From a virus, in the IMG/VR virus record IMGVR_UViG_3300012925_000001: 64,000 bases of DNA. The stretch is one strand, 5' to 3'. The translations under genes and the position numbers were made by a program. The notes beneath the pieces were generated by a model. It was not told the DNA's origin. It saw only the letters and a list, made by a program, of their open reading frames with translations, and ran no database searches. This document shows positions 1 to 64,000 of the stretch, piece after piece; positions within the stretch are counted from its first letter, which is position 1, and each line of letters opens with the position of its first letter.

Positions 1-1
1 G

Positions 2-265
2 GTGCTGGCGAAGGCCGAGGAGTATGTGGCGGCCAGGCCGGGCTGGATGGTCAAGCCGATTATGGTCAGCAAGGCCAACACGGCTTATAGTGTCATCCAT
101 CACGGCGGTGGCATCGAGAACGAGCTGTTGAGGCGCGAGGGTATGGATCAGTGGGATATTACGCCGGGAGTGGTGGCTGCGTGGCGCGGGGCCAAGAGTA
201 ATGACCAGGGCCAGGAGGCGGAGGAGTTTGCGAGTCTGCTGGCGGGCGAGAGCTGGGCTGAGTAG
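2..265 (+). CDS. hypothetical protein, C-terminal part (gene starts left of the window)
   Basis: Frame open from window edge to TAG 263-265; third codon positions G/C-rich like neighbouring genes; no motif recognised. Confidence 0.5.
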   Translation: MLAKAEEYVAARPGWMVKPIMVSKANTAYSVIHHGGGIENELLRREGMDQWDITPGVVAAWRGAKSNDQGQEAEEFASLLAGESWAE

Positions 266-370
266 TGGAGCTGCTAGGCTGCGACGGGGCAATAGAAAAC
301 CTGCCGATTTGAGCGTCCGTGGGGGACTAAGCTTGGCAGGTGTATTAGGCATACTATAACAGCATTTCAG

Positions 371-399
371 TTGACTCACAACATGGATTCATGTAACTT
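371..399 (+). promoter_or_regulatory. sigma70-type promoter candidate P0
   Basis: TTGACT 371-376, 17-nt spacer, TAACTT 394-399, inside the 245-nt gap ahead of the 511-1740 gene block. Confidence 0.45.
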
Positions 400-510
400 A
401 GTAGTTGCCCGGTCTGGAGGCTTCGAGCCTCGCGTCGACGAACACTCCTAAGAAAGCCAGTACCAGTAGTTGGCGATTCTGAGCAGGCCGGGCGCAGGAG
501 CTCTAAGGTA

Positions 511-831
511 ATGGCCAAGCCGAAGTCAGTCCGTACAGGTGTCTATGTCGAGCGTGACGGCAGTCGGCACAAAGGACCGCTGATCTTGCTGACGCCGATG
601 CGTGTGACGGTGCTGCAGACGCATGCCAGGTTTATTAAAGATGCCAAGTCGAATGCGGGGCCGCCAGGGGATGTGTTCAGTCCAGTGGTGGTGTTTCGCA
701 GGTTCGGCTATACCGATGGCTGTCTTATAGGTAGCGAGTTGTACGTAATGCTGCAGGCCGAGTTCCTGCGCAAGTTCAAGTGGGCGGGCAGGCTGAAGAC
801 GATCGTGCGGACGACTGAGGAGGTTTGGTAG
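511..831 (+). CDS. hypothetical small protein (paralog pair A, copy 1)
   Basis: ATG 511 after AAGG; shares GVYxER ... YVMxxAEFLxxxxxxGRL ... EEV with the next ORF. Confidence 0.65.
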   Translation: MAKPKSVRTGVYVERDGSRHKGPLILLTPMRVTVLQTHARFIKDAKSNAGPPGDVFSPVVVFRRFGYTDGCLIGSELYVMLQAEFLRKFKWAGRLKTIVRTTEEVW

Positions 832-833
832 TT

Positions 834-1133
834 ATGCCGAAAGGTCAACGAGTGGCACCAGGCGTATACGGCGAACGAGCGGACTGGCTGACGGAGCACA
901 ATTTCAAGGCGATCGATTGCCACCACGACTGCGGCCTAAAGGTTGTCGTCGAGAGCAATGAAGTGCATCTGTGCGTTAGAGACGTGCTGGACAAGGGCGT
1001 ATGGTTTAGGCCTTTTAGATGGCCGGGAGGCAGGGCTGTCATGGTGTATGTGATGCCTAAGGCCGAGTTTCTGGAACGGTACGAACGGTTGGGACGGTTA
1101 GTAAAGGTACGTGGCCAGGAAGAGGTTGGGTGA
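834..1133 (+). CDS. hypothetical small protein (paralog pair A, copy 2)
   Basis: In-frame ATG 834 about 10 nt after GAGGAGG (track start 825 is TTG overlapping the upstream stop); similar to 511..831. Confidence 0.65.
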   Translation: MPKGQRVAPGVYGERADWLTEHNFKAIDCHHDCGLKVVVESNEVHLCVRDVLDKGVWFRPFRWPGGRAVMVYVMPKAEFLERYERLGRLVKVRGQEEVG

Positions 1134-1393
1134 TGCGCAAGTACAAGGGAGACGGTAAGGCACACGAGCTAGTAGAGTGCATAGCTGAACCTGAGGACAA
1201 GGTTGTGGCGTTGTACGTCAATGACTATCAGTGTTTGGCCAGGTTCCTGCAGCAAATGGCAGGCTGGTTTGCGCGGCGGCCGCAGGACGAGGTTGAGGTT
1301 GAGGTTGAAGCTGTGTTGCGCGTTCGCGGGCGGGACGGTGTCGTGGCGGAGTACCGGTGGGGAGCCGATTCTGGCGCTGGCGAGGGGCTGTGA
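1133..1393 (+). CDS. hypothetical small protein (paralog pair B, copy 1)
   Basis: TGATG stop/start overlap with upstream ORF; shares MRxxKxxGK and VRGxDxxVxEYxWG with 1393..1740. Confidence 0.65.
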   Translation: MRKYKGDGKAHELVECIAEPEDKVVALYVNDYQCLARFLQQMAGWFARRPQDEVEVEVEAVLRVRGRDGVVAEYRWGADSGAGEGL

Positions 1394-1740
1394 TGCGAGG
1401 GCACAAGGATGGCAAAGGTGAGTCAGTAGTCGAGTACTTCAGGAACTTCCTGAGGGATATGCCGGTTGTGGAGTTCATGGACGCGGTCGGGCGGGTGTTG
1501 GCTGCGGACGAGGCGGCTGGAACTAAGCCGTTGGAGGTGGTGGTGCTGGTGCGCGGTCACAACGACAGCATTGTCGAGTACAAGTGGGGTCAAGCTCCTG
1601 CTGTGGGCCGGGACCTAGTGCGGGAAGCTGCATGGACTAGGCCTTTTCAGATAGGTTCGTCGGAGCCATCGGTGCTGTGGTGGTCGAAGCCCGTTGGCGC
1701 GCAGTTGGCTTGGCCGGAAGAGCCTGTTGACGAGGACTAG
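1393..1740 (+). CDS. hypothetical small protein (paralog pair B, copy 2, C-terminally extended)
   Basis: ATG 1393 in TGATG overlap (track ORF 1357.. starts inside previous gene); similar to 1133..1393. Confidence 0.65.
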   Translation: MRGHKDGKGESVVEYFRNFLRDMPVVEFMDAVGRVLAADEAAGTKPLEVVVLVRGHNDSIVEYKWGQAPAVGRDLVREAAWTRPFQIGSSEPSVLWWSKPVGAQLAWPEEPVDED

Positions 1741-2282
1741 AGTTCTGGTGGCGTACGAAAATGCCGCAGCCGCGGAGCCGACTTCTTCGTTGTTCTATCG
1801 GACCGTGGGCGATCCAGAGGTCTATCCCGAGGGTTGAGCTGACTCGGGTGAGTGACGTAGGGTTCGGTTACCTGTCTCCAGTGGTCTAAAGCTGCCAGCT
1901 GTTCTTCAGGTGTGCCTCGGTGGCAGAACAGAGGCGATATGAGCAGGCTAGAGCCGCCCAGTCGGCGCAGTAGCTCAAGCTTCTCTAGCATGCGCAGTAG
2001 CTTGCTGACTCTGGACTTGTCGACACCGAGCTCTGCGGCAAAGTAAGTGTGCGGCCGAGCGCAGACTCCAGCGTAGCCAACCGCTTCGACCAGAAGTAGC
2101 GCCAGCCTGTAAGCATCTGCTGGTAGCTTGGTGTGCGCTAGCTTCGATAAGTCAGTCAAGCCCATATATGAGAACCCTCCTGGAAAGTAATAACGTCGAC
2201 GTTTTGGCCCTGACACGGCCGCGTTGAGCTCGCCTAACGGTTGACCTTTGGAGTCGGTCACGATCAGCTTGTCAGCAGACAT
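1737..2282 (-). CDS. winged-helix (MarR/GntR-like) DNA-binding protein, candidate regulator/repressor
   Basis: GAGGAG 5-6 nt before ATG 2282; segment AAELGVDKSRVSKLLRMLEKLELLRR reads as HTH recognition helix plus wing; only clear minus-strand gene in the left 18 kb, divergent from P1. Confidence 0.7.
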   Translation of the reverse strand: MSADKLIVTDSKGQPLGELNAAVSGPKRRRYYFPGGFSYMGLTDLSKLAHTKLPADAYRLALLLVEAVGYAGVCARPHTYFAAELGVDKSRVSKLLRMLEKLELLRRLGGSSLLISPLFCHRGTPEEQLAALDHWRQVTEPYVTHPSQLNPRDRPLDRPRSDRTTKKSAPRLRHFRTPPEL

Positions 2283-2311
2283 TCAGGCTCCTCGAAGGCA
2301 AGCGCACGGCC

Positions 2312-2340
2312 TCTATAGATGTTGTACAGGCTTGCTTGAA
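2312..2340 (-). promoter_or_regulatory. possible promoter of the winged-helix gene
   Basis: On minus strand TTCAAG (2340-2335), 17 nt, TATAGA (2317-2312), about 30 nt upstream of ATG 2282. Confidence 0.35.
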
Positions 2341-2817
2341 AGTTGTCTACAGAGACCACAAAAGTGGTCGTAACTGTTGTGTTGTGTGGTAGTTAGTCCT
2401 ATTCATATGAATATATAGAACACATGCATGCCGGCTGGAGCGAATAGAAGGCGAAGGAAGGGAAGGGATCCTCCTACATGAATCCGTGAATAAATAGTAA
2501 ATTTGAAAATTGGAATTTTGATAAAAAGTCCATGTGAGAGTCCAACGTTCTCGCAGGCGTCTCCCTACCCACCCCCACCCCCTTGACTAGGCGCACGCGC
2601 GCGGGTGGAGCTTGCGCTTGGATGACGACGCGCGCACGAAGTGAAAGCTAGGGGGAAGGGGGAGAGTAGGCGTGGGGTCGAGCGCGGCGGGGGAGTAGCC
2701 GAGGTAGTAGCAATGACTGCGACGACGGCCTAGGCGCACGCCACGGGCGGCGGCGGCACGACCGAGCACATGACTAGAAGGTAACGTTACCAACACTAAC
2801 TATGCTTGCGAATTGTG

Positions 2818-2846
2818 TTGACAATGGTTGCGCACAGTGGTGAACT
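2818..2846 (+). promoter_or_regulatory. sigma70-type promoter candidate P1 (early operon)
   Basis: TTGACA 2818-2823, 17 nt, TGAACT 2841-2846 with TG at -14/-15; upstream block GAATTGTG(-)TTGACAA is shared with P7 at 11438. Confidence 0.55.
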
Positions 2847-2904
2847 GTACCTGCAACATCGGACAGCGCAGCGTCCACACCAGCACCAGCATGAGGTAGT
2901 CCAC

Positions 2905-3066
2905 ATGACACTCAACAAGCAACGCACAGCAATGGCACAAGCAATACGCGAAGCAGTCGGAGCAGGTAGGCCGATGACAGTCGTACATCCATTGCTTACT
3001 ACGGCAGTGAACTGGGTTCCGTGCCCGGATAGCCAGCTACAGACGTCCGTCGCGCCCAGCAGCTAG
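2905..3066 (+). CDS. possible small ORF (53 aa) in the P1 leader
   Basis: ATG 2905 about 8 nt after GAGG; in-frame part of track ORF 2806..3066; no similarity recognised. Confidence 0.3.
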   Translation: MTLNKQRTAMAQAIREAVGAGRPMTVVHPLLTTAVNWVPCPDSQLQTSVAPSS

Positions 3067-3100
3067 CACGCAATCGCACGATCTTGCACGAAACTGCACG
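3066..3100. repeat. four GCACG boxes at exact 10-bp spacing
   Basis: GCACG at 3066, 3076, 3086, 3096; three more CACG at 3115, 3127, 3132. Confidence 0.8.
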
Positions 3101-3148
3101 TTGACCACCACCACCACGAAGTCACTCACGTCACGAAAGAGGAAGACA

Positions 3149-3529
3149 ATGCAGACTAGCCAAGCCGCTTTCAATTCCATGATGGATCACCGCAGTCTTA
3201 CAGCATTGCCCGCAGCACGCGGCGAAGCTGCGTTGCTGCAAGCTCCGGGCACGCCTACCGTTACGCCAATCGTCTACCGTACTGCCGAGTCGCTCGCCGA
3301 AACGTTGATTGAGATGGCAGAAGCTGCCGTTGCTGAGGACTGCAACAACGTCCGGCTAGTAGCAGGGTTCCGTGTGCTGTTCGTGCTCGCGGGCGACCGT
3401 AGACTGGACGCCAACATGTTTTACTTCGTGTACTCAGGCGTGGACAACAAAGGCAATAGCCTAATCTCGGAGCCTATGCCATTGTCGGTATGCGTGCAGT
3501 TGTTGCAGCAGTTGACGGCAACCTATTAG
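3149..3529 (+). CDS. hypothetical protein
   Basis: ATG 3149 five nt after GAGGAAG (track start 3101 is TTG); first long ORF after P1. Confidence 0.65.
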   Translation: MQTSQAAFNSMMDHRSLTALPAARGEAALLQAPGTPTVTPIVYRTAESLAETLIEMAEAAVAEDCNNVRLVAGFRVLFVLAGDRRLDANMFYFVYSGVDNKGNSLISEPMPLSVCVQLLQQLTATY

Positions 3530-3668
3530 CCATTGACGTACAATCGCGTAACAGGCTTGCGGTTGAGCAAGTGGCAATCTAGCCACCAACTTACAAGCTA
3601 CCAACCAACAGAGGCAATGCAAGCGAGCGACATCGTTCGCGGGCCAATCCTCAGATAAGGTGGATCAC

Positions 3669-4736
3669 ATGAGCGCACAAATTGAGAACAACCAACTCGC
3701 ATACGTAGCAGTCAACGGCGCACCGTGGCATGGACTCGGCAAGCCAGTGGAGCTTGGCGCAACAGGCGAAGAGATGCTAGTAGCTGCCGGCTTGAATTGG
3801 CCTGTACAGTGCCGTCGCCTTGCCATGCGTGGCGTGACTGAACGCGTACTCGACTCCGGCGTTCGCATTCTAGCCGTAGACACGACGCGCGGTATGCTCA
3901 CCGACCAGCTCAATGGTTTTCGCGCTGTAGTGCGTGGCGACAACGACCACGTGTTCCAGATAGCGAGCGATAGCTACCAACTGGTGCAAAACCTTGAAGT
4001 TGTCAACTTCTTCAAGGAGTTTTGCGAAGCAGGCCACGCCACGATGGAAACTGTGGGCGCACTTCGTGACGGTGCAGTCGTATGGGCTCTAGCCAAGCTC
4101 AACACCGGTGCAGCGTTTAGCATCACAGACGCGCGGGGCGATGCAACAGGCGACGAGTTGGAATCGTTTATGCTGCTGGCTACGTCGCATGACGGCAGCT
4201 TGAAAACTACAGGCGTGCCAACACAAGAGAGGGTAGTGTGCCGGAATACCTTGATGGCCGCGCTGCGCAATGGCGACGCGGTCAAAACTTTCTCGTTGAC
4301 ACATCGCAGCAAGTTCGACGATGCGGCCAAGTCTAAAGCTATGCGTGTGATGGAGATGGCACGGCATCAATTGGCTGATACCAACGACCTAGCGAATCAG
4401 CTTGCGCGTGTCACCATCGACCACGACGGATGGTTGGAGTTTATGTCCAAGCTCATGGGCGGCATGGATGCCGTGATCGACCCCAAAACGGCAGACTTGA
4501 CGAAGACGGCGCGGGATATACAGGATGCAACCATGACGAGTCCAGGGAGCGGTCTAGCGTCGGCGCGCGGTACGCTCTGGGGCGCGGTCAACGGTGTCAC
4601 GTACTACGTTGACCATCAGGCACGTAGCCGTAGCGACCAAAACCGCCTATTCTCGGCATGGTTCGGCAACGGTTCCGAGCGCAAGACGGCAGCGGTCAAA
4701 GCTGCGGTGGAACTGGCAGGGATTGGAAGCTATTAG
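3669..4736 (+). CDS. DUF932 / TIGR03299-type phage-plasmid protein
   Basis: N-terminus ...LAYVAVNGAPWHGLGKPV... matches the hallmark PWHGLG start of this family as I recall it; size (355 aa) typical; AAGGTGGA before ATG 3669. Confidence 0.75.
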   Translation: MSAQIENNQLAYVAVNGAPWHGLGKPVELGATGEEMLVAAGLNWPVQCRRLAMRGVTERVLDSGVRILAVDTTRGMLTDQLNGFRAVVRGDNDHVFQIASDSYQLVQNLEVVNFFKEFCEAGHATMETVGALRDGAVVWALAKLNTGAAFSITDARGDATGDELESFMLLATSHDGSLKTTGVPTQERVVCRNTLMAALRNGDAVKTFSLTHRSKFDDAAKSKAMRVMEMARHQLADTNDLANQLARVTIDHDGWLEFMSKLMGGMDAVIDPKTADLTKTARDIQDATMTSPGSGLASARGTLWGAVNGVTYYVDHQARSRSDQNRLFSAWFGNGSERKTAAVKAAVELAGIGSY

Positions 4737-4745
4737 CAGGGCGCG

Positions 4746-4784
4746 GCTAGGCGCATATTACCTCATCGGTGGTGCGCGCCTAGC
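4746..4784 (+). terminator. stem-loop after the DUF932 gene (no U-tract)
   Basis: GCTAGGCGC 4746-4754 pairs with GCGCCTAGC 4776-4784; 10 nt past the stop codon. Confidence 0.35.
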
Positions 4785-5011
4785 TCCGTAGTCCAACGCT
4801 AGTATCGCTCGACATTCCTAGACTAACGCTCACGGATGCCGAGTGAATATTAGATCTACAATCCAGCGTCAGCGACAGCCGTCCAGTACTTTAGTTTTAT
4901 TAGCAACCGTAGTCACCAGGCAACGTATATACAAACCGTGTCGCGTAGTGTAGCGTAGTTGAAGTAGCACACAGCACGTCCAAGTCACTCACCGAGAGGA
5001 AGACAACCGCC

Positions 5012-6004
5012 ATGAAAACCGTATTCAAAACCGCCGAACTGCCCCATCAATGGGCACATCAGCTAGCGCCAAAGGGACGCTCTAGCTCCAATCAGAGCTT
5101 TGAAGGTGTGGACTACTACAGCTACGGCACTGTGATCGCTAGCATCGTCTTCAACGATAAAGGTGAGCAAGCTTACCTTGTGAGCACTGGCAAATACTCC
5201 GTGAGCACGTCTAGCCACCAGTCTTGTGTACGCTCCGCCATACCAATCGGCGCACGCAAATTCTTCGTGCCGGGCGTTGATCGTGGTGGGTGGCATTTCA
5301 GCACGCCTGTACGCATCCTCCGCGCATGGGCTGAACAGTTCAACCGACTGTTAGTTGAGTCTAGTAAAAGCCGCAATCCCAAACGTGACAGACTGCGACT
5401 CGAAGCGTGTGCGTTAGTCGATACCATGACGGAGTACGCTGCGTGGCTTGGCGAAGACCGCGAAGACTTTGTCATGCCAACTAAACCGATGACAGACTTC
5501 GAAGTCACCCAAATACTCGCAGCTCAAGCCGAAAAGCGTGCCGCTTTGTATGCAGAACGTGACCGGAAAGAAAAAGAACAACTAGCAGAGCAACGCGTGC
5601 ACTTTGCGGATGCGCGTACAGCGTGGCTTGCTGGTGTCGATAACGCTTTGTGGATGTGGTCGCATTACTTCGATACGGAGCTACGCGTTGCTGGCGGATT
5701 CGTAGAAACGTCGCGTGGCGTATCGTTCCCGGTTAGCCATGCACGGCGCGGCTTGACTCTAGTCCACAATGTAATAGCATCCGGCAAAGAATGGCGCACC
5801 AACGGCCACACGCTCAAGCTAGGCAACTATGGCGTGGATAAGGTTACGACTGACGGCACGGTCTACGCAGGATGCCACGTAGTCAAGCTGGACGCGATTG
5901 AGCGTATCGCGGCGGAGCTGGACGCGGCCGTAGCTGGCACTGGCGTGGATGAATTCATGCAGGTTGGCACGTACGTCAATCCAGACGACCTAGTCAAGCT
6001 TTAG
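5012..6004 (+). CDS. hypothetical protein
   Basis: ATG 5012 after GTCACTCAC...GAGGAAGACAA leader box; 330 aa; no competing long ORF. Confidence 0.8.
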   Translation: MKTVFKTAELPHQWAHQLAPKGRSSSNQSFEGVDYYSYGTVIASIVFNDKGEQAYLVSTGKYSVSTSSHQSCVRSAIPIGARKFFVPGVDRGGWHFSTPVRILRAWAEQFNRLLVESSKSRNPKRDRLRLEACALVDTMTEYAAWLGEDREDFVMPTKPMTDFEVTQILAAQAEKRAALYAERDRKEKEQLAEQRVHFADARTAWLAGVDNALWMWSHYFDTELRVAGGFVETSRGVSFPVSHARRGLTLVHNVIASGKEWRTNGHTLKLGNYGVDKVTTDGTVYAGCHVVKLDAIERIAAELDAAVAGTGVDEFMQVGTYVNPDDLVKL

Positions 6005-6057
6005 GCCAAGCAGTTCGGCAGTTCAACGCACCACTAACTGAGGAAGGGAGCACTACA

Positions 6058-7257
6058 ATGACCACTCAAGCAAGCAACAGCGCCGCATCGAAAGCGATCT
6101 ACTTCACCACCAGCTTCTCAAGCTACGTTTCCGAGGGTGACTCAATCAGCGTGGAGCTGCCGTCTGGGTTCACGCTACTAGCCACAATCCACAGAGACGA
6201 CACGCAGGACTCGCCAGAAGAGCGCCAAGATGGCTTTTGGCCTAGCCTAGATCCTGAGAACGCTGGCTATGTAGGCGCGGGCGTCTCAGAGGAAGAGTTT
6301 GCCAAGCATCTAGCGTCTGCGCATCACGTCATGGAGTCATGGGAGCGTGACGAGTGGTTTTACGCTGGCGTAGACGTTCGCGTGTTCCGCAGTGGCGTGG
6401 AGCTGGTGAAGCATTACGAGCAGGCTTTGTGGGGCATTGAAGCGAACTATCCACAGCGCGATGATGCGCCGAATGACAACAGCTATTTGACGGATACGGC
6501 CAACGAATTGATCGATGAGGCTTTGGAGTTGGCGCATCAGCGCATTGACGAGTTGCTGGCTAAAGCGCCTACGGTGAAGTTAGCGGAGCCGAAGCCGGAG
6601 CCGGGCATCTATTGGGACTTATTCGAGAACGAAGTCACGCGTTACATCTCAATCGAAGTGCATGGCGTGCGCGACGTGTCAGATCCTGTTACACGTGAAA
6701 CTCGCGGTACAGAAGTCGAAGTTGATGACCTGAACCCGGAATTCTACAGCGTGTACCTGCGCGAGTCGGTCGAAGCTGGTGGATGCGTATATTGCATTGG
6801 TGACTTCCGCACGCTGATAGAAGCTAACACTGCGGGTATGGAGATACAGCAAAGGTACCCGCAGTTAGCCTTTGAGCTTATGTTCAACCATAAGGCTACG
6901 GATGCTTTTCTTGAGTATCTGCGGGCGGGCGTGTACAGCACGCGGACGGTGTACTTGTACTGCGAGAACCTTGCGCATGAGGCACGAAGGCTGATGCAGG
7001 TTGCGGAGGATGCGGGGAAGGCTTATGACACTGTAGTAGATCTAACGCCAGCGCCAGAGCCAGAGCCAGCCATCGAGACGACCTTTACGAACGTCACCAT
7101 CACAATCGCGTTGCCACCGCGTGAAGCCTACGACAAGCTTTGCGCATTACTCGCGGTTGGCGACCTAGCAGACTGGCAAACAGACAAATTCAAGACAACC
7201 GCTTACTACATGGACGAGGAACGGAAAACATCGGAGTTGTTTCCAGTTCAGGACTAG
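6058..7257 (+). CDS. hypothetical acidic protein
   Basis: ATG 6058 after CCACTAAC-GAGGAAGGGAG leader; 399 aa, D/E-rich. Confidence 0.8.
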   Translation: MTTQASNSAASKAIYFTTSFSSYVSEGDSISVELPSGFTLLATIHRDDTQDSPEERQDGFWPSLDPENAGYVGAGVSEEEFAKHLASAHHVMESWERDEWFYAGVDVRVFRSGVELVKHYEQALWGIEANYPQRDDAPNDNSYLTDTANELIDEALELAHQRIDELLAKAPTVKLAEPKPEPGIYWDLFENEVTRYISIEVHGVRDVSDPVTRETRGTEVEVDDLNPEFYSVYLRESVEAGGCVYCIGDFRTLIEANTAGMEIQQRYPQLAFELMFNHKATDAFLEYLRAGVYSTRTVYLYCENLAHEARRLMQVAEDAGKAYDTVVDLTPAPEPEPAIETTFTNVTITIALPPREAYDKLCALLAVGDLADWQTDKFKTTAYYMDEERKTSELFPVQD

Positions 7258-7319
7258 TAGGCCATCAGTCAACCACCACAGCAACTAAACCACTCAACGA
7301 GGAAGGGAGCACCACCAAC

Positions 7320-7937
7320 ATGAGCAATCCAACAGTACAACTACCGGATCCGGACGGCAACAACGAATCCCGTGCGATTGCGGGCGGCGACGCCTTACAG
7401 TACTTCGCATTCGAGCATGGCGAACGCACGGGCGAAGTCGGCGCATGGGGACTGACGTATGTAGATCCACAATCAGGCGCAACCACAGACTTACGCTTGC
7501 AGAACCTTGCAGACCTGCTCTCGAACCTAGCTCACTACTGCGACGATGATGGATTGGACTTTGGTCACGCTATGGCGCGCGCAGCCATGAACTACCTTGC
7601 TGAAACAGACGGAGCGGGCACACAGCTTGAGAATGAGTGTGGTTATCGTAAAACACCAGCATCCGCAGCCGAGCCGGACGAACACAGCGACTCCACAGCC
7701 GCATCACTTACCTGCCCGTCCTGCAAGCTTGGCACTTTACTTTACATCGAAGACGCCACAATCTCCCAATCCGTAACAGGCGTCCGCATGACTCAGAACG
7801 AGTGGGAGTTCGTTCTGGACGCGGACACGTCCACAGTCAACACCGTATACGGCTATGAGTCCGTACGTTGCAACGAATGCGACCAATTATGGTTCGCGTG
7901 GGACGTTGCCGATGCGCAACAGAAAGCAGGTGAGTGA
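7320..7937 (+). CDS. hypothetical protein with C-terminal Cys4 (CPSC...CNEC) zinc-ribbon-like motif
   Basis: ATG 7320 after CCACTCAAC-GAGGAAGGGAG leader; upstream part of track ORF 7140.. overlaps previous gene. Confidence 0.75.
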   Translation: MSNPTVQLPDPDGNNESRAIAGGDALQYFAFEHGERTGEVGAWGLTYVDPQSGATTDLRLQNLADLLSNLAHYCDDDGLDFGHAMARAAMNYLAETDGAGTQLENECGYRKTPASAAEPDEHSDSTAASLTCPSCKLGTLLYIEDATISQSVTGVRMTQNEWEFVLDADTSTVNTVYGYESVRCNECDQLWFAWDVADAQQKAGE

Positions 7938-8182
7938 TGCAAGTACCAATGAGATTCCGTCGTGAAGCCAAACGCGCAGTAGGCATCATGCTGTTCGCTG
8001 CGATCTACACACTGCTGTGCTGCATAGGGCATGGTCAACCGCCAACCAAGATCCATATCAAGCCTGTAGCTGTGCCTGTAGTCCCGGCTAGACTACTCGC
8101 GCAGCCAGTGCACATCCGCCAGTCTAGAGTCATAGCCGTGCCCCAGCTCTCAGTCAAGCCGATACGGATACCACGCTATTAG
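7937..8182 (+). CDS. hypothetical small protein with hydrophobic N-terminal segment
   Basis: TGATG overlap with upstream gene; segment VGIMLFAAIYTLLCCIG looks membrane-spanning. Confidence 0.4.
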   Translation: MQVPMRFRREAKRAVGIMLFAAIYTLLCCIGHGQPPTKIHIKPVAVPVVPARLLAQPVHIRQSRVIAVPQLSVKPIRIPRY

Positions 8183-8245
8183 TCAGTCAGCCCAGCAGCT
8201 CAACGCCAACGAACCACTCAACAAGAGGAAGGGAAGGACTACACA

Positions 8246-8764
8246 ATGCCATTGACTGAACAGTACACACCCGCAGCGCTAGCACTCGAACATCAGGGAA
8301 TCAAAATCTATCACGTATACAAACACAACATCATGGAGAATGGAAAACGCAGCTACCTCTTCGACGTGACTGAAGACTCGGATGAGAATGCGCAAACCTG
8401 TTTTGACATACGTGACCTGCTGACGAATGCCAAGCTCAGAGCATCTCTAGGAAGCCGGACGCAGCTTGGCACGAACGAGGATGTCTTTGAGGCTATTCGC
8501 CAAGCTATCGAATACCGCCTGATCGACTTGCACGATAAGCAGGAGTATCAACAGCCAGAACGCGCACAAGACATCAAAGGCCCGCTGAACGTTACTCAGC
8601 GTCAAGCGAATATCATCCTTGCCGCGCTCCGCAACTACCAGCTCGACATCGACAACGACATTCTGGTGACTGAGATTGAGACGATAGCCACGAATGATGG
8701 TGACTATCCGGCAGTCAAGCAGGATGAGATTGACGAGCTGTGTGCGATGGTGAATTTCGCCTAA
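8246..8764 (+). CDS. hypothetical protein
   Basis: ATG 8246 after CCACTCAAC...GAGGAAGGGAAGG leader; 172 aa. Confidence 0.75.
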   Translation: MPLTEQYTPAALALEHQGIKIYHVYKHNIMENGKRSYLFDVTEDSDENAQTCFDIRDLLTNAKLRASLGSRTQLGTNEDVFEAIRQAIEYRLIDLHDKQEYQQPERAQDIKGPLNVTQRQANIILAALRNYQLDIDNDILVTEIETIATNDGDYPAVKQDEIDELCAMVNFA

Positions 8765-8824
8765 GCCGAACACGACAACGAATCCACTCAACAACACCAC
8801 CACAACGAGGAAGGACAACAGCCA

Positions 8825-9148
8825 ATGCCATTCGCCACTCAAGCCCAGAAGGACTACACAGCGGCCATCCATGACTACGCAGCCGCCGATGTGGATCTAA
8901 CCCACAACCTAGAGCTAGCCATGCGCGCCTACACAGTGTTCTATTCGCTGGCAGCTGCGTCGTCTGCTGTCGAAGCAGGCAGCCGTAGCCAGATGCCGAC
9001 GCTTGACCGCGCCGAGGCCCAGCTCATCATTGATATCGTCAGCGATGTACGGGCAGGTCAACGCACGACTCTGTTCGACTGCTTACTCGCCCAGCAACTT
9101 TCCTCAGCCGTGCTCGACTTCGTAGTAGATGGGATGTTCCCGCGATGA
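8825..9148 (+). CDS. hypothetical protein
   Basis: ATG 8825 after CCACTCAAC...GAGGAAGGA leader. Confidence 0.7.
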   Translation: MPFATQAQKDYTAAIHDYAAADVDLTHNLELAMRAYTVFYSLAAASSAVEAGSRSQMPTLDRAEAQLIIDIVSDVRAGQRTTLFDCLLAQQLSSAVLDFVVDGMFPR

Positions 9149-9480
9149 ATGAACCAAGATACAAGCTCTACGTATGGCGTGGCGAAGGCGTACTCGAAAA
9201 CTACACCACAGGCATGGTCGTTATCATAGCCACTAGCTACTTCAACGCCTGGATGAAGCTATCCAAAGCTGACCCTGAAGCCTATTACAACCTACGTTCC
9301 GGCGGCGTCTGCCGGAGTCTATGGGTTTCAACCGAAGACAGCGCTGCTGAATGGCAGGAAGCCTACGAGGATTGGAAGCGGGAGCAGCGGGAGGACGGCT
9401 ATCAGATCCTGTCACCAATCACACCAACAGAATACGAACTAGACCAAGCACCTGTATCGGTGCAGAGAGGCGGAGGATAA
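9145..9480 (+). CDS. hypothetical protein
   Basis: ATGA stop/start overlap with upstream ORF. Confidence 0.7.
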   Translation: MNEPRYKLYVWRGEGVLENYTTGMVVIIATSYFNAWMKLSKADPEAYYNLRSGGVCRSLWVSTEDSAAEWQEAYEDWKREQREDGYQILSPITPTEYELDQAPVSVQRGGG

Positions 9481-9744
9481 ATGGCAGGCATGAATTTCGA
9501 ACAGCTATGGAACAGCTTTCACGATGAACCCAAGCCGAAAACAGTCCGCGTACGTCTCCTGATCTACAAAGGCGACAAGCAGGAGATCGAGCGCAGGCGC
9601 AACTCAGACGGTGTCAAGGGGACGATGTGCATCGGCGACAAGTACAGCATCACTGCAATCGAGCTGGATCCAACACGGCTAACCATACGTGAGCTACTGC
9701 GGGTACTGTTCCGCCGGGAAAGTTCAAGTACTGACAGTGAGTAA
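9481..9744 (+). CDS. hypothetical protein
   Basis: ATG directly follows upstream TAA; GGAGG 5 nt upstream. Confidence 0.7.
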   Translation: MAGMNFEQLWNSFHDEPKPKTVRVRLLIYKGDKQEIERRRNSDGVKGTMCIGDKYSITAIELDPTRLTIRELLRVLFRRESSSTDSE

Positions 9745-9832
9745 CGGCAATAACGACAGCTATCGCACCAACCACGGCATCTTCCACCAGCTACTCGGCA
9801 CGCAGCATAACCGGCATTACAACTATCACCTG

Positions 9833-10015
9833 ATGTCGGAGGCTAAGTTGAAATGGCATAAGCACTACCTGGAGCATGAACAGGAACTGCACCGGCAACA
9901 GCAGCACGCAACTAGATGGTTCCGGCGAGTCCGCAACACAGTTGTGGCAATAGTCTTCCTCGCGGGCGGATTCCTGCTGCTACTCACCTTACTTATAGAA
10001 GGAGGTCACCGATGA
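9833..10015 (+). CDS. hypothetical small membrane protein
   Basis: C-terminal TM helix VVAIVFLAGGFLLLLTLLI; start uncertain (ATG 9833 or GTG 9689 overlapping upstream gene). Confidence 0.4.
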   Translation: MSEAKLKWHKHYLEHEQELHRQQQHATRWFRRVRNTVVAIVFLAGGFLLLLTLLIEGGHR

Positions 10016-10311
10016 GCTACAGCGAAGACACAGACGACCTGGAACAAGTCTCCCGCGCAGACGAGGACGCAGACTACTACGAACGCACCCGCGAGGCCAT
10101 GATGGCACGGTACGACCGGAACCTGAAGCTACTGGCTGACCCGAAGCTTTGGCCGCAGTTCAACGTACTGTTCACCTGCCCGACATGCGAACAGCAATTC
10201 GTCAAACGTCAGGCCGCACAGAAATTCTGCTCGAAATCCTGCAAGAACCACTACTGGAACGTCGTGCGATTCGAGCCGGAGCACCACCACCGAGGAAGGA
10301 AGGAAGTCTAG
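10012..10311 (+). CDS. zinc-ribbon protein (CPTC ... QKFCSKSC)
   Basis: ATGA overlap, GGAGG 6 nt upstream of ATG 10012; Cys4 motif shared with 21596..21943. Confidence 0.7.
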   Translation: MSYSEDTDDLEQVSRADEDADYYERTREAMMARYDRNLKLLADPKLWPQFNVLFTCPTCEQQFVKRQAAQKFCSKSCKNHYWNVVRFEPEHHHRGRKEV

Positions 10312-10313
10312 CT

Positions 10314-10550
10314 ATGTTCAGCCCAGTTCTAATTGTCAGAACTAATCCGACGCGGTTATACAACGCAGTTCCACTTTCAGCAGTCGTTCGCATAGCTGAA
10401 ACTATGAACGGGTCAAATATCTATCTTACGGATGGAACCCGCATACATGTGGAGGAGAGCTTGGACAAGATCCTAGCGCAGATCCCTAACGTATACGAAA
10501 CCACCAAAGAAATTCTGTCTGTGTTGATAAATCACGGAGTGATCGCATGA
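10314..10550 (+). CDS. hypothetical small protein (C-terminal VxExxxDxILAxI motif, copy 1)
   Basis: ATG 10314 after AGGAAGGAAGGAAG; motif IHVEESLDKILAQI. Confidence 0.65.
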   Translation: MFSPVLIVRTNPTRLYNAVPLSAVVRIAETMNGSNIYLTDGTRIHVEESLDKILAQIPNVYETTKEILSVLINHGVIA

Positions 10551-10804
10551 GTCCACGCAAATACATTCGTCTGTTCGGTTTCGAGATAGACAGCCGAGAC
10601 GTGCCTATAAAATCTGGGCCAGCTCAACACTTTCTGCTATTCGCCGACAAGCTTGTCAACATCACACCGAGCGAGATTATAGGTGGTGTCACGACTATTA
10701 CAGACACCAACAACAGGACGTACGCGGTAAAGCACACCGTTGACGAGATCCTAGCCAAGATTTTCATGAAACCTGAGAAGGCGGAGGAGGCCACCAATGG
10801 ATGA
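10547..10804 (+). CDS. hypothetical small protein (same C-terminal motif, copy 2)
   Basis: ATGA overlap; motif YAVKHTVDEILAKI parallels upstream ORF. Confidence 0.65.
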   Translation: MSPRKYIRLFGFEIDSRDVPIKSGPAQHFLLFADKLVNITPSEIIGGVTTITDTNNRTYAVKHTVDEILAKIFMKPEKAEEATNG

Positions 10805-11198
10805 CAAGTTCGACTTAGACATCAACGACGAGCGGTTGTCGCAGCAGCACGAGGCGGCAGGCCCGCAGCCGGAACCTGAGCCACCACCATCACCAATCGC
10901 ACGCCCGCTCGAAGTTATAACCGGAGCGCACATCGACATCGAAGTCCGGCCATTCGCCTACTCATTCCTCGGCCTGGGCCACGGTCCAAAAGCGCGTGAA
11001 GTCCGTAACGCTATCTGGAAGTCCGATGCCGAGGAACTGAAAGCGTACGTGCATTCCTTCCGGGGCATCACCGCTAAGATCGTCTACGACCGGAGTTATG
11101 AATGCTCGGAATGCAAAGGTGTGTACGAGTTCGACCCAGCAACCGGCCTGACCGCGTGCTGTGGCCTGCCTGTTGCTGAGGAGCCTGCCAAGCTATGA
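10797..11198 (+). CDS. hypothetical protein with C-terminal Cys cluster (CSEC...CCG)
   Basis: GGAGGAGG before ATG 10797; 8-nt overlap with upstream gene. Confidence 0.7.
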   Translation: MDDKFDLDINDERLSQQHEAAGPQPEPEPPPSPIARPLEVITGAHIDIEVRPFAYSFLGLGHGPKAREVRNAIWKSDAEELKAYVHSFRGITAKIVYDRSYECSECKGVYEFDPATGLTACCGLPVAEEPAKL

Positions 11199-11437
11199 CC
11201 CCCACCGCAGCAGATCATCTAACTGTAACCCTCAATGGAGCTGAGATTCTAATCCTTGAGGATGCACTCAACGTTCGAGCTTGCGAACTGAAAGAAGCGC
11301 GTAAGCAGTTCGACCGAGCACTGGCAGCAGGCACACTGACCGCCGAGAAACATGACTTCAAGATGACACGGTTGTCGAGCAAGCTGTATAAGATCCAACA
11401 ATTGAAGATAAAGCTAGGACGAGCGCAAGAATTGTGA
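11195..11437 (+). CDS. hypothetical helical protein
   Basis: ATGA overlap with upstream gene. Confidence 0.65.
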   Translation: MTPTAADHLTVTLNGAEILILEDALNVRACELKEARKQFDRALAAGTLTAEKHDFKMTRLSSKLYKIQQLKIKLGRAQEL

Positions 11438-11466
11438 TTGACAACCATAGTCAACCATGAGACACT
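11438..11466 (+). promoter_or_regulatory. sigma70-type promoter candidate P7
   Basis: TTGACA 11438-11443 immediately after stop codon, 17 nt, GACACT 11461-11466; upstream GAATTGTGATTGACAA matches P1. Confidence 0.45.
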
Positions 11467-11504
11467 AACTTCAACATACAGACAAGGGAGAAGAGGAAAG
11501 CGAT

Positions 11505-12329
11505 ATGGCAGAGTACGAGTTGGAAAACGGCGATACATACAACACGGCAAACGACGACGCGCGAGACGAGAACGATTTGCTGGATAACGGGACTGACGTG
11601 GCCGAGGTCACACCGTCAGAAACTGTCAAGGCAGTTCTAGACGAATGCCGCGCTTATGAGGCCGAGCACGAAGCGGAGAGCCTTGCAGCAGCCGAGGAAG
11701 CTGAGTTCAACCAGACCATCGACGACGCGCGACTGACTGCAGTCTCATCCGACGATAACCTGGAATCTGAAACCATCCTGCTCCGATACTTAGGGATTGA
11801 GGAGCTTGTTGAGGAGCTTGCTGCCGAGCCGGAGCCAGTTCCCGTCGAAGATCCCGAAGCCAAAGCTCGCCGCGAGTTCATCGCTGGCCTGCGCGATCTA
11901 GCCGACTTCTTCGAACAGAACCCTGAGATCGACAAGCCATACAGCGGATGCACACTGACCCTGTACGTATCCGACAAAAAGAAGTTGGCTAAATATGCCC
12001 GCGCGTTCGGCCATGCAGAAAAGGTAGTCGATGACTACTCATTCCGTCTGAGCAAAGAATTCGGCACAACCGGCGTCAAGGTTGAGACCTACTCGTCTCG
12101 GCAGTCAGTCTGTGAGCGCGTGAAAATCGGCGAGGAGTTCGTGCCGACTCACAAAATCGCAGCCACCGAGGAGCGCTTCGTAGAAGGCCACATGAAAGAT
12201 ATCTACGAGTGGAAGTGCCCAAGCTTACTGGCGATTGCTGGCGAGGATGCTGTTGAAGCTGATGCTGTAGTCGAGCCGACAACCGAAGCCTCAGCGTCAC
12301 AACCGGAACGGGGTATTAGCCTACCATGA
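11505..12329 (+). CDS. hypothetical protein, acidic N-terminal half
   Basis: GGGAGAAGAGGAAAG before ATG 11505; 274 aa. Confidence 0.8.
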   Translation: MAEYELENGDTYNTANDDARDENDLLDNGTDVAEVTPSETVKAVLDECRAYEAEHEAESLAAAEEAEFNQTIDDARLTAVSSDDNLESETILLRYLGIEELVEELAAEPEPVPVEDPEAKARREFIAGLRDLADFFEQNPEIDKPYSGCTLTLYVSDKKKLAKYARAFGHAEKVVDDYSFRLSKEFGTTGVKVETYSSRQSVCERVKIGEEFVPTHKIAATEERFVEGHMKDIYEWKCPSLLAIAGEDAVEADAVVEPTTEASASQPERGISLP

Positions 12330-12583
12330 AACTCGTTGACCCCAGAATCGCGCACCTGATTCCCGGCATTGAACGCTACGTGCACAACCGCGTCCGGCCT
12401 GGTGGATTCCTGTACGCGGTTCTGACCAACGATCTGCGGCAGGCCATTAGCATGGCCGACGCTGACAATATCAACTTGCTGCCGGAGATCGTTAAGTACC
12501 TCTACAACGAGATCCCATACGGCATCTGGGGCTCAGTTGAGGCCGTCGAGCAGCATCTCATGAAAGGTCAAAGGTTAGTCTGA
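12326..12583 (+). CDS. hypothetical protein
   Basis: ATGA overlap; 85 aa. Confidence 0.7.
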   Translation: MKLVDPRIAHLIPGIERYVHNRVRPGGFLYAVLTNDLRQAISMADADNINLLPEIVKYLYNEIPYGIWGSVEAVEQHLMKGQRLV

Positions 12584-12906
12584 TGCCCTATGTCTACCAA
12601 ATCGGCGACCTCACCCTAGCAGTCATCGCTGCGGCCATTCTCGGAGTTCAACTCGGAGCCTGGTGGGGCCGCACAGACATCGAAGACCGGCTGAACAAAC
12701 TATTTGGAGGCACGCCGCTGCAACTCTGGGCCAAGCTCCGAGCTAAGCCAAAAGACCTTATCTCCCTTGCCTCAGTCATCCAACTCCTCCAGCAGCACAA
12801 CGAGGACGACCGCAAGCTCATCGACCGTTGGGATCATGACGCAGGCCGACGGTATTGGTTGCGGCGAGACATCATCGCAATGCTTGAGAAAGTCGAGACG
12901 CTATAG
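12583..12906 (+). CDS. hypothetical protein with N-terminal TM helix
   Basis: TGATG overlap; LTLAVIAAAILGVQLGAWW hydrophobic start. Confidence 0.65.
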   Translation: MPYVYQIGDLTLAVIAAAILGVQLGAWWGRTDIEDRLNKLFGGTPLQLWAKLRAKPKDLISLASVIQLLQQHNEDDRKLIDRWDHDAGRRYWLRRDIIAMLEKVETL

Positions 12907-12908
12907 CC

Positions 12909-13166
12909 ATGCCGACACCCAATCCATACTCGTTCAACTACTTCCACTCCAAAGTCAGATCCACATCGCCAACCACATCAACCGTCAAGATCTGGCATGG
13001 AGGCATTGTCATAGACCGGATAGTCCACCGGATTAGCTTTCGCCGCGCGGTGACTCAGCAGATAGCCGTCTACGTCAGAGACAAATACGGCAGCCATGCT
13101 TCCCTGTTCCAAGCTCAGTACGTAGCTGCACAGCTTCTGAAGAAGCAGAGAGCGATTATTGTATGA
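12909..13166 (+). CDS. hypothetical protein
   Basis: ATG 2 nt after upstream stop. Confidence 0.6.
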   Translation: MPTPNPYSFNYFHSKVRSTSPTTSTVKIWHGGIVIDRIVHRISFRRAVTQQIAVYVRDKYGSHASLFQAQYVAAQLLKKQRAIIV

Positions 13167-13546
13167 AGCCATTCAACCTAGCCGAAGCTTTAGCCGGAGC
13201 GCCTGTCTGCACGCGCGACGGTCGCAAAGTCCTAGAGCTGCATCTGTATGCCGCGCTGCTCCCCACTAACAAGTTCCCTCTCGGTGCTGTGCTCGAAGGA
13301 TCTGACGGCGACGATGGGCCGTTTGCATTGCACTACCGTGAAGATGGCACACGTCTCGGTCCGGTAGACGAGCCAATAGAAAGCCGCACAGACTTGTTCA
13401 TGGCCTCAACCAAGCACACCATCTACCTCAACATCTATCGTGAACCAGACGGTCGCGCATACGGTTACCAGTCCCAGGAAGAAGCTGAACGATTTGCAGG
13501 CGGGAATGCTCTAGCCATAGCCATCCCCGTAGAAGTGGAGTACTAG
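13163..13546 (+). CDS. hypothetical protein
   Basis: ATGA overlap; 127 aa. Confidence 0.7.
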   Translation: MKPFNLAEALAGAPVCTRDGRKVLELHLYAALLPTNKFPLGAVLEGSDGDDGPFALHYREDGTRLGPVDEPIESRTDLFMASTKHTIYLNIYREPDGRAYGYQSQEEAERFAGGNALAIAIPVEVEY

Positions 13547-13551
13547 CCGCC

Positions 13552-13884
13552 ATGCCCCTGCCCGCCTATACCATCGCGTTCACCGTCGCTCTCATCGCAG
13601 GCCCGCACCATACAGCGCATGGCCACCACTTCCTACAAGACTTCAGCAACGCAGGTCTGCACGTCACCGACTGCACAGCCACCTTGCCACACGCCGAAGA
13701 CTTCCCGCTCTACACTCGCTTGTACTGGATCATTGACCCTAATCGCAGAACGCCAGCGACCGTAGATGTTTTTATAACGCCGCCGGAAGAAGTCATGAAC
13801 CTCAAGCCGACGCCCGCGCTGCATATGCCTAAGAAGGTTTACATGGTTTGTAACTACAACTTCGACACTCGGCCAGGAAGGTAG
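13552..13884 (+). CDS. hypothetical protein
   Basis: ATG 5 nt after upstream stop; 110 aa. Confidence 0.6.
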   Translation: MPLPAYTIAFTVALIAGPHHTAHGHHFLQDFSNAGLHVTDCTATLPHAEDFPLYTRLYWIIDPNRRTPATVDVFITPPEEVMNLKPTPALHMPKKVYMVCNYNFDTRPGR

Positions 13885-13893
13885 CCCATAGCT

Positions 13894-14019
13894 ATGATCA
13901 TCTTCCTCACCCTCGCGGTCGCCTACCTGTTCATCGACAGCTTGTTCGCTACGCACTGGATACAGAAACTGGAACGCCGCATTATCGACTTAGAGCTTGA
14001 TCAAAGGCAAGGAGACTAG
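13894..14019 (+). CDS. mini membrane protein (41 aa, below ORF-track cutoff)
   Basis: Hand-translated: MIIFLTLAVAYLFIDSLFATHWIQKLERRIIDLELDQRQGD; fills the gap between 13884 and 14022. Confidence 0.45.
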   Translation: MIIFLTLAVAYLFIDSLFATHWIQKLERRIIDLELDQRQGD

Positions 14020-14021
14020 TT

Positions 14022-14207
14022 ATGCAGCTAGGCGGCCCACTCATCATGATCTGGATCTTCTGCGCGATCTGGGGCGTGTTTTCCCTGATCGACCGGCATT
14101 ACATCACTGGCGTGCTGTGCCTAGCAGTGTTCCTGACTCCTATAGCTGCATTCGCATCGCTGTACTTCACACCACGCGCGCGCACGCGCCAGAAAGGATC
14201 GAAATGA
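14022..14207 (+). CDS. small membrane protein, two hydrophobic helices
   Basis: GGAG 7 nt before ATG 14022; LIMIWIFCAIWGVFSLI and GVLCLAVFLTPIAAFASLYF. Confidence 0.6.
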   Translation: MQLGGPLIMIWIFCAIWGVFSLIDRHYITGVLCLAVFLTPIAAFASLYFTPRARTRQKGSK

Positions 14208-14626
14208 CAATCGAAGAAGCATTTGCAATCGCCAGAACGCTCACTAATGGCTACATAAGCCTCTCGGAGAAGCTACATTACTATCCTGTCGGTAAAGTCT
14301 CAGAGCGCTGGTGCGAAATAGACTTGGATGGAGTCCGTGCCGAGGGCAGCACCTGGGAGAACGCATTGCAAACAGCTACGGGGCCGAATGGTTGGAACCG
14401 GTCTCTTGCCGACTACCCAATCGTCCCCGACTACCTCCACTCGCCAATCGTCTTCATCGATCCACAGACCAAACCTGATCGCATCCTATTGTGTGCATTC
14501 TGGAACAGGGAACGATGGTTGTTCCGCGTCGTCAACGGAGCCTGGGTGAGCACGCGACGAGCTGAAGTAGAAGACTACGACAGCATTCTGAACGCTAAGA
14601 GACTAGAGGTGGTACGACGGGCATGA
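14204..14626 (+). CDS. hypothetical protein
   Basis: ATGA overlap at 14204 (track ORF 13997.. extends upstream over the two mini-ORFs in another frame). Confidence 0.65.
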   Translation: MTIEEAFAIARTLTNGYISLSEKLHYYPVGKVSERWCEIDLDGVRAEGSTWENALQTATGPNGWNRSLADYPIVPDYLHSPIVFIDPQTKPDRILLCAFWNRERWLFRVVNGAWVSTRRAEVEDYDSILNAKRLEVVRRA

Positions 14627-14684
14627 CCACTTTCATCGTATTCATAATCGACACACTTAAAGGAAAGGTAGGGACAGCGGACTA

Positions 14685-14978
14685 ATGAAACGCATCTGGA
14701 AGTATCAAATCGACCTTAACTCAGGCTCTGCATACGCAGTCATTCTAGTCCCACCTCAACGTGTCTTCCGTGCCGCAGCTATGCAAGGCAGTGGCATCAT
14801 CGCCTTATGGTTCGAGGTAGATAACGATGCCGTTTACCAAGCGGAGGAGCTGAACCTGCACGTCTATGGCACCGGCCACGTAATTCTTCCCACGCACTTC
14901 TATCTCGGCACAGTCTTCGACGGTCCATTCGTCTGGCACGTCTATGAAGGCCGCAGTGGATCGGAGCCCTCACGATGA
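14685..14978 (+). CDS. hypothetical protein
   Basis: ATG 14685 after AAAGGAAAGG...; MKRIWKYQI...GTGH...VWHVYE. Confidence 0.65.
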   Translation: MKRIWKYQIDLNSGSAYAVILVPPQRVFRAAAMQGSGIIALWFEVDNDAVYQAEELNLHVYGTGHVILPTHFYLGTVFDGPFVWHVYEGRSGSEPSR

Positions 14979-15223
14979 AACTCTACTTCGTAATCCCCAA
15001 GCACGCTGAAGTTACGCCTGCTAACTTCTCGCCCGCTCTCTCCTGCATAGACCTCGACGGCAACCGCACCCTGGACGCCGTCAAAGCATTCACCAAGCTC
15101 AAGTACGCCAAAGCATTCGTGCGCAGCCAATACCTCTACAACAAGCAAGCACGCGAGACGAAGCTGGAGATCGTAACCACGCTTTGCATCCCAGTAGGCC
15201 GCCCAAGAAAGGCAAGCAAGTAA
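14975..15223 (+). CDS. hypothetical protein
   Basis: ATGA overlap. Confidence 0.65.
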   Translation: MKLYFVIPKHAEVTPANFSPALSCIDLDGNRTLDAVKAFTKLKYAKAFVRSQYLYNKQARETKLEIVTTLCIPVGRPRKASK

Positions 15224-15597
15224 TGCCGATGCCGATACCGACGACTAAACTCTCCCCGCGCCAGCTCAACATCCTCCGCGAACTAGGCATGGTCTGCTAC
15301 GACAAGCATCCTACCCTGCTCATAACTCCAGGTTGGCTTGGCGGTCGTGACGGATCGCACCACTCGCACACCCTGGCCCAGCTCTGCCGCAAAGGCCTAG
15401 CGCACCGAACTAAATGGGGCACGACCGGAGCCTGTAACTGCCGCTGCGGCTCAACAGCGCAGTTCGGCCACCGCTGCAAGGGAAGCTTCAGCTATGACAT
15501 CACGCGCGACGGCGTAATGGCGCTGGCTGATGACGATGTGTTCAAACGGTTCGTGGCCAGACGTGTAGCGAAGGAGGAATCCAATGCCAGCGCCTAA
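15223..15597 (+). CDS. hypothetical protein, possible HTH N-terminus plus Cys/His cluster
   Basis: TAATG overlap at 15223; LSPRQLNILRELG... then CNCRCGS...HRC. Confidence 0.6.
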   Translation: MPMPIPTTKLSPRQLNILRELGMVCYDKHPTLLITPGWLGGRDGSHHSHTLAQLCRKGLAHRTKWGTTGACNCRCGSTAQFGHRCKGSFSYDITRDGVMALADDDVFKRFVARRVAKEESNASA

Positions 15598-15931
15598 GAA
15601 CTACCACAACCAAGATCCGTTCATGACGAATCCTGCATACACGCGCGAGGCTCTGCGCATCGAGCACGCAGCTTTCGAAAAAGCCGAGCGTGCTACGGGC
15701 AAAGCTTGGCATGATATTCCTACGCTGACTGATTGGGTGCTGCTACGCCTGCAAACCGCCGAAGACTCTCTCGCCAAGCTAAAGGAGAACGCGTGCTCTG
15801 TGCCAATTCCGGCAGCTACACGCCTTACAGGTGCATGCAAATTCTGTGGCTACCTACTTGACGATCACCTGCTCGATCAGGACGGCACCTGGTTCTGTCC
15901 ACCGCCAACAGCAGCGAAGGCCAAGCCATGA
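15584..15931 (+). CDS. hypothetical protein
   Basis: 14-nt overlap with upstream gene; GGAGGA upstream of ATG 15584. Confidence 0.65.
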   Translation: MPAPKNYHNQDPFMTNPAYTREALRIEHAAFEKAERATGKAWHDIPTLTDWVLLRLQTAEDSLAKLKENACSVPIPAATRLTGACKFCGYLLDDHLLDQDGTWFCPPPTAAKAKP

Positions 15932-16155
15932 CCCTTGCTGACTACCTATTTATCGCTTGGCTCATCAACTTCGTTGTAGTCCTCATCATGATCCGTCTGG
16001 CCTACGCGCGCACGAACTTCTACGATCGGTTCTCAGTCCAGACCGACAACTGGATCAATACATTCCTGATCACGTTCATCCTGCAGACTGCATTCATGGT
16101 CACCTACAACTTCGCCCGTCTAATCCATCTCTATCATCTCCACGGAAGGTCCTAG
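15928..16155 (+). CDS. small membrane protein (two to three TM helices)
   Basis: ATGA overlap; strongly hydrophobic 75 aa. Confidence 0.65.
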   Translation: MTLADYLFIAWLINFVVVLIMIRLAYARTNFYDRFSVQTDNWINTFLITFILQTAFMVTYNFARLIHLYHLHGRS

Positions 16156-16162
16156 CCTAGCC

Positions 16163-16858
16163 ATGCCCAACAATCCCGCCAACCTCCATCACTGTCATCT
16201 CGTCACACCGATGACTAACACACTCAACAAAACTCTCTGTGGCTTGAATATCATCCACAGCATGAGTCCAACTCAGGGACCCCCCAGTACCTGGCGCACT
16301 TACCGGACTAGCGATGTCACCTGCAGCGATTGCATCCAGATCCTCAAGGATAAGGATATGTGGAAGGAGTCGGAGCCGGGGCCGAAATCAGAGGACAATC
16401 CATACCTCAAGGAAGACTATGTAGCTAAATCCGAAGCCGACCACAGCCGACGCTTCAACGTGGATTATATGATGGCCCCTGCTGTGCCGCCAGCGCTCTC
16501 CACCTTCGAGCAGAAACTACTCGCCTCCGCTCAGCAGCAGATCCTCAAGATGTTCTCAGACGGCAGTCTCGTCATGCCAGACTACGCCAACCGTATCAAG
16601 ATCCCAGCTGACCTCGTCCAGAAAATCTACTCCTTGATCGACTACGACCAAGTCCTGGAACTCCTGCGACCTAAAATCAACGAGCTCGTCGCCAAAAAGA
16701 TCCTACACGTACTCACCGAGGAACTCAGTGCCGACGTCAAAAAGACTATGTCCACCGGCCCGATCCGCGACAAGCTCAAAGCTACTCTCACAGTCGAGCT
16801 GGCTAAGGTCGTGCATGTCGCCGACGAACTTGCCAAGCTGAAAGCCCGCCAGCCATGA
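16163..16858 (+). CDS. hypothetical protein
   Basis: 231 aa, no competing ORF. Confidence 0.75.
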   Translation: MPNNPANLHHCHLVTPMTNTLNKTLCGLNIIHSMSPTQGPPSTWRTYRTSDVTCSDCIQILKDKDMWKESEPGPKSEDNPYLKEDYVAKSEADHSRRFNVDYMMAPAVPPALSTFEQKLLASAQQQILKMFSDGSLVMPDYANRIKIPADLVQKIYSLIDYDQVLELLRPKINELVAKKILHVLTEELSADVKKTMSTGPIRDKLKATLTVELAKVVHVADELAKLKARQP

Positions 16859-17055
16859 CCGAACTCCTTTCCTATACACGCTTCTGGTTCGCCAAGTTCC
16901 TCGTTGAACTCTGCCTGACTATTGGTATGCTGGCTACAATCTTATTCGTGGTCTGTGTGCACAACTTCATCGAACGTCACAGAAAGGATCGTGCTGACCT
17001 GACAGAGCCTGACTCGGATCTCGGCTGGGACGACGACAAATGGTGGCATAACTGA
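16855..17055 (+). CDS. small membrane protein
   Basis: ATGA overlap; FLVELCLTIGMLATILFVVCV helix. Confidence 0.6.
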   Translation: MTELLSYTRFWFAKFLVELCLTIGMLATILFVVCVHNFIERHRKDRADLTEPDSDLGWDDDKWWHN

Positions 17056-17282
17056 TGACTATCTATGTTCGACGAATGTCTGTGCAGGACATGTACAACA
17101 CCGTCAACCGGCAGCTTACTCTCGTCCCGGCTTGCGACGAGACAGACTTCGCTAAAACCATCCTAGGCGTGCTGTGCGAGATGGCGTCACGGTACATCCA
17201 AGAGTCTAACGACGAAGGCGAGCAGCAGCTCATGCACAAGCTACAGGCCCTGCCGCCTGTTGACCCGAAGGATATGAACTGA
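17055..17282 (+). CDS. hypothetical protein
   Basis: TGATG overlap. Confidence 0.6.
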   Translation: MTIYVRRMSVQDMYNTVNRQLTLVPACDETDFAKTILGVLCEMASRYIQESNDEGEQQLMHKLQALPPVDPKDMN

Positions 17283-17449
17283 TGCCCGAGCCTAAGATTA
17301 GAGACTATCCCGTGATCCCGTCCGAGGCTGTTCCGCCCGGCGAGATCTGGTTCGCCACACCTGAAGGCATCACGCACAAAATCATTGGTGTCGACTCAAC
17401 CACGCCCACTGTAGATGACTTACTAGAGACCTCCGATGACTCCGACTGA
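17282..17449 (+). CDS. possible 55-aa ORF (below ORF-track cutoff)
   Basis: TGATG overlap at 17282; hand-translated MPEPKIRDYPVIPSEAVPPGEIWFATPEG...; fills an otherwise empty 150 nt. Confidence 0.4.
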   Translation: MPEPKIRDYPVIPSEAVPPGEIWFATPEGITHKIIGVDSTTPTVDDLLETSDDSD

Positions 17450-17822
17450 AGCTCGTAGCATAGTCCGCCGCGAGCTCCCCAACGCTCAACATAACTCGAA
17501 CGACTTCAACTATCACTGGATCGAGCCTGGCCCGCCAATCTCGGAAGCCTTCCTTGAAGACGAAGCCGAAACCGAAATCTGGATGAACCTAGCCCGTGAC
17601 GGTCACGACCGCACAGACGAGGAACACTTGGCATCCTTCAACATGCTAATGAAGATCCAACAGGACGCCGAAGACCGCGCCTGGATCAACGCAGCCGAGC
17701 GTATCCTCACCCAAGCCAAGCTCAAGCGCACTAAATTCTGGAATCGATTCTTCGATGTAGTAATCGGTCTAGGATTCATATTGTTCATCACCGACTTCCT
17801 CATCCGACACGGAGTTATCTAG
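17436..17822 (+). CDS. hypothetical protein with C-terminal TM helix
   Basis: 128 aa; FFDVVIGLGFILFITDFLI near C-terminus. Confidence 0.65.
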   Translation: MTPTEARSIVRRELPNAQHNSNDFNYHWIEPGPPISEAFLEDEAETEIWMNLARDGHDRTDEEHLASFNMLMKIQQDAEDRAWINAAERILTQAKLKRTKFWNRFFDVVIGLGFILFITDFLIRHGVI

Positions 17823-17824
17823 CC

Positions 17825-18265
17825 ATGCGAACAACTCACACCACAACAATCCTGACCTGCGACCGCTGCCGTTGCGTCACATCAGACCTGCGCCGGATCT
17901 ATCGGCTCGACACCGAAAACGGTAGCATGTCCTATTCCACTTACTGTCAGCATGAACTACTATCCGAGCTATGCTTGACCTGCACGGCCCAGCTCAACCA
18001 CTTCCTCAATCCTAGCGAGACTGCGCCTGTAGACCCGCGCCTGACAGAAGCTTCTCCCGCTGAACCTGCTCCAGCATCTCCTGCTCCACATCCTCAACCC
18101 TCAGCTGAGGAAGCAACGCAGCCGGAAGCAACCTCACCGCCAGCCCAGTCCCCTGTGCCGACCACTCAACTAGACCAATCCCCGACAGAGTGGCTACGGT
18201 CTTGGCTAAGGTCCCCCGAGACCAACCGAACCGTCGCTCCACCAGATCAGGACGAAGAAGTTTAG
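17825..18265 (+). CDS. Cys-rich (CDRC...CLTC) protein with Pro/Ser/Ala-rich tail
   Basis: ATG 2 nt after upstream stop; the last ~85 codons are low-complexity and overlap a minus-strand ORF (see findings). Confidence 0.55.
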   Translation: MRTTHTTTILTCDRCRCVTSDLRRIYRLDTENGSMSYSTYCQHELLSELCLTCTAQLNHFLNPSETAPVDPRLTEASPAEPAPASPAPHPQPSAEEATQPEATSPPAQSPVPTTQLDQSPTEWLRSWLRSPETNRTVAPPDQDEEV

Positions 18266-18368
18266 TCCGGTAAAGGTTATAGCTGCTAATTAGCTGTAGC
18301 GCCTGCTGACACTGCTGTGGCTTCAACCCGGCGATCTGCTGCAACGCATAGCTACTGTACATCGTCAT
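18012..18368 (-). CDS. candidate antisense winged-helix DNA-binding protein
   Basis: ORF covers the otherwise non-coding gap 18266-18385; LVERRFGWSRGTLAKTVATLSGIGLVEWSAQGTGLAVRLL reads as HTH + wing; start uncertain (ATG 18368/18362, GTG 18404). Confidence 0.35.
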   Translation of the reverse strand: MTMYSSYALQQIAGLKPQQCQQALQLISSYNLYRTKLLRPDLVERRFGWSRGTLAKTVATLSGIGLVEWSAQGTGLAVRLLPAALLPQLRVEDVEQEMLEQVQREKLLSGAGLQAQSR

Positions 18369-18385
18369 GAAAGGATGATACTCGA

Positions 18386-18634
18386 ATGGCCCGCACCTGC
18401 GCACTTATCCTCACCTGCCCGACCTGCGACGCGCAGCCTTACCAACGCTGTTGGCAGACTGACCCCAGGTCGTTCTTCGGCCAGAAGATACTCGCTACGG
18501 GTAACTATCATCCAGCACGCCTGGCTGCAGCGCGTAGGCAGGAACGTAACCAGAAACTACAGCCGCAGCCGCAGCCGCAACCCCTCCCCGACCCTGACTA
18601 CATCGACATTGCCGACCAGTGGGGAGACTACTGA
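18386..18634 (+). CDS. small zinc-finger protein (CPTCDAQPYQRC ... HPAR)
   Basis: CxxCxAxPxxxC motif also present in 39919..40128; Gln/Pro repeat tail. Confidence 0.65.
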   Translation: MARTCALILTCPTCDAQPYQRCWQTDPRSFFGQKILATGNYHPARLAAARRQERNQKLQPQPQPQPLPDPDYIDIADQWGDY

Positions 18635-18652
18635 TTATTTTCCTTCAGAGGG

Positions 18653-18680
18653 TTGACAACGGTTGAGCATGGTGTACACT
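18653..18680 (+). promoter_or_regulatory. sigma70-type promoter candidate P2 (RNA-repair operon, near-leaderless)
   Basis: TTGACA 18653-18658, 16 nt, TACACT 18675-18680; ATG 18688 lies only 7 nt after the -10. Confidence 0.55.
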
Positions 18681-18687
18681 ATCCTAC

Positions 18688-19167
18688 ATGGACAACGATA
18701 ACTTCGACCGACCCGCCGCCGCCAACGCCGCTCTCAAAACTCTAACTGATGCTGAAGAGAGCGTGCACGCTCGCCTGACCGACCTTACCGCTCGCCGCAA
18801 AACCGTCGAAGACGCTGTGACCATGCTGCAGCTCTGGTACGCGGACCCGACCAACATCGACATCCTGGCTGAGTTCCAACCCGGCGACCCAATCTTCTCC
18901 GAGATCGCATCGAACTCCTGGAAGCTGGAGCCTGCAGGCAAGGTCACCAGCATCTACCTCGAACCGGCATACCCACGTTTCTACGTTCGCTCAGTCGAGC
19001 CTACAATCTGCTACGCTTTCGACCGCGCACCTGGCTATCGATACGGCGACAACACCCACTCCTCGAACGGTTGCTCCAGGTACTTCGGCGTGGACGAGTA
19101 CAACAGCAAGATTCGGTCCGAGATTGATTCACTGCAACGCAAGCTCAACGTCAACGTGAAAGGTTAG
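18688..19167 (+). CDS. hypothetical protein (first gene of RNA-repair operon)
   Basis: 159 aa; no SD, start at predicted transcription start. Confidence 0.7.
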   Translation: MDNDNFDRPAAANAALKTLTDAEESVHARLTDLTARRKTVEDAVTMLQLWYADPTNIDILAEFQPGDPIFSEIASNSWKLEPAGKVTSIYLEPAYPRFYVRSVEPTICYAFDRAPGYRYGDNTHSSNGCSRYFGVDEYNSKIRSEIDSLQRKLNVNVKG

Positions 19168-19177
19168 CCACACTCCA

Positions 19178-20065
19178 ATGCCCAAGCTCACTCTAATGCG
19201 CGGTCTGCCTGCGTCCGGCAAGACCACCAAAGCACGCGAACTCGTCAAGGCCAGCGGCTCGGCCGCGCGCATCAACCGTGACGACCTGCGCGCCATGCTG
19301 TTCAACTCTTCCTGGTCCGGCAAGCGCGAAGAAATCATCATCGCAGCGGAGAAAGCTCTCGTCGCTGTCCTGGCCAAGCACAACCACAACGCCATCATCG
19401 ACGATACCAACCTCTCGACGAAGCACGTAGACATGTGGCGGAACGTGGCCAAGGAAACCTACGGCGAGAACAGTTTCGTCATAGAATCCTTACTCGACGT
19501 GCCTCGCTACGAATGTGTTCGTCGTGATCACGCTCGCCAATTCGATCACGATAGCAAGTTCGTGGGCCGTGCTGTGATTGACCGGATGGCCTTAGCCAAC
19601 GACCTGATCGACTGGAACAACCGGCCGATAATCCTGGTCGACATAGATGGCACTCTCGCAGACGGAACCCACCGCCAGCACTATGTCACCCGTCCCGAAG
19701 GCGAGAAGAAAGACTGGGACTCCTACTACGAAGCTCTCAGCTACGACGAGCCAATCTCGTTCGTAATGCGATGGGTACGAAAGCTCGCTGAAGACCACAC
19801 GATCTGCCTAGTCTCAGGCCGTCCTGACACCTACCAGCGTGAAACCATGAACTGGCTGATCAAATGGGCTGTGCCTTACGACTACCTGTTCATGCGGAGT
19901 GGGGGAGATCATCGCCCAGACACCGAAGTCAAGGCGAAGATCCTGAAGCATATCCCTCGGGACCTGCTGCAGTTTGTAATCGATGACCGTCCACAAGTGA
20001 TACGTATGTGGAGGGAAAACGGAGTGAAAGTCTACCCAGTTCGAGGAGCATGTGATGAGTTCTAG
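19178..20065 (+). CDS. polynucleotide 5'-kinase / 3'-phosphatase (T4 Pnkp-like)
   Basis: N-terminal P-loop MRGLPASGKT; C-terminal HAD motif I LVDIDGTLAD and later VIDDR; domain order as in T4 Pnkp. Confidence 0.88.
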   Translation: MPKLTLMRGLPASGKTTKARELVKASGSAARINRDDLRAMLFNSSWSGKREEIIIAAEKALVAVLAKHNHNAIIDDTNLSTKHVDMWRNVAKETYGENSFVIESLLDVPRYECVRRDHARQFDHDSKFVGRAVIDRMALANDLIDWNNRPIILVDIDGTLADGTHRQHYVTRPEGEKKDWDSYYEALSYDEPISFVMRWVRKLAEDHTICLVSGRPDTYQRETMNWLIKWAVPYDYLFMRSGGDHRPDTEVKAKILKHIPRDLLQFVIDDRPQVIRMWRENGVKVYPVRGACDEF

Positions 20066-21194
20066 ATCTACCCATGCTGCGAGTCACATCCACGATCTAT
20101 TCTCAGACGCTGATTTCCAGATTCAACGCGACCTTGGCATGGTCAAGGTCACCAAGCATCCTATGCTGCCGCTGTTCATTTATAACTACACGCAGCGCGC
20201 GCAGTTCACGCCCGAGCATTGGAACCACGTGACTGACTTGTGCCGCGGCCTAGTCGTTGACTCGCTCGGCTACATCGTCGCACGTGGCTTCAAGAAATTC
20301 TGGAACATCAATGACGCGCGTCATCCTGAAACGATGATGGAGAACTTGCCCGCCACGCCGCCCACCTTGACCACGAAACTCGATGGCTCACTCGGCATCG
20401 CTTTCCGTTACTACAGTGAATGGCATGTAGCAACCCGAGGCTCATTCGACTCGCCACAGGCTATCTGGGCGACTGCATGGCTACGTGCCAACGTGCCAGA
20501 CCTTACTGCTCCCCTAAACACGACCTTGCTGTTCGAGATCGTCTATCCTGCGAATCAGATTGTAGTCAAATACGATTGGTCTGGCTTAGTTCTGCTTGCA
20601 GCAATCGACAACAACAGCGGATGCGAACTCCGCTATACCTATCTCAAGAAATATGCACAGGCCCAGGGATTATCGATTGTTACGCAGCATGCCAAGCCTC
20701 TAACCGAAGCCATCACCGAGGACATCGACAACGAGGAAGGCTATGTAGCGACCTGGCTGAATGCTGCTGGCCCGCCGCTCAAGGTCAAGATCAAATACGC
20801 GACCTACTGCCGGCTTCATCGCATGCTGACTCAGACCTCGCCGCTCACAGTTTGGGAAGCTCTGCGCGACAACCTGGACCTGGACAAGCTGTCGGCTGAT
20901 TCGCCTGCCGAGTTCCAGACCTGGGTCGGCAGCGTGATCCGTGACCTTCGAGGCAAATACGCAGCCATCGAGCAAGCCGCGCTGGACGCATACCTGACCT
21001 ATAAACCAGACCCCAACCTTCCCGAAGACGTAGCTGCCTACAAGAAACATTTTGCTGAGTATGCTAAATCACAACCTGCCAACATTACGCATCTGCTGTT
21101 CGCCCTGCAGTCTCAGAAAGACCTTGCACCTCAAATCTGGAAGCAGATCCGGCCGACGCAGCAGTACGTTTTCAAAACCGACATTGATACATAA
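20055..21194 (+). CDS. ATP-dependent RNA ligase (T4 Rnl1-like)
   Basis: Motif I lysine in TTKLDGSLG; upstream LCRGLVV...ARGFKKFWN resembles Rnl1 N-terminal region; GAGGAG 5 nt before ATG 20055; adjacent to Pnkp. Confidence 0.8.
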   Translation: MSSRSTHAASHIHDLFSDADFQIQRDLGMVKVTKHPMLPLFIYNYTQRAQFTPEHWNHVTDLCRGLVVDSLGYIVARGFKKFWNINDARHPETMMENLPATPPTLTTKLDGSLGIAFRYYSEWHVATRGSFDSPQAIWATAWLRANVPDLTAPLNTTLLFEIVYPANQIVVKYDWSGLVLLAAIDNNSGCELRYTYLKKYAQAQGLSIVTQHAKPLTEAITEDIDNEEGYVATWLNAAGPPLKVKIKYATYCRLHRMLTQTSPLTVWEALRDNLDLDKLSADSPAEFQTWVGSVIRDLRGKYAAIEQAALDAYLTYKPDPNLPEDVAAYKKHFAEYAKSQPANITHLLFALQSQKDLAPQIWKQIRPTQQYVFKTDIDT

Positions 21195-21212
21195 CCTAAG
21201 GAGAATACGAAG

Positions 21213-21578
21213 ATGACGAAGAATCTGACCAACATGGCCCTTGCACTAGCATTGGCCACTACTACTTGCATCCACGCACAGACCGCTAAGCCAGCAGCTC
21301 CAGCCGCCACGCCAGCTCCTATGCCAATCACCATCCCCGCAGACTCCTTCAAGGAACTGAACTACTACATCCTTCAGGCCGAGAACCTCGACCTCAAGGC
21401 CAAGCAAACCCACGCTGACATCGACAAACAAGTAGCACAACAAATGCAGCAGATCCAAGCGCAGGCTAGCCCAATAATCGAAAAACTACGCAAGGATCTG
21501 AAAGTGCCTGCCAACTTCGTGCTTGACCAGACTAAGCAGGCGTTTGTTCCTCCACCACCAGCGTCCGCACACAACTAA
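21213..21578 (+). CDS. secreted/periplasmic coiled-coil protein (signal peptide)
   Basis: AAGGAG before ATG; MTKNLTNMALALALATTTCIHA|QT signal-peptide-like start; Gln-rich helical remainder. Confidence 0.65.
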   Translation: MTKNLTNMALALALATTTCIHAQTAKPAAPAATPAPMPITIPADSFKELNYYILQAENLDLKAKQTHADIDKQVAQQMQQIQAQASPIIEKLRKDLKVPANFVLDQTKQAFVPPPPASAHN

Positions 21579-21595
21579 GGGAGCTTATCTCAGCC

Positions 21596-21943
21596 ATGAC
21601 CATCGCCCAACAAAATCTCGACCTAGCTCTATCGCTCTTGACTGACATGTCTATGGCTGACCTGGAGACCTTGCTCCGCCACACCAAAACCGAACTGAGC
21701 TACAAGAAATCCCTACGCGTCTGCAAGCTCTGCTCGGCGCACTTTCAGCGCATCCATCAGGCTCAGAAATACTGTAGCCTAGCTTGCGTTGAAAAAGTCA
21801 TGCAGCAGGGTAAAAACGACTGGTGGCGTAAGCACGGAACTGAGTGGCGGGATCAAGTCCGTACGCCAGAACAGAAAGAACGACTGCAAGTCAAACGTGC
21901 TACTCGGGCCACGCTCAAACAAATAGAAGGGATGATCGACTAG
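21596..21943 (+). CDS. zinc-ribbon protein (CKLC ... QKYCSLAC)
   Basis: Cys4 motif parallel to 10012..10311. Confidence 0.65.
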   Translation: MTIAQQNLDLALSLLTDMSMADLETLLRHTKTELSYKKSLRVCKLCSAHFQRIHQAQKYCSLACVEKVMQQGKNDWWRKHGTEWRDQVRTPEQKERLQVKRATRATLKQIEGMID

Positions 21944-21945
21944 CT

Positions 21946-23022
21946 ATGAACCACAACGACTTCAGCCACCTTAACCAGATCGTCTACATGGACTTCGGCA
22001 GCCATCTCTATGGCACCATGACTCCGACGTCTGACTTCGACTTCAAAGGGATACATATCCCCACAGCCCAGGAAATCCTGCTGCAGCGCGTCCAGGAATC
22101 TGTCAGCAACCGGCAGTCGAAGCAGCCTGGCGAAAAGAACTTGCCCGGCCAGTCCGAATGCGAGTCCTACGCACTGTCTAAATTCCTCAAGATGGCAGCC
22201 GAAGGCCAGACTGTCGCGCTGGACATGCTGTTCGCACCGGTAGAGCACTGGGGCGTCTCCAGCCGTCTCTGGGAGGTCATTGTCAATAACCGTGAGAAGT
22301 TGCTGACGTCGCGCACAGCTGCGTTCCTCGGCTATTGCCGTCGTCAAGTCAACAAGTATGGCATCAAAGGCTCGCGCGTCAAAGCTGCTGAAGACGCCAT
22401 GCTGCTCTTCTATGCACTATGCAAAGCCGATCACTACAACGACCCTATCAGTGAAATCGATCATTGGCTACGCGGCAAGGGCACCTCAGAGCACTCCAGC
22501 GTCATCGAGCATCCGATCGGCCCAACTGGAGAGCTTGGATTGTTCTATGAAGTTTGTGGGCGCAAAATCGCATACAACACCAGAACCCAGGAAGCCTATA
22601 AGATCTGCGAGCGCATCTACAACGAATACGGCCACCGCGCCCACCTCGCCAAAGACAATTCAGGCGTCGACTGGAAGGCAGTTTCGCACGCCGTCCGCGT
22701 CGGCTACCAAGCGATCGAGCTGCTAACAGATCACCACATAACCTTTCCGATCCCACAAGCCGCTCAAGTCACTCGCATCAAGCTCGGCGAGGTTCCATTC
22801 GACACCTGCGCTCAGCTAATCGAGGAGCTTATGCTTGCGGTCGAGCACGCTGCAGTCGGCAGCACTCTGCCGGAGGAACCCGACCACCAGTTCATCCAGG
22901 ACCTCATCATCAGCTCGAACATGCTTACCGTGCTCAACGCTGGTGAACCTGACCTGGCTCACGCGATCTACAGCGACGACTGGCCGACAGTCGTGCAGAC
23001 CGAGTACGACGAGAGCTATTAG
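21946..23022 (+). CDS. nucleotidyltransferase, PF10127/RlaP-like (RNA-ligase-associated)
   Basis: N-terminal FGSHLYGTMTPTSDFDFKGIH matches the GSxxYGxxxxxSDxDxxG pol-beta-type NTase signature of that family as I recall it; ATG 21946 two nt after upstream stop. Confidence 0.7.
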   Translation: MNHNDFSHLNQIVYMDFGSHLYGTMTPTSDFDFKGIHIPTAQEILLQRVQESVSNRQSKQPGEKNLPGQSECESYALSKFLKMAAEGQTVALDMLFAPVEHWGVSSRLWEVIVNNREKLLTSRTAAFLGYCRRQVNKYGIKGSRVKAAEDAMLLFYALCKADHYNDPISEIDHWLRGKGTSEHSSVIEHPIGPTGELGLFYEVCGRKIAYNTRTQEAYKICERIYNEYGHRAHLAKDNSGVDWKAVSHAVRVGYQAIELLTDHHITFPIPQAAQVTRIKLGEVPFDTCAQLIEELMLAVEHAAVGSTLPEEPDHQFIQDLIISSNMLTVLNAGEPDLAHAIYSDDWPTVVQTEYDESY

Positions 23023-23048
23023 ACTACTAGTTAGCTCGCGAACACGAC

Positions 23049-23081
23049 AAAGCCCAGCAGGATTGGAAGCTGCTGGGCTTT
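23049..23081. terminator. bidirectional stem-loop terminator between convergent units
   Basis: AAAGCCCAGCAG 23049-23060 / CTGCTGGGCTTT 23070-23081, 9-nt loop; A-run before and T-run after. Confidence 0.65.
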
Positions 23082-23105
23082 GTCTGGTACAAGGTGCTAC
23101 TGCTA

Positions 23106-23681
23106 CTAACTAGTCTGCGTAATCACAAACGCAGCCACAACACCACCAGCAGCCAGGAACGGTACCGGCGTGCTGCCCGTCGGCGTAGTTCCGTCCGCCA
23201 GCACTGCGCTCACCGTCAGTGTAAACGTAGTACCCGTTGGCGCAGTTGGCAGCGTAGTGATACTCGCCGACAGACCATCCGCAGCAACTACAACCGGAGC
23301 ATTTACTGGGTCACTTGAAACAGCCGTAGGGATAATTCCTGCAGGCAGAGCAATCGCAGTACCGTCGGCCTCAACTGGAGTGAACAGAAAAGTTCCAGTT
23401 GCGCCGGCTACAATACCAATAACAGGGGCTTGAATAGGCATGGTCGTATCTCCTTCAGGGTTAGGGATCTGGGTGATCACGAAATGATGGACCTCGTTGG
23501 TCGGTGGCGTAGCAACTAATTCCTGATAGATCTTGGTCAGCACCACCAGCGATTTAGCCTGGAGCTCCAACGATCTCTCCAACAGCTTCTCAATCTCACG
23601 TAGCTGACGATCGGCAACGAAGATCCACATACTGAATAAGACGAGGATAGCAACCGGTACGATGCACGCTAGAGTGAACAT
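23106..23681 (-). CDS. membrane-anchored protein with Thr/Ala/Pro-rich beta-type ectodomain
   Basis: N-terminal TM LACIVPVAILVLFSMWIFV, coiled-coil, then repetitive T/A/P/V-rich C-terminal half; 191 aa. Confidence 0.65.
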   Translation of the reverse strand: MFTLACIVPVAILVLFSMWIFVADRQLREIEKLLERSLELQAKSLVVLTKIYQELVATPPTNEVHHFVITQIPNPEGDTTMPIQAPVIGIVAGATGTFLFTPVEADGTAIALPAGIIPTAVSSDPVNAPVVVAADGLSASITTLPTAPTGTTFTLTVSAVLADGTTPTGSTPVPFLAAGGVVAAFVITQTS

Positions 23682-23714
23682 TTAGAGAATAATCCTCATG
23701 GAAGGCTCTCCAAC

Positions 23715-24077
23715 TCACATGATGATGGCATAGGCTATGGGGTCTAGAATCTCATCGTAAGGTTCAACTACACGCTGTACGTATGTGCAAATAGGGCAGC
23801 ATATCAATGCGCAGGACAACTGCGTAACGTAATCAAATTCCTTGTAGATCTTCCAGAATTTGACTGAGTGCAGGCAACCCGGCGGCCACCAGGGCTGATA
23901 CTCGTTGATGACTTCACCAATAACCGGATACTCGACCCAAGGCTGAGCGTTTTGCTGACTTGGGAACACTTGAGTCCCGACTCCCCCAGGCTGGGTGAAG
24001 AACGGTAGACCGCTGACCAATCCACCCTGATACATAGCTCCGACCGTCCAGCGATTTGTACCAACGATAGGCGGCAT
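23715..24077 (-). CDS. hypothetical Trp/Cys-rich protein
   Basis: 120 aa; CALICCPIC cluster; no family recognised. Confidence 0.6.
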   Translation of the reverse strand: MPPIVGTNRWTVGAMYQGGLVSGLPFFTQPGGVGTQVFPSQQNAQPWVEYPVIGEVINEYQPWWPPGCLHSVKFWKIYKEFDYVTQLSCALICCPICTYVQRVVEPYDEILDPIAYAIIM

Positions 24078-24104
24078 CAGCAGCTCCTAGCTCTCAGCCT
24101 AAGC

Positions 24105-24335
24105 CTAGCACTGATCGCCATACTTACGAAGTAATTTCCAGGCCAGTGCAGGGCCGCGATACAACTTCCCTGACGGACTCTGCCAGACCGTTCTTCCATG
24201 CTCCCCAGGCTGCTTCCAGCCGGCAGCTCGCAGCTCAGCCCGCGCCGCCACCGAATCAAACTCAGGCCAAGGCTCATGCACGGACCTCGCCGCCACATCC
24301 TTGATCGCCACCGGCCCATGTTTCATCTTAGTCAT
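24105..24335 (-). CDS. hypothetical small protein (GWK...GR...WQSPSGK...R motif)
   Basis: In-frame ATG 24335, 13 nt downstream of RHH gene stop; 76 aa. Confidence 0.55.
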   Translation of the reverse strand: MTKMKHGPVAIKDVAARSVHEPWPEFDSVAARAELRAAGWKQPGEHGRTVWQSPSGKLYRGPALAWKLLRKYGDQC

Positions 24336-24348
24336 TGGTATGGCTGGC

Positions 24349-24552
24349 CTAGATCCCGATATAACTACGCAGAGCATCATTCGCCACCTGCTGCAGCCAC
24401 TCCTCCACGCCGATCCCCTGTGCCTGCGCCTGGTCCTCGACGGCCATTCTGATATCTAGGTCCAGGACAAAGCTCACGCGCCCCGTATGGTCGATCCTGG
24501 CGCGATCCTGCTTGGCTATAGTTGTCGTGCTGGAATGAACTGAAACTGGCAT
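24349..24552 (-). CDS. ribbon-helix-helix (CopG/Arc-like) DNA-binding protein
   Basis: GGGAGG 8 nt before ATG 24552; RVSFVLDLDIRMAVEDQAQAQGIGVEEWLQQVANDAL fits beta-strand/helix/helix. Confidence 0.7.
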   Translation of the reverse strand: MPVSVHSSTTTIAKQDRARIDHTGRVSFVLDLDIRMAVEDQAQAQGIGVEEWLQQVANDALRSYIGI

Positions 24553-24578
24553 AAGAAAAGCCTCCCTCAACTAGCTAC

Positions 24579-24607
24579 ACGGTATCACGTAAAATAAATG
24601 TTGACAA
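24579..24607 (-). promoter_or_regulatory. possible leftward promoter of the RHH cassette
   Basis: Minus strand TTGTCA (24607-24602), 17 nt, TACCGT (24584-24579); its -35 overlaps the -35 of P3. Confidence 0.35.
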
Positions 24608-24628
24608 GCGTTGCCTATGGTGTAACAC
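24601..24628 (+). promoter_or_regulatory. sigma70-type promoter candidate P3
   Basis: TTGACA 24601-24606, 16 nt, TAACAC 24623-24628 (or 17 nt + AACACT). Confidence 0.5.
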
Positions 24629-24698
24629 TGTTGCCACTTCAACAATACCGCAACTTGTATAGTCCAGTTCAACAGATCGTCAAAAGGAGCCTTACCTT

Positions 24699-25133
24699 AT
24701 GCTTGTAGCCCACCACACCACTGCTGCCGACCACGCCCAAGGCGAATCCTTCAATCGCCCTCTCGAATCGATCATTGTCAGCGACGGCCAGCAAATCAAC
24801 AGCCTGAGCCGGGAACTCGACAACAGCATCGACACCTACAACCCGGATTCCAACGACCGCTATGGCCGCTCCATGCGTGTCCGCAACCTCCAGGTAGCTT
24901 CCGCCCCTCCCCCGCAGCAGTCCACCCCTGAATCCCGTCTGTGGTCCTCCATCCTCCTCCAGATCTACAAAGAAGTGTCCCTCGGCGGCATCAACTCGAA
25001 AGCCTACCGCGAGTCCCTGGTCAACCTCGACGCCATGAACTGGGTGATGGACTGCCTGGGGTACCTAGATAGTGACGCTTTTGGAAAACTGCTCGATCGG
25101 GCCGTTCTGGAGTTTGAGCTCGCCAAAGGCTGA
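24699..25133 (+). CDS. hypothetical protein
   Basis: AAAGGAG 8 nt before ATG 24699; 144 aa; monocistronic between P3 and the iteron region. Confidence 0.7.
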   Translation: MLVAHHTTAADHAQGESFNRPLESIIVSDGQQINSLSRELDNSIDTYNPDSNDRYGRSMRVRNLQVASAPPPQQSTPESRLWSSILLQIYKEVSLGGINSKAYRESLVNLDAMNWVMDCLGYLDSDAFGKLLDRAVLEFELAKG

Positions 25134-25242
25134 ATTTGGTTGCCTATAGTTGCTCACGAAAGCGCAACCTGTTGGTTGCATATAGGCCTTCTAGGCGCAT
25201 TTCAACTCATCCATGGGGTAAAAAACTAAGTTGTTGATTTTA

Positions 25243-25269
25243 GGGTAGTTAGGTGCAGCCTAACTACCC
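25243..25269. other. perfect 11-bp inverted repeat (hairpin)
   Basis: GGGTAGTTAGG 25243-25253, loop TGCAG, CCTAACTACCC 25259-25269. Confidence 0.8.
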
Positions 25270-25294
25270 CCCTACCCTCTGCCATCCTTTTAAT

Positions 25295-25514
25295 GGCGGT
25301 AATCGACCTAACCCCATGATTCCAAACGACTTTAATTCCGCCAACCTCTCTAACGGTAATTGGCGGGCATGTCGGTAATAGGCGTTTCTTTCCCATATTT
25401 ATTACCGCCATTACCGCCAATTACCGCCAATGCCATTTGGCGGTAATAACTATATTTGTTTTGTGTGTTTTAGGGGATTACCGCCATTACCGCCATCACT
25501 ATATATATATATAC
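25295..25514. repeat. iteron array (ATTACCGCC, both orientations) plus (TA)7 tract; candidate replication origin
   Basis: ATTACCGCC at 25401, 25410, 25420, 25477, 25486; GGCGGTAAT at 25295, 25439; degenerate copies at 25334-25344, 25354-25366, 25373-25384; TATATATATATATA 25500-25513. Confidence 0.75.
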
Positions 25515-25696
25515 TTATAACTGAACCTGTTTTTGGCTCGGTTTTCGGTGACGTCGGGAGCCCTCAAATCTGGACTCTTGACTGATGGTTGCACTATAGC
25601 ACGTGTGTGGAGAATTGCAATAGAGTGGGAAGAATTATTTTAGGTGGAACCTTGAGGGTGGCTCGAACTGCCTTCCCCTTTAGCTAACGCGCCGGC

Positions 25697-26782
25697 TTAG
25701 TTCATAAAAGGCTTGCGGTACTTCCGGGTGCGATTGTTGCCGATCTTCTCCAACATGCCTAGCTCGTCTGAGGCCCTGGAGGCTATCCAGCGCTCCAGTG
25801 TCCTGAAAACGATAGATAGCTCGTCTGCCCATGCTGCGAACTCGTCCTTGCCCCATTCTGTGCCATGCTCGGCCTTGTCCAGCTTGTCGTCGAGCATGGC
25901 AAACGTAGGCGAATCTGAATTCTGCGTGCTGGGGTCCATAATCACCAGGCGATGCTGCTCGTCAAAGTCGACATATAGCAACCTGCTAATAGATTTGTTT
26001 TTGGATTCGATGCGGACTTTGCGATATCGGGGGCGTTTCTCTTCAGGTAAGTCTAGCCGAGTATGTTCGATCCCGATCAGGGTACTGGCTTCCTGGGACC
26101 AGGCTACGGACCCGAAAACCCGATCGGCCAGTACCGGATATGACTCGCCCTTGCGCATCTTGGCCATGCCAACAGTTCCCAGAATGGTCACATGATGTTC
26201 AATACAGAACTTTTGCAGGGTTTGATAGTAGAAATCGCGCACGGCCCGCGAATCGTTGATCTTGCCGCCGCCTTCCATCATGTACTGCAGGCCTTCGATG
26301 AACAGGAAGTAGACTGGCTGTCGAGCTTGGTGGCAAAGTTCGCCATAAAGCCTTTGCAGCGTTTCCAGAGGGGTCTCACTGGAGCCTGGGTCCCAATCTC
26401 TGACCGGGAACTTGATAGGGTTGCTTAGCTCCTCCATCTCCATGTGGGCTATGCGGTCGAACAGGATGTCCCAGTTGCCAGAGCAGACGATAGCCCCGCA
26501 TTGGTGAGGTTCATCGCCGTCTTTGACTGCGTAGTCTAGGAAGGTACCGCTGGCAATGTAGGTTTCGAGGCAGCTCAATGCCAGGGCAGTCTTGCCAGAA
26601 GTACTGCTACCTATCATCAGATTGACGGAGCGGAGCGGAAATAGCCCTGGCACGCACGGCTTAGGAGCACGGTGCACTAGCTCAGGGCTGAGCTGATCGC
26701 GTGGGACTTCACGAGTATCGATTTCAAACATGTCTAAATCGAGTTCAGCAGGCGGAGGGGCAGGGGAGCGACGTTTAGCCAT
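25697..26782 (-). CDS. RecA-fold P-loop ATPase, RepA/DnaB-like (AAA_25-type) replication helicase candidate
   Basis: Walker A GSSTSGKTALAL, Walker B-like VYFLFIEGL; 361 aa; its 3' end faces the iteron array. Confidence 0.7.
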   Translation of the reverse strand: MAKRRSPAPPPAELDLDMFEIDTREVPRDQLSPELVHRAPKPCVPGLFPLRSVNLMIGSSTSGKTALALSCLETYIASGTFLDYAVKDGDEPHQCGAIVCSGNWDILFDRIAHMEMEELSNPIKFPVRDWDPGSSETPLETLQRLYGELCHQARQPVYFLFIEGLQYMMEGGGKINDSRAVRDFYYQTLQKFCIEHHVTILGTVGMAKMRKGESYPVLADRVFGSVAWSQEASTLIGIEHTRLDLPEEKRPRYRKVRIESKNKSISRLLYVDFDEQHRLVIMDPSTQNSDSPTFAMLDDKLDKAEHGTEWGKDEFAAWADELSIVFRTLERWIASRASDELGMLEKIGNNRTRKYRKPFMN

Positions 26783-27061
26783 GGGAAGCCTTTCAGCGGT
26801 AGCGGTACGGGTCAGGGAGGGTCGGTGAGGGTGTGGTGGAGCGAGCTGGAGCGCTACTGAGCGACACAGGCGTAGAGTCGCAAATAGGCCTGAAAAAACC
26901 TATTGCGCTGACGTCTCGATTGGATCTAGTATGAGTGTCTACCAAGTTGGCTGCCCGCTTGATCTGGTAACTATGCTGTGTAGTGTATCAGATATTTGTG
27001 GTGTTGGGTAGCCCTAAGTGATAGAAAGTTTAGCGCGGTTTCGCACGGTGGCAGATGGTGG

Positions 27062-27090
27062 TTGACAGTTGCCTGGAGTGTGTGTAGAGT
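27062..27090 (+). promoter_or_regulatory. sigma70-type promoter candidate P4
   Basis: TTGACA 27062-27067, 17 nt, TAGAGT 27085-27090; a second TTGACA at 27099-27104. Confidence 0.5.
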
Positions 27091-27128
27091 AAGTTTTGTT
27101 GACAGCGGAAGGGAGTCCGCGAGCAAGC

Positions 27129-29111
27129 ATGCCGATGAATTTTATCCCTGAGGTTTCTGACGATCTATCCGGATCTGCAACGCAAGTGATTCCCGAGAAG
27201 CGCAGGATTTATGTCGATCGCACGCGGCACAAAGATCGGCAGCGATGCAAGCGGCTTAGATGGTTGGGTTATCACGCCGGCGCAACGTCGAATGGCATCC
27301 AGCCCAAGCGCAAGTCGATCCACTTAGTCATCGGCTCAGCAGTGCATGTAGGCATGGAGCGCCTCCTCTGGGGCATGCAGGATTACATCAATCAGCACAA
27401 CCTAACAGTCGATGAAGGGTTCGCAGCGATCTCTGGGATCAACACTCAGAAGGTCTGTGAGTTTATTGAAGACCAAGCTGTCGAAGCTGCCTTACGCGAC
27501 CTTGTGGCCATGACTGAGTTTGGCGTCGAGCTGGACGACCAGGAGAAGTTCGCAGCAGAAAAGGCTAAGACTGCACTGACGACTGGGTCGCTGAACTCAG
27601 CAACGGCTGCCGCTGGTGGCGACTCGATGATCGAGATCACGTTTGAGGATATGCCGCTGCCCACGCCGCTGCCTGTTCCCGAGCAAGCTATTAAGTTTGC
27701 TCAGACCGTGCAAGCTAGCTTGGATATGCTGTCAGGAGCCAACGCCCTGTCTACCGTTGACTGGGGAGCGCCGATCTATCCAGCATCCAAGAACCTGGTC
27801 GAGATCATGGAAGGCAATGACCCGGCGATGATTCTTAGCGATCCAGCACTCGCCGCTATCGAGATCAACGTCCCCAGCGAGCAAGCAAACGCCATGAAAA
27901 CCGCCGGACTCGACAACTACCTGCTGGAAGAACTGGCCGCCCAGATCGAAGCCCTAGTCCGTGCCTATGCGCGTCGTCGCTGGAAGCCACTCCTCGATCA
28001 GTTCGAGATCCTCGAAGTCGAGCGTGAAGGCGAATGGCAGTTAGGCAAGATCGAGTACGATCGCTGGGTTATCGAGCCTGCAATCACATCCGCACCGGGA
28101 GCTGTAGACCCTTTCTATAGCCAGACTCTGAAGAGGTATGTTGACCAATACGAAATCTGGTTCATGTCCCGGCATGATGCGCTGTTGAAGGAACGTCAGA
28201 CAGGATACCTATACCTGCAGTCATATAAAACTACCGGCTCATGGGACCGGCGCAAGGAAGCTGACGCACAAATAGACATGCAAGGCCTCTCCGAAGCTGT
28301 CGATGTCGAGAAGCGATTCTCGGAAGCCTGGCATATCATCCAACGCAGTGGCGGGCCAATCACAAGCATTGACAACCTGGCCGATCAGATGGGCGATGGT
28401 CAGCAGCTAAATCGTCTAGTGAACCTGCGCACGGCTAATTGGCTAGCCACGCTCCCAGAGCCACCACGCATCCTGGGTGTCCGCTATGAGTACATGAACA
28501 AGGGCGCACGTCGTCAAGACAAGAACGATACTGAGATGCCGAATCGATACGTGGCCGATACGCCGCTGATCCGGGCCTATAAAACCGACGGCATCACCGC
28601 CGATGATCGCAAGTGGGGTTGGTCTTACGAAGTCTGCGATGCCTACGGCAAGTCCAAACGTCTCGACTACCGCACCTGGAAGAAGGCACCGGTATGGCGG
28701 TTCATGACGATCAAGCAGTGGATTGATTTGCTCGATGCGGACAAAGTCCAGCCTGAGTCCTATGACAAGGAAGGTAACCGGCTAGACGCGCTTGCTGACC
28801 AGTTCATGACACCGATTCATGTCTACCGCAACGAAGATGACATGCGGGACATGTTGGAGCAGCTCCAAGCGGAAGAAGAAGAGAATGCGCGAGACGTGCT
28901 GGCGGTTTACGCTGTCCGTTCCGACCCGGGCAAGATGCGCTCCGAGCTCAACAAGCGCTTCTCGCAGAACCGCGCCAGCTGTTCGTACCCCGGCAAATGC
29001 CAGAACCATGAGATCTGCTATGGCAGCTCCGAGATCCGTCGTGACCCTGAAGGCAGCGGCCTGTATCAGATCCGTGTAGCCAACCATCCGCAGGAGAATT
29101 ATCAACCGTAG
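27129..29111 (+). CDS. PD-(D/E)XK (RecB/AddB/Cas4-like) nuclease with four-Cys cluster
   Basis: N-terminal RQRCKRLRW, GSAVHVGME, ...HDALL...YLYLQSYKTTG (AddB-like DYKTG block), C-terminal CSYPGKCQNHEIC; start ATG 27129 (track TTG 27096). Confidence 0.65.
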   Translation: MPMNFIPEVSDDLSGSATQVIPEKRRIYVDRTRHKDRQRCKRLRWLGYHAGATSNGIQPKRKSIHLVIGSAVHVGMERLLWGMQDYINQHNLTVDEGFAAISGINTQKVCEFIEDQAVEAALRDLVAMTEFGVELDDQEKFAAEKAKTALTTGSLNSATAAAGGDSMIEITFEDMPLPTPLPVPEQAIKFAQTVQASLDMLSGANALSTVDWGAPIYPASKNLVEIMEGNDPAMILSDPALAAIEINVPSEQANAMKTAGLDNYLLEELAAQIEALVRAYARRRWKPLLDQFEILEVEREGEWQLGKIEYDRWVIEPAITSAPGAVDPFYSQTLKRYVDQYEIWFMSRHDALLKERQTGYLYLQSYKTTGSWDRRKEADAQIDMQGLSEAVDVEKRFSEAWHIIQRSGGPITSIDNLADQMGDGQQLNRLVNLRTANWLATLPEPPRILGVRYEYMNKGARRQDKNDTEMPNRYVADTPLIRAYKTDGITADDRKWGWSYEVCDAYGKSKRLDYRTWKKAPVWRFMTIKQWIDLLDADKVQPESYDKEGNRLDALADQFMTPIHVYRNEDDMRDMLEQLQAEEEENARDVLAVYAVRSDPGKMRSELNKRFSQNRASCSYPGKCQNHEICYGSSEIRRDPEGSGLYQIRVANHPQENYQP

Positions 29112-29140
29112 TTGACAAAGGTTTCGCGTAGTGGTATTGT
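29112..29140 (+). promoter_or_regulatory. sigma70-type promoter candidate P5
   Basis: TTGACA 29112-29117 directly after the nuclease stop, 17 nt, TATTGT 29135-29140. Confidence 0.55.
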
Positions 29141-29235
29141 AGCTCCTGAGAGCAAGACAACAGAGACAACAGATAAGTAAATGATCCTCTTCAGCACCCT
29201 CTTCTCCATTACCACACATTTCAGAAGGAGCACCA

Positions 29236-29472
29236 ATGCCCAGCGAATACCGCAACCCGAAGCTCAGCAAGAGCGACCCAATGGTGGTCGAGCATATCAA
29301 GATTCCGAAGTCAGTTCTAGCCTCATTGAACATCTCAGCCGCAAGCCGTCAACGTCATCGCTCGTTTGTAGTGCGCGAGATCCTGGAAACATGGAAGGTA
29401 CAGTTCGATAAAGACATGGCTGCGAATGCAGTAGCAGCAGCTAAGTCGAATAAGAAAACTTCAGCGGCTTAG
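29236..29472 (+). CDS. ribbon-helix-helix-like small protein
   Basis: AAGGAG before ATG; VEHIKIPKSVLASLNISAASRQRHRSFVVREILETW fits strand/helix/helix. Confidence 0.55.
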   Translation: MPSEYRNPKLSKSDPMVVEHIKIPKSVLASLNISAASRQRHRSFVVREILETWKVQFDKDMAANAVAAAKSNKKTSAA

Positions 29473-29495
29473 TTAGACCGCAACGTAGCACAGCT

Positions 29496-29520
29496 CACAA
29501 CACAACACAACACAACACAA
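29496..29520. repeat. (CACAA)5 microsatellite
   Basis: Five perfect tandem CACAA units 36 nt upstream of ATG 29556. Confidence 0.9.
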
Positions 29521-29555
29521 TAACGCTTACCTAATCGCAGAAGGAGCATTACTTC

Positions 29556-30593
29556 ATGGCACGTTCGGGAGTCATCTATGGAGCCTCAGGCACATTCAAA
29601 TCGACCGCAGGCAAGCACTTCTCCAGGTACATCTACAAGAAAACTGGCAAAGCCACGCTACTATTCAGTCTGGATGGCGGCGGCTGGGGACCAATGGAGC
29701 CTGAGATTCGTGGTGGAATCATCCTTCCGTACCGCGGCAACACGCAAGTCCCTCTGCCAGTGCTGCGCAAGATAAGCCAGGGCTACTGGCCTGAGGATTC
29801 CGGCGAGACTGAAATCAGCAAAACCAACCTGCGCTCGATTGATTGGGCACGGTTCGGAGGCTTGTTCGTGGAAGGTCTGTCGTCTATCAGCCAAGCCTTG
29901 ATGCGGCATCTAGCCGACCAGCAGATCAAGACTGGCGAGGAAGCTACTAGTCCGTTCTCGCAGCGTGTGGTCGTCGAAGGCCAAGTAGTCACTGAAACGT
30001 TTGCCGGCAACAGCAAAGCGCACTATGGCTTTGTCCAAAACCAGCTCTATTCCCTAGTCACCAACTTCACCTCTCTTCCCCTTGAATACGTTTTGTTCTC
30101 TGCACTTGAATCACGTACTGAAGAAGATGATCGCTCGACGATCTACGGGCCACAGGTCGCAGGCAAAAAGGCTACCGCACTCGTTCCGTCCTGGGTCGGC
30201 GACTGTCTCCACTCTGAAGCTTACCCAGTTGAGAAGTTCATCCAGGTCCCTGATCCCAAAGACGCGACGAAGAAAATAGAAACCAGAGTCGTCGAGACTC
30301 TAGTCCGCACGTACTTCGTCAAGCATCCAGACCCTAGCACTGGAATCATGTTCCCGGCGAAACCTCGAATCGACTCTGAGAAAGTCGGCGAACTGATGAA
30401 GCTATTTCCAGGCGGATACTATGAGCCGTCGCCGTCCCATGGCCTCGACACCTATCTCGAAGCTATTGACTCATTCAACGAGTCCTCAGGAGATGACGCT
30501 GGTGACTGGCGTGCTGAAGTCGATAAAAAGTTTGGTCGTGTGACTGTGGCTGGACCGATTGCCACAGCTTCACTTCCTAAAGCCACCAAGTAA
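29556..30593 (+). CDS. RecA-fold ATPase (Sak4/AAA_24-like) recombination protein candidate
   Basis: N-terminal GVIYGASGTFKST (degenerate Walker A), GGLFVEGLSS (Walker B-like); position between nuclease and SSB-like gene. Confidence 0.55.
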   Translation: MARSGVIYGASGTFKSTAGKHFSRYIYKKTGKATLLFSLDGGGWGPMEPEIRGGIILPYRGNTQVPLPVLRKISQGYWPEDSGETEISKTNLRSIDWARFGGLFVEGLSSISQALMRHLADQQIKTGEEATSPFSQRVVVEGQVVTETFAGNSKAHYGFVQNQLYSLVTNFTSLPLEYVLFSALESRTEEDDRSTIYGPQVAGKKATALVPSWVGDCLHSEAYPVEKFIQVPDPKDATKKIETRVVETLVRTYFVKHPDPSTGIMFPAKPRIDSEKVGELMKLFPGGYYEPSPSHGLDTYLEAIDSFNESSGDDAGDWRAEVDKKFGRVTVAGPIATASLPKATK

Positions 30594-30631
30594 GACAGAG
30601 ACAGAGAACCTGCTGCTTGCTGTGCTGCCTT

Positions 30632-30645
30632 GGTCAACGTTGACC
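30632..30645. promoter_or_regulatory. perfect 14-bp palindrome GGTCAACGTTGACC (operator candidate)
   Basis: 40 nt upstream of RHH gene 30685; overlaps first of two ACCTGAAG direct repeats (30643, 30662). Confidence 0.5.
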
Positions 30646-30684
30646 TGAAGTAGAACCATCAACCTGAAGAAAGGACCGAACCTA

Positions 30685-30924
30685 ATGACAACCGAGAATG
30701 AAGTCGTAGGAGTTGGAGCACCGGCACCGACAAGCATTACCGCAACACCAGCTTCGACAGCCTCAGTAACTACATCGCTGCCAAAGCAGAACACTACCGT
30801 TTCGATCACACTGGACGCTGATGTTTATGCATACTACGCTGCAAAGGCTAAGGAAGACGATCGTAGCCTGGCCAAGTATTTGCAGCGCGAGCTGAAGGCT
30901 AAGTTTGAAGTAGCTGAACTCTAA
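30685..30924 (+). CDS. ribbon-helix-helix (CopG-like) protein
   Basis: C-terminal TVSITLDADVYAYYAAKAKEDDRSLAKYLQRELKAKF is a textbook strand/helix/helix pattern. Confidence 0.65.
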   Translation: MTTENEVVGVGAPAPTSITATPASTASVTTSLPKQNTTVSITLDADVYAYYAAKAKEDDRSLAKYLQRELKAKFEVAEL

Positions 30925-31009
30925 GCCAGTCAGCAGCTCAGACTAGGCAACCCAACCCTCACCGCTCAGCCTGTCTGAGCCATAACAGCACCGAAAGGAA
31001 GCACTAACA

Positions 31010-31729
31010 ATGGCTACCAATCCCGCAACTGATTTTGCATCACCCGTATACATGGAAGAGACGGCTGGCGACGCATCTCTCGCTGACGTAGTCGTAGTCG
31101 ACCTCAACGATCCCAATCTGCTGCTGGCAGAGTTCGACACCAACTCTGACATCGATCCATATGCAGCTCCCCCGCCAGTTGCTGACGGCACTTACCTCGT
31201 CAAGATCAAGCAGATTGACGTCAAGGGACCGAACGGCGAGCTGGTACGTCACACTGTACGCACCGGCACCGGCGAGAATGCCAAAGCCTATGCGTTCACG
31301 GCTCTCGAAGCGCGCATCATCGATCCTGGCGCTCCGTTCGATAACTTCGTTGTTTTTGACCGGTTTGTCAGCACGCTGCCTGCCCGTAACGGTGGCGTGC
31401 CGATCGTGCGCATCCTTACCTGCCTGGGCGTACAGCTTCCGGCTCGTATCAATGCAAAGATCTTGCTCGATGCATTCTTCAATGCAGTAGCGAGCGAACC
31501 GGAACTTCGCATCGAGACCGAGTGGGAAGGTTCTGTGAGCAAGGAAGATGCTGACAAGCTGTATGCCGCTGGCGTGGACAAAAAGAAGTTTCCACGGGTT
31601 TATGGAATGCGTAAGTTCCCACAAGACAGCAAGGGTAACCCGATTCCTGAGATCGTTGTTGATTCGCCGATTGGCAAACTGGAGCTGCGAGCGAACGTTC
31701 GCATTACAGGGTACTTTCCTAAGGCGTAA
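31010..31729 (+). CDS. DUF669-like putative ssDNA-binding protein
   Basis: PPVADGTYLVKIKQIDVKGPNGE core resembles DUF669; typical position after a Sak4-like ATPase; acidic N-terminus. Confidence 0.5.
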   Translation: MATNPATDFASPVYMEETAGDASLADVVVVDLNDPNLLLAEFDTNSDIDPYAAPPPVADGTYLVKIKQIDVKGPNGELVRHTVRTGTGENAKAYAFTALEARIIDPGAPFDNFVVFDRFVSTLPARNGGVPIVRILTCLGVQLPARINAKILLDAFFNAVASEPELRIETEWEGSVSKEDADKLYAAGVDKKKFPRVYGMRKFPQDSKGNPIPEIVVDSPIGKLELRANVRITGYFPKA

Positions 31730-31775
31730 CCAAGATTGGCGAGCAGTGGTGTGCAAGCTGATGAAGTGAACCGAA

Positions 31776-31806
31776 GTGAGGTCTAGTCCTAAAGGCTAGG
31801 CCTCAC
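31776..31806 (+). terminator. stem-loop after SSB-like gene (no U-tract)
   Basis: GTGAGGTCTAG 31776-31786 / CTAGGCCTCAC 31796-31806 (one G-U). Confidence 0.35.
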
Positions 31807-31834
31807 CTCTATAACTCGGACCCGGAGCACGAGC

Positions 31835-32089
31835 GTGGGATATAACAACATAGACGAAGACTCAGCGCAGTCTGCAGCAGACAGGGAATCCGAAGCTATC
31901 AGGATTCTGAACCGGATCGGCGACACAATGGTCCACCTGATGCATTCAGGCGAATACGTTCCAGGAGTGTCGATGAATGCCCGAATCTTTGTATCTGAGC
32001 TAGTCGATACACTGGAGCTTACAGGACGCCTGACAATATCGGTCAAGCAGTTGTGGTGGTTGCGCGACCTCAACGAGAAGGTGGACTGA
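31835..32089 (+). CDS. hypothetical protein
   Basis: GTG 31835, GGAG 8 nt upstream; 84 aa. Confidence 0.55.
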   Translation: MGYNNIDEDSAQSAADRESEAIRILNRIGDTMVHLMHSGEYVPGVSMNARIFVSELVDTLELTGRLTISVKQLWWLRDLNEKVD

Positions 32090-32096
32090 TTCAGCC

Positions 32097-32477
32097 ATGG
32101 CTAAATTCGCAGGCGGAGTCAGCGTCGACAAAAAAGGCTACCTGGTGATCAAGGCCGGGAAGCATCGAGACCGTAGAGTTCATATCATGATTGCAGAGGC
32201 GATGCTGGGCCGGGAGTTACTGCCTGATGAAGATGTGGATCATAGAAATGCGGACAAGCTCGACTGCGACTGGCGTAACCTGAAGGTTATCAGCAAGGCT
32301 GAGCACGGTGCTGTCTCGAACCGCCAGCGATGGTTCCTGGAAAACCGAGCCGAGCAAGAACGTGCTGAATGGGAAGCTTGGATACACAACGGCGGCAATC
32401 GCCCTGATGAAGGCCAAGACGTAGATATAACAGACGAAGACATAAAGTTCAACCCAGAGGATTTCCCAAATGCCTAA
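32097..32477 (+). CDS. HNH endonuclease
   Basis: VHIMIAEAMLGR...DVDHRNADKLDCDWRNLKVISKAEH (H-N-N-H spacing of HNH_3-type homing endonucleases). Confidence 0.85.
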   Translation: MAKFAGGVSVDKKGYLVIKAGKHRDRRVHIMIAEAMLGRELLPDEDVDHRNADKLDCDWRNLKVISKAEHGAVSNRQRWFLENRAEQERAEWEAWIHNGGNRPDEGQDVDITDEDIKFNPEDFPNA

Positions 32478-34014
32478 CGATTACGATCTTGACCTATACC
32501 ACGATGATGAGCCTGCTGAAGTAGCTGCAGCACAGCCTCACGATCCGGCTCTGAACCTGACCTTGGCTGATGTAGCTGTAGACGAAGTCAGTGCGGTGCA
32601 AGCCTCTACCGAAGACCTCTACATCAACTTCGACGAAGACGGCGATGGTTCGACCTCGTTCGATCCACAGCAAGGCACGCTACGAGAAACCGAATGCAGT
32701 TTTATTACGGGGTGTGCGGGTTCTGGCAAGTCGTATACCCTCCGTCAAAGGATCGCTGAAGATGCCAGTTATGCAGTGCTAGCGGCCACAACCGGTATAT
32801 CGGCTATCAACCTAAACGCGGCCACGATTCATTCTCTGCTGGGTTTTCGAGATACCGATTCGCTCCGTGACGCCTACATCAGCGGCAGCGCACAAGGCAA
32901 GCTCAAAAAGATCGTTGGCGAAGGCTACAAGAACGTTGTGATTGATGAGGTCAGTATGCTCAGTCATGAGGCCCTGGATCTGATTGTCAAGATATTTGAT
33001 AACGTCAATCAGAACCTGGCTTACCGCGAAAAAACGATTGGCCTGATCCTGACTGGCGATTTCTGTCAGCTACCTGCTATTCCAGACAAACCGCGTGTTC
33101 CCGGCAGCAAAGTCAAGATGCCGACGCCATGGGCTTTCGATGCCCAGTCATGGAAGCGGTTCGATAAGAACACACTGAAGCTGACAAAGGTGTGGCGGCA
33201 GTCGGACGAGCGATACCTGGCAGCCTTGAACTACGCACGCCAGGGCAAAGGCGACATGGCCGCTGGCGCACTCGTTTCCGCTGGAGTCACGTTTGCCGGG
33301 ACCTCAGATTCTAACTTCGACGGCACAACAATCGTAGGCAAGAACGAACAAGTGGACCGGTTCAACGAGGCGTCGTTGATGAAGCTGCCTGGAAGGTTGA
33401 TTGGACTGCCGTCACGCCGCTGGGGCCGCGAAAGATCGGAATGGAAGAACATTCCAGTACAGACTAAAATCCGCGAAGGTGCTTATGTCATGCTGCTGGT
33501 CAACAAGTACAACGGCTTTCAGGATCTAGAGTATGCCAACGGAGACTGCGGTCACGTGCGAGGCATTCAGCCGAGTCAGAATGGTGCGCCACCACAGGTA
33601 ATGGTAGAGCTGGCTCGCAATAACCGGATTGTATATGTGTCAGCTATTATCCGGGCTGTGGAGACCAAGGACAAGCCGGATGACATGACAGGTGAGATTG
33701 ATATCAATCTGCGTGATGACGTGGGTGGGTATATTCCACAAGCGCATTATCGATGCAACGCGAGGAAATATGTATCGGGGCAGCTGGAGTACTTTCCAAT
33801 CCGGTTGGCGTATGCCACGACATGCCACAAAGCTCAGGGGTTGTCGCTGGATCGCGTACAGATCGACATGCGCGATTGGATGATGAAGAGTCCTGCGATG
33901 ACGTATGTGAGTTTGTCTCGGTGCAGGACGATCGAGGGTCTACGGATTATAGGCCGACCAGATGACGTGCGTGACAAGTGCAGGATTGATCCGAGGGTGC
34001 TTCGATGGCTATAG
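32470..34014 (+). CDS. PIF1/RecD-like SF1 DNA helicase
   Basis: Walker A GCAGSGKSYTL, Walker B VVIDEVSML, LTGDFCQLPAI, ATTCHKAQGLSLDRV, YVSLSRCRT. Confidence 0.9.
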   Translation: MPNDYDLDLYHDDEPAEVAAAQPHDPALNLTLADVAVDEVSAVQASTEDLYINFDEDGDGSTSFDPQQGTLRETECSFITGCAGSGKSYTLRQRIAEDASYAVLAATTGISAINLNAATIHSLLGFRDTDSLRDAYISGSAQGKLKKIVGEGYKNVVIDEVSMLSHEALDLIVKIFDNVNQNLAYREKTIGLILTGDFCQLPAIPDKPRVPGSKVKMPTPWAFDAQSWKRFDKNTLKLTKVWRQSDERYLAALNYARQGKGDMAAGALVSAGVTFAGTSDSNFDGTTIVGKNEQVDRFNEASLMKLPGRLIGLPSRRWGRERSEWKNIPVQTKIREGAYVMLLVNKYNGFQDLEYANGDCGHVRGIQPSQNGAPPQVMVELARNNRIVYVSAIIRAVETKDKPDDMTGEIDINLRDDVGGYIPQAHYRCNARKYVSGQLEYFPIRLAYATTCHKAQGLSLDRVQIDMRDWMMKSPAMTYVSLSRCRTIEGLRIIGRPDDVRDKCRIDPRVLRWL

Positions 34015-34229
34015 CTGAAGCTGAACGTAAGACAATCCTGCACGTTCGCCCTCGGGAATGTTCTTGCTGCCTTGAGTTTGAAACAGTCGATGTGACTGAG
34101 GGCGAAGCGTATGCACAATTTATATCCTCGCTGAATGTGTCGGCGGATAAGTTAGAACTGGCTATAGAACTCTGGAAGGGCGTCTATCCACATGGAGTTG
34201 TAAAACGCCACGATGTCACAGTGAATTGA
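34005..34229 (+). CDS. hypothetical protein
   Basis: 10-nt overlap with helicase gene; 74 aa. Confidence 0.6.
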   Translation: MAIAEAERKTILHVRPRECSCCLEFETVDVTEGEAYAQFISSLNVSADKLELAIELWKGVYPHGVVKRHDVTVN

Positions 34230-34232
34230 ACT

Positions 34233-34979
34233 ATGAAGCATAGCGAACTCAAACTAAAAGATCGCAGCTCGGGCATGACTACACTGGCATGGCACGACGC
34301 CTGCAAAAAGGAAGCTGAGGAATCTATGGCGGAACATGAAGTGGCTGGAATCGATCCGCAGAAACTAGTCGTTCTGGAAACGATCGAGGATAAAAACGTA
34401 GCTGAGTACATCCGTCAGCAGATGGTCACCTCTATTACTGAGTTACAAAAACAGATCGTCTACGATCACCACCAAGACATGATGGATACTGAAAGAGGAC
34501 TTGTGAGCCCGGACAGTTACACGCACGATCAGGCTGTTGAAGATGAAGCTAAGAGTTCAGTTGTGATTGATGCGAAGGCTGAAGCAGTCGAGGCTGAAGC
34601 TGAAGATGGCATCCCAGCTCACCTGCTAGACGTTCCACCGCATCTCTGGCCAACGTACGGTGGCATCGAGCGCAACAGCATGCCTAATCCTAACCAGCTG
34701 CCGGACTGGACGGCTGAGGCCCCGCCACAAGCTCATCGTCGCGTCCGCACTGAGCCACGCGCCAAGCACGTTCAGTCAGCATTCAACAAGACGTTTACGC
34801 GTGACAACCCGAAGCGGCCAGGGATGAACCTGCCAATCAAGCGTGCCGAGAGTAAGAACCCTGAAGGTTTGACGGGTCGGCAGTTGAAGAAGGCACGCAA
34901 AGCTTTACAACGTGAACAGAAGGCTGTTGATTTAGCACGAACAGAGATGTTCGAGAAAGTAACTGAGGGGGTAGAGTAA
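34233..34979 (+). CDS. hypothetical protein, basic C-terminus
   Basis: 248 aa; no family recognised. Confidence 0.7.
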   Translation: MKHSELKLKDRSSGMTTLAWHDACKKEAEESMAEHEVAGIDPQKLVVLETIEDKNVAEYIRQQMVTSITELQKQIVYDHHQDMMDTERGLVSPDSYTHDQAVEDEAKSSVVIDAKAEAVEAEAEDGIPAHLLDVPPHLWPTYGGIERNSMPNPNQLPDWTAEAPPQAHRRVRTEPRAKHVQSAFNKTFTRDNPKRPGMNLPIKRAESKNPEGLTGRQLKKARKALQREQKAVDLARTEMFEKVTEGVE

Positions 34980-35428
34980 TGGCATTGGACGCAGATGATT
35001 GGGGAGTAGCTGAAGCAACTCCAAGTGACCGTGAGATCGAGGAACACGATGCGGGTTATGCGATTACGCGTCTAGTCCAGCTCGTGCATGAACGCAACGT
35101 AGCAGTTGGCTGGTGGTCGGATCTATATACAAACATGCCGTTGGATCGCAACGTCGGCGAGATGCTGATGCTAGTCGTGTCCGAGATCTCCGAGGCTATG
35201 GAAGGCCATCGCAAGAGTCTATACGACGATCACATTATCGGCAGGCCTATGGTCGAAGTCGAACTCGCGGACGCACTGATTCGCATCTTCGATATCGCAG
35301 GCGGGATCAAGTTCAACGGTCAGCCTTTGGACCTGGGCGGCGCTTTCGAGGAGAAGATGGCTTATAACCGAGAGAGATTGGATCACAAAGCAGCAAGCCG
35401 TTTGGAAGAGAACGGTAAGAAGTACTAA
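34979..35428 (+). CDS. MazG-like nucleoside triphosphate pyrophosphohydrolase
   Basis: TAATG overlap; VVSEISEAMEG (ExxE) and VELADALIRIFD (ExxD) metal-binding helices. Confidence 0.75.
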   Translation: MALDADDWGVAEATPSDREIEEHDAGYAITRLVQLVHERNVAVGWWSDLYTNMPLDRNVGEMLMLVVSEISEAMEGHRKSLYDDHIIGRPMVEVELADALIRIFDIAGGIKFNGQPLDLGGAFEEKMAYNRERLDHKAASRLEENGKKY

Positions 35429-35517
35429 CAGCCGCGGCCCGCACAACTTTCCATCAACACTCAAGCCGTGCTAACGTAGACGGCCTAGCCCTTGTACGTT
35501 TGAAAGCTGACCTGCTT

Positions 35518-38500
35518 ATGTATCGGACCAAACCTTCGTCTTGTGGATCTTGCGTGTTGTGTTCTCATGGCAACGACTTCAGTCAACCTGAAGGTTTGGG
35601 TTTGCTGGGGGTTGCTATCGTCGGTGAAGCATCAGGCGAGAAGGAACAGAAGGATCTCCTGCCATTCCGTCCTTATGCGCCTGCAGGCATGGTGCTCGAA
35701 CGGTCGCTACGTAGGCTAGGCTACACACGCGATCAGTTCGCTATCACTAACATCATTCGCTGCAGGCCGATTGATAATTTGCTCGATGGCATGTACTACG
35801 AGCAGGAAGCTATCAGGCAGTGCTCGGCTAACCTCAAAGCATTCCTGACCAAGTTCCAGCCTAAGGTTGTCGTAGCATTAGGTAATGTAGCTTTCCGCAC
35901 GCTCACCGGCATCTCAGGCGAGAAGCGCACGATTAGTCATATGCGTGGCTATGTATTCCGCGCGCTGCCGGAGTTCTGCGAGGCGGCAGGCATCAAGGAT
36001 CTGCTGGTCGTGCCAACGTACCACCCTTCGTTCATTCGGCGCGGCAGCACACATCTCATGGGCGTGTTTTGCCGAGACATTCAACGCGCTGTCAACATCC
36101 GCACAGGAAAAGATAAGTCGTTCATTCTCGACCTACCTGATTTCGCTGGAGCCGAGATCAAATGGATTGAGAACCCTGATAACAACGAACCGTTCGGGTC
36201 ACCTCCGCCAGAGTTCTATCAGCAGATTGCTGAGACATGGCTAGCGAAATATAACCTGCGCTACCAACTCAAGCCGAACCTGCGCGACCTAGACATCTTC
36301 TGCCGAGACATCAAAGCCAAGTCAGAAGCTTATGCAGCACAAACCCCAGACATGAAAGCAGCGGATCTGCTGGCGCTGTCGTGGGATCTAGAAACACACG
36401 AGTCCGACTCACTCGACGAAGATGCAAGCGATGGCTACACGAACACCGAGATCAGGTTGTTTCAAGCTAGCATTCAACCCGGCACCGGCATCGCCATGCC
36501 CTGGGAAGGGAACTACATTCACGCTGCCCGGTTCTTGATGAAGCTCGCGCTGCCTAAAGTCGGACACAACTCCTGGCTGTTCGATCAAAAGGTAATGCGA
36601 GCTGTCGGTGAGCGTGATTTTGGTAGCCGCGCCAACCTCCAACTGAGCGGTGTTAGTCATGATACGATGCAGATGTTTCATTACTGGCAGCCGGATCTGC
36701 CCGCGCATCTGCAGTATGCCTCGTCGTTCACGCAGTTCCCTTTCCCATGGAAGCATTTCAATGGCTCCAATCTAGAGCTATACGGCATTGCTGACGTAGA
36801 CGCAGCTTTACGGCTGTATATCGTCATGCGCAAAACAATGGAAGACCGTCAGATCTGGTTTGACAATGAAAACCCGCAGCGTCAGGCAGCTGGTTACTTA
36901 GCGATGGTACAAGACGTGCGGCCGATTCTTGCTGACATGGAAGACCGTGGCCTGCCTGTAGACGATGAGCGGCGGATAGCTCTCGATAAGGATTTTGAAG
37001 AAGTCCAAACCGAGTTGATGGTTTACCTGGATGATAAGTTTCCCGATGAGGCCCGGAAGCTGACTCCCAAAGAAGGTTATAAAGGAATGCCTGCGCGGGT
37101 AAAGGAGTTGTTGGAAGAGCTACGGCCTACCATGATCCCTGAAGTCGAAGGCGTGAAGCCTGGCAAGGCTCCGACGAAGAAGGCAATAGCCGAAGCGAGC
37201 AAGATAGCATTCGCATCACGTTACGCGAGTCTACAACCTGATGAATGGGAACTGATCCGCTCAACTAAATTCTTTGATCCACCGACCAAGAACGAAGAAG
37301 GCGAAGAAGAGCCTGGCGAAAGTTATTTCTTCGACCAGCGTGTGTTTGGGCAACAACAACTGGACAACGGATTGAAAACTGAAGGCAAAACTCTCTGGTG
37401 CCGTGTCTATCAGTTCTCTCCGAACTCATCACAACAGCTCATGAACTACATGCGGTTCCGTGGGCATAAAGTCCCGACTAAGAAAGGCGGCGGCGAAACC
37501 ACAAACAAGACAGAACTAGTCAGGCTGAGCTCGAAGCACGGCGACGATTTCTATACGAAGGTGATCGAGTGCCGGGAACTGGGCAAGATGCGCGGAACCT
37601 ATATCGAAGGCTTCAAGCCGCATGCTGATGGCAGAGTACATTCCACTTTTACGTTTGACACGGCAACAATGCAGTTGAGTTCACGCAATCCAAATACGCA
37701 GAACGCGCCGAAGCATGGCAGGCTTGCTAAGGCCGTCAGGTCGATGATCCGGCATCCTGGCACTAAGCAGATGGTTGAGTGGGATTTCAAGGCTTATCAC
37801 GTGCTCACTACAGGATTCGAAGCTCAGTCAGCAAATTATATGCGCTTGGCTCGGCTAGACATGCACAGCTTCGTAGCCGGCCACTTCAACAAGAACTGGA
37901 ATGCATTCAACTTGTTTTCGGAGTCTGACGAAGAGTTGCTGGCGAAATTCAAATGGTTCAAGTCTGACGATGCGCGGAAGGTGATCCGGGATAAGAAAGC
38001 CAAGCCGAGTATCTTAGGCATTGGCTTTGGTCTAGGCGTAAAGAAGCTCTATGATATGAACCGCGAGTCGTTCGCTAATCTCAAGGAAGCTGAAAACCTG
38101 ATGAACCTGATCAAGGATCTGTTTCCTGAGGTTTTCAGGTGGCAGAATCAGATTAGGGAGCTGGCGCATAAGCAACAGTTTCTGCGTAACCGGTTTGGAG
38201 CGATACGTTGGTTGTATGAGGTTTATACACCGGACGGTCGCGGTGGCTGGGCTCCCGGCGAGCAGTCTGAACAGGCGATTGCGTTCTTGCCGGCTAGTTC
38301 GGCATTCGGAAACATCCGAGAATGCATGAAGGCGATGGACAGGAAAGGGTTGCTGGAAAAGTGGGAGATGGTCAACACTGTGCATGACTCGTTTGTGTTT
38401 CTGGTTGAGCCGGAGTTGATGCCACAGCATATCGCTGAGATGTATCCTGTGCTGAATGCTCCGAGTAAGGTATTGATCGATCCAGTATTGGCACCAGAAG

Positions 38501-38595
38501 GGTTGCAAGTTGATGTTGAGTGCTCAGTTGGAGCTACCTGGGCTGACCTGAAAGAGATCAAGATTCCGCAGGAGGTTTTAGCCTCATCGGTTTAG
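35518..38595 (+). CDS. family A DNA polymerase with N-terminal UDG-like (family 4-type) domain and 3'-5' exonuclease
   Basis: N-term CGSCVLC, GEASGEKE, TYHPSFIRR (UDG-like); Exo I SWDLETH, Exo II HNSWLFDQ, Exo III YGIADVDA; Pol A motif A EWDFKAYH, B KAKPSILGIGFGLG, C VHDSFVF. Start ATG 35518 or TTG 35500. Confidence 0.88.
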   Translation: MYRTKPSSCGSCVLCSHGNDFSQPEGLGLLGVAIVGEASGEKEQKDLLPFRPYAPAGMVLERSLRRLGYTRDQFAITNIIRCRPIDNLLDGMYYEQEAIRQCSANLKAFLTKFQPKVVVALGNVAFRTLTGISGEKRTISHMRGYVFRALPEFCEAAGIKDLLVVPTYHPSFIRRGSTHLMGVFCRDIQRAVNIRTGKDKSFILDLPDFAGAEIKWIENPDNNEPFGSPPPEFYQQIAETWLAKYNLRYQLKPNLRDLDIFCRDIKAKSEAYAAQTPDMKAADLLALSWDLETHESDSLDEDASDGYTNTEIRLFQASIQPGTGIAMPWEGNYIHAARFLMKLALPKVGHNSWLFDQKVMRAVGERDFGSRANLQLSGVSHDTMQMFHYWQPDLPAHLQYASSFTQFPFPWKHFNGSNLELYGIADVDAALRLYIVMRKTMEDRQIWFDNENPQRQAAGYLAMVQDVRPILADMEDRGLPVDDERRIALDKDFEEVQTELMVYLDDKFPDEARKLTPKEGYKGMPARVKELLEELRPTMIPEVEGVKPGKAPTKKAIAEASKIAFASRYASLQPDEWELIRSTKFFDPPTKNEEGEEEPGESYFFDQRVFGQQQLDNGLKTEGKTLWCRVYQFSPNSSQQLMNYMRFRGHKVPTKKGGGETTNKTELVRLSSKHGDDFYTKVIECRELGKMRGTYIEGFKPHADGRVHSTFTFDTATMQLSSRNPNTQNAPKHGRLAKAVRSMIRHPGTKQMVEWDFKAYHVLTTGFEAQSANYMRLARLDMHSFVAGHFNKNWNAFNLFSESDEELLAKFKWFKSDDARKVIRDKKAKPSILGIGFGLGVKKLYDMNRESFANLKEAENLMNLIKDLFPEVFRWQNQIRELAHKQQFLRNRFGAIRWLYEVYTPDGRGGWAPGEQSEQAIAFLPASSAFGNIRECMKAMDRKGLLEKWEMVNTVHDSFVFLVEPELMPQHIAEMYPVLNAPSKVLIDPVLAPEGLQVDVECSVGATWADLKEIKIPQEVLASSV

Positions 38596-38605
38596 AAGAA
38601 ACCAC

Positions 38606-38634
38606 TTGACACTTAGCTCAACTTGAGCTACCTT
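38606..38634 (+). promoter_or_regulatory. sigma70-type promoter candidate P6 with palindromic spacer
   Basis: TTGACA 38606-38611, 17 nt, TACCTT 38629-38634; spacer holds AGCTCAAcTTGAGCT (38615-38629). Confidence 0.45.
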
Positions 38635-38665
38635 ACCTCTAGACCTTTGAGGCTTCTAGCCAACC

Positions 38666-39025
38666 ATGATCATCCAAACATATGCCGAGACAAGACTTGA
38701 ACCAAGCAGTGGGATCTCAACCAGTGAAGCTGTTTGCCGCTTATGCGAGCACCGCTATGACGCTGATGACGAAGCCGGATACACGGAAGGCTGCTGTGAC
38801 CAACACGGACGCTGCCAGCAGGCAGAATGCCTGGAGTCATCTCATCCTAAGTCTGATGAAGGGTTTTGTGCCTGGCATGCTTTGCTGGATGCCACGGAAT
38901 ACGTACAGCGGATCATTGCTGGTGAGGAGCCCAGCGATAAGTACATTCCAGCCAAGCACCAGGAAAGCGTCTGGGCCGGCAGAGTCTGGGAACTGAACAA
39001 ACTGGGTCGACAAATTCAACACTAA
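38666..39025 (+). CDS. Cys-rich hypothetical protein
   Basis: 119 aa; CRLC, CCDQHGRC, C..., C...H pattern. Confidence 0.65.
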   Translation: MIIQTYAETRLEPSSGISTSEAVCRLCEHRYDADDEAGYTEGCCDQHGRCQQAECLESSHPKSDEGFCAWHALLDATEYVQRIIAGEEPSDKYIPAKHQESVWAGRVWELNKLGRQIQH

Positions 39026-39047
39026 CCGAAGGGAGTATTATTCCGCC

Positions 39048-39290
39048 ATGCCGAGATTCGATATCAGCACTCTAGAGGATCTACGAAATGCCAGCCGCGA
39101 AATCAACAAACCTGCCAAGTTCCCTGACGAAGCTATCGTCCTGGTTCTCCACCCTTTCAGCGCTCCCAAAAACTCTCGCCACAAGAACCTTCCCCGGACT
39201 AACCCAATTCGGTGTTTTGTCTCCAAAATCGATGAGCTCCCCGGATTCCTCATCCAAGTCCCTTGCGATTCCAGGGGATGTGCTATCTAA
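39048..39290 (+). CDS. hypothetical protein
   Basis: AAGGGAG upstream of ATG 39048; C-rich third codon positions typical of + strand genes here. Confidence 0.55.
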   Translation: MPRFDISTLEDLRNASREINKPAKFPDEAIVLVLHPFSAPKNSRHKNLPRTNPIRCFVSKIDELPGFLIQVPCDSRGCAI

Positions 39291-39393
39291 GTTCGACGTC
39301 AATCCCTTTGAAGCGAGTATGCCGTATCTCAATCTCGCAGCAGTTCCCACAACTTCACCGCCAACCCCGCAACCGCACCAGGAGATCCAACCA

Positions 39394-39777
39394 ATGAGCT
39401 TTCTCACCTCTGTAATCTCTGGCCTTTCCAAGGCTGAAAACTTCCTCATCAGCATCTTCACAAAGGCGTCCGCCGTGGCTAAAGTTATTACCTCTGTATC
39501 GCCCAAGACTCTGGCTGCAGTTCTGGCCGTTTTCTATGACATCACGAAGCTGATTGCGAGTGAAGGTGTTGCGGTGGCTGATATCAGCTCGGGCAAGTAC
39601 CAGCAGGGTGTAGGCGAGTTGTTTAGCCCGACCACGCAAGCATTGCTGACCGCGATCGCGGCTGACATCAAGGATCTGGACAGCACAGTCATCGACGATC
39701 TGAAGAAGCTCGGGATCGCTATCAACCCGCCTGCAGCAGTCGCGCCAGTCGCCGTAACTCCCGTAGCTACTGCCTAA
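39394..39777 (+). CDS. hypothetical amphipathic-helix protein
   Basis: AGGAG 9 nt before ATG 39394 (alternative ATG 39319); upstream part of track ORF 39088.. is S/P/L-rich off-frame-like. Confidence 0.6.
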   Translation: MSFLTSVISGLSKAENFLISIFTKASAVAKVITSVSPKTLAAVLAVFYDITKLIASEGVAVADISSGKYQQGVGELFSPTTQALLTAIAADIKDLDSTVIDDLKKLGIAINPPAAVAPVAVTPVATA

Positions 39778-39862
39778 GTTCTAGCCGAGGCCGCAGGCCT
39801 CCTTCAGCTAGTTATCCTGCAATACGAAAGGAGACCGGCGGAGAAATTGCCAGAGCACGAAG

Positions 39863-39893
39863 AAGGTCACCTGATAACCGGGTGGCCTTTTTC
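39863..39893 (+). terminator. rho-independent terminator
   Basis: AAGGTCACC 39863-39871 / GGTGGCCTT 39881-39889 (one G-U), then T-run to 39892. Confidence 0.6.
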
Positions 39894-39918
39894 ATTGGAA
39901 TTCTTCGTTGGATTATGT

Positions 39919-40128
39919 ATGACCGCACTTGAAATCGCATGCCGAGTTTGCTCGGCTCAACCTGGAGAACCTTGCGCCAGCACAGCCTCCCTACAACTTC
40001 AACCTGGCGAGTTCCATCATGAACGTGGCGATGATGCTGCTTTCTGGTCGAACGTCGGCTCGTCCGAAGCGGACTCCGCCAAAGTTACCAAAGTGATAGC
40101 TGAGGTCGCAGCCGATGAGCTATTCTAA
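39919..40128 (+). CDS. small zinc-finger protein (CRVCSAQPGEPC)
   Basis: In-frame ATG 39919 downstream of the terminator; CxxCxAxPxxxC motif as in 18386..18634. Confidence 0.55.
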   Translation: MTALEIACRVCSAQPGEPCASTASLQLQPGEFHHERGDDAAFWSNVGSSEADSAKVTKVIAEVAADELF

Positions 40129-40351
40129 TCCCCTACTCACTGCAAGAGGTACCACTATGTCTAACCCTCATCTGCCTCGGGTTCAGCCTGCAACCGGCAT
40201 GCTGGATCCTCTATACGACTCGACTAGCCACTGGGACGATGAAGATATAGGGTCGAACCCGCCAACGATTATAGCTATAGCTGTGGTTTATATTGTGTTC
40301 CTGGTTGGAGGCATTGCAGGTTATTTTCTGCGCATGCTGGTTCATGCCTAG
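40115..40351 (+). CDS. tail-anchored small membrane protein
   Basis: C-terminal TM IIAIAVVYIVFLVGGIAGYFL; last + strand gene before convergence. Confidence 0.55.
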   Translation: MSYSNPLLTARGTTMSNPHLPRVQPATGMLDPLYDSTSHWDDEDIGSNPPTIIAIAVVYIVFLVGGIAGYFLRMLVHA

Positions 40352-40881
40352 ACAGTAGGCGGAGCTGGTGGCAGTGGAGCTATTGGCGGCTTGGGCAGCT
40401 CAGCAGCGATCGCCGCAGCCACAGCAGGCGGTGCCTGAGCGACTGTAGTCGTTGTAGTGACCAACGAGCCGTCTGGAGCGTGTTGCGTCGTCTGGCTAGC
40501 CACCAGCGCCTTCCAGGCGGCCTTAGTACGAGGATTCCTGATCCAGGCATAGAACGCAGCCGTCGTCAGTCCGATCTCTTTGAGCCAGTGCGGCAGGATC
40601 GACCAGATCCAATCGAACATGTGAGTGAACGGTGGAAAGAATGTATAGCCGAAACCGCAGCCGAGGATGGCTACGGTGCCGACGTGCGTAAACCCACCGT
40701 GAGTTGTGACCCAGGTCTTGATCCACAGCAGATGCTTGGTCAGGAAGGTTTTGAAGGATGACGCGGTTGCGGCTACAGCGATAGCCGTAGCTGGGATCGT
40801 CGTGGTCGTGGTGATGGTTTCAACGGTCACAGGCGTTGGCGTAGCGGCAGCAGGCAGGGAAGACTTCACTTCATCAGGCAT
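40348..40881 (-). CDS. multi-pass membrane protein, holin candidate
   Basis: GGAGG 6 nt before ATG 40881; overlaps endolysin stop by 8 nt; several hydrophobic helices (GTVAILGCGFGYTFF..., IGLTTAAFYAW). Confidence 0.55.
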   Translation of the reverse strand: MPDEVKSSLPAAATPTPVTVETITTTTTIPATAIAVAATASSFKTFLTKHLLWIKTWVTTHGGFTHVGTVAILGCGFGYTFFPPFTHMFDWIWSILPHWLKEIGLTTAAFYAWIRNPRTKAAWKALVASQTTQHAPDGSLVTTTTTVAQAPPAVAAAIAAELPKPPIAPLPPAPPTV

Positions 40882-41488
40882 TTGGTACCTCCAGAGGTGC
40901 AACAATGGATGCATCTAGAAACTCATTCTTGGTCCATAAGTTACGCTCAGCGAACCCTTTATCGTTGACGTTCCGAGCGCATTGTTGGGATGCGGTCAGC
41001 CAGTCCCGCTTAGCCACAGCAGCATTGAACAAGGGGTACTTAGGCGGCGCAAGCTTGACCGGGCCGAGGTTGTACCGCATGTCGATCAGCGCGATCTTGG
41101 CCGGATCCGGCATGGAGTCGTAGCCTGGATAGATCCGCCTGAGATCCGTCTCGCAGGAGTTGACCTGGCTGACCAATAACCTATGCTGCTCCACATCCGG
41201 CAGCAGTGGGCTCGTAGCTGACTTATAGAACTTAGCCCCGAACTGCTGGCCATAAGGCATGCCTCGGACCCTGGCATAGTCATTCTCTATTTCTGCGGGA
41301 GTCGCCGGCCGGCTGCCGTCGGGAGACATGAACTTGAGATTGAGTGCAGCCAGCGCTGACACAACCTGCAGGCCGATAGCGGTTGTCACCCAGCCTTTGA
41401 TGTCAAGGTACAGCCAGGCTATCGGTGTCTCCCAGTTAGTCAGCCAGTGATAGCTCTCGTCCAAGTACGTCGGCGTAGGCGTTGCCAT
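40874..41488 (-). CDS. endolysin, T4-type (GH24-like) lysozyme
   Basis: NWETPIAWLYLDIKGWVTTAIG reproduces the E-x8-D-x5-T catalytic spacing of T4 lysozyme; later ALIDMRYNLG. Confidence 0.75.
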   Translation of the reverse strand: MATPTPTYLDESYHWLTNWETPIAWLYLDIKGWVTTAIGLQVVSALAALNLKFMSPDGSRPATPAEIENDYARVRGMPYGQQFGAKFYKSATSPLLPDVEQHRLLVSQVNSCETDLRRIYPGYDSMPDPAKIALIDMRYNLGPVKLAPPKYPLFNAAVAKRDWLTASQQCARNVNDKGFAERNLWTKNEFLDASIVAPLEVPNA

Positions 41489-41572
41489 CAGCAGTTACCT
41501 CCGTGCGTGCGCCGAGCGCAGCTCAGTCGTTATTATCTTCCCACAAGCGGGCTAGAACTATAGCATGTTTCT

Positions 41573-42049
41573 ATGGATAACTTTTGGCTAGCCGTTACAT
41601 TCTCTGCACACTGCCTGTTCCTCTGGATCGTGTTCAAGCGCAAGTTCCAAACCTTGATCCCGTTCCTAACCGGTCTGATCATCTGTCGCGTGATCGAGAC
41701 GCCTATTGAGTCCTGGGCTTATCATCACAATAACTATCTGCTGCATTGGAATCTGTTCTGGGGTTTTGGCGTTTTCAATCTGCTGCTGCTGGCAGCCTCG
41801 TTCGCCGAGACCAGGAAGATCCTGCCTGCGGTTGCCTGGACGATTGGCATTTACCTGGTCCCCAAAACTATCGAGTACGTAACCCTAGTCAGCTGTGAAG
41901 AGAAGCAATGGCCGAGCCTGGCTGCCAGTCTGATGCGCCCAATGAATTTGCTATGCGTCCTGTCTTGGTGTTATATCCTTAGGCCCAGGGCACCTAAGCC
42001 TAAGAAGGAGAACCTAGATGATGGAGCAAGCAGTTCAGCGCATGGATGA
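41573..42049 (+). CDS. polytopic membrane protein (opposite-strand insert, moron-like)
   Basis: 158 aa with about 4-5 hydrophobic helices; + strand inside the minus-strand late arm. Confidence 0.65.
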   Translation: MDNFWLAVTFSAHCLFLWIVFKRKFQTLIPFLTGLIICRVIETPIESWAYHHNNYLLHWNLFWGFGVFNLLLLAASFAETRKILPAVAWTIGIYLVPKTIEYVTLVSCEEKQWPSLAASLMRPMNLLCVLSWCYILRPRAPKPKKENLDDGASSSAHG

Positions 42050-42176
42050 CACTGGCGGTCCGCCGCCCCGGCCGCCTCATAGCGGCAACGTAGTTGAGCA
42101 GGAACCTGAAGGTCTGATCGAGGACGAGGTTGTAGTCGTCGACGAGGCTGAAGAGGATAAGGAAGACGACGAGTAA
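42018..42176 (+). CDS. possible 52-aa highly acidic ORF (below ORF-track cutoff)
   Basis: AAGGAG 8 nt before ATG 42018; hand-translated MMEQAVQRMDDTGGPPPRPP...EAEEDKEDDE. Confidence 0.4.
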   Translation: MMEQAVQRMDDTGGPPPRPPHSGNVVEQEPEGLIEDEVVVVDEAEEDKEDDE

Positions 42177-42189
42177 CTAGGGAGCTGGG

Positions 42190-42212
42190 TCAGCGAGGAA
42201 CGATCCTCCTGA
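42190..42212. terminator. stem-loop between convergent genes
   Basis: TCAGcGAGGA 42190-42199 / TCCTCCTGA 42204-42212, loop ACGA. Confidence 0.45.
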
Positions 42213-42218
42213 TCCAGC

Positions 42219-42560
42219 CTACCCGAGATGCACTCCCTTACCCAGCATCAGAATAATGCCCCAGATCGTGGTTATGATCAGGCACAGCAACAGCCACACG
42301 ATCTTCTTACCCCATCCGTTGATTCCTGCTATATCATCCTTCATTTCCTTGATCTCCCTGTCATGATTCAACAGGCGGTCAACGACGGAACGATTTTGAG
42401 AGTCGAAGCCTCGGATAAGATTCTTGTCGTGAATCTCTACCATGTCCTCTAGGTCTTTCACACGCCCTCCAAGGTCTCCCAGGAGCCGCATGGTCTCAGC
42501 AAATGATGTCGGCGGTGACATAGACTGTTCTCCCAAACCTATAGGTGTATCCTCCGGCAT
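42219..42560 (-). CDS. tail-anchored coiled-coil membrane protein
   Basis: C-terminal TM IVWLLLCLIITTIWGIILML; alternative start ATG 42521 has GGGAGA SD. Confidence 0.6.
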   Translation of the reverse strand: MPEDTPIGLGEQSMSPPTSFAETMRLLGDLGGRVKDLEDMVEIHDKNLIRGFDSQNRSVVDRLLNHDREIKEMKDDIAGINGWGKKIVWLLLCLIITTIWGIILMLGKGVHLG

Positions 42561-42711
42561 TGCAGCCTGCCATATTACTTAGCCAAGGAGGGTTGATCCA
42601 GGTGAAGCCGAAGTACAAAGCAAAGCAAGCGCAACAGGCAAAGTTTACCAACAGCAGTCGGCTTTAGCCTATAGAGTTTGATGGGAAAATGTAACTTTGG
42701 TCACCTAAATG

Positions 42712-44094
42712 TTAGGTGCCACATAGCTCCACGTAAATTATGGCTGTGGTCGTAAGCGGGACAAGCGAGGAAGCTCCGAGGAGGAGAATGCCAGTGCCGG
42801 ACACGACTTTGCCGGATATCGTGCTGCCGGATAGCGGGTTCACGATAGCGACGTACTGGTCTGTAGCGTTGGTTGTGGCGGGCGAGATCGGCATTACGTG
42901 GATCGAGCGGACTGTGGTGATCCCAGCCGCGCCGAAACTCATCGTCCAAGTACCGGTAGAGGTCGTCGTAAAAGCTCCCGACTGGAAGCATTTCATGTTG
43001 GCTATCGCGCCGGCTGAGTTGTAGTAAAGGACTCCAGCCGGGCCAGTTACGCCTGCCGGACCAATAGCGCCAACCGGGCCGACTGCACCTACAGCGCCTT
43101 GAATGCCTTGAGGGCCAACTGCGCCAGCCGGGCCGGTTAGGCCTTGAGTTCCTGTAGCTCCTACGGGACCGATGCTACCGGTGGCTCCTGTGGGTCCGGC
43201 TGGGCCAACACCACCGGTAGCCCCGTTTGCACCCGTAGCTCCCACAGCCCCGGTATTGCCATTTGGTCCGGTGTTCCCGGTAGGACCTTGGGGGCCAGCC
43301 GCGCCTGTGGGTCCTGCGCTGCCAGTGAGGCCAGTTGGTCCTGTAGCGCCTGTAGGTCCACTGGGTCCAGTACTACCAACACTGCCCTGTGGACCTGTAG
43401 GCCCTGTACTCCCCGTGAGGCCGATGGGCCCGACAGCACCTGTAGCTCCAGTTGAACCGTTAGGACCTGTGGCACCTTGCACCCCCTGAGGGCCGACGGA
43501 GCCTGTTGCTCCGGTTGGCCCAGCCGGACCAGTAGGCCCAGCTGACGTAAGTTGATTCGCTTGAATGAATGATATCCAGGCGGCCGAGTCAGCGCAACCG
43601 GGCGTGATCAGATGGCCGACATAGCCGGGGGTGAGAATGTTGGTCAATCCATTCGTAGGCGAGTTGACACTAATGATCCGGCCAGAGGTAGGAGTTGTGC
43701 AAGGGATGTCTAAGAGTGAAGTAAAGCCGGATGAGTGAAGGGTACCGGGCGTAGTTGTGCTGGCTATAGCAATCTCGTTTAGTACTGGTGTGTTGTCGAA
43801 CAACGTCGGAGCCGAGCCGTAGATCGCCATGTAAACGAAGTCACCGGGGTTGCCTCCCTGGAGGATTATGCCACTAATCGATCCAGTCCCAGGATACGGA
43901 ATAACACAGAAGATCGGAGCACAGGGAACGTTCTGAACGACTTCGCCGGCGATTAGAGCGGTACTGCCGCTAGCAATGCGAACCGCAGTCAGGGATTGCT
44001 GGGTTGAGGCTGGAACTGTAAAACCGAGAGCAAGGCAAAGAAGTGAAGCAAGATAGAGCTTAGAATAGACCGTCACAGTGATACCCCACGACAA
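42712..44094 (-). CDS. collagen-like tail fibre protein with signal-peptide-like N-terminus
   Basis: 56 uninterrupted G-X-Y triplets (aa 186-353); N-terminus [21 protein letters not shown]|TQQ. Confidence 0.85.
43036..43539 (-). repeat. collagen-like (G-X-Y)56 coding repeat
   Basis: Hand-counted 56 consecutive Gly-X-Y triplets; causes spurious ORFs in other frames and on the opposite strand. Confidence 0.9.
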
Positions 44095-44935
44095 CAGCAG
44101 AGCCGGTTATGGCTGTGCCCACTTCAGCCTGGATTGTTGTTGCTGTGACTATGGGAACGATGAGGCCGACGTTCCCTACAGTGGTTGCTGAGAGGGTTTG
44201 CGTGGAGACAAAGCAGACACGCGTGTGCGCGCCGCCGAGGAAGGTGTAGGTAGGTGAATCGGTCTGGCCGGTGGCTATAGTGAGCTGGCCGGCTACGTCG
44301 GAGTTGGAGGGAGTTCCAGTGCGCAGAATCGGAGCTATGTTCTGGGTGGCGGTTTCGGCTGCGAAGGTGGCATTGACTGGTGTAGTCGCACCGATGATGG
44401 TGTTGTTGATAGATCCGCCAGTGATCGTGGCAGCGGGCGTGGTTAGCGAGGTTGTCGAGATTGAGGTCATGCCGGTTATGCTGCCGCCGGTGAATGCTGG
44501 GACTGCAGTAAAAGCTGGAACTGCAGTACCGGCTGTGTTGTTCATGAAGACGGAGCGTGCGGCCTGAGGTGTTAGCGTAAACGAGGTGAACGGAGTTGAA
44601 GTAGGGTTTGAGGTGGCAGTAGTGAACAGCGGCGGCAGGTTGCCTGCGGTCACGTTGGTCACTGTGCCTGGGTTGCCGCCTTGGGCTGTGCCGTCCCATG
44701 GGACCCATCTAGCCAGAGTGTTGTTGTAGAAGAAAAGAGCTGTTGGGGTTGGGGTGTAGGTGACCGCACCGACTGTGGCTGTGCCGAGCAGTGGAGTCCA
44801 ACCGGAGCCTGTATTGACATAAGCCGCTGCGCTAGAAGGCGTAACCTGAGCAGCACATCGCCCTACGAACATAAGCATCGATATCGGACAGAGAAGAGAG
44901 CAAAAGTGAAGCAAGTAGTGCGTTGGCTTGAACAT
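44060..44935 (-). CDS. tail fibre/adaptor-like protein (shares N-domain with the 1199-aa spike)
   Basis: [16 protein letters not shown]...WVPWDG...[17 protein letters not shown] parallels 45541..49140; hydrophobic N-terminus ...[10 protein letters not shown]|QV. Confidence 0.75.
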
Positions 44936-44953
44936 GGCCGTTTACCCCTGGAA

Positions 44954-44978
44954 GGGTACCTGCGACATACAGGTACCC
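44954..44978. other. perfect 9-bp stem hairpin
   Basis: GGGTACCTG 44954-44962, loop CGACATA, CAGGTACCC 44970-44978; in the 151-nt gap between two late genes. Confidence 0.8.
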
Positions 44979-45086
44979 AACTAGGTTATCCGGTCTAAAT
45001 ATCGCACGTAATTTGGAACGTGGCACCAGAAACTACTGGAGCTACATCGGTGCGTGTTGAAAAGTTGAGCGCGGCGGTTGCGTTCA

Positions 45087-45530
45087 TTAGGGGTTTAGAT
45101 CAATTTCCCATAAGGACTCTATTACGCCTACAAAGACGTATCCCGTTGTAGTAGGACCGCTAGGAACTATCGAGAGGGAAAGTCCATCAACATTGCTATG
45201 TAGATAAAATGTGAAATTGACCGAAGCCAATCCAGCCTCTAAATCAGCATTCTGCGTACCTTGGCTTGCGGGTGTGGCCCTAGAACTTGCCTGTGCTATG
45301 TGCACAGGTCCTCCATCAATACCATCTCCCCGCGTTCCATTATTATCAGTAAATACAGCTAAAAGATCAAAGGTTACGTCAGGTAGCGCTATATCTTGAA
45401 CCGCAATGGAAAGATACCCACTAAGTCGATATAACCCTGCATTGGGAGTTGAGAAGACTATGCTTCCATCTGCAGGGTTCTGAGGTAAACGAATATTAGC
45501 GATAATGACCGGTATTGGTGCTTGAGGCAT
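45087..45530 (-). CDS. hypothetical protein (low-GC gene between fibre genes)
   Basis: 147 aa; my hand counts of three 60-nt lines give about 40-48% GC versus about 55-63% nearby. Confidence 0.65.
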   Translation of the reverse strand: MPQAPIPVIIANIRLPQNPADGSIVFSTPNAGLYRLSGYLSIAVQDIALPDVTFDLLAVFTDNNGTRGDGIDGGPVHIAQASSRATPASQGTQNADLEAGLASVNFTFYLHSNVDGLSLSIVPSGPTTTGYVFVGVIESLWEIDLNP

Positions 45531-45540
45531 TTTAATCTCC

Positions 45541-48500
45541 TTAGTTAGGCGTGCACATTACGTTGTAAATTGCCCCTGCGGTCGCTGCCGACGCAAACGT
45601 AAGCGTTGGTAAATTCGTTGTTGGTACCGTGACGAAAGGTGCATTGGTCGTATTGAGCGTGACCGCAATAGCGTTCGCTGGGAATGCAACGCAAACTCCT
45701 GTCGTTGTCGTTCCTGTAGCCGAGCAGTTCGCTGTCGTTGCTGTTGATGTTGAAGCAACGCAGCGAGTTACTGGGAATACTCCGACTCCACCTTTTTGCA
45801 GCACCGAGGTAAAGTTCAAAGTGCTGAATGTCTGAGTACCCTGGAATGACTGATTAGCATTCAAAGATGCCAATGTGCCAGGGTTCAAGAGTTGCCAGGT
45901 GCCACTACCGGCACTGTTATAAACCACTACAGCTATAGAGTTGATTACTAAGTCGCCTGCAACGACAGCCACATTGCCAAGTTTAGTGATAACCTTTGCT
46001 CCAAGGCTATTTACGTTGAGTGTTGGCGTGCCCGTAGTGTTTGTGGCTACTGGAATGAAGGTAAGAATCTCTCCAGCACTCAAAGCCGTGACAGAGGTGT
46101 TTGCGACGACTGCGGCGTTTACCAAGCCGGTGTCGTTGACTGGGGTGTCTTGTAGTGATGGCATGATCTGGATGCCAGTGAAGGTATTGGCTGCGAGCCC
46201 TGCACCGCCCCCACCTGAACCTGTAGCTGTTATCAAACCGCCAGCGCAGGTTGTGGTCGTTCCGTCGCATTGCAGGATGCCTGCGGTGGTGTTACCGCCC
46301 ACTGGCAGATTAGCTATAGGCAATACTCCCGTGACATCAGCTGAAGCTAAGTTGACTGCTCGCGCCGCACCGTCTTGTGCACCTGCTGTAACATGCTCAA
46401 AACCCGTGCCCGTTGGAACCGTTCCGCCAGTAGCATTGACGCCGACAATACTTGTTCCGTCATAGCCAACCAACTGACCAGTTGTCGGAGGTGTAGCACT
46501 AACTGGTATATTCCAGATCGAGGTTGCGTTGCCTGAACTTCCACTTCCACCGCCAGAGAATCCGAACTGTTCCCAATGAGCGCCGGCTGCGATAGCTGCT
46601 TGGCCGGTAGCTAAGCCTGGTGTAGCTCCCAGTACAGACTTCAGCAAGCACTTAGTAGCATTGGCACACACTAAAGTTGGATTGCCGTCGATGTTCTCGC
46701 CTGAAGCTGCAGTCAACGTTACAGTGTTCGTGCCTGAAGTCTGCACGTTCGAGAAGTACCGATCAGTCCCGATTAGTCCGACCGCGCTCGGCAGCGTTAT
46801 GTTCTGCGTCGTGCTCGTTGGGTTTGTGTTGACGGCCGTGTCACCCACCGGGTTCGTATAGGTCGCTGACGTGACCAAGATCGGGTTAGTGCCATTCGTC
46901 TTAGCATCAGCCCAGTTCAGATAGTTAGCGACATAGGTAGCGATGATCTGCTGTGCTGGAGTTGCTGGATGAACACCATCGGCTTGAAAGCAAGCTGCTC
47001 CCGCACAAACCAAGGTTGGATTGGCAAACGCGCCGTCAGCGCCTAAGCCTGGAAAGCTAGCGATGTCGATCAGGCCATCGGCTCCGGCATAATCTTGCCG
47101 GACTAATGCATTGAACTGATTCTTCAGAGTGTCTAGAGCTACACCACCGTTGCCGTTGCCAGTGCGACTAATCATAGTCATAACAAAAACGCGAGGCTGG
47201 TGTGGACCAGACTTGTAACATTGCACGAGTCTGCGCAGCCGCTGATACGTCACAACCGGCGTTGCCGTAGTTCCTATCCCAAGATCATTTGTTCCACCCC
47301 AAATGACTATAGTAGAACCGCTATTGGGATTCATCGAACCATAGCCCCGCGACTGACATTCTTGAATCATATTTTGTATCTGCCAGCTTGCGGTTCCGAT
47401 GTTGTTCGCGGAGCCAGGCAGCCCTGCTGTCACAGGAATATACGGCGTGTTCGTTGGCGCGTTTACAGTCGAAACCATTCTTGGCCAAGGAGTCGCGGTG
47501 TTGATGGCAACAGTGATCGAGTCGCCCACATATAGAACTTGGTTACCCGCATCAACGTAGTTAGTCGGAGTTTTTATGATGCCGCGGAACTGCGCATAGG
47601 ATTGCGCGGAACCTGCGAGAGTCTGGATTTCAGCCGCAGTCAAAGCACGGTTGAAGACAAAGCTGAAGTAAACCGGATAGGGAAATGCGAAGGCCGCGTT
47701 AGGAAGCGTTGCGTAATGAGGCATGCCTAATGATAGGCTGCCTGTGGCCGGGGTCTGGGCTACAGTGCCAGTGCCTTGCGCAAAATAGCTCGACACTTCA
47801 CTACCGTCTATAAACAGTTGGTCATTGGTCGTGCCGCGCCGCCAGCTGATCAGATGGCAACCGTCAGTAGACTGCGCTCCAATTGTGGGAGCTGCCGTCC
47901 CGTTATAGACAGCTGGCGTTGTATCATATTTGCCTACGCCTACTACGTTAGCCAACACAGTGCTGTTTACTGAGTTCATCATCAAACCGAAAGCCTGGAG
48001 ATTGGTGAACGTAGGAGTTGTAGAGCTTATCAAGCCCCCGACTAGCAATGGAAGCGTAGCGCTAGTGGCAGCCAATGCGTTCAAGCATACGTAATTGGAT
48101 ATGGTAACTGCAGTTGTGTTGAAAGAGTTTGGGTAATCCATACCACCCGCACCCGCAGACGTCATACCACCGAGTACCGTGCCTGTGAGTGTCGGTGTGC
48201 CGAAGTAGGTTCCGTTGTTGCCAAGGCCTGAGTAGTCGATGCCTGTAGTCGCGCCGGAAGCTTCTGTGAGATGATACTCACCGATCAAGCCGTTGGTGTT
48301 AGCGATCGGGCTGATACGACTGGACGAAGCAAACTGCCCAGTAGGGACGGTTCCATTGAACGTTGGAGCTGTTACGTTCCCAACAAAAGTCGCAGCACCT
48401 GTACCGTCATCAAATGTATTCCGTAAGCCTACGAGCTTACCGTTCAGATATCCCTGCAGGTCGCATGTTGCTGCCATACCCCATATAGATAAGCACCAAT

Positions 48501-49140
48501 TATTCGTAGCTGTGCTTGCTGTTTGGTTCCAGTTGATCACCATGGAATTGCCGTTAGAGTTAGTCTGACCGTTTACCCAGGCGAGAGATCCTCCAGCAGG
48601 CAGACCCGCGGCTAGGTGAGAGAAACCGTAAGATAAACCAGTAGCAGTCGTGCCATCAGTAATCGACAACGGTCCAGGAAGACTCGAAGTCGAAGTACCG
48701 AGGATGCCTATTGAAGTTACTACAGGTGAAGATGTGTAACTAGGAGTTCCGACAGTTCCAGTTGGGTTTCCTAGCACGGAGTTAGCTGGAGCGTTGGTTA
48801 GGGTAAACGTGAGCGCGGGAGTCGTAGTAGCCGTCGCGACAGATGTGGTGAATAAAGGCGTGAGATTGCTTGCAGAAAAGCTTAGGACCGTGCCTGATCC
48901 GCCTCCGCCCGATGTCCCCGGCCATGGTACCCATTTGCCCAAGCTCGAATTGAACACATACAACGCGGCCGGTGGCGGATTGAACGCCAGCGCTCCCTGA
49001 GTCGCAGTGCCCAGCAACGGCGTCCAGCCTGAGCCGGAGTTTACATAACTCCCAACCGGCGCGGGAGTCTGCGCTGAAGCTGTAGCAGAAATCATCAGTA
49101 TGGCAAGGGCAAGGGCCAGGAAGCGCATAGTAAGTTTCAT
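45541..49140 (-). CDS. tail spike/fibre with LamG-like and SGNH (GDSL) esterase domains
   Basis: AGGAGA 7 nt before ATG 49140; signal-like MKLTMRFLALALAILMISATASA|QT; LIGEYHLTEASGATTGIDYSGLGNNG (LamG-like); SGNH blocks VGDSIT, WGGTNDLG, ADGVHP. Confidence 0.85.
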   Translation of the reverse strand: MKLTMRFLALALAILMISATASAQTPAPVGSYVNSGSGWTPLLGTATQGALAFNPPPAALYVFNSSLGKWVPWPGTSGGGGSGTVLSFSASNLTPLFTTSVATATTTPALTFTLTNAPANSVLGNPTGTVGTPSYTSSPVVTSIGILGTSTSSLPGPLSITDGTTATGLSYGFSHLAAGLPAGGSLAWVNGQTNSNGNSMVINWNQTASTATNNWCLSIWGMAATCDLQGYLNGKLVGLRNTFDDGTGAATFVGNVTAPTFNGTVPTGQFASSSRISPIANTNGLIGEYHLTEASGATTGIDYSGLGNNGTYFGTPTLTGTVLGGMTSAGAGGMDYPNSFNTTAVTISNYVCLNALAATSATLPLLVGGLISSTTPTFTNLQAFGLMMNSVNSTVLANVVGVGKYDTTPAVYNGTAAPTIGAQSTDGCHLISWRRGTTNDQLFIDGSEVSSYFAQGTGTVAQTPATGSLSLGMPHYATLPNAAFAFPYPVYFSFVFNRALTAAEIQTLAGSAQSYAQFRGIIKTPTNYVDAGNQVLYVGDSITVAINTATPWPRMVSTVNAPTNTPYIPVTAGLPGSANNIGTASWQIQNMIQECQSRGYGSMNPNSGSTIVIWGGTNDLGIGTTATPVVTYQRLRRLVQCYKSGPHQPRVFVMTMISRTGNGNGGVALDTLKNQFNALVRQDYAGADGLIDIASFPGLGADGAFANPTLVCAGAACFQADGVHPATPAQQIIATYVANYLNWADAKTNGTNPILVTSATYTNPVGDTAVNTNPTSTTQNITLPSAVGLIGTDRYFSNVQTSGTNTVTLTAASGENIDGNPTLVCANATKCLLKSVLGATPGLATGQAAIAAGAHWEQFGFSGGGSGSSGNATSIWNIPVSATPPTTGQLVGYDGTSIVGVNATGGTVPTGTGFEHVTAGAQDGAARAVNLASADVTGVLPIANLPVGGNTTAGILQCDGTTTTCAGGLITATGSGGGGAGLAANTFTGIQIMPSLQDTPVNDTGLVNAAVVANTSVTALSAGEILTFIPVATNTTGTPTLNVNSLGAKVITKLGNVAVVAGDLVINSIAVVVYNSAGSGTWQLLNPGTLASLNANQSFQGTQTFSTLNFTSVLQKGGVGVFPVTRCVASTSTATTANCSATGTTTTGVCVAFPANAIAVTLNTTNAPFVTVPTTNLPTLTFASAATAGAIYNVMCTPN

Positions 49141-49179
49141 CGTCAGGTCTCCTAAATTTGATTGCAGCAGTGCTGCCAA

Positions 49180-50685
49180 CTACCAGGTGCATAGATATTT
49201 CACAGTCAGAATCGCGCCAGGGGTATTCGCCGAAGCGTTGACTAAGTTGAAAGTCAGCGTCGTGGTCGAGCTGCCTGATACGACTACGTCAATCCCAGCA
49301 TAGTTGTTGGCGTCAGTCCGGCCTGTAGCCATACACAACATGCTGGCAGGCGGAACGTAAATAGGATTTCCAGAACCATTGAACGTTATGGAACCTAAGG
49401 CTCCAACGCCTCCGGCCGAGCTGAACTGAGAGTTCCATGTGCCGGCGTTGGTTCTGCAGGTGCTGCTAAAAGCAGTTGGATTGCAGTTGAGGCCTGATTG
49501 CAGAAGAGTGGTGTTGGTTACTGTGGCTCCAGCTTGCAGAGCAGTGCCGCCGCCGAATAGGCCAGGTGCAGCCACGTTTCCTGTAGGAGCAAACGTAACG
49601 GCGTTCGGCACAGGACTGGAGCCGGCAGAAGCGATGGTCAAAGTTCCCGCATTGCCATAGGTGATAGACAAGCTGTCAGGTGTGCCTGTGGTGTACGTGA
49701 GGCCTACGTTGACTCCTGTTCCGCAGATGCCGTTGAACGTCAAGCAGCCGATTGAGGTGCTGCTCGGGAACGAAGTTATCTTGATGTTGTGTCCTGGACC
49801 AGCAGCGAGCGTGTCTGTCGTAGTCGTGCCTATGACGTTGATGCTATTGTTGAAGAATTGGAACGGCACAAAGGTGTTGGCCACGTCGGTGTAGGCGATT
49901 GAGGTTGGCAGGTTTATACGAGGCACGCGTGTCGTGTTGTCGAGCGGAGCGTAGCCATTGGGCTGGCCTTTCTGGCTGAGTGGCTGAGCAGCATTAGCGA
50001 TCGAGAGAGCTAGGTTGGCCTGGGTCTGTGCTGTAGAGGCTGCCAACAGCGCCGAGTTCACGCCCGTGTCAACGTAGTTCTTGTCTGAGGCTTGTAGGGG
50101 TGAGATAGGATCGCCGGGCAGGACGAGCGCGCCAGTCATTGTGTCGCCCGAACGGTTCACCTTGCCGTTCCAGTTGGTCTGATCTGCTGACGTAGGTAGG
50201 TAGAAACCAGGAGCCGTGGCTACTGAGATAGCGGGAGTCGTTGTTGGGTTCGTTACAGACACCAGGAAGCCATTGGCTTGAATGCCGGAGACGCTGGTAA
50301 CTGTGCCGCCGGCTCCGCCTGAACCTGCGCCGGCTGAGACAGAGTAGGAATAAGTCAAGCCAGTCTGCGGCGTTATTTGTACAAGGTACAAGCCCGAGGC
50401 CAGGAAGAATGAGTAGTTACCGTATTGGTCTGTAGCTTGCGGGTTGAGTATAGGCACGTTGAAGTTCGCATCGGCGTAGAGCTGCACGCCTGAGATCAAG
50501 CAAGGGTTGCCTATGGAGAACACGTTGCAGACACGAATAACTGCGTTTGCTGCCGGCTGACCGCCAGGTGAGACGATCTGTCCTGAGATCGCTGCGGCAT
50601 TTGGTGCCTGCGCGTGCAGAGCTGCGGTCAACGCCAGGCTCGTGATCGTGGCTAGAATTCTACGTACTAGAGTCAGGGCAGTCAT
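49180..50685 (-). CDS. tail fibre protein (carboxypeptidase-regulatory-like N-domain, SGDTMTG fibre motif)
   Basis: MTALTLVRRILATITSLALTAALHA|QA; ISGQIVSPGGQPAANAVIRV...TDQYGNYSFFLASGLYLVQITP; NRSGDTMTGALVLPG...DKNYVD. Confidence 0.8.
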   Translation of the reverse strand: MTALTLVRRILATITSLALTAALHAQAPNAAAISGQIVSPGGQPAANAVIRVCNVFSIGNPCLISGVQLYADANFNVPILNPQATDQYGNYSFFLASGLYLVQITPQTGLTYSYSVSAGAGSGGAGGTVTSVSGIQANGFLVSVTNPTTTPAISVATAPGFYLPTSADQTNWNGKVNRSGDTMTGALVLPGDPISPLQASDKNYVDTGVNSALLAASTAQTQANLALSIANAAQPLSQKGQPNGYAPLDNTTRVPRINLPTSIAYTDVANTFVPFQFFNNSINVIGTTTTDTLAAGPGHNIKITSFPSSTSIGCLTFNGICGTGVNVGLTYTTGTPDSLSITYGNAGTLTIASAGSSPVPNAVTFAPTGNVAAPGLFGGGTALQAGATVTNTTLLQSGLNCNPTAFSSTCRTNAGTWNSQFSSAGGVGALGSITFNGSGNPIYVPPASMLCMATGRTDANNYAGIDVVVSGSSTTTLTFNLVNASANTPGAILTVKYLCTW

Positions 50686-50702
50686 AGCAGATCTCTCGCT
50701 TT

Positions 50703-53348
50703 CTACGGCGTTGTACTCAACAGCATGTAAAGTGTTATGCCACTAATTGTTATAGGAAACGATCGGTTAGCTACAGCTGTGGAACCTGCGATTCCAGCAG
50801 CATTGATCGAAAGAGGTTTGCTGAGATTCAGAGTTCCATCCTGCTGAATATCGGGGCCAAGCTGGCCATTATTGACAAAAAATTGCATTGTCTTTAGGGC
50901 GTTGAATTCTAGCCTGTTTGGAAAATTAACCGTGTCTACAGCTACACCGTTGAAATTGCCAGAACCCAGGTTCCCGCAACCTGTTGAGATCGTCAAACAC
51001 AAAGAATCTAGGCCAGCAGAACCTCCAGGGACTAGACCTATTTGTGTAGTGCCTGTCCCCGCAAACACAGATCCTGAAGTGTTCAATTGAGTTGCATTGA
51101 TGCCCCCGTTTACTGTAAATATCCCATTGGGGAACATGGTCACCCAAGTTGTACCTAGAGTTGAGAAATTCAATATTCCCGCCGGGGTACTTTGCAGCTG
51201 CCAGTCGTTGACCCCTGAGGCAGTTCCTCGAATGCTTATTGACGTTCCAGCCGCATTTGAACTTGAGAATATGGTATTTACTATAGCCGAGTTGAAGTTA
51301 GTCCAAGAACCGATTCCAGTATTGGTGGAGACCGCTGTGATCCCAGTGGCTTGACCACCTGAAGCTTGTAAGAACGGTGTTCCAACTGATTGAGCATCAT
51401 TCAGGAATCGCAGGAAGAAAGACCCGTTCAACCACAGCGAATCAGCTATATGATTATTGGTTGTTCTAGACTGGTCGTAGTAGACCACTTCCGCGCCCAC
51501 GCCGGGATTGCCGACTAACGCCACACCAGTATTCGTGATGCTTGCAGGCGTGAAGTTGGCAGTAGCGTTTACTGTTCCCGCGGCTGTGATGTTTCCAGTG
51601 GCTGTGATTGTTGTACTAGCAATGATGTTTGGTGTGGTCGTGCCAATAGGCCCAGGCGCGAGCAGAGCGTTGTTGATTCGGGCTGCCGCAATATTACCGG
51701 TAGTGATGTTAGCTCCGTTGATCGCTGTGATACCGGAGCCTGGTCCGACGAAGCCTGTAGAGGCTGTGATCGTAGTACCGCCAAGCGTAGTAAACGTTCC
51801 AGCTGCGGGCGTGGTGCCTCCAATAACGGTCCCGTTTATGGTTCCACCAGTGATTGCAGCAACTGGGAACCGTGCTGGAGCAAGCGTGCCTGAGGAGATG
51901 TTCGAAGCGTTGAGCGCAGTCAGCTGTGATCCGTCGCCAGTGAAGCCTGGGCTGGCTGTAGTTGAGACATTCCCGGTTGCTGTGATCGCGCCGGTAGAGA
52001 TCGAGCCGGAGGTTAGCAAGTTGGCGATGGTTGCGGTAGTGGCAGTGGCGAGGCCGGTGACTGAGATACCTGCTCCGAAGTTCTGGCCAACCGTGAAATT
52101 GTTGATGACGTCCGTATAGGCGATGTCCGGTGGGAGTTGTGCTTGCAGGATGTGGCCACCAGCGTCCAGCCCAGCATAACCATTAGGCTGATTCTTCTGG
52201 TTCGAGGGTTGGGCAGCATTGGCCACAGTCAGTGCAGTGTTGGCCGTCGATAAGGCGTTCGAGGCCACAGCCAGCACCGAAGCGTCCCCATTGTCCACGT
52301 AGAGTTTGTTCGCGGCCTGTGTGTTGGTCGTAGGCTGACCGGACAGGTTCAGCGGCCCGGTCATTGTATCGCCGGAGCGATTGACCTTGGCATTCCAGTT
52401 GGTTTGGTCGCCAGTGGTTGGCAGGTAGAAGCCTGCGGACGTAGCTACAGAAATCTGCGGCGTTGTGGAACCAAAAGCTACAGATACCGTAAAGCCGTTA
52501 GCGGTGGTGCCCGTGACGTTCGTGACCGTGCCGCCACCGATCGGGACCTTGGTGAACAAGCCTGTGGTGGCATCGTAGGCGACTAAGGCCTGACCTGCGG
52601 TCTGTGTGATCGACTGTGGGAACACGCCGGGTGAGCCACCGCCAAAGCCGCCAGCTGCCCAAGCGTAGGAGTAGGTTATGCCTGTCTGCGGCGTCACCTG
52701 GATCAGGTACAGGCCAATGTTCGTGAAGAAGGAATAGTTCCCGTATTGGTCGGCGGATTGAGGATTCGCGATCGGCACAGTCAGCTGCGAGTCGGCATAC
52801 AACGAGACTCCAGTGGTCGGACAGGGAGAGCCGAATGCAGTTACGCGGCAGACCCGCACGAGTGCACCAGATGCTGGCTGACCGCCGGGCGAAACAACCT
52901 GACCTGACACGGCTGAAGCATTCGAAGACTGAGCTGTAGTGATAGGCGTGAACGCTAGGCAGCACAGCATCACGACCATAGCCGTGACAACTGTTACCAG
53001 GTTCAGCTTAGCGCGCGAATTCTGTCGATGCCATTCTGTCATGCAAGCTTTGTGGACCAGGTAGTTCAGCTTTTTGCCGCCACCTGAATGTAGTTGGTCG
53101 TCACGTAGCTGGCCTGTTGGCTCCCAGTTGCCGCCGGTCATGCGCGACTCCTCGATGCCGATCCGGCCGCCGTTCGGGCAGGAGTCTAGAGCGCACTGGC
53201 CCTGTTGCTCAGCCCACAAGAGTTGCTTGCGCCGGATGTATTCAGCCCGACCGGGTGGATTATTCAAACAGATCTCTCGACCGTCATCGTAGCGGCGAGT
53301 CGCAGGCTCCTGTGGTGCCTGTCTAAACCTTTTGCGCATATACCGCAT
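50703..53348 (-). CDS. tail fibre protein, paralog of 49180..50685, with in-frame 102-aa N-terminal extension
   Basis: Same N-domain and NRSGDTMTGPLNLSG...NKLYVD; FTGDGSQLTALNASNISSGTL fibre repeat; a canonical signal-like start begins at internal ATG 53042 (MTEWHRQNSRAKLNLVTVVTAMVVMLCCLAFTPITTA|QS). Confidence 0.8.
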   Translation of the reverse strand: MRYMRKRFRQAPQEPATRRYDDGREICLNNPPGRAEYIRRKQLLWAEQQGQCALDSCPNGGRIGIEESRMTGGNWEPTGQLRDDQLHSGGGKKLNYLVHKACMTEWHRQNSRAKLNLVTVVTAMVVMLCCLAFTPITTAQSSNASAVSGQVVSPGGQPASGALVRVCRVTAFGSPCPTTGVSLYADSQLTVPIANPQSADQYGNYSFFTNIGLYLIQVTPQTGITYSYAWAAGGFGGGSPGVFPQSITQTAGQALVAYDATTGLFTKVPIGGGTVTNVTGTTANGFTVSVAFGSTTPQISVATSAGFYLPTTGDQTNWNAKVNRSGDTMTGPLNLSGQPTTNTQAANKLYVDNGDASVLAVASNALSTANTALTVANAAQPSNQKNQPNGYAGLDAGGHILQAQLPPDIAYTDVINNFTVGQNFGAGISVTGLATATTATIANLLTSGSISTGAITATGNVSTTASPGFTGDGSQLTALNASNISSGTLAPARFPVAAITGGTINGTVIGGTTPAAGTFTTLGGTTITASTGFVGPGSGITAINGANITTGNIAAARINNALLAPGPIGTTTPNIIASTTITATGNITAAGTVNATANFTPASITNTGVALVGNPGVGAEVVYYDQSRTTNNHIADSLWLNGSFFLRFLNDAQSVGTPFLQASGGQATGITAVSTNTGIGSWTNFNSAIVNTIFSSSNAAGTSISIRGTASGVNDWQLQSTPAGILNFSTLGTTWVTMFPNGIFTVNGGINATQLNTSGSVFAGTGTTQIGLVPGGSAGLDSLCLTISTGCGNLGSGNFNGVAVDTVNFPNRLEFNALKTMQFFVNNGQLGPDIQQDGTLNLSKPLSINAAGIAGSTAVANRSFPITISGITLYMLLSTTP

Positions 53349-54222
53349 TGATAGCCTCCAGGGATTGCCTGATTTTGGTCGTAAGATCCTGCGTGTGATG
53401 TGCGGCTGTAGTCAGTGGCGCAGCGCCGGTAGCGATTCGCTCGGCTTGTTCCTCAGGAGACTCGGAAGCTACGTTAGCTGACCAAGGCTGGTTAGCTGGC
53501 CATAGCTCAGCGAGAGAAGTTATCTGCTGCTGCAAGGCAGCTATCTCAGCGCGGAGCTGAGCCTCGCGTTCAGCAGCGCCCAGAGCATAGTCCAGAGTAG
53601 CTGCGTTCGTGGTCAGGTTCTGCTGCTTGCGCAAGACTTGCATGCGGTCATCCAGGCGCTGCTTCTGAGTAACCGGCACCTTGATATCCATGATCACGCG
53701 AGGCTCGACCAAGGCCTTAGGTGAGGCTTGCTGGTTGCGTTGCTCGACCAACAACGCAAACTTGCGCATCGGCAGCGCACGAGCTTCCTGGAGCCAGGCG
53801 TATTCGGCCCAGACGTTAGGATGGATCCGAGTCAGCAGCCTAGCAGCTTCAACGGTCACCGTACTCATCTGGTCCATAGTCAGCCCGTCAAGGCGCTCGC
53901 CAAGGACCATATAAGTCCCCCACATGGACTGACTGAGGCCGAGGTCTTCCCGAGCTGCGTCTTCGTCGACGAAGCCAAGTTCCTGCCAGGCTTGACGTTG
54001 GCGTAGCTTCCAGCCGTAGAAGGCGATCTCGACCAGGGAGTTGCGGAGCTTAGTCGCCGCTGACCGCACCTTACTAAACATCTCAGGCGACGACAGTTCG
54101 CCGCTGGCCATGATCTGCGGCTGCGGCTGGATTGGGAATTTTGTGGGGACAAGACTGGGCCGCCCCTGATTTGCAACCTGAGCGGCTAGACTGGATGTGC
54201 GGACTGAATCGTTGGAGGCCAT
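53323..54222 (-). CDS. hypothetical protein, possible ParB/KorB-like HTH
   Basis: 299 aa; WQELGFVDEDAAREDLGLSQSMWGTYMVLGERL resembles ParB-type HTH; coiled-coil C-terminus; call is tentative. Confidence 0.6.
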   Translation of the reverse strand: MASNDSVRTSSLAAQVANQGRPSLVPTKFPIQPQPQIMASGELSSPEMFSKVRSAATKLRNSLVEIAFYGWKLRQRQAWQELGFVDEDAAREDLGLSQSMWGTYMVLGERLDGLTMDQMSTVTVEAARLLTRIHPNVWAEYAWLQEARALPMRKFALLVEQRNQQASPKALVEPRVIMDIKVPVTQKQRLDDRMQVLRKQQNLTTNAATLDYALGAAEREAQLRAEIAALQQQITSLAELWPANQPWSANVASESPEEQAERIATGAAPLTTAAHHTQDLTTKIRQSLEAINAVYAQKV

Positions 54223-54291
54223 TGCCGCCAGTGTAGCTGGGCTGGCAGGGTTAGGGATAGAGTTTTACATGGATTTCTGCTGGTTCCAACC

Positions 54292-54510
54292 TTAGCTCAT
54301 ACGCTGATATTGATATTGGTTCAGGATAGACTGGTTGAAGTAGGCTTTTGGACGCATGCCTGACGTAGCAAATCCTTCAGCGGTAAGCTGCGGCACCCCT
54401 TGATACGTGTAGACCGGACCTCGGTTGAACGTTATGTACAGTGTCTGCGTATCGTCGTCGTATTGGACTTGCTGGATATTGCCGCTAGGATCAGTTGGGA
54501 TCACGCGCAT
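54292..54510 (-). CDS. KTSC-domain protein
   Basis: IQQVQYDDDTQTLYITFNRGPVYTYQGVPQLTAEGFATSGMRPKAYFNQSI fits the KTSC (PF13619) pattern; ATG 54510 after GGTGAGG. Confidence 0.65.
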   Translation of the reverse strand: MRVIPTDPSGNIQQVQYDDDTQTLYITFNRGPVYTYQGVPQLTAEGFATSGMRPKAYFNQSILNQYQYQRMS

Positions 54511-54563
54511 GTGGCTAGCCTCACCTGGACAACACAATATCATGTAAACTAGTCCATAACAAC

Positions 54564-55370
54564 ATGCCAACTATTCCCGCTGCCGGAGTCCCACTACGTG
54601 AGGTTTTTCAAGCTAACTCTGCAGACACTGCAGCAACTCCTGTCATTACCCTGGGCACTCTTGCTACGTCGATCGGCTGTTCAGTTACTACTCTGGTGCC
54701 GCTGGCGGAAGCCGGATTTCTAAGGCTGAAATCAGCGCCACCATTGACGAGTCAGAGTTACGTAGAGGTCGTGCCTGAGGCTGCAGTGGTATGGCTGCGG
54801 TCCTGGATCCAGCCTGTGCAGGCCAAGCCGTTGTTCTCGGCTGCGGATCTGGCTGATTTGTTGGAGGTCACCACAGCCGAGGTCGTGAAGGTAGCCGCGC
54901 AGCATGCGATCCCGACAGCCTGGGAGCCGGGGCTGGGTGGGTTCACGTTCAGCGTGTTCGCGGCCAGGCAGCTAATCCTCGCTGTTGTGCAGTCTCGTCA
55001 GGTAGCCGTCGAAGCTCCCCGATGGGACCGTCAAGCCATGCTTTGGCTCCTGCTCGAAGGAGATCCCGAGGCAGCGTTCCGCCAAGTCCCGTTGACGTAT
55101 TCCGAAGCAATCGAAAAAGAGATCACCCGAACTCTGAGTCTGGAGGGACCTGCTCGAAGCTTGCGCGCTGCCGCTTTGATCGAGAGGTTTGAGGACGCGC
55201 GACGGCTGCTGGCGGCTGCGGCTGCTAGCCACGGCTCTCAGACCTCGTCACAGCCCGCTTCTCAGCCCGGCCACGACGTTCCTGCCGACGAGCATGCGTC
55301 CGCGAAATTCGCGCGCCTGTTCTCGCAGCTAAGGCCCGTTCCTGCACCTTCCGGCCGTGCTCGCCCTTAA
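54564..55370 (+). CDS. hypothetical protein with two HTH-like segments (opposite-strand insert)
   Basis: ITLGTLATSIGCSVTTLVPLAEAGFL and FSAADLADLLEVTTAEVVKVAAQHAIP look like MerR/excisionase-type HTH; minus frames here are broken by stops. Confidence 0.65.
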   Translation: MPTIPAAGVPLREVFQANSADTAATPVITLGTLATSIGCSVTTLVPLAEAGFLRLKSAPPLTSQSYVEVVPEAAVVWLRSWIQPVQAKPLFSAADLADLLEVTTAEVVKVAAQHAIPTAWEPGLGGFTFSVFAARQLILAVVQSRQVAVEAPRWDRQAMLWLLLEGDPEAAFRQVPLTYSEAIEKEITRTLSLEGPARSLRAAALIERFEDARRLLAAAAASHGSQTSSQPASQPGHDVPADEHASAKFARLFSQLRPVPAPSGRARP

Positions 55371-55482
55371 CCGCAGCTTCGAGTTTCCGAGCTGGAATCG
55401 GATTGCCTTCCTTGACGCCTAGATCACGATGTAACTGACCCTTATGAGCACCAAAAGCCTTTGCCATCCATTTCTTTGCCAT
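55225..55482 (-). CDS. small basic protein
   Basis: GGAGGA SD, ATG 55482 two nt after upstream stop; Arg/Lys-rich; 3' end overlaps the 3' end of 54564..55370. Confidence 0.55.
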   Translation of the reverse strand: MAKKWMAKAFGAHKGQLHRDLGVKEGNPIPARKLEAAVKGEHGRKVQERALAARTGARISRTHARRQERRGRAEKRAVTRSESRG

Positions 55483-55484
55483 GA

Positions 55485-55721
55485 TTAGTCTTCCTCCTCT
55501 AAGTCCTCTAGAGCTTTGTTGATGTCTGCTACAACGTCTTCGGCTGGCCGTTTGACCAGGAATCCTTCGCCGGTCGAAGGTGACTGGCCGGCAAAGAATA
55601 TGCTGCACGTATCGCCGCCTTCGTGTTCTTTGACAGCTACGACCTTGCGCGGCTGAATGCTGAGATAGCCGTCAATGTCGATCAGGAGAGCCTGCTTGCT
55701 GCGTGTCAGCTGTGGTCTCAT
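55485..55721 (-). CDS. hypothetical small protein (C-terminal VKRPAEDVVADINKAL motif)
   Basis: ATGA-type overlap with upstream 898-aa gene; 78 aa. Confidence 0.6.
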   Translation of the reverse strand: MRPQLTRSKQALLIDIDGYLSIQPRKVVAVKEHEGGDTCSIFFAGQSPSTGEGFLVKRPAEDVVADINKALEDLEEED

Positions 55722-58414
55722 TGCGGGGCCTCTTCATCCTCATCCTGATCCTGAAACAATGGGTTGCGTGATTTGATTTTATTCTTGCCCTTGGCAGCTT
55801 CCTTCTCAGCCCGCTGTTGCATTCTAGTCTTAGAAGCTTCGACTTGTTTTGCCATCTCGTCAATGGAGGCTTGGTCAACGTCAGGCTTGCTGGGAGTTTG
55901 CTGTTGTTGCGCTTTGTTGGCTGCAACGCCAGCACCGAGCAGTCCCAGCCACGGGCTTGGGCGTTTGAGTTTGCCACGTTTCTCGGCTTCGGTGGCCAGC
56001 TGCCGGATCATCTCCTCGACACCAGTGCGCTGCTCGGCAGGCAACGCCATGACTTTGCGTAAACCTTCAGCTGTGGGCTTAGACAGCTCAGCGATCAGCT
56101 TCGGCGAGTCCATCATGTTGGCGATGATGCGCGGACCGAGTGCGATGCCGAGCGTGATCGCGCCGGTGCTAAGAGCTGTGGCTAGCGGGTGAGCGCCCGC
56201 GCCGGTTATCGATCGCGCTAGGCCTTCAACCAGGCCAAGGCCGCTGCCGACTACGCCTGCGATCCGGTATGGCGAGACTTCGCGCATCTTGACCAGCTTA
56301 GTTAGCATGTTCAGCTTGCTGAGTTCTTGGATCTTCTCAGGGGTCAGGTCGGTGACGTCAGCTTTGACAGGCTCAGGTACCGCAGGTTCCGGCTTATACT
56401 TGGGCTCAGGCACGGTTACTTGAGCTGGTTCAGTCGGAACTTTAGCTTGAGCTTTGGCTGTAGCAACTTCGGTAGGCAAAGCTTTGCGCTGGCGAATTGT
56501 ATCGCGCAGCTGATCGACTAGTTTACCCGCGTTCGGATCGAAGTGTGGCGTCAGGCCGTTCGGCTTACCGGTCAGCATCTGCCGAGCGCGGTTCGCCTCA
56601 GCCGGGTTCGCGTCGAGGAAAGGCTGTGTAGCGTTATAGGAATCAGCAGCTTTGATGCCCGCAGCAACTGGCGAACCTGATCCCGAGGGGCCGGTGTTCT
56701 CGAAGAATGTGTTTTTATAAGTCTGCCAGTAGTTCTTGGCACGAGTCAGCTTCGAGCCCGCGCCGTACTCGTCAGCCATATGCTTGATCATGGCGTCGGT
56801 TTGGTTCTTGACGTGACGTAGAGCATCACGGACATCGCCCGCCATCTGATAGCCGCCCTGACGGATTGCTTTGCCGAGTTCCGAGCTATAACCCATCAGG
56901 TGGTTGATGTCGATGGACTTCTCGGCAGGCTCCTCAGTAGCACGATCAGCTTCATATTTATCGTTGGTATCAGCTACGATTTTCTTGACAGCCTCGATCT
57001 TGCCTTTATCAGTGATGCTGGCAAAGTCCTTAGCTCCGAGCGATCGAGCTACTTGATCATAGAGGTTTGTTGTGCCAGCTTCGGACTTAGCTCGATTCAG
57101 GATGTCCTCGAACACTTTATGCGAACCTTCAGAGCCGAGGTACTTATCCTGAGCTTCGCCGACAGCTTCAACTAGAGGTGCCATTGGTTCCGTAGCATTG
57201 CCGACTTGCTTGCGGACTGTGTCATATAGCTGGTCAACGGCAACCTTGGCACCAGCTTGGACCTGAGGTAGCCGGCGGTAGATCCGGTCACGTAGCTCCA
57301 GTTCTTGCCGGGCAAGCTGACCGCGCTGTGTGTCAGCTTCGGTCGCGTTGTTAGCTGTGTCAACTAGATCCTGATGAGCTTGGTTCGCAGCTTCCTGTTT
57401 CTCAGCAAGCTTGTTCTGGTACTCAGCTTTCTTCTCGATGTTGGCCTGGCGTATGTCAGCAATGTTGTCGGAGTGCTTTTCGAGCGCAGCCTGAGTTTTA
57501 TCCGCAGCCTTAGCAGTTTCCTCGACGTTCTTCGCACCCGTCTCCAAAGCGATCTTGCCGACCGACGAAGGTGAAGTGTTGACGATCGCACGCTGGCCTG
57601 TAGCTACTTTGTCCGCCACCCAGTTCTTGATTTCTGCAGGTGACCGTGTAGCTGCATGCAGCACGTCGCCTTGGCCCTGGAACTCAGCAATCGTCCCAAC
57701 CGGATCATCCAGCAGCTTCTGCTTGATGTCCTTGAGCTCGGCTGTCATTTTGTCCTTGGCAGCCTTGATCGTGTCTGCTGATTCGTAACCTTCAGCCTTG
57801 AGCTTGGCGATGCCCTCGTCACCGATAATGGCACCGGTTACGCCGCCTACGACATCAGGGAGCTGCTGGACTACAGCTTTGGCTGTGTCCCAGGGATGGA
57901 GTAGAGCGGACGCCGCGCCGCCGATACGCTTCCGAGCATAGTACTCAGCGACGTTCTCGCCACCGCCAAGCTTCGGATCGCCGTAGAGAAGTTTGTCCGT
58001 GTATGTAACTTGATCGTCAGGCGTGTTGTGCTGGATCGCCGGCCGGGTTAGGTAGTTAATAACGCGATCGCGCCAGCCAGGTTCTTGAGTCGGGACTTCC
58101 TGCTTGACGTGGCCGGCGATAGCGTCGTAGTCAATGCCTGAGGTCGTGGCAGGAGGCGGCGTAGTGAGCTGACTGGATGCCGGAGCGATCGGAGGCGCAG
58201 CAGCAGCCGCCTGTGGGTTCGCAGCAGCGGCTTGCAAGTCAGTACCGGAAGCATTGATGAACTGGTTGACAGAAGGCGCAGTTGGCTTGGCAGCAGGCTT
58301 CGTAACCTTCACGGCCGGGTGCCCAGCAGGCAGCTTAGCCGGCGGAGGCACAGCCGCCTTCACGCCCTGTGCAATAGCATCATAGTCGATCGTGCCTGCG
58401 CTCTGGCCATCCAT
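55718..58414 (-). CDS. large internal-virion/ejection-like (or tape-measure-like) protein
   Basis: 898 aa, long helical/coiled-coil, duplicated IDYDAIAxxVK N-terminal motif, hydrophobic segments near C-terminus; position before the fibre genes. Confidence 0.6.
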   Translation of the reverse strand: MDGQSAGTIDYDAIAQGVKAAVPPPAKLPAGHPAVKVTKPAAKPTAPSVNQFINASGTDLQAAAANPQAAAAAPPIAPASSQLTTPPPATTSGIDYDAIAGHVKQEVPTQEPGWRDRVINYLTRPAIQHNTPDDQVTYTDKLLYGDPKLGGGENVAEYYARKRIGGAASALLHPWDTAKAVVQQLPDVVGGVTGAIIGDEGIAKLKAEGYESADTIKAAKDKMTAELKDIKQKLLDDPVGTIAEFQGQGDVLHAATRSPAEIKNWVADKVATGQRAIVNTSPSSVGKIALETGAKNVEETAKAADKTQAALEKHSDNIADIRQANIEKKAEYQNKLAEKQEAANQAHQDLVDTANNATEADTQRGQLARQELELRDRIYRRLPQVQAGAKVAVDQLYDTVRKQVGNATEPMAPLVEAVGEAQDKYLGSEGSHKVFEDILNRAKSEAGTTNLYDQVARSLGAKDFASITDKGKIEAVKKIVADTNDKYEADRATEEPAEKSIDINHLMGYSSELGKAIRQGGYQMAGDVRDALRHVKNQTDAMIKHMADEYGAGSKLTRAKNYWQTYKNTFFENTGPSGSGSPVAAGIKAADSYNATQPFLDANPAEANRARQMLTGKPNGLTPHFDPNAGKLVDQLRDTIRQRKALPTEVATAKAQAKVPTEPAQVTVPEPKYKPEPAVPEPVKADVTDLTPEKIQELSKLNMLTKLVKMREVSPYRIAGVVGSGLGLVEGLARSITGAGAHPLATALSTGAITLGIALGPRIIANMMDSPKLIAELSKPTAEGLRKVMALPAEQRTGVEEMIRQLATEAEKRGKLKRPSPWLGLLGAGVAANKAQQQQTPSKPDVDQASIDEMAKQVEASKTRMQQRAEKEAAKGKNKIKSRNPLFQDQDEDEEAPQ

Positions 58415-60562
58415 TTACTTGTGCCCCGCTGCAGCTTCGGCTGCCTTGACTCGTTTGGTGAACTCGTCTGCTTGAGCCTGTGTGTCAAACGTATGCGGCT
58501 TACCTCCAGCCATAACTGTGACCGGCTTCGGCGCTTCCTGGCCGGGGATCTCCGTCGATCCGATCAACGGCGCAGGACCACCGCCAGAAACCATACGCTG
58601 ATTGCGTGCCTGATAGCTTGCAGCCTGACCGTTTAGGATATTCTGAGCGTCGAGTAGCTTCCTATACATTAGTCCGGGCGAATCCTTGCTAGGATCTGGA
58701 AGATGCTCCTGAACGCTCTTGATGAGGGCCATGTTGCGGCCGATTTTAGACCACGGAGCCGTGCCAGCAATCTTGATAAAAGAGTTCCACTGGTTGACCG
58801 CCGTAGCAAGCGCTCCTGGGTCGATACCGAACTGGTACTGGCCATACTTAAATCGCTGATTAAGCGAGTCCATTAGACCACCCTCATCCTTGAACGGTGC
58901 AAGCATCTTGATAGCTTGCTGGAGGGGCGGACCAACGTCTTCCATAGCGTCCGCAGAGAGCCGTTCTTGGTTGGGCACACGGCCGCCGACAGTCTGGCCA
59001 GGTTGAGCGATTCCGCCAGTGTAAGGATTGCCGCCGCCGGTAGCTGGAGCTGGAGGTTGTTCGCCGCCTGCCGGAGCTGGAGGCGCGCCTCCACTGCGAG
59101 TCGTGGTTGGATGGCCTTTAGCGTTCAAGGTAGTAACCGAGACTTGTGTAGGCGTGCCTTGAGGTGTGTAGTTTGGAGCTGGAGCAGCCGCACCTGTTGC
59201 CCCAGCAGGCGCACTCGGAGGCAGCCCGCCAGTCGTTGGCGGGTTTGCAGGTAGCGTAGGAGCTGTAGTGCTCATCTGTCCTGGGGCATTCCCTTGACGC
59301 TGATCTGGCAAGCCTGCCGTCGGAGCGCCTGGGAAACTCTTCTGGCTAGTCGTCTGAACCTGCACCATCTTGACGCCACCGTCGGGTTGCGGCACTGCGA
59401 TCATATGCGTGCCGGTAGTACTAGATGCCTGAGCCTCATTCCAAAGTTTACGAGCTTCCAGATATTGCTTGGCAGTGGGCTGAGGCCCGTAGCCTGCAAT
59501 GGCGAAATCGCCAAAGCTACCAACCTTGGGAGGAGCAACGTTCGGCATTTTGCTGCTGAGAGCGCGTAGCTTCTCTGACTTTGCATCATTGGTCAGAGTC
59601 GGATCGCCTAGAATCTGACGCGCGACGGCATCTTTGGCCTGCGCGAGGCCAGAGCCAGGCTTGCCTAGCATGTTATTCAGCTGATCCATGCGATCTTGCT
59701 GAGCTTCTGTCGGGTTCTGCACCTGGCGCATCTGTACTAGCTCGTTTTCGAGATGCTGTGTGCCTTGAGCGGTTTGAGCTGTTTCAAGACCGGTTTGTGC
59801 TTGCGTGCCTGCGGTTTGTGCAGCGGTCTGCACGCGCTGCTGATAAGCCGGAGTGAGGTACGGTGCGATCTGGTGGTACACCGGTGGACCGGTCTGCTGC
59901 AGGCCTTCATAGACTGCCGAGGAAACCTTAGCCGGATCTTGACTCTGGAATGCGCCTTGCAGCTTCTGCATCAGACTCTGCTGGCCATTCTTACCCTTAC
60001 CAGGCTTCTCGACATGCTGGCCGTAGAAATCCATCATGGCTTTCCAGGACGTATCCACGCCTTCCTTGGCCTTGATGTAGGCAGGGTCGTCTTGCGGAAT
60101 ACCTTTCTGAGCCAAGTCCTGTAGCTGCCCTGCAGCATTGTTATACAAATTCTGCAAGCCAGTAGACTGCTGATGGACTTGTGCGGCCTGCTTCAGATCA
60201 TGCACAGCCTTGCCCTGCATGTAGCCATGCAGAAGTTGGTTCCCCAGAAAAGCTGCCGCGCCGAGCTTGCCCGAGCTGCCGAGCTGCTGCGGCGTCATCT
60301 GCGGCTCTGGCGGCAGTGGGTTCTCTATAGGCTGCTGCGTCTGTGGCAGCTGAGCCTGTTGATAAGGCTGTGCTGCATTCGGATCATAGCTGGGAGCATA
60401 AGCTGTGCCGAGTGGCGTTGGCGCGCCGCCCGGAGCAGCTCCACCAGATGCTGCAGTGCCATCCTCCGCAGCCGCCGCGCCGGCGGCACCGCTAGCCAGA
60501 TCCGCAGGAGAAATGTACGGAGGCGGTCCTGTCGTCGAATCGTAACCAGAAGTTGCTGCCAT
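58415..60562 (-). CDS. large Gln/Pro/Gly-rich virion-associated protein
   Basis: 715 aa; stop abuts next start; order matches podovirus internal-virion gene series. Confidence 0.6.
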   Translation of the reverse strand: MAATSGYDSTTGPPPYISPADLASGAAGAAAAEDGTAASGGAAPGGAPTPLGTAYAPSYDPNAAQPYQQAQLPQTQQPIENPLPPEPQMTPQQLGSSGKLGAAAFLGNQLLHGYMQGKAVHDLKQAAQVHQQSTGLQNLYNNAAGQLQDLAQKGIPQDDPAYIKAKEGVDTSWKAMMDFYGQHVEKPGKGKNGQQSLMQKLQGAFQSQDPAKVSSAVYEGLQQTGPPVYHQIAPYLTPAYQQRVQTAAQTAGTQAQTGLETAQTAQGTQHLENELVQMRQVQNPTEAQQDRMDQLNNMLGKPGSGLAQAKDAVARQILGDPTLTNDAKSEKLRALSSKMPNVAPPKVGSFGDFAIAGYGPQPTAKQYLEARKLWNEAQASSTTGTHMIAVPQPDGGVKMVQVQTTSQKSFPGAPTAGLPDQRQGNAPGQMSTTAPTLPANPPTTGGLPPSAPAGATGAAAPAPNYTPQGTPTQVSVTTLNAKGHPTTTRSGGAPPAPAGGEQPPAPATGGGNPYTGGIAQPGQTVGGRVPNQERLSADAMEDVGPPLQQAIKMLAPFKDEGGLMDSLNQRFKYGQYQFGIDPGALATAVNQWNSFIKIAGTAPWSKIGRNMALIKSVQEHLPDPSKDSPGLMYRKLLDAQNILNGQAASYQARNQRMVSGGGPAPLIGSTEIPGQEAPKPVTVMAGGKPHTFDTQAQADEFTKRVKAAEAAAGHK

Positions 60563-60583
60563 ACTGAGCCGCCTATACCTTTC

Positions 60584-61147
60584 CTAGAAAGCTGTTGCGA
60601 GTCCGCTGCTGAGTGAACCTGCCAGGCCGCCAAGTAAGCCCAGCTGCGATCCCTTGCCTGAGGTAGCGTTCTGGTAGACCGAGTTGTAGCCTTGGTTGGC
60701 TGAACTCAGACCAGAGATTGCGGTGCCTGCAGAGGAAGTGGACTGGCCAACGCCTTGACCGGCGAGCTGAGCTAGAGCATTGAACGAGTTCAGGTAGCCC
60801 GAGCTGGCGGTCTGGCCAACCTGCGCGCCTTGGTTCACATCAGCCTGCTCCAGCGCCAGGTTCTTTTCGCCGCCAGCCGGAGCGTTGTTCATGATGTTCT
60901 GCTTGGCACCGGCAGTGGCGAGGTCGATCTGTTGCGTGGCCGGCGCAGTCGCTCTAGCTATAGCGTATGGGTCGCCTGTCGAGAGTGTCTGGTAGAAGTT
61001 TTCAGCCTGGCCGAACCCTGGGAAACTGGCATTGAACAGCTTCTGACTATTCGCTGATTGCTGCTGAGCGATCGCAGTCAGAGCGTCCGAATTACTGACG
61101 AGCGAATTCTGTGCGCTATCGGAGAGCTGCGAGCCGCCTTTTCCCAC
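60584..61147 (-). CDS. Gln/Ala/Ser-rich virion-associated protein
   Basis: GTG 61147 six nt after AGGAGG; 187 aa. Confidence 0.6.
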   Translation of the reverse strand: MGKGGSQLSDSAQNSLVSNSDALTAIAQQQSANSQKLFNASFPGFGQAENFYQTLSTGDPYAIARATAPATQQIDLATAGAKQNIMNNAPAGGEKNLALEQADVNQGAQVGQTASSGYLNSFNALAQLAGQGVGQSTSSAGTAISGLSSANQGYNSVYQNATSGKGSQLGLLGGLAGSLSSGLATAF

Positions 61148-61157
61148 GTAAAGCCTC

Positions 61158-62138
61158 CTACCGCAGGCCTTGGAGCACTCCTCTAAGACGGTTCACGAAG
61201 ACTTCTCGCGGTAGAGTGCTGATCGTGGCTGCAGTTAGGCTGCCGGTAGCATTGTCCAGCAGATAGTTCGGGATCGTGCCAATGTCCACGAAACCGAGCT
61301 TGCTGGCATACTTGGCCGTTAGCCTGTTGCCAGCGTAGCGCACACCGTGGACATTGGCCAAGCGAAATTCCTGAAAAAGGTAGGCTAGGCCTAAGAAGCC
61401 AAGGACGGACTGCTGTGGCGTACGCCAGGCTTCTTGGAAGAAGGTATAGCCGACGAACATGGAGTTCGAGGTTTTGGTGAAGGAGTAGGTCGTGACTGCC
61501 GGAAAACAGAAGCCAAGCGTGTGGAAGTAGGGTTGGATGGCAGCTTCAAAGTCTTCAGGCAGGGGATCAGCTGGGTCGATCGGAGCTGGGTTCGCACGCC
61601 ATTCGCCAAGACTCAGTAGGCCTTGGTTGTGCAGGTAGGCGCAGACTGTGTCGCAGGTCAGATCGGCCATACCGCAGAAGAGGTTTGGCAGGGAGCCCAG
61701 GCGGCTGCGGCCAGAGTCTTTGGCCTTCTGCCAGAGATGTGGTAGGTAAGGTTGTGGAGTGAAGAATTCAGGCCGAGTGCGGTCGTAGGGCAACACAGCG
61801 CAGCCCTGGAATTGGTAGCAGTTGGCCGCAATCCACGACAGTGGGTCTTCGATAGCTTCGTCAGTGATGACGTCTGGGATGTGGACGTAAGGAAGTTCTG
61901 CCTTGTCGACGTCAGCGAGGCTAATGTCAGGCATTTTCAGAGCTTCAGTCAGGAACTCTGGCATAGCGGGAACTGCGGCAGCTACGTCATAAGAAGCTTC
62001 ATAGGCTGCATCAGCCTCAGCAGGCTGCGGCACGATTGGAGCTTCCTGAGCAGCGGCAGTGTCCATCAACGCCTGCGCCCAGCCTGGGATTTTTAGCTCT
62101 TCTACTTCTATCTCATCTACGTTGTCAACGTCAGCCAT
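61158..62138 (-). CDS. virion-module protein with possible C-terminal GNAT-like fold
   Basis: C-terminus QQSVLGFLGLAYLFQEFRLANVHGVRYAGNRLTAKYASKLGFVDIG resembles GNAT motif A/B; acidic N-terminus. Confidence 0.6.
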   Translation of the reverse strand: MADVDNVDEIEVEELKIPGWAQALMDTAAAQEAPIVPQPAEADAAYEASYDVAAAVPAMPEFLTEALKMPDISLADVDKAELPYVHIPDVITDEAIEDPLSWIAANCYQFQGCAVLPYDRTRPEFFTPQPYLPHLWQKAKDSGRSRLGSLPNLFCGMADLTCDTVCAYLHNQGLLSLGEWRANPAPIDPADPLPEDFEAAIQPYFHTLGFCFPAVTTYSFTKTSNSMFVGYTFFQEAWRTPQQSVLGFLGLAYLFQEFRLANVHGVRYAGNRLTAKYASKLGFVDIGTIPNYLLDNATGSLTAATISTLPREVFVNRLRGVLQGLR

Positions 62139-62146
62139 GGCTAGCC

Positions 62147-62449
62147 TCAGACAATCCGCTGCGGTCCAGCTCCGGGAACGAGCAAGCCTGATTGTGAACG
62201 CTTATGCTGCTCCAACTGTTGCACGACATTGTCTAGGTTAGCTGCAGACTGCCAGATGACTCCAGCGATAGGATTAGCTGGAGTTAGGATGCCTGACTCA
62301 ATACCAATATTCAGCAAGCTAGACAATCCTTTAGCTATCTTGGCTAGAGCTTCTACGCCTTGTTCTACAGTAAATCCTGGATAAAGCTTTACATCAATCA
62401 GCACAGCAGGCGTAGCTTCGCTTGGAAACTCCGTTACATTGTCAGCCAT
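62147..62449 (-). CDS. hypothetical protein
   Basis: AGGGAGA SD before ATG 62449; 100 aa. Confidence 0.65.
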   Translation of the reverse strand: MADNVTEFPSEATPAVLIDVKLYPGFTVEQGVEALAKIAKGLSSLLNIGIESGILTPANPIAGVIWQSAANLDNVVQQLEQHKRSQSGLLVPGAGPQRIV

Positions 62450-62504
62450 CTAGATCTCCCTTGAGGTGGTGCCAGTCAGCAGGCCTAAGTTCACTGAGGC
62501 GATA

Positions 62505-62813
62505 TTACACGATTGCATGTATCGCTGCAATAGGAAGTTCTGGTGGCTGCTCAGCCTTGGTGTGGTGGCTATGGCTGCTCTCCCAGTCATCCTTCATCAA
62601 CCGGATCACAGCATGGTTCTCGACGTAGTGTGTATCCCAGAACTCCTCGGCGTGTTTATGGCAGTAGTAGCCATGATCGATCTTCCAGCGAACTGTGTTC
62701 GGGCAGTGCAGCCTAGTCGGCAGGATATGTGCACATAAGGGCTTGGACTTGGCGTGACGACCGGCGGGCAGAACAGCAGAAGGCATAACGGCAACTGAAG
62801 CTGTAGCGCTCAT
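62505..62813 (-). CDS. Cys/His-rich small protein
   Basis: ATGA overlap with upstream gene; CAH...HCPN...DHGYYCHKH. Confidence 0.6.
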   Translation of the reverse strand: MSATASVAVMPSAVLPAGRHAKSKPLCAHILPTRLHCPNTVRWKIDHGYYCHKHAEEFWDTHYVENHAVIRLMKDDWESSHSHHTKAEQPPELPIAAIHAIV

Positions 62814-64000
62814 GAGTTCAAGTCCGTTCTGGCGTAGCCTTTAGCACCCTCGTCTATCGCCTTGGATTCGATCTGCGGTGCGGCCCAAAACTGAAAGTTA
62901 GTAGTCTGATCCGTCGAGATAGCGATCATGCGCCACAGTCTAGGCTTCCAGGCGCGGAAAAGTTTGCGGATCACGAGGCGGTTGTTCTGGCTCGGGCTGG
63001 CCGGCAGCGTAAACGTGTAGTACGGAACCGGATTGCCGTCAGCGAACAACCTGATTGTGATCTCTGCTGCCGAAGTGTAGTCGAAGTAGCCTTGCTTGAT
63101 GATTTTCGACTCGTCCGAGCCCAGCTTGATCCAATAGGTGTCGAAGTTGACGTTCGGGTCAGCCAACATCGCAGCATAGACGTTTTCCTGGTATAGAATC
63201 GGTGCTGTAGTGACCGAGATCGTATGCCGGATCGACGCTGAATAAGCCTCGAAGCCGTCGCCTCCGCCTTGGTTTGGGAAGAACCCTGCCGGTTCTGAGA
63301 CTATGAGCTGGACCTTGTCGCGTAGGTTGCCCGTGTTGATCGCAGCCAGAGGAATCGTCACCGGCGGTTCCGTATTGAAAATCATCTGAGTCAGCATCGT
63401 CTGCGAGAACGTGTTGCAGTCGGTTTCGAGCATGTTCCATTGCTTCGGGTAGTGAGGCTTGCCGAGGTCGTAGAACGGAGACTGGATAATCATCTGGACA
63501 GGCAGCTTGGCCAGGGTCCCGCCCGAGTAACCGCCATCGTCATAGTCTTGGGTCAGGACCTGATCTTGGACGATATAGTTCTGGCCGACGTTCGGGCCGG
63601 AGGCAAGGACTTTGGCGGCTAGCAGCACGTTCGTGTCAGGCTCCCAGAGCATCGCTGTAGCAGGCACGTCGTCGTATCGGAACCGTTGATAGACAGTGTC
63701 AAAAGCTATCCGGTACCGGTTGCCATTCAGCGCCCAGTAGGCTTGATAGACAACGTTGTTGTAGTAGGCCATGACTACCGAGGAAACACGCGCCGGATCC
63801 AACACCGGCACTGGAGTCAGTGACTGCTGCTGACGATAGAGGAATTCGATCGGCAGAGTCATGTAGTTGCCGTCAGCGCCGACGAACTGGCGGAGACCGT
63901 CAGTAGCAAGGTACCAGACAGCGGATTCGGTCTGGCACCAACCGGTTGAAGAGACTGCGCCGTGGATTGAGCCTGTGGGTTGTGCTACAGGCTGTGCGCC
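62810..64000 (-). CDS. large structural protein, C-terminal part (tail-tubular-B-like position); gene continues beyond window
   Basis: I hand-translated 63863-64000 in the same frame and found no stop (…GAQPVAQPTGSIHGAVSSTGWCQTESAVWYLATDGLRQFVGADGNY-MTLPIEF…), so the track start 63862 is only the first Met. Confidence 0.7.
   Translation of the reverse strand, partial: GAQPVAQPTGSIHGAVSSTGWCQTESAVWYLATDGLRQFVGADGNYMTLPIEFLYRQQQSLTPVPVLDPARVSSVVMAYYNNVVYQAYWALNGNRYRIAFDTVYQRFRYDDVPATAMLWEPDTNVLLAAKVLASGPNVGQNYIVQDQVLTQDYDDGGYSGGTLAKLPVQMIIQSPFYDLGKPHYPKQWNMLETDCNTFSQTMLTQMIFNTEPPVTIPLAAINTGNLRDKVQLIVSEPAGFFPNQGGGDGFEAYSASIRHTISVTTAPILYQENVYAAMLADPNVNFDTYWIKLGSDESKIIKQGYFDYTSAAEITIRLFADGNPVPYYTFTLPASPSQNNRLVIRKLFRAWKPRLWRMIAISTDQTTNFQFWAAPQIESKAIDEGAKGYARTDLNS

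What the first reader, a model, noticed from the sequence alone, without database searches (positions are those of the whole stretch)
18653..23081. Autonomous six-gene RNA-repair operon: Pnkp + Rnl1-like ligase + RlaP-like NTase + three unknowns
Promoter P2 (18653-18680) and the strong hairpin 23049-23081 bracket six genes:
- a leaderless 159-aa unknown
- T4-type Pnkp (GLPASGKT kinase, DIDGT phosphatase)
- an Rnl1-like ligase (KLDGS)
- a signal-peptide coiled-coil protein
- a CxxC...QKYCSxxC zinc ribbon
- a PF10127/RlaP-like nucleotidyltransferase

Pnkp+Rnl1 is the T4 pair that heals tRNA cut by anticodon nucleases (PrrC-type defence). RlaP-type NTases have, to my knowledge, only been predicted computationally as ligase-associated repair factors.

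This is an extended counter-defence cassette in a single transcription unit. It contains an exported protein and two unknown partners, and I am not aware of it having been characterised.
Basis: partly seen in the sequence, partly recalled or inferred. Interest (0 to 1): 0.62.

Follow-up and report, generated by a model that had tools for sequence, protein, structure and literature searches.

The report
Phage tRNA break-repair gene cluster
An uncultured phage carries the three known enzymes that heal, refill and reseal RNA cut by bacterial defence nucleases, packed together with three small genes found only in this phage lineage; it is an ordinary example of a toolkit already catalogued in many phages.

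Summary
The six + strand genes, the promoter-like site and the hairpin are all present at the stated coordinates. HMMs confirm three enzymes: a T4-type bifunctional Pnkp, an Rnl1-superfamily RNA ligase and an RlaP nucleotidyltransferase of the T4 NrdC.11 type. All keep their catalytic motifs. Together they make a plausible heal, fill-in and seal pathway for cleaved tRNA.

The reading as an autonomous, uncharacterised six-gene cassette does not hold.
- The three small proteins have no homologues beyond a ~93% identical sibling contig. The one exception is a weak relative of the exported protein, whose locus could not be found. None of the three occurs near Pnkp, Rnl or RlaP in 142 other viral loci or 42 bacterial loci.
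- The sibling lacks the ligase gene and has an extra gene inserted, so the unit is not fixed.
- The same triad is clustered in an unrelated viral contig. All three enzymes also occur, dispersed, in T4-like phages.
- RlaP has been named since 2016 and was characterised biochemically and structurally in a December 2025 preprint.

The promoter match is no better than chance on its own. This scan has already noted such cassettes in at least 123 other genomes. Verdict: real, correctly annotated, a new member of a known kind, low interest.

The parts
18617..18633 (+). Weak terminator-like hairpin with a T-rich tail. It overlaps the stop codon of the upstream 82-aa zinc-finger gene (18386-18634, PF24623).
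   Evidence: The fold is not better than shuffles (z = -0.98), so read-through from upstream is plausible.
18653..18680 (+). Sigma-70-like promoter candidate, TTGACA-16-TACACT
   Evidence: It is the only such site in the window, but the chance expectation is 0.59. It is conserved in the sibling, which is uninformative at 94% identity.
18688..19167 (+). 159-aa orphan protein. Its ATG lies 7 nt after the -10 hexamer with no Shine-Dalgarno sequence, so it may be leaderless. Function unknown.
   Evidence: No family match in Pfam, NCBIfam or PADLOC. The only homologue in 5.8 billion proteins is the sibling's. dN/dS 0.11. AF2 pLDDT 57, and no fold match.
19178..20065 (+). T4-type bifunctional polynucleotide 5'-kinase / 3'-phosphatase (Pnkp)
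   Evidence: PF13671 on residues 4-138 and PF25109 on residues 151-288. PDB matches: Pnkp1 4xrp at 1.4e-28 and T4 Pnk 1ltq at 1.6e-17 over the full length. Motifs GLPASGKT, NRDDLR, DIDGT, SGR and DDR are conserved.
20055..21194 (+). Rnl1-superfamily ATP-dependent RNA ligase. Its start overlaps the 3' end of Pnkp. The gene is absent from the sibling contig.
   Evidence: PF09511 at 52 bits and phrog_562 at 8.7e-55 over residues 26-369. T4 Rnl1 structures 2c5u, 5tt6 and 9do4 match at about 1e-8. K108-x-D-G111, E161, E228-G229 and K245-x-K247 are invariant in alignment A5. The T4 RnlA equivalog cut-off is not reached.
21213..21578 (+). 121-aa protein with a predicted N-terminal Sec signal peptide, a Pro/Ala linker and a helical region. 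Probably periplasmic. Function unknown.
   Evidence: A full HMMER scan of 1.84 billion representatives found only a fragment of itself plus one weak relative, P0005 (35% identity, E = 2.9e-4), with the same architecture. The signal-peptide reading is by eye: an ...A|Q junction is conserved in three homologues.
21596..21943 (+). 115-aa CxxC...CSxxC zinc-ribbon protein followed by a basic helix. Its stop codon lies 2 nt before the RlaP ATG. Function unknown.
   Evidence: The match to the NinG N-terminal region is weak and below the cut-off (PF05766, 2.7e-4, 21.3 bits against 25.4). The only homologue in 5.8 billion proteins is the sibling's. No hit in phage genomes by tblastn. dN/dS 0.04. AF2 pLDDT 56.
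21946..23022 (+). RlaP-family (PF10127) Pol-beta nucleotidyltransferase of the T4 NrdC.11 type
   Evidence: PF10127 at 48 bits and phrog_388 at 2.6e-78. It is 37-41% identical to NrdC.11-type proteins in 1504 phage records. Aeh1 NrdC.11 itself scores 49.6 bits on PF10127. G18-S19 and D30-x-D32 are invariant, and an acidic residue at position 93 is conserved.
23046..23084 (.). Perfect 15-bp hairpin between convergent genes. Candidate bidirectional terminator without a U-tract.
   Evidence: -36 kcal/mol for the surrounding 83 nt, z = -3.9, 0 of 200 shuffles as stable.

Best explanation
This is the distal part of a rightward accessory-gene block of an uncultured tailed phage. It encodes a three-enzyme repair pathway for RNA, most likely host tRNA, that has been cut by a defence nuclease.

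Proposed mechanism:
1. Pnkp removes the 2',3'-cyclic or 3'-phosphate and phosphorylates the 5'-OH end.
2. The NrdC.11-type RlaP adds back one or two nucleotides at the 3'-OH if the nuclease also trimmed the break, as RloC does.
3. The Rnl1-family ligase seals the 3'-OH and 5'-phosphate ends.

The enzyme identities and intact active-site motifs are shown. The substrate, the order of steps and the counter-defence role are inferred from T4 Pnkp/Rnl1 and from the published RlaP biochemistry.

The three small genes interleaved with the enzymes are real, selected genes: the 159-aa orphan, the exported 121-aa protein and the 115-aa zinc-ribbon protein. They are lineage-specific passengers of a gene-flux-prone region. 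They are not demonstrated repair factors, and an exported protein cannot take part in cytoplasmic tRNA repair.

The cluster is modular. Pnkp-Rnl is the widely conserved core pair, RlaP is only sometimes linked to it, and the ligase itself is present or absent between near-identical phages.
For: - **Enzyme families and motifs:**
- **Phage context:** Dda-like helicase, DNA polymerase, tail fibre; no tRNA genes and no Rfam hits.
- **Pnkp-Rnl adjacency elsewhere:**
  - Viral contigs with 49-62% identical proteins.
  - Arthrobacter phage Bauer gp70-gp71.
  - 32 of 63 other Pnkp viral loci carry a ligase within 6 kb.
  - 38 of 42 bacterial loci.
- **Triad clustered elsewhere:** RlaP, Pnkp and Rnl lie on one strand with small ORFs between them in the unrelated contig L034, confirmed by Pfam. 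Three more triad loci appear.
- **Triad dispersed in a T4-like phage:** in Aeh1, all three are present at about 83, 185 and 202 kb.
- **RlaP activity:** it adds 1-2 NMP to RNA 3'-OH ends, prefers cleaved-tRNA mimics and is proposed to answer RloC-type nucleases; T4 NrdC.11 is a family member (preprint 10.64898/2025.12.29.696909).
- **RlaP distribution:** it mirrors that of RNA ligases in phages (PMC7824862).
- **Orphan status and non-co-occurrence of the three small genes:**
- **Sibling with ligase missing and extra gene:**
Against: - No activity, substrate or expression data exist for these proteins.
- The host and its nucleases are unknown.
- The ligase is only a distant Rnl1 relative: 39.6 bits against a cut-off of 242 for the T4 RnlA equivalog model. 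Its closest cultured relatives are 33-35% identical actinophage enzymes that have not been tested.
- The tight spacing, the 2-nt gap between the zinc-ribbon gene and RlaP, and the very low dN/dS of the zinc-ribbon gene (0.04) would fit a functional partnership that I cannot exclude.
- The sibling keeps Pnkp and RlaP without the ligase, so these two may have a ligase-independent role.
Confidence: 0.72

Rival explanations
1. All six genes form one dedicated, autonomously transcribed RNA-repair and counter-defence cassette, and the three unknowns are accessory repair or anti-nuclease factors.
For: - All six genes lie on the same strand with tight spacing (gaps of 2-18 nt, or an overlap) and mostly good Shine-Dalgarno sequences.
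- A promoter-like site lies upstream and a strong hairpin downstream.
- The five genes shared with the sibling are under purifying selection.
- The zinc-ribbon gene stops 2 nt before the RlaP start codon.
Against: - The unknowns have no homologues outside the sibling.
- They are absent from 79 RlaP loci, 63 Pnkp loci and 42 ligase loci.
- The ORF just upstream of RlaP is unrelated from phage to phage.
- One unknown is predicted to be exported.
- The sibling lacks the ligase and has an additional inserted gene.
- The promoter match is no better than chance.
Confidence: 0.1
2. Pnkp and RlaP mainly serve a ligase-independent end-repair function, for example rebuilding trimmed tRNA 3' ends or healing DNA ends. 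The ligase is an optional add-on gained by recombination in this phage.
For: - The sibling contig keeps Pnkp and RlaP but has about 48 bp in place of the ligase.
- Five other viral loci have Pnkp and RlaP with no Rnl1-type ligase within 6 kb.
- Erythrobacter phage XM05 has RlaP with no Rnl1 or Pnkp anywhere in its complete genome.
- An earlier scan note (e1-3277783) reports ligase-free RlaP pairs.
Against: - The sibling record is only about 29% complete, so a ligase could lie elsewhere in that genome.
- Other ligase families (Rnl2, RtcB) were not searched for.
- In this window the ligase is intact, overlaps the Pnkp 3' end and keeps all its catalytic residues.
- Pnkp-Rnl adjacency is the commonest arrangement among relatives.
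Confidence: 0.12
3. The region is not its own operon. It is the tail end of the long rightward gene array (about 3.6-23 kb), transcribed mainly by read-through, and the TTGACA/TACACT site is a chance match.
For: - All sizeable ORFs from 3660 to 23022 are on the + strand.
- The promoter scan finds no excess over shuffles.
- The upstream hairpin is weak (z = -0.98).
Against: - The match is 10 of 12 with a perfect -35 hexamer and 16-nt spacing.
- It sits in a 53-nt intergenic gap.
- The first ORF lacks any Shine-Dalgarno sequence, while its ATG sits exactly where a transcript from this promoter would begin.
Confidence: 0.35

Closest known systems
Bacteriophage T4 tRNA repair set: Pnkp (pseT), Rnl1 (gp63/RnlA) and the RlaP homologue NrdC.11
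   Same: It has the same three enzyme families.
- Pnkp shows the same kinase plus HAD-phosphatase architecture and aligns over the full length with the T4 Pnk structure 1ltq.
- The ligase matches T4 Rnl1 structures and keeps nucleotidyltransferase motifs I, III, IV and V.
- RlaP is 37-40% identical to NrdC.11 proteins of T4-like phages.

The presumed role is to reverse anticodon-nuclease damage.
   Different: - Here the three genes lie within 4.3 kb on one strand. In the T4-like phage Aeh1 they are 17-118 kb apart.
- The ligase is far from a T4 RnlA equivalog.
- The phage is otherwise unrelated to T4 and has no tRNA genes.
Clustered RlaP-Pnkp-Rnl1 loci in other uncultured phages (for example IMGVR_UViG_3300045779_000011 = L034) and the RlaP-ligase neighbourhoods of Burroughs & Aravind 2016 and Iyer et al. 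2021
   Same: The same three Pfam families lie on one strand within about 4.5 kb, with small unknown ORFs interleaved. RlaP was named for exactly this association (PMC7824862; preprint introduction).
   Different: - The gene order differs: RlaP comes first in L034 and last here.
- The interleaved small ORFs are unrelated.
- Protein identities are only 33-44%.
Phage and bacterial Rnl-Pnkp two-gene modules (Arthrobacter phage Bauer gp70-gp71, Bacillus Thrax phages, Actinoplanes chromosomes)
   Same: An Rnl1-family ligase and a T4-type Pnkp are adjacent and often overlap. Ligase identity to the window's protein is 30-36%.
   Different: - The order is usually ligase then kinase; here it is kinase then ligase.
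- No PF10127 RlaP is nearby. Thrax4 has a different minimal Pol-beta NTase.
Pseudomonas RtcB-RlaP-RtcA operons (PfRlaP and PaRlaP, biochemically characterised)
   Same: Same Pfam family and the same conserved GS and Asp catalytic signature. The predicted job is the same: adding missing nucleotides to a broken RNA before sealing.
   Different: - This protein belongs to a different RlaP cluster (NrdC.11 type).
- It is paired with a 5'-phosphate ligase rather than the 3'-phosphate ligase RtcB. That pairing avoids the end-chemistry conflict discussed in the preprint.
- There is no sequence hit to any PDB chain.

Membership tests
T4-type polynucleotide kinase-phosphatase (Pnkp) | N-terminal P-loop kinase domain with GxxxxGK[ST] and the NRDD acid/Arg motif | tested here: met
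   PF13671 at 6.9e-19 on residues 4-138. GLPASGKT at residue 9 and NRDDLR at residue 33 align with T4 GCPGSGKS and NRDDYR.
T4-type polynucleotide kinase-phosphatase (Pnkp) | C-terminal HAD/DxDGT 3'-phosphatase domain in the same polypeptide | tested here: met
   PF25109 at 3.9e-27 on residues 151-288. DIDGT at 155, SGR at 213 and DDR at 269 are invariant in alignment A4.
T4-type polynucleotide kinase-phosphatase (Pnkp) | 5'-kinase and 3'-phosphatase activity on RNA or DNA ends | not testable with these tools
   Needs a biochemical assay.
Rnl1 family of ATP-dependent RNA ligases (PF09511) | Score above the Pfam gathering threshold; covalent nucleotidyltransferase motifs I (KxDG), III, IV (EGYV) and V (KxK) | tested here: met
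   52.3 bits against a cut-off of 28.3. K108-L-D-G111, E161, E228-G-Y-V and K245-I-K247 align with the T4 Rnl1 motifs and are invariant among five relatives.
Rnl1 family of ATP-dependent RNA ligases (PF09511) | Family-specific C-terminal domain beyond the nucleotidyltransferase core | tested here: inconclusive
   phrog_562 aligns over residues 26-369. The PDB and Pfam alignments with T4 Rnl1 stop at about residue 275.
T4 RnlA equivalog (NCBIfam TIGR02308) | Score at or above the equivalog cut-off | tested here: not met
   39.6 bits against a cut-off of 242. It is a distant relative, not an orthologue of T4 RnlA.
RlaP (PF10127) Pol-beta nucleotidyltransferases | Score above the Pfam gathering threshold; hG[GS] plus DxD plus a third acidic residue | tested here: met
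   48.4 bits against a cut-off of 23. G18-S19 and D30-x-D32 are invariant, with D/E at position 93. The score is similar to that of Aeh1 NrdC.11.
RlaP (PF10127) Pol-beta nucleotidyltransferases | Genomic association with an RNA ligase | tested here: met
   The ligase lies 750 bp upstream on the same strand. Among relatives the association is infrequent: 3 of 79 loci have an Rnl1-type ligase within 6 kb.
RlaP (PF10127) Pol-beta nucleotidyltransferases | Adds 1-2 NMP to RNA 3'-OH ends | not testable with these tools
   Shown only for the Pseudomonas enzymes (preprint).
NinG/Rap (PF05766), considered for the 115-aa protein | Score above the gathering threshold, and a C-terminal HNH-type nuclease domain | tested here: not met
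   21.3 bits against a cut-off of 25.4. Only profile positions 4-70 of 193 are matched, and the protein ends there.

The most novel reading that the evidence does not exclude
The lineage-specific zinc-ribbon protein (21596-21943) is translationally coupled to RlaP and is the most constrained gene of the block. It could be an RNA-binding specificity subunit that directs RlaP, or the whole repair set, to a particular damaged tRNA. The ligase-less sibling could then show that Pnkp + zinc-ribbon protein + RlaP form a ligase-independent RNA-end repair module.
Probability: 0.08. Interest if true: 0.5.

Novelty: new member of a known kind. Interest (0 to 1): 0.24.

Why it matters
It adds one compact Pnkp-Rnl1-RlaP cluster, from a very poorly annotated phage lineage, to an already catalogued class of phage counter-defence toolkits. 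The host may be an Acidobacteriota member, on weak evidence.

Its modest value is practical. Two near-identical natural variants, one with the ligase and one without, would make a clean comparison for asking what RlaP and Pnkp do without a dedicated ligase. An NrdC.11-type RlaP paired with a 5'-phosphate ligase is also the chemically compatible combination that the 2025 RlaP study pointed to but did not test.

Tried and rejected
- **Homologue searches for the three unknowns.**
  - The word-indexed search of 5.8 billion proteins found only the sibling copies of the 159-aa and 115-aa proteins.
  - The full HMMER scan for the 121-aa protein gave one weak relative, P0005.
  - P0005's locus could not be found in viral, genome or metagenome contigs.
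- **Annotated phages.** tblastn of the zinc-ribbon protein found nothing.
- **A conserved small partner upstream of RlaP.** ORFs of 115-123 aa do sit there in XM05, Cr30 and Aeh1, but they are mutually unrelated. No cluster of upstream ORFs spans the 80 RlaP loci. Rejected.
- **Structure.** AlphaFold single-sequence models of the 159-aa and 115-aa proteins had pLDDT 57 and 56. Foldseek on the first gave a best E-value of 0.84. Unusable.
- **Sequence searches of the PDB.** Nothing for the unknowns or for RlaP, singly or as a profile.
- **PADLOC and NCBIfam.** Nothing for the unknowns.
- **Rfam and tRNA scans of the window.** Nothing.
- **Literature.** Burroughs & Aravind 2016 (PMC5062991) is not held. 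It is cited only through papers that cite it.
- **Other ligase families.** Rnl2, RtcB and similar ligases in the window or in the related loci were not systematically searched.

Full report
**What is there**

Between 18.6 and 23.1 kb the window has six closely spaced + strand ORFs:
- 18688-19167, 159 aa
- 19178-20065, 295 aa
- 20055-21194, 379 aa (start overlaps the end of the previous gene)
- 21213-21578, 121 aa
- 21596-21943, 115 aa
- 21946-23022, 358 aa

The last five have recognisable Shine-Dalgarno sequences. The first has none, and its ATG lies 7 nt after a TTGACA-16-TACACT promoter-like site at 18653-18680.

A perfect 15-bp hairpin (23046-23060 / 23070-23084) follows the last gene and separates it from a convergent leftward gene. 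It is much more stable than shuffled sequence (z = -3.9, 0 of 200) but has no U-tract.

The promoter match alone is not significant. A site this good is expected 0.59 times per window, and the regional scan finds no excess. The small hairpin upstream is weak. All sizeable ORFs from 3.6 to 23 kb are on the + strand, so read-through from upstream is a live alternative.

**Context**

The window is an uncultured tailed phage with very few recognisable genes: a Dda-like helicase, a DNA polymerase, a Sak4-like protein and a collagen-like tail fibre. Most other ORFs have no Pfam family. It has no tRNA genes and no Rfam hits, and no related cultured phage at the DNA level. No whole genome is held for it.

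- **Pnkp.**
  - It has an N-terminal P-loop kinase (PF13671, 6.9e-19) and a C-terminal HAD phosphatase (PF25109, 3.9e-27).
  - It aligns end to end with the T4 Pnk structure 1ltq (1.6e-17), and better with Capnocytophaga Pnkp1 4xrp (1.4e-28).
  - It retains GLPASGKT, NRDDLR, DIDGT, SGR and DDR.
- **Ligase.**
  - It passes PF09511 (52 bits against a cut-off of 28) and matches phrog_562, the T4 gp63 family, at 8.7e-55 over nearly its whole length.
  - It hits only T4 Rnl1 among solved structures.
  - It keeps K108-x-D-G111, E161, E228-G-Y-V and K245-x-K247, which are invariant in five relatives.
  - It is a distant member: 39.6 bits against the cut-off of 242 for the T4 RnlA equivalog model.
  - Its nearest cultured relatives are 33-35% identical ligases of Streptomyces and Arthrobacter phages.
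- **RlaP.**
  - The last gene passes PF10127 (48 bits against a cut-off of 23) and phrog_388 (2.6e-78).
  - It is 37-41% identical to proteins in 1504 phage records. Many are T4-like phages where the gene is annotated nrdC.11. Aeh1 NrdC.11 scores the same on PF10127.
  - The Pol-beta signature is conserved: G18-S19, D30-x-D32 and an acidic residue at position 93.

**How it most likely works**

By analogy with T4 (Amitsur et al. 1987, as cited in PMC9703825 and the RlaP preprint), Pnkp converts 2',3'-cyclic-phosphate and 5'-OH ends into 3'-OH and 5'-phosphate ends, and the Rnl1-type ligase seals them.

A December 2025 preprint (10.64898/2025.12.29.696909) reports several relevant points:
- Pseudomonas RlaP enzymes add one or two NMPs to RNA 3'-OH ends and prefer a cleaved-tRNA mimic.
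- RlaP is proposed to restore nucleotides removed by 'smart' nucleases such as RloC before ligation.
- T4 NrdC.11 is a family member.
- RlaP products are directly compatible with 5'-phosphate ligases.

That last combination is the one found here. The enzyme identities and intact motifs are shown. The substrate, the order of steps and the biological role are inferred.

**The three small genes**

All three are genuine genes: dN/dS against the sibling contig is 0.11, 0.13 and 0.04.

- The 159-aa and 115-aa proteins have no homologue in 5.8 billion proteins other than the sibling copy.
- The 121-aa protein has only one weak relative in a full HMMER scan of 1.84 billion representatives. That relative, P0005, is 35% identical (E = 2.9e-4) and has the same signal peptide, Pro/Ala linker and helical architecture. 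Its locus could not be recovered.
- The 115-aa protein resembles the N-terminal zinc ribbon and basic region of NinG, but the match is below threshold and it lacks the nuclease domain.
- No family, defence-system or PDB search gave anything more.
- Single-sequence AlphaFold models were of low confidence.

**Do they travel with RNA-repair genes? No.**

- Among 79 non-sibling viral loci with an NrdC.11-type RlaP (38-49% identity), none has a relative of any of the three within 6 kb. The ORF immediately upstream of RlaP is different from lineage to lineage.
- The same is true of 63 non-sibling Pnkp loci.
- It is also true of 42 bacterial loci with a related ligase.

A predicted exported protein is also hard to fit into cytoplasmic RNA repair.

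**The unit is not fixed**

A sibling contig (IMGVR_UViG_3300012926_000015) is 91-94% identical in DNA. It was also recovered from a Logan assembly, which has the same gene order. It has these features:
- It carries the 159-aa gene, Pnkp, the exported protein, the zinc-ribbon gene and RlaP.
- It has an extra 110-aa CxxC gene between the first two.
- It lacks the ligase. Window positions 20070-21276 correspond to about 48 bp there.
- Its exported-protein gene starts at the same GTGATGAGTTCT that begins the ligase here, and has a different signal peptide.

The direction of the change (gain or loss) cannot be decided. That record is only about 29% complete, so another ligase elsewhere cannot be excluded.

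In another relative, L004, the reverse has happened: Pnkp is reduced to a 60-aa C-terminal remnant in front of an intact ligase.

**How common is the arrangement?**

- Pnkp-Rnl adjacency is the conserved core:
  - viral contigs with 49-62% identical proteins;
  - Arthrobacter phage Bauer gp70-gp71;
  - Bacillus phage Thrax4;
  - a ligase within 6 kb in 32 of 63 Pnkp viral loci;
  - 38 of 42 bacterial loci, mostly Actinoplanes and Micromonospora chromosomes.
- RlaP joins the pair less often. Four of the 63 Pnkp loci and one of the 79 RlaP loci have all three within 6 kb.
- The clearest case is L034: RlaP, four small ORFs, Pnkp, one small ORF, then Rnl on one strand, confirmed by Pfam.
- In the complete genome of the T4-like phage Aeh1 the three genes are all present but lie at about 83, 185 and 202 kb.
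- Iyer et al. 2021 (PMC7824862) already state that RlaP is the most prevalent repair NTase in large phages and that its distribution mirrors that of RNA ligases, citing Burroughs & Aravind 2016, who named it.
- This scan's own notebook lists 133 findings in at least 123 genomes that mention such cassettes.

**Verdict**

It is wrong that the six genes form a conserved or novel cassette, and it is out of date about RlaP. This is a new member of a known kind of phage counter-defence module.

The only mildly unusual points are:
- the compaction of all three enzymes into 4.3 kb;
- the possibly leaderless first gene;
- the natural ligase-plus and ligase-minus pair of near-identical phages.

Noticed in passing
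L001 5551-9077 (IMGVR_UViG_3300012926_000015), against window 18688-23022: A 91-94% identical sibling contig lacks the RNA ligase gene: window 20070-21276 is replaced by about 48 bp. It also carries an extra 110-aa CxxC...CxxC gene (L001 6056-6388) between the 159-aa gene and Pnkp. Its exported-protein gene has a different signal peptide and starts where the ligase starts in the window.
   Followed up: yes
L004 5765-7053 (IMGVR_UViG_3300028268_000002): Only a 60-aa C-terminal remnant of Pnkp remains directly upstream of an intact ligase that is 52% identical to the window's. This looks like decay of the kinase partner, the reverse of the ligase loss in the sibling.
   Followed up: partly
L160-L199 (genome contigs): Dozens of Actinoplanes and Micromonospora chromosomes carry an adjacent Rnl1-family ligase and T4-type Pnkp pair. 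The ligases are about 36% identical to the window's and about 50% identical to the ligase of Arthrobacter phage Bauer. None has an NrdC.11-type RlaP within 6 kb. Whether these pairs are chromosomal or prophage-borne was not examined.
   Followed up: no
L158 (CAXTMK010000062.1, Acidobacteriaceae MAG) and L159 (Terriglobia MAG): The closest genomic relatives of the ligase (50% and 39% identity) lie in Acidobacteriota MAG contigs, and a Tunturiibacter phage is among the ligase hits in cultured phages. This is a weak hint that the window's phage infects Acidobacteriota.
   Followed up: no
window 22915-23022: The RlaP protein has a C-terminal extension of roughly 26-36 residues (…GEPDLAHAIYSDDWPTVVQTEYDESY). 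It is shared with the sibling but absent from the XM05, Cr30 and Aeh1 homologues (alignment A3).
   Followed up: no
window 18688-18822: In the first 45 codons of the 159-aa gene, the window and the sibling differ by 5 non-synonymous changes and 1 synonymous change, all clustered in codons 21-26. The gene as a whole has dN/dS of 0.11. The N-terminal helix may be less constrained, or the true start may lie further downstream.
   Followed up: partly
window 18386-18634: The gene just upstream of the promoter-like site encodes an 82-aa protein with a PF24623 'Phage_zn_bind_8' zinc finger (1.5e-7).
   Followed up: partly
L007 (Erythrobacter phage XM05, complete genome): This cultured phage has one of the closest RlaP relatives (41% identity) but no PF09511 ligase and no PF25109 Pnkp phosphatase domain anywhere in its 152-kb genome. 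RlaP therefore also occurs without either T4-type partner.
   Followed up: partly

What the first reader, a model, noticed from the sequence alone, without database searches (positions are those of the whole stretch)
25134..25696. 560-bp non-coding region packed with ATTACCGCC iterons and a (TA)7 tract: candidate origin or centromere
At least nine copies of the 9-mer ATTACCGCC / GGCGGTAAT lie within 200 bp. The copies are:
- three head-to-tail at 25401-25428
- two at 25477-25494
- inverted copies at 25295 and 25439
- degenerate copies at 25334-25384

They are followed immediately by TATATATATATATA (25500-25513), a plausible unwinding element. A perfect 11-bp hairpin (25243-25269) precedes them.

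The region abuts the 3' end of the RepA/DnaB-like ATPase gene. The only ORF here (25226..25420, minus strand) is built from the repeats themselves. Iteron plus AT-tract architecture is the classic signature of theta-type plasmid or phage origins. It could also be a partition site or a repressor-titrating array.
Basis: seen in the sequence. Interest (0 to 1): 0.62.

Follow-up and report, generated by a model that had tools for sequence, protein, structure and literature searches.

The report
Phage replication origin with matched initiator-helicase
The repeat-packed non-coding stretch is most likely the replication origin of an uncultured phage, recognised by the DNA-binding tail of the DnaB/RepA-like ATPase encoded right next to it; the layout is a classic one, but the helicase type is unusual.

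Summary
There are 7 exact ATTACCGCC copies (0.43 expected), all within 25295-25494, plus 3-4 degenerate copies, a (TA)7 tract and an 11-bp hairpin.

The region lies between convergent 3' ends. In ten related contigs (ATPase identity 96% down to 31%, plus one far relative) a repeat array follows the ATPase gene. Nine closer relatives share one layout:
- a promoter-like element;
- a TA-rich tract;
- two direct repeats, an A-rich spacer, then inverted and tandem repeats.

The repeat sequence is lineage-specific.

Against the closest relative, the flanks are 96-97% identical. All ten repeats are changed in register (GGCGGTAAT to GTCGG[T/A]G). Twelve of the 13 ATPase substitutions fall in residues 296-360, a predicted winged helix. 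The 144-aa neighbour is 100% identical, so it cannot set the specificity.

The TA tract is the least stable 30-bp duplex in the 64-kb window. Cumulative GC skew reaches its minimum here.

Best reading, at about 0.75: an iteron origin bound by a self-loading initiator-helicase. It works like SaPI Rep or P4 alpha, but is built on a RecA-fold (DnaB/RepA-like) core. No binding, unwinding or initiation has been shown. I rate it a new variant of a known kind.

The parts
25697..26782 (-). Gene for a 361-aa RecA-fold ATPase (Walker A GSSTSGKT, DnaB-like 'IEGLQYM' Walker B). It is the proposed initiator-helicase.
   Evidence: Pfam AAA_25 scores 22.8 bits, below the cutoff of 27; relatives pass it. The AF2 model has pLDDT 78. 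Foldseek top hits are KaiC C1 and DnaB (2q6t, 4nmn) at E about 1e-10.
25715..25909 (-). Codons 292-356 of the ATPase. They form a C-terminal winged helix (three helices plus a beta-hairpin) and are the proposed iteron-recognition domain.
   Evidence: DSSP on the AF2 models. TM 0.6-0.68 to GntR-type winged-helix domains. Twelve of the 13 substitutions against the 96%-identical relative lie in residues 296-360.
25593..25620 (-). Promoter-like element: TTGCAA, 16 nt, TG-extended TATAGT. It points toward the TA tract and iterons ('P_ori').
   Evidence: Equivalent elements lie 126-162 nt upstream of the first iteron in L128, L129, L135, L131 and L132. In L131 and L132 an extra gene is inserted after the ATPase, and the element stays with the array rather than with the ATPase stop.
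25526..25539 (-). Conserved A-rich box, GAGCCAAAAACAGG on the minus strand, between the promoter-like element and the TA tract.
   Evidence: Variants of GCCAAAAAC recur at the same place in L128, L130, L132, L131, L133 and L129. Its function is unknown.
25495..25525 (.). TA-rich tract including (TA)7. It is the candidate DNA-unwinding element.
   Evidence: It is the least stable 30-bp duplex in the whole 64-kb window (dG -28.9 against a mean of -44.0, sd 3.2). The equivalent tract has z = 2.1-3.8 in all nine relatives.
25477..25494 (-). Iteron pair: two contiguous ATGGCGGTA units, read on the minus strand.
   Evidence: A pair sits at this position next to the TA tract in all close relatives.
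25448..25476 (.). A/T-rich spacer between the iteron pair and the inverted iteron.
   Evidence: A spacer of similar length (about 30-50 nt), A-rich and ending in AGTTA, is present in all relatives.
25401..25447 (.). Core iteron block: one inverted copy (25439-25447) facing three tandem copies (25401-25428). Together they form an 11-bp palindrome with a 6-nt gap.
   Evidence: (I24).
25295..25379 (.). Distal iterons: degenerate copies at 25370-25379, 25360-25370 and 25334-25344, and an exact inverted copy at 25295-25303.
   Evidence: Each is replaced in register by the GTCGG-type repeat in L128.
25243..25269 (.). Perfect 11-bp stem with a 5-nt loop, distal to the iterons. It could be the terminator of the P_ori transcript or a single-strand initiation hairpin.
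   Evidence: I21. Hairpins sit at the same relative position in L131 (10 bp), L129 and L134 (7 bp) and L130 (6 bp), read.
25227..25239 (-). AATCAACAACTTA, the only match to the IHF consensus WATCAANNNNTTR in the window.
   Evidence: The same 13-mer occurs twice in L132, and near-copies occur in L129, L131 and L133.
25291..26000 (.). Divergent cassette relative to the closest relative L128. It contains the iterons, the leader and the coding region for the ATPase C-terminal domain.
   Evidence: DNA identity is 65% (25291-25500), 79% (25501-25696) and 82% (25697-25940), against 96-97% in both flanks.

Best explanation
The region is the replication origin of this phage, which is uncultured, has an estimated genome of about 91-100 kb and encodes PolA.

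Proposed mechanism: the adjacent 361-aa RecA-fold (DnaB/RepA-like, Pfam AAA_25) ATPase recognises the 10-11 WTGGCGGTAAT iterons through its C-terminal winged helix. It assembles on the array, probably as ring oligomers on the oppositely oriented repeat groups. It melts the neighbouring TA-rich tract (25495-25525) and loads itself as the replicative helicase. It would therefore combine initiator and helicase in one protein, as SaPI Rep and P4 alpha do.

A conserved promoter-like element (25593-25620, minus strand) fires into the TA tract. It may help opening, or it may provide an RNA primer.

Shown here:
- the repeats, their conserved layout and their lineage-specific sequence;
- their co-inheritance with the ATPase C-terminal domain;
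- the fold of the protein;
- the extreme duplex instability of the TA tract;
- the skew switch at this locus.

Inferred, not shown: binding, oligomerisation, melting, helicase activity and the role of transcription.
For: 1. The repeats are real and unique to this spot.

2. Position and layout are conserved. In nine relatives with ATPase identity from 96% to 31%, the array follows the ATPase gene in the same order: TA-rich tract, two direct repeats, an A-rich spacer, then inverted and tandem repeats. A far family member (L140) has GTGAGCATAA repeats in both orientations, with AT-rich spacers, downstream of its ATPase.

3. The repeat sequence is lineage-specific: GGCGGTAAT, GTCGG[T/A]G, GGCGGGAAT, GGCGGAAAT and TGGCAAYA.

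4. Window against L128:
- the flanks are 96-97% identical, while the block 25291-25940 is 65-82% identical;
- all ten repeats are changed in register;
- 12 of 13 ATPase substitutions lie in residues 296-360; by my arithmetic the binomial p is about 1.5e-8;
- the 144-aa, Sak4-like and 239-aa neighbours are 100% identical.

5. Fold: a RecA-type core closest to KaiC and DnaB, with Walker A, Walker B and DnaB-like H4 residues invariant. The C-terminus is a winged helix. Distant family members hit the helicase parts of PHROG primase/helicase and DnaB-like helicase families, and one C-terminus hits a 'replication initiation protein' PHROG.

6. The TA tract is the least stable 30-mer in 64 kb, and the equivalent tract is low-stability in all relatives.

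7. Cumulative GC skew is at its minimum at 25-26 kb. Plus-strand genes to the left and right of the locus differ in skew: -0.097 against +0.026, Mann-Whitney p = 0.002.

8. The arrangement matches that described for SaPI self-loading helicases: a C-terminal winged helix, iterons immediately downstream of rep, an AT-rich region, and oppositely pointing iterons (PMC9371898).
Against: - There is no experimental or read-depth evidence of initiation.
- The window protein's own AAA_25 score is below Pfam's cutoff.
- Its top structural neighbours include KaiC, which is not a helicase.
- The co-variation rests mainly on one close pair. The cassette looks like a recombinational swap, so linkage alone could carry the C-terminal domain and the repeats together.
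- The recognition-helix motif RTxERW is conserved across lineages whose repeats differ, so no residue-to-base code is visible.
- No DnaA box is present. No primase was recognised with three Pfam models in the relative G001 or among the window ORFs scanned. How synthesis is primed is therefore open.
- The skew pattern is asymmetric: the maximum is at about 7 kb and the minimum at about 25 kb. It could reflect mosaic gene classes rather than replication.
Confidence: 0.75

Rival explanations
1. The array is a regulatory operator or titration array. The ATPase, or another phage DNA-binding protein, binds the repeats to control the promoter-like element at 25593-25620 and its non-coding transcript, or to titrate a regulator. 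No initiation takes place here.
For: A conserved promoter-like element points into the array. Repeats in both orientations and an 11-bp palindrome resemble operators. Three RHH genes lie within 6 kb.
Against: The element sits between convergent 3' ends, with no conserved ORF downstream of the promoter. The partner that co-varies is a ring-ATPase-type protein, not a repressor. This rival does not explain the extreme TA-tract instability or the skew minimum. Autoregulation by iterons is also normal at true origins, so this reading is not exclusive.
Confidence: 0.1
2. The array is a partition (centromere-like) site. It is bound by an adaptor protein and segregated by a partition NTPase during a plasmid-like prophage state.
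For: Clustered direct and inverted short repeats resemble type Ib/II centromeres bound by RHH proteins. RHH genes are nearby.
Against: None of the about 40 ORFs scanned matched any ParA or ParB Pfam family, or any other partition family. The protein that changes together with the repeats is a RecA-fold ATPase with a winged helix, not a ParA, ParM or TubZ type. The RHH next to the region has a single substitution in its available part (T16A), although every repeat differs. In L131 and L132 the array travels with a promoter and the TA tract, not with any partition gene.
Confidence: 0.05
3. The array is a packaging (pac/cos) recognition site or genome terminus. The repeats are terminase small-subunit binding sites.
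For: The only IMG/VR relative (G001, 65 kb) starts about 175 bp from the region, inside the ATPase gene. Repeat arrays occur at pac/cos sites.
Against: The window and ten other contigs run straight through the region. No terminase gene is adjacent; the structural genes lie 17 kb or more away. The G001 break falls inside the hypervariable cassette, where assemblies of mixed strains tend to break. The specificity co-varies with the ATPase.
Confidence: 0.03

Closest known systems
SaPI Rep self-loading initiator-helicases and their ori (Staphylococcus aureus pathogenicity islands)
   Same: One protein has an ATPase motor plus a C-terminal winged helix that reads short iterons. There are 6-12 iterons immediately downstream of the rep ORF, an AT-rich region, and iterons pointing in opposite directions. 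Rep C-terminal domains and iterons are matched to each other (PMC9371898; preprint 10.64898/2026.10.17.759575).
   Different: The SaPI Rep motor is an AAA+/SF3-type helicase. Here the motor is a RecA fold closest to DnaB and KaiC. SaPIs have an adjacent or fused primase; none was recognised here. Here the strongest AT-rich tract flanks the array and a weaker one lies inside it, and a promoter-like element is part of the module.
IncQ plasmid RSF1010 oriV with RepA, RepB' and RepC
   Same: Its helicase RepA is, from my own knowledge, of the RecA-fold hexameric type that Pfam AAA_25 covers. Its oriV combines iterons, an AT-rich segment and hairpin-forming ssi sites (ssiA and ssiB are mentioned in the abstract of PMC8567376). 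The window likewise has iterons, a TA tract and a distal perfect hairpin.
   Different: In RSF1010 a separate protein (RepC) binds the iterons and a dedicated primase (RepB') uses the hairpins. Here the iteron-reading domain appears fused to the helicase, and no primase was found.
Satellite phage P4 alpha protein with ori/crr, and lambdoid O protein with ori-lambda
   Same: From established knowledge: P4 alpha carries a helicase plus a C-terminal ori-binding domain that reads short repeats. In lambdoid phages the iterons and the iteron-binding domain of O are exchanged together as a specificity module, and transcription near the ori activates it.
   Different: P4 alpha is a primase plus an SF3 helicase and needs a second repeat cluster (crr). 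No second cluster exists in this window. Lambda O has no motor and recruits host DnaB through P. The lambda iterons lie inside the O gene, not downstream of it.
T4 oriF/oriG-type origins (promoter plus downstream unwinding element, R-loop priming)
   Same: From established knowledge, these origins have a promoter followed within about 100 nt by a very unstable AT-rich element. That matches 25593-25620 followed by 25495-25525.
   Different: The T4 origins have no iterons and no sequence-specific initiator. R-loop priming here is only a conjecture.

Membership tests
Iteron-type replication origin | A cluster of three or more copies of one short repeat, roughly in helical phase | tested here: met
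   There are 7 exact and 3-4 degenerate copies in 200 bp. Tandem spacing is 9-10 bp, and 9-13 bp in relatives.
Iteron-type replication origin | An adjacent A+T-rich DNA-unwinding element | tested here: met
   25495-25525 is the least stable 30-mer of the window, z about +4.7. The feature is conserved in relatives. Actual melting was not tested.
Iteron-type replication origin | A cognate initiator encoded nearby whose specificity matches the iterons | tested here: inconclusive
   Co-variation and co-inheritance of the ATPase C-terminal domain with the repeats were shown. Binding itself cannot be tested with these tools.
Iteron-type replication origin | DnaA boxes (common in this family, but not universal) | tested here: not met
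   TTWTNCACA has 0 matches in the whole window, against 2.7 expected.
Iteron-type replication origin | Replication initiates at the site | not testable with these tools
   There is only indirect evidence: the cumulative GC-skew minimum at 25-26 kb and the left/right skew difference, p = 0.002.
Self-loading initiator-helicases of the SaPI Rep / P4 alpha kind | AAA+ (SF3-type) helicase motor | tested here: not met
   The motor is a RecA fold. The best PDB matches are KaiC C1 and DnaB, and the Pfam family is AAA_25. The protein is therefore not a member of that family; it only works like one.
Self-loading initiator-helicases of the SaPI Rep / P4 alpha kind | A C-terminal winged-helix domain | tested here: met
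   Helices at 292-303, 312-321 and 326-337 plus a beta-hairpin. The isolated domain has pLDDT 82. TM 0.6-0.68 to winged-helix DNA-binding domains.
Self-loading initiator-helicases of the SaPI Rep / P4 alpha kind | Iterons directly downstream of the rep ORF, with an AT-rich region and oppositely oriented repeats | tested here: met
   The array starts about 200 nt after the stop codon, the repeat orientations are mixed, and there is an AT-rich spacer and flank.
SF4 / DnaB-RepA-like hexameric helicases (Pfam AAA_25) | RecA-type core with Walker A, Walker B (hhhD/E-x-LQ) and a DnaB-like H4 motif | tested here: met
   GSSTSGKT, FIEGLQYM and LADRVFGSxxWxQEA are invariant or nearly invariant in the alignment. 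The structure matches DnaB 2q6t and 4nmn. The motif assignment comes from my own knowledge of DnaB.
SF4 / DnaB-RepA-like hexameric helicases (Pfam AAA_25) | Score above the Pfam gathering threshold | tested here: inconclusive
   The window protein scores 22.8 bits against a cutoff of 27. Relatives P0012, P0065 and P0120 score 41-74 bits.
SF4 / DnaB-RepA-like hexameric helicases (Pfam AAA_25) | Hexamer formation and 5'-3' unwinding | not testable with these tools
   This needs biochemistry.
ParABS-type or RHH-type plasmid centromere | An adjacent partition NTPase and a centromere-binding adaptor that co-varies with the repeats | tested here: not met
   No ParA or ParB Pfam hit among the about 40 ORFs scanned. 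The neighbouring RHH and the 144-aa protein are unchanged or nearly so where the repeats differ. Not every small ORF was scanned.

The most novel reading that the evidence does not exclude
The ATPase may represent a widespread family: 831 cluster representatives at E <= 1e-3, typically 300-400 aa. These would be bacterial-type RecA-fold (SF4-like) replicative helicases that carry their own origin-recognition winged helix. They would self-load at an iteron origin placed just downstream of their gene, needing no separate initiator and no loader. In this phage lineage, priming would come from a dedicated origin promoter (R-loop) rather than from a primase. Self-loading initiator-helicases have so far been characterised for AAA+ (SF3 and MCM-like) motors. 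This would be the RecA-fold counterpart.
Probability: 0.4. Interest if true: 0.7.

Novelty: new variant of a known kind. Interest (0 to 1): 0.52.

Why it matters
It gives a testable origin and initiator for a phage lineage that has no cultured relatives. There was no DNA or ATPase match among 50,697 deposited phage genomes.

It also provides natural specificity-swap pairs. The window and L128 differ in all the repeats and in 12 residues of a 65-residue domain. That makes it straightforward to work out how the winged helix reads its iteron.

If the ATPase really unwinds DNA, it would show that DnaB/RepA-type helicases can also be built as self-loading initiators. That question is under active study for the AAA+ Rep helicases (PMC9371898; preprint 10.64898/2026.10.17.759575).

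In practice, the initiator-plus-ori cassette of about 1.6 kb (25.2-26.8 kb) is a candidate minimal replicon.

Tried and rejected
- blastn of 23001-31000 against INPHARED phages found no match. tblastn of the ATPase also found none. PolA gave only remote hits of 25% identity or less, so no cultured relative is available to compare.
- A scan of IMG/VR for the 18-mer ATTACCGCCATTACCGCC returned 120 or more unrelated contigs, mostly chance or coding repeats. It was uninformative and wasted a scan.
- Profile scans of IMG/VR and of GTDB genomes found only the one known relative, or nothing. No host or prophage copy was identified.
- There was no Rfam match at E <= 1 in 23-28 kb and no tRNA or tmRNA. 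A structured-RNA reading has no support.
- The 144-aa protein as iteron binder is rejected: it is 144/144 identical in L128, where every repeat differs, and it is absent from the called genes beside the array in L130.
- An RHH protein as binder is unlikely. The RHH next to the region has 1 substitution in the 48 aa available. The other two differ only in their C-terminal tails or at one further position.
- The 64-aa ORF 25226..25420 as a gene is rejected. It is made of the repeats, which change between relatives, and nothing was called there in the relatives L128, L129 and L130.
- The search for a residue-to-base recognition code across ten C-terminal domains gave no clear rule. RTxERW is conserved even where the repeats differ.

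Full report
**1. The observation**

- ATTACCGCC occurs exactly 7 times in the 64-kb window, against 0.43 expected. None of 100 shuffles reached 7. All copies lie in 25295-25494.
- With one mismatch allowed, only one more copy falls in the region. The other 1-mismatch hits are scattered at background level.
- Reading the flanks shows the true unit is WTGGCGGTAAT, spaced 9-10 bp apart when tandem.
- Three further degenerate copies bring the total to 10-11 sites in 200 bp, in both orientations.
- The (TA)7 tract (25500-25513) and the perfect 11-bp hairpin (25243-25269) are present.
- No tRNA and no Rfam family matches here.

**2. Context**

The window is a piece of a phage-like genome. It encodes:
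- a PolA fused to a UDG-like domain, a PIF1-like helicase and an HNH endonuclease;
- an RNA-repair set (Pnkp, RNA ligase, RlaP-like nucleotidyltransferase);
- large minus-strand genes, one with collagen repeats.

Nothing similar exists among 50,697 deposited phage genomes.

The finding region lies between two convergent 3' ends. One is the 144-aa ORF 24699-25133 (plus strand). The other is the 361-aa ATPase gene 25697-26782 (minus strand). It is therefore not the upstream control region of either gene.

**3. Relatives**

A protein search with the ATPase found nine relatives at 96-40% identity. Eight genomic contexts were fetched, plus a 31%-identical relative from a JGI metagenome.

In every one of the nine, a non-coding stretch follows the ATPase gene and carries an array of short repeats. 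The order of elements is the same throughout:
- a TA-rich tract;
- two direct repeats;
- an A-rich spacer of about 30-50 nt ending in AGTTA;
- one to three inverted repeats facing two or three direct ones;
- further mixed copies (map, alignment).

The repeat sequence differs by lineage:

| Contig | Repeat |
|---|---|
| window | GGCGGTAAT |
| L128 | GTCGG[T/A]G |
| L129, L132 | GGCGGGAAT |
| L130, L134 | GGCGG[G/T][A/G]A |
| L135 | GGCGGAAAT (11-bp period) |
| L131 | GGCGGAA |
| L133, L138 | TGGCAAYA |

In L131 and L132 an extra gene has been inserted between the ATPase and the array. The array, its TA tract and a promoter-like element about 130 nt upstream stay together as a block.

A very distant family member, P0100 in L140, has five GTGAGCATAA repeats in both orientations. 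They have AT-rich spacers and lie downstream of its ATPase and one small gene.

It was tested and is not met.

**4. Who reads the repeats**

The closest relative, L128, is the informative one. Aligned to the window, both flanks are 96-97% identical. A block from about 25291 to 25940 drops to 65-82%.

Inside that block every one of the ten repeats is replaced in register by the GTCGG-type repeat. The 3' part of the ATPase gene carries many changes there, synonymous ones included.

At the protein level:
- the ATPases differ at 13 positions, and 12 of these lie in residues 296-360;
- by my arithmetic the binomial p is about 1.5e-8;
- the 144-aa neighbour, the Sak4-like protein and a 239-aa protein are 100% identical;
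- the RHH next to the region has one change in the 48 residues available.

The pattern is that of a swapped specificity cassette made of the repeats plus the C-terminal domain of the ATPase. This rules out the 144-aa protein as the specificity determinant. It makes the ATPase C-terminus the best candidate.

The caveat is that this is one close pair. Physical linkage within a recombined block would also carry the two parts together.

**5. What the ATPase is**

- The AF2 model (pLDDT 78) has a RecA-type core. Its best PDB matches are KaiC C1 domains and DnaB helicases (2q6t, 4nmn) at E about 1e-10.
- Walker A (GSSTSGKT), a DnaB-like Walker B (FIEGLQYM, or IDGLQLM in relatives) and an H4-like LADRVFGS..W.QEA motif are invariant or nearly so. 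The motif names come from my own knowledge.
- The window protein is just under the Pfam AAA_25 threshold. Relatives pass it.
- Residues 292-356 fold as three helices plus a beta-hairpin. The isolated domain (pLDDT 82) superposes on GntR-type and other winged helices with TM 0.6-0.68.
- A profile search gave a marginal HTH hit at E = 0.083.
- The family is large: 831 representatives at E <= 1e-3, mostly 300-400 aa and covering the C-terminal domain.
- Distant members hit the helicase portions of PHROG 'DNA primase/helicase' and 'DnaB-like replicative helicase' families. One C-terminus hits a 'replication initiation protein' PHROG.

**6. Features expected of an origin**

- The segment 25495-25525 is the least stable 30-bp duplex in the whole window (dG -28.9 against -44.0 +/- 3.2).
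- The equivalent tract is low-stability in all nine relatives (z = 2.1-3.8). It ranks first in two of them and second in two more.
- Cumulative GC skew has its minimum at 25-26 kb.
- Plus-strand genes to the left and right of the locus differ in skew despite the same orientation: -0.097 against +0.026, p = 0.002. At third codon positions p = 0.02. This is suggestive only, because the overall skew pattern is asymmetric.
- No DnaA box occurs anywhere in the window.
- The only IHF-consensus match in the window lies at 25227-25239, beside the hairpin.
- A sigma-70-like element (TTGCAA, 16 nt, TG-extended TATAGT) at 25593-25620 points into the TA tract. It has counterparts in most relatives.
- No primase was recognised with three Pfam models in the relative G001 or among the window ORFs scanned. 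G001 covers the window from 25.9 kb onward plus a further 27 kb.

**7. Mechanism proposed**

The winged helices of the ATPase bind the iterons. Ring oligomers assemble on the oppositely oriented repeat groups. The flanking TA tract melts, and the same protein is loaded as the replicative helicase.

Transcription from the origin promoter may assist opening or supply a primer for PolA. The distal hairpin may terminate that transcript or act as a single-strand initiation site.

Only the sequence architecture, its conservation, the module swap, the folds and the stability and skew profiles are shown. The biochemical steps are inferred.

**8. Comparison with what is known**

- The closest functional match is the SaPI replicon. 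Its Rep helicases carry a C-terminal winged helix that reads 6-12 iterons immediately downstream of rep. There is an AT-rich region and oppositely pointing iterons, and the helicases load themselves (PMC9371898; preprint).
- The motor there is AAA+/SF3-type. Here it is a RecA fold. This protein is therefore not a member of that family, but it would work like one.
- RSF1010 has a related helicase type together with iterons, an AT-rich segment and hairpins. However, it splits iteron binding, unwinding and priming among three proteins.
- Lambdoid O/ori modules give the precedent for exchanging iterons and the reading domain together.
- In two literature searches I found no description of a RecA-fold helicase with a fused iteron-reading domain. 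That is absence of evidence only.

**9. Rivals**

- An operator or titration array is possible, and it is compatible with an origin.
- A centromere lacks any partition NTPase or co-varying adaptor.
- A pac site or genome end has one point in its favour: one relative's contig ends inside the variable cassette. Eleven contigs cross the region, and variable cassettes often break assemblies.

**10. Verdict**

It is a classic kind of element in a new lineage, with an unusual motor type and an unusually clean natural specificity swap.

Noticed in passing
window 25139-25149, 25175-25185, 25588-25599: GTTGC-N1-3-TATAG occurs three times in the window, against 0.3 expected, and all three copies are inside the finding region. 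Read on the minus strand each is a -10-like hexamer (TATAGG, TATATG, TATAGT) followed by GCAAC. The third is the -10 of the promoter-like element at 25593-25620. Similar GTTGCC/GCAAC boxes precede the 144-aa gene at 24610-24660.
   Followed up: partly
window 25227-25239 (minus strand): AATCAACAACTTA is the only match to the IHF consensus WATCAANNNNTTR in the 64 kb. The identical 13-mer occurs twice in L132, and near-copies occur in L129, L131 and L133 within their arrays. It may be a bending-protein site or a second conserved ori element.
   Followed up: partly
whole window: There is no DnaA-box-like TTWTNCACA anywhere in the 64 kb, against 2.7 expected.
   Followed up: no
L001/L122 (IMG/VR contig IMGVR_UViG_3300012926_000004, 65,155 bp): The only IMG/VR relative starts inside the ATPase gene at about window 25872, within the hypervariable cassette. 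From there it runs beyond the window's right end by about 27 kb. It shows no match to window 1-20000. The full genome is therefore about 91 kb or more. The break may reflect co-occurring strains with different ori cassettes.
   Followed up: partly
L131 5415-5684; L132 5258-5734: In two relatives a gene has been inserted between the ATPase and the ori block. In L131 it encodes 89 aa. In L132 it encodes a 158-aa protein with a weak PadR hit.
   Followed up: no
L131 about 6440-6500; L132 about 6255-6345; L135 about 4495-4580: Three or so copies of a CTAGGC / GCCTAGG motif lie just beyond the distal end of the iteron array in several relatives. The window has TAGGC-containing boxes at 25145-25200. 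This could be the site for a second DNA-binding protein.
   Followed up: no
L130 7204-7500; L134 3786-4090: These two relatives carry an extra stretch of about 130 nt of GC-rich sequence between the ATPase stop and the TA tract. In L134 a 55-aa Ala/Arg-rich ORF was called there.
   Followed up: no
window 27096-29111 against L128 3681-5654: The 671-aa protein has no Pfam or PHROG match. It differs from its L128 counterpart (657 aa) by several indels and many substitutions in its N-terminal third, although the surrounding genes are identical.
   Followed up: no
L140 1836-2050: In a distant, AT-rich family member, five GTGAGCATAA repeats in both orientations lie within an 82-nt imperfect inverted repeat downstream of the ATPase and an 80-aa gene. 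The link between the ATPase and a repeat array may therefore hold across the family.
   Followed up: partly

Follow-up and report, generated by a model that had tools for sequence, protein, structure and literature searches.

Proteins of the tail fibre and spike type in the soil phage IMGVR_UViG_3300012925_000001 carry hydrophobic presequences that are very probably genuine Sec signals of exported proteins. The phage is a tailed dsDNA phage of more than 100 kb with a probable lysis cassette, and its host probably belongs to the Acidobacteriota. Five fibre- or spike-like genes (g1 to g5) lie on the minus strand of the window, by which we mean the whole stretch of 64,000 nucleotides that was analysed. 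The Sec-type reading is strongly supported by conservation of the segments in homologues and related phages, by Gln at position +1 and by even cysteine counts in the mature proteins. The evidence for export (signal architecture, conservation in the clade and in cultured phages, Gln at +1 and Cys parity) is indirect. As a whole, we favour with a probability of roughly 0.45 the reading that the presequences are substrates of Sec and signal peptidase I and that the exported fibres or spikes join the virions at lysis.

The Fibre Block and Its Genes

The five ORFs named in the first-pass annotation are all present at its coordinates on the minus strand according to the ORF listing. The block and its neighbours comprise:

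40874..41488, minus strand: 204-aa probable endolysin, a short way downstream of the fibre genes
42712..44094, minus strand: g1, 460-aa collagen-like fibre protein with a signal-like N-terminus, a domain without assignment, 57 G-X-Y triplets and a C-terminal tip domain of about 105 aa
44060..44935, minus strand: g2, 291-aa fibre-like protein with a post-signal N-terminal module common to g2 and g3
45087..45530, minus strand: gX, 147 aa, Cys-free and without signal, within the fibre block, with a strong ribosome-binding site
45541..49140, minus strand: g3, 1199 aa, with a signal peptide, the g2-type N-module, a LamG-like region, a predicted SGNH esterase, a repeat region and a Cys-rich tip
49180..50685, minus strand: g4, 501-aa fibre with a signal peptide, a CarboxypepD_reg-like domain, a GDTMTG..YVD fibre repeat and a Cys-rich tip
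50703..53348, minus strand: g5, 881-aa fusion with a Cys/His N-domain, an internal signal, a CarboxypepD_reg-like domain and a long fibre
53323..54222, minus strand: g6, 299 aa, Cys-free, conserved in all relatives in the position directly before the first fibre gene

An SU10-type adaptor (PF24175), a nozzle-like 1225-aa protein, Cys-free internal proteins and g6 are followed by g5 to g1 and then by the probable lysis genes. This order is the same in the related phages L009 and L018, and it resembles the gene order of T7. Paralogues share N-terminal modules, as fibre docking domains do, and g2 and g3 are 44% identical over 165 aa with the AQ junction aligned as well (E=5e-22). By eye, gX looks like proteins of 116, 113 and 221 aa in L006.

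The collagen repeat of g1 matches PF01391 (Collagen, E=2e-24) and also accounts for the matches of g1 to PHROG tail-fibre families. It is an uninterrupted run of 57 triplets at aa 186-356, one more than the 56 first reported. With 52% identity (E=2e-34), the tip domain matches L014:3206-3607, which consists of a signal peptide and the tip domain only. The gene is absent from the public gene calls for the contig. In g4, the CarboxypepD_reg match (E=3e-4) is under the Pfam cut-off, the PHROG match is to phrog_1446 (minor tail, E=6e-6), and an AF2 monomer model (pLDDT 37) is too low for use in judging the fold. The PHROG search gave no match for g2, g3 or g5. Two fibre motifs noted earlier are found again: GDTMTGxL...YVD occurs twice, once in g4 and once in g5, and FxGDGSxLTxLNASN is present in g5 as FTGDGSQLTALNASN.

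For g3, LamG and SGNH domains had been proposed. One region of the protein is LamG-like. The GDSL_2 match (E=2e-6, score 28.8) is below the Pfam cut-off of 32.9, but g3 contains the catalytic blocks VGDSIT, GGTNDL and DGVHP, and neither the catalytic residues S541, D721 and H724 nor N618 vary in the homologue alignments A2 and A3. A search of a phage database with g3 returned a sole match, Tunturi_5 gp342, whose label 'tail fiber protein' is an annotation only.

Downstream of the block, 40874..41488 is a weakly supported, probable endolysin. It carries an E-x8-D-x5-T pattern seen by eye, and pairwise BLASTP against T4 lysozyme gave E=0.002. The syntenic gene of L018 is a PF00959 Phage_lysozyme; 40874..41488 itself has no match in Pfam, PHROG or PDB.

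Predicted Signals and Translation Starts

Signals were called with a crude heuristic of our own and by reading the sequences. The segments are as follows, a slash marking the predicted cleavage site:

44002..44094, minus strand: g1 presequence, aa 1-31, then QQ; the weakest of the five
44849..44935, minus strand: g2 signal peptide, aa 1-29, ..FVGRCAA/QV
49072..49140, minus strand: g3 signal peptide, aa 1-23, MKLTMRFLALALAILMISATASA/QT
50611..50685, minus strand: g4 signal peptide, aa 1-25, MTALTLVRRILATITSLALTAALHA/QA, ending ..LTAALHA/QA, with RR in the n-region
52932..53012, minus strand: internal signal or signal-anchor of g5, aa 113-139, ..AKLNLVTVVTAMVVMLCCLAFTPITTA/QS (TTA/QS)
53013..53348, minus strand: N-terminal Cys/His domain of g5, aa 1-112, four-phage alignment A7
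21213..21578, plus strand: side ORF unrelated to the fibres, 121 aa, with the same signal type, ..TTTCIHA/QT

The N-termini of g1 to g4 are predicted signal peptides of the n/h/c type whose last residue is small and precedes a Gln. Among about 86 window ORFs, the crude scan flagged g1 to g4 as neighbouring matches, which exceeds what chance would give, and the few remaining matches are mostly small membrane-type ORFs. Positive charges in the n-region are K12 in g1 (K6 from the GTG start), K3 in g2, K2 and R6 in g3, and R8 and R9 in g4, while R108, R112 and K114 precede the hydrophobic core of g5; L018:11094 (MEQW..) is an exception to the basic n-region. The best 10-residue Kyte-Doolittle means in g1 to g4 are 2.2-3.2. 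Residues at -3 and -1 are small and uncharged (ASA/Q, LHA/Q, TTA/Q, CAA/Q), likewise in about 30 related proteins. Where the h-region ends, reading of g1 to g5 found no lipobox ([LVI][ASTVI][GAS]C). A twin arginine as in Tat signals occurs only in g4 (LVRRILA) and neither in its homologue P0002 nor in the other proteins. The CIHA/QT context reported for ORF 21213..21578 was read there too, and this ORF scores slightly under the threshold of the crude scan.

The claim that all five proteins start with Sec-type signals holds for g1 to g4, weakly for g1, and fails for g5, where the segment is internal (aa 113-139). In g1, the start codon is TTG 44094 or GTG 44076, the hydrophobic core scores 2.54, and the cleavage site is ambiguous (VPA/ST or AST/QQ). 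ATG 49140 of g3 is preceded by an AGGAG ribosome-binding site. In-frame Met codons within the hydrophobic cores of g2, g3 and g5 could give rise to two isoforms, a long exported one and a short cytoplasmic one that starts near the signal end and supplies the virion. We consider this very improbable: none of these internal Met codons has a ribosome-binding site, such a codon is missing from g1, g4 and most homologues, and Met is frequent in signal-peptide cores.

For g5, the first-pass annotation had placed the start at the internal Met 53042. ATG 53348 has a GGAGG ribosome-binding site and Met 53042 has none, and three other phages conserve the 112 residues that precede the hydrophobic segment. 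The real start is thus 53348 and the segment is internal. Judged from its sequence, g5 is a predicted fusion in which a fibre follows a Cys/His domain of cytoplasmic type and an internal signal, an architecture also found in P0010 (L009) and L018:9187-11094. Alignment A7 shows C27, C52, C57, H99, C102 and H107 of the Cys/His domain to be conserved; the domain has no match in Pfam, NCBIfam or PDB, and its AF2 model has a pLDDT of 44.

The hydrophobic segments might instead be uncleaved membrane anchors or assembly helices that act as an inner-membrane tether or as part of a trimeric shaft. In g5 and its homologues the segment follows a domain of 112-170 aa, like a type II anchor, and g5-type hydrophobic stretches are long (22-25 residues; the core of g5, at 22, is at the upper end of the usual length). 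However, although the core changes between homologues, Gln at +1 and the small residues at -3 and -1 are retained, and A/Q is invariant both in an alignment of the g5 segment with the g4 and P0011 signals, which are N-terminal, and across g4, g5, P0010 and P0011. Moreover, eight proteins reach an even Cys count only once the cysteines of the presequence are removed, and the L019 counterpart of g5 is two ORFs, a fibre with an ordinary N-terminal signal and a separate Cys/His domain. An anchor or assembly helix is therefore unlikely. Of the three explanations offered, without a choice among them, in the first-pass annotation, the evidence speaks against this one, while exported non-virion proteins and an undescribed route of fibre maturation both remain.

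Conservation in Related and Cultured Phages

Alignment with homologous fibres of related phages, suggested earlier as a check, finds the N-terminal segment kept. Signal-bearing counterparts occur in L009, L018, L019 and L014. All large genes in the fibre slot carry a signal in L009 (1286, 815 and 851 aa), L018 (635 and 1074 aa), L019 (612, 257, 1118, 147 and 801 aa) and L014 (704, 133 and 980 aa). L006:462-1520 is a sixth signal-bearing protein of the window phage. The g4 homologue P0002 begins MKKLIQLAFLITFSSLCYA/QN, and in P0002 and P0011 the signal is kept while its sequence drifts. For g3, 1498 homologues were found, and A23/Q24 shows conservation of at least 90% in the homologue alignment; the majority of the best 150 representatives open with a classic signal, and two crude detectors found one in 77/141 and 71/141 homologues.

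Predicted signals also occur in Tunturi_2 (gp12-14, gp16, gp17) and Tunturi_5 (gp337-342), which are cultured phages of Tunturiibacter (Acidobacteriota), in proteins annotated as tail fiber, pectin lyase or virion structural. The fibres of Tunturi_3, with the same host genus as the other Tunturi phages, lack signals. The description of these phages leaves signal peptides unmentioned and reports no virion mass spectrometry (Demina et al., 2025; PMC11924767). Homology to the Tunturi phages is distant and links the nozzle to gp32 (E=2e-10), g3 to gp342 and P0002 to gp12.

Predicted cleavage exposes Gln at 22/22 sites of the parity set described below and 10/11 Tunturi sites, figures that are inflated because sites were picked by eye partly for Gln. 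A heuristic blind to +1 gave Q in 36/77 g3 homologues. In a 17-kb Terriglobus locus, three of four signals of the signal peptidase I type end before Q, which is anecdotal, and the HA/Q context also occurs in neighbouring genes of the Terriglobus MAG.

Cysteine Parity

After the predicted cleavage, the Cys count is even in 28 of 29 Cys-containing proteins, Tunturi proteins included (p≈1e-7; the sample contains paralogues, so that the counts are not fully independent), and in 22/22 predicted mature parts without the Tunturi set. Non-signal ORFs of the window served as a control, with 20 even and 27 odd counts. Mature part and presequence contain 6 and 1 Cys in g1, 2 and 3 in g2, and 4 and 6 in g5; the mature parts of g3 and g4 contain 16 and 8. 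Among g3 homologues with signal and Gln, 60 counts are even vs 11 odd, as against 28 vs 42 in those without, and the Cys columns are invariant in alignment A3. Adjoining virion-type proteins have no Cys (334, 187, 715 and 898 aa, g6 and gX) or odd counts. Even Cys counts together with secretion signals make it probable that the proteins leave the cytoplasm and form their disulfide bonds outside it. Part of the parity could reflect oxidation after release.

Proposed Assembly at Lysis and a Rival Reading as Free Secreted Proteins

We propose that the fibre and spike proteins would be translocated by Sec into the periplasm of a diderm host, probably of the Acidobacteriota. Signal peptidase I would cut just before Gln, which may cyclise to pyroglutamate, and the mature proteins would fold in the periplasm with all cysteines paired in disulfides. 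They would still be the receptor-binding fibres or spikes of the phage. Fibre-less particles would be built in the cytoplasm and meet the exported proteins only when lysis merges the compartments, fibre attachment being the last, spontaneous step. Until lysis an exported protein sits in the wrong compartment for assembly, which counts against export followed by joining, as do the weak signal and uncertain start of g1.

A serious if doubtful alternative is that the proteins are exported and do not enter the virion. They would be free, stable enzymes and adhesins, either periplasmic or secreted (an SGNH esterase, depolymerases of the pectin-lyase fold, collagen-like binders), that could strip or mask host exopolysaccharide or the receptor during infection. 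This would imply superinfection exclusion, progeny that leave the matrix more readily, or progeny kept off debris. All evidence for export applies equally to it, enzyme-type domains are present, and the weakly matched CarboxypepD_reg-like domain is typical of envelope proteins. A Terriglobus MAG encodes a chromosomal LamG and SGNH lipoprotein homologue (lipobox-type ..FLEGC), so the module also serves as an ordinary cell-envelope protein, which counts against joining at lysis. Furthermore, a Cys-free 334-aa protein with a fibre-like motif, encoded after the adaptor, could be a conventional fibre and the exported set then dispensable for the particle. In Porphyromonas gingivalis phages, Q-rule signal-peptide proteins have been read as modifiers of the host surface (PMC10367356).

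On the other hand, the signal-bearing genes occupy the entire fibre slot of a T7-like late operon, and besides them no further large receptor-binding candidate was found in L018 or Tunturi_2. The fibre-shaft repeats are common to these proteins and to phage fibres without signals, free depolymerases made by other phages are let out by lysis and so need no signal, and no outer-membrane translocation signal was found in Pfam searches or on reading the C-termini for PEP-CTERM. We favour joining at lysis over free secreted enzymes or adhesins, with low certainty.

More broadly, we tentatively suggest a two-compartment virion, in which heads and tails are cytoplasmic and every receptor-binding fibre or spike is Sec-exported, trimmed by signal peptidase I, disulfide-bonded in the periplasm, possibly capped by pyroglutamate and added at lysis, as a lineage-spanning habit of Acidobacteriota phages. 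If so, two-compartment assembly spans the window clade, Tunturi_1/2 and Tunturi_5.

Comparison With Known Systems

Fibres and tailspikes of canonical podoviruses, such as T7 gp17, P22 gp9 and the SGNH-esterase tailspike gp63.1 of phage G7C, occupy the same slot, between the genes for adaptor, nozzle and internal proteins and those for lysis. As here, they combine fibre repeats, a collagen-like shaft, esterase or beta-helix enzyme domains and N-modules shared by paralogues. Known tailed-phage fibres lack a signal peptide and undergo both folding and attachment in the cytoplasm, whereas the window proteins have cleavable-type signals and even Cys counts. To our knowledge, export of fibres is known for no tailed phage, and our literature search found no published description of signal-bearing exported tailed-phage fibres. 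In a study of Bacteroides phage DGRs, the lack of signal peptides served to argue that the genes come from phages (PMC6199706).

Phage genes that obey the signal grammar of their host are described for Bacteroidetes, where signal peptidase I substrates follow a Q-rule (PMC5837995; PMC10367356). That work covers another phylum, with the host phylum of the window phage outside the survey, and the Q-rule genes of P. gingivalis phages have no assigned function and are not described as fibre genes. Collagen-like surface proteins (Scl1/Scl2, Lcl, BclA) share with g1 a signal peptide, a G-X-Y shaft and a globular C-terminal domain. However, g1 has no LPXTG or other anchor, its gene lies in a phage late operon, and its NCBIfam matches to Lcl, SclA and SclB are below the cut-offs and come from the collagen repeat only.

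Cleavable Sec signals are found in the adsorption and coat proteins g3p and g8p of M13, and g3p is disulfide-bonded in the periplasm before it enters the particle. M13 and other inoviruses assemble by extrusion through the envelope, whereas the window phage has a tail, a dsDNA genome and a probable lysis cassette. Late phage proteins that pass through the Sec system of the host include SAR endolysins and spanins, but these are small lysis proteins and the window proteins are large and fibre-like. The feature recurs in Tunturi_1/2 and Tunturi_5, in which clusters annotated as 'tail fiber', 'pectin lyase' and 'virion structural' combine a signal, Gln at +1 and even Cys counts as in the window phage.

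The fibre slot and its phage

The five genes in the fibre slot of this soil phage (g1 to g5) probably encode proteins that would be exported via Sec, cut before Gln and then folded oxidatively in the periplasm. We consider this reading of the sequences well supported (probability about 0.85). The ORFs and N-terminal strings read as in the first-pass annotation, which had described Sec-type signal-like N-termini on all five.

Features of the window (↓, here and below, marks a predicted signal peptidase I cleavage site)
3660-4736, plus: DUF932 protein (E=1.5e-40), early region
7934-8182, plus: small signal-like ORF, 82 aa, start ..CCIGHG↓QP
19178-23022, plus: RNA-repair module with PNKP (kinase + HAD phosphatase), T4 Rnl1-like RNA ligase and RlaP
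35500-38595, plus: DNA polymerase A with N-terminal uracil-DNA-glycosylase-superfamily domain
42712-44094, minus: g1, fibre/spike-like
44060-44935, minus: g2, fibre/spike-like
45087-45530, minus: gX, 147-aa protein without signal
45541-49140, minus: g3, fibre/spike-like
49180-50685, minus: g4, fibre/spike-like
50703-53348, minus: g5, fibre/spike-like
53323-54222, minus: g6, 299-aa protein
54292-54570, minus: small KTSC-domain protein (PF13619), just upstream of g6

The window is a portion of a 100,879-bp soil-metagenome contig (ENA ERZ27253145 k141_3592003). JGI soil metagenomes contain near-identical pieces, and IMG/VR has a variant of this phage on a 65-kb contig; the scan of IMG/VR and JGI metagenomes returned nothing beyond such near-identical copies and three short fragments. 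The 100-kb contig is not a concatemer of a 65-kb genome, as its two ends carry different genes. The DNA polymerase A-UDG fusion (also found in the related phage contig L018), a Dda-like helicase, a Sak4-like protein, the RNA-repair set and an SU10-family adaptor identify a tailed phage. The RNA-repair module is probably a counter-measure against tRNA-cleaving defences; the signal-bearing ORF 21213-21578 and ORF 21596-21943 are wedged between its RNA ligase and RlaP.

The late operon has a T7-type order with g1 to g5 in the fibre slot. On the minus strand it begins with the head-tail adaptor (400 aa, just outside the window; PF24175, SU10 adaptor family, 31.4 bits versus the Pfam cut-off of 27), a 334-aa protein and a 1225-aa nozzle-like protein, continues with Cys-free proteins of 326, 187, 715 and 898 aa, the KTSC-domain protein and g6, and ends with g5, g4, g3, gX, g2, g1, small membrane proteins and a probable lysozyme. 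The KTSC-domain gene, syntenic in the related contigs L009, L018 and L019, is adjoined by a divergent gene of 268-301 aa. The lysozyme assignment is weak: in a pairwise comparison the candidate matches T4 lysozyme at E=0.002, the spacing of a catalytic triad was recognised by eye, and searches gave no family match, while its syntenic counterpart in L018 is a clear PF00959 lysozyme.

Start codons and signal types

The start that the first-pass annotation had chosen for g5, internal Met 53042, has no ribosome-binding site, and ATG 53348 is preceded by GGAGG. The 112 residues between the two starts are 52-62% identical in three other phages. Hence, the hydrophobic segment and TTA↓QS lie inside g5. 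Translation of g3 starts at ATG 49140 (preceded by AGGAG), that of g2 at 44935 and that of g1 at TTG 44094 or GTG 44076, the hydrophobic core being kept with either; g4 has no alternative start ahead of its conserved domain. Wrong start codons are ruled out because no in-frame start lies between signal and conserved domains and homologues align through the signal. Alternative internal initiation was rejected as well, since the internal codons have no ribosome-binding site and are not conserved; dual initiation is less likely than the two main readings given below.

A crude signal scan of the ~86 window ORFs flagged g1 to g4 in a row; the few other positives were mostly small membrane-type ORFs, and ORF 21213-21578 scored just under the threshold. 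Lipoprotein and Tat signals were rejected for the fibre-block proteins on their respective criteria, and PEP-CTERM or T9SS sorting was ruled out, as no such C-termini or Pfam matches are present. A twin arginine (LVRRILA) lies in the n-region of g4 (50611-50685, minus), whose core is less hydrophobic than any other in the set. Export of g4 by Tat is possible, yet its closest homologue, P0002, has what reads as a plain Sec-type signal.

Conservation of the signals in related phages

Aligning homologous fibres, as the first-pass annotation had proposed, shows that the N-terminal signal is kept in relatives of g4 and g3 and throughout the fibre blocks of related phages. P0002 begins with MKKLIQLAFLITFSSLCYA↓QN, and P0011, a further homologue, with ...CLPFLHA↓QS. 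In an alignment of g4, g5, P0011 and the g5-like P0010 the Ala-Gln junction is invariant and the hydrophobic cores differ. A full-library search returned 1498 relatives of g3; of the 150 best representatives, most begin with a classic signal in which a small residue at the end is followed by Gln, and both junction residues, Ala and Gln, are at least 90% conserved in an 18-sequence alignment.

Every large fibre-block gene of four related phage contigs bears a signal: the 1286-, 815- and 851-aa proteins of L009, the 635- and 1074-aa proteins of L018 (directly followed by a holin-like gene and the lysozyme), five proteins of L019 and three of L014. The window phage has a sixth signal-bearing protein at L006:462-1520 (...GSAHA↓QS).

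Host and cultured relatives

Among 50,697 phage genomes, g4 has no match, and g3 has a single one, gp342 of Tunturi_5, labelled 'tail fiber protein'. In 185,579 species genomes, g3 matches only a LamG+SGNH lipoprotein encoded on the chromosome of a Terriglobus MAG; the neighbours of this lipoprotein have the same ...HA↓Q signal ends. The nozzle-like protein of the window phage is a distant relative of Tunturi_2 gp32. Together, these matches, signal ends and kinship make Acidobacteriota (Terriglobia) the likely host. The Terriglobus homologue (L012:5178-7114; MAG CAXUHI010000017) has a lipoprotein-type start (..FLEGC) and is split into two overlapping ORFs of 397 and 255 aa, which may reflect a frameshift or an assembly error.

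The Tunturi phages of Tunturiibacter were isolated and imaged by Demina et al. (PMC11924767), who do not mention signal peptides and report no virion mass spectrometry.

Signal peptides and Cys counts in cultured Tunturiibacter phages
Tunturi_2, 63-kb podovirus: gp12, gp13 'tail fiber', gp14 'pectin lyase', gp16, gp17 'virion structural'; signals present; mature-part Cys 20 (gp12), 10 (gp13), 20 (gp14), 1 (gp16), 34 (gp17)
Tunturi_5, jumbo myovirus: gp337-gp342, six consecutive genes, three annotated 'tail fiber'; signals present; mature-part Cys 18, 6, 0, 0, 14, 12
Tunturi_3, 98-kb podovirus, same host genus: gp7, gp15, gp18, gp20, gp24; no signal, hydrophilic N-termini; whole-protein Cys (nothing removed) 0, 1, 7, 1, 0

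The signal-bearing genes of Tunturi_2 lie between tail protein gp11 and the lysis genes, and all their signals except that of gp14 end before Gln. Tunturi_3 served as a negative control for the signal criteria. Its lack of signals rules out a feature universal to phages of this phylum and shows that it belongs to particular phage lineages rather than being a host-wide necessity.

Cysteine parity

If all Cys are paired in an oxidising compartment, the mature part should contain an even number, which provides a test independent of the signal itself. With cleavage sites picked by eye and counts partly non-independent because of paralogues in the sample, the mature parts of window-clade signal proteins are even in 22 cases and odd in none (range 0-24; 2-24 in each of the 20 Cys-containing proteins). 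Including the Tunturi phages, Cys-containing signal proteins are 28 even to 1 odd (binomial p≈1e-7), a bias to which post-release oxidation could contribute. Non-signal window ORFs of at least 100 aa are 20 even to 27 odd. Representatives of g3 with a recognisable signal plus Gln are 60 even to 11 odd, those without 28 to 42. The Cys-free neighbouring particle proteins (334, 187, 715 and 898 aa, g6 and gX) fit the contrast with the signal proteins.

Eight window-clade proteins have an odd total and become even only after the presequence Cys are removed, a further indication that cleavage falls at the predicted site or close to it; that the segments act as uncleaved membrane anchors is less likely. 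Counting Cys in this way also offers an inexpensive means, independent of any predictor, of checking whether phage proteins are exported.

Domain architecture

Behind its signal, g1 has a domain without assignment, a run of 57 G-X-Y triplets and a tip domain of 105 aa; this tip domain also occurs in L014 as a stand-alone signal-bearing protein. Public gene calls omit g1 (L001:16592-17974) entirely and have in its place two other ORFs, one of 104 aa in an alternative frame of the collagen repeat and one of 78 aa on the opposite strand; with G-X-Y repeats, more than one frame stays open over a long stretch. A post-signal N-module is common to g2 and g3 (44% identity over 165 aa) and directly follows the signal in many homologues too; g3 adds a LamG-like region and a putative SGNH esterase with invariant catalytic residues. 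Common to g4 and g5 are a post-signal CarboxypepD_reg-like domain (weak Pfam match) with an invariant Cys pair and a GDTMTG...YVD fibre repeat. Shaft segments also occur in signal-less, ordinary-looking phage fibres. The AF2 model of g4 (pLDDT 37) was too poor for a fold search.

Several tips share a terminal hydrophobic strand in which a Cys lies 3-6 residues before the C-terminus (..VELCGT, ..YHCDGLF, ..VMCTPN, ..KYLCTW, ..KYICSF), as seen in g1 to g4 (42715, 44063, 45544 and 49183 regions), P0002, P0010, P0011 and L014 proteins. The likeness of these C-termini suggests a common disulfide-stapled type of tip domain. Small Cys-free, signal-less proteins of 147 (gX), 116, 113 and 221 aa (L006:1532-1882, 1907-2248 and 2261-2926) adjoin signal-bearing fibre genes and have N-termini similar by eye (MPxxPxxxVASG..); they might be chaperones or adaptors.

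Upstream of its internal signal, g5 has a ~110-aa Cys/His domain with a basic N-terminus (MRxxRKRFRQ) and conserved C27, C52, C57, H99, C102 and H107.

Cys/His domain, always immediately before the first fibre gene
53013-53348, minus: window, g5
L019:9622-10008
L018:9187-9500
L009:10001-10340

In three phages the domain and the fibre are one protein, with the domain ahead of the fibre's signal; in L019 it has an ORF of its own (128 aa), which shares 8 nt with the fibre gene. Profile searches of PDB, Pfam and NCBIfam gave no match, and its AF2 model (pLDDT 44) was too poor for a fold search; residue pattern and low-confidence secondary structure suggest that it may be a degenerate HNH-like (beta-beta-alpha) zinc domain. 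Cleavage by signal peptidase at TTA↓QS, if it occurs, would turn the domain into a small membrane protein anchored C-terminally.

Possible fate of the probably exported proteins and relation to known systems

After export, the proteins could still be receptor-binding proteins that join bare particles once the lysis system merges the compartments. We slightly favour this whole chain, at little short of an even chance, because these proteins fill the whole fibre slot, no other large candidate remains in L018 and Tunturi_2, and the N-modules common to paralogues resemble docking domains. Rather less probable, but plausible, is a role as free secreted enzymes and adhesins, which would remodel the host surface or mask it. 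Such a role would fit the compartment problem for virion assembly, the Terriglobus lipoprotein homologue and the presence, behind the adaptor, of a Cys-free 334-aa protein that may itself be a conventional fibre. In that case, many 'tail fibres' of soil viromes would be phage-encoded host-surface remodelling factors, which would affect host-range prediction from fibre genes. Both outcomes are directly testable, since the feature is also present in phages that are in culture with their host (Tunturi_1/2/5 on Tunturiibacter).

Textbook tailed-phage assembly is wholly cytoplasmic. Several full-text searches of the literature yielded no account of tailed-phage fibres with signal peptides and no report of a tailed phage with cleavable signals across its whole fibre and spike set. 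The lack of a signal peptide has even served to recognise phage-type binding proteins (PMC6199706), and Q-rule-obeying genes in P. gingivalis phages have been noted as surface modifiers without known function (PMC10367356). Each of the elements (signal peptides, Q-rule, phage fibres) is already known. There is a real chance, if somewhat below even, that the feature reflects an undescribed two-compartment assembly route. Fibres maturing in the periplasm would represent a new assembly route for tailed phages and could account for oxidised, protease-resistant binding proteins of soil phages.
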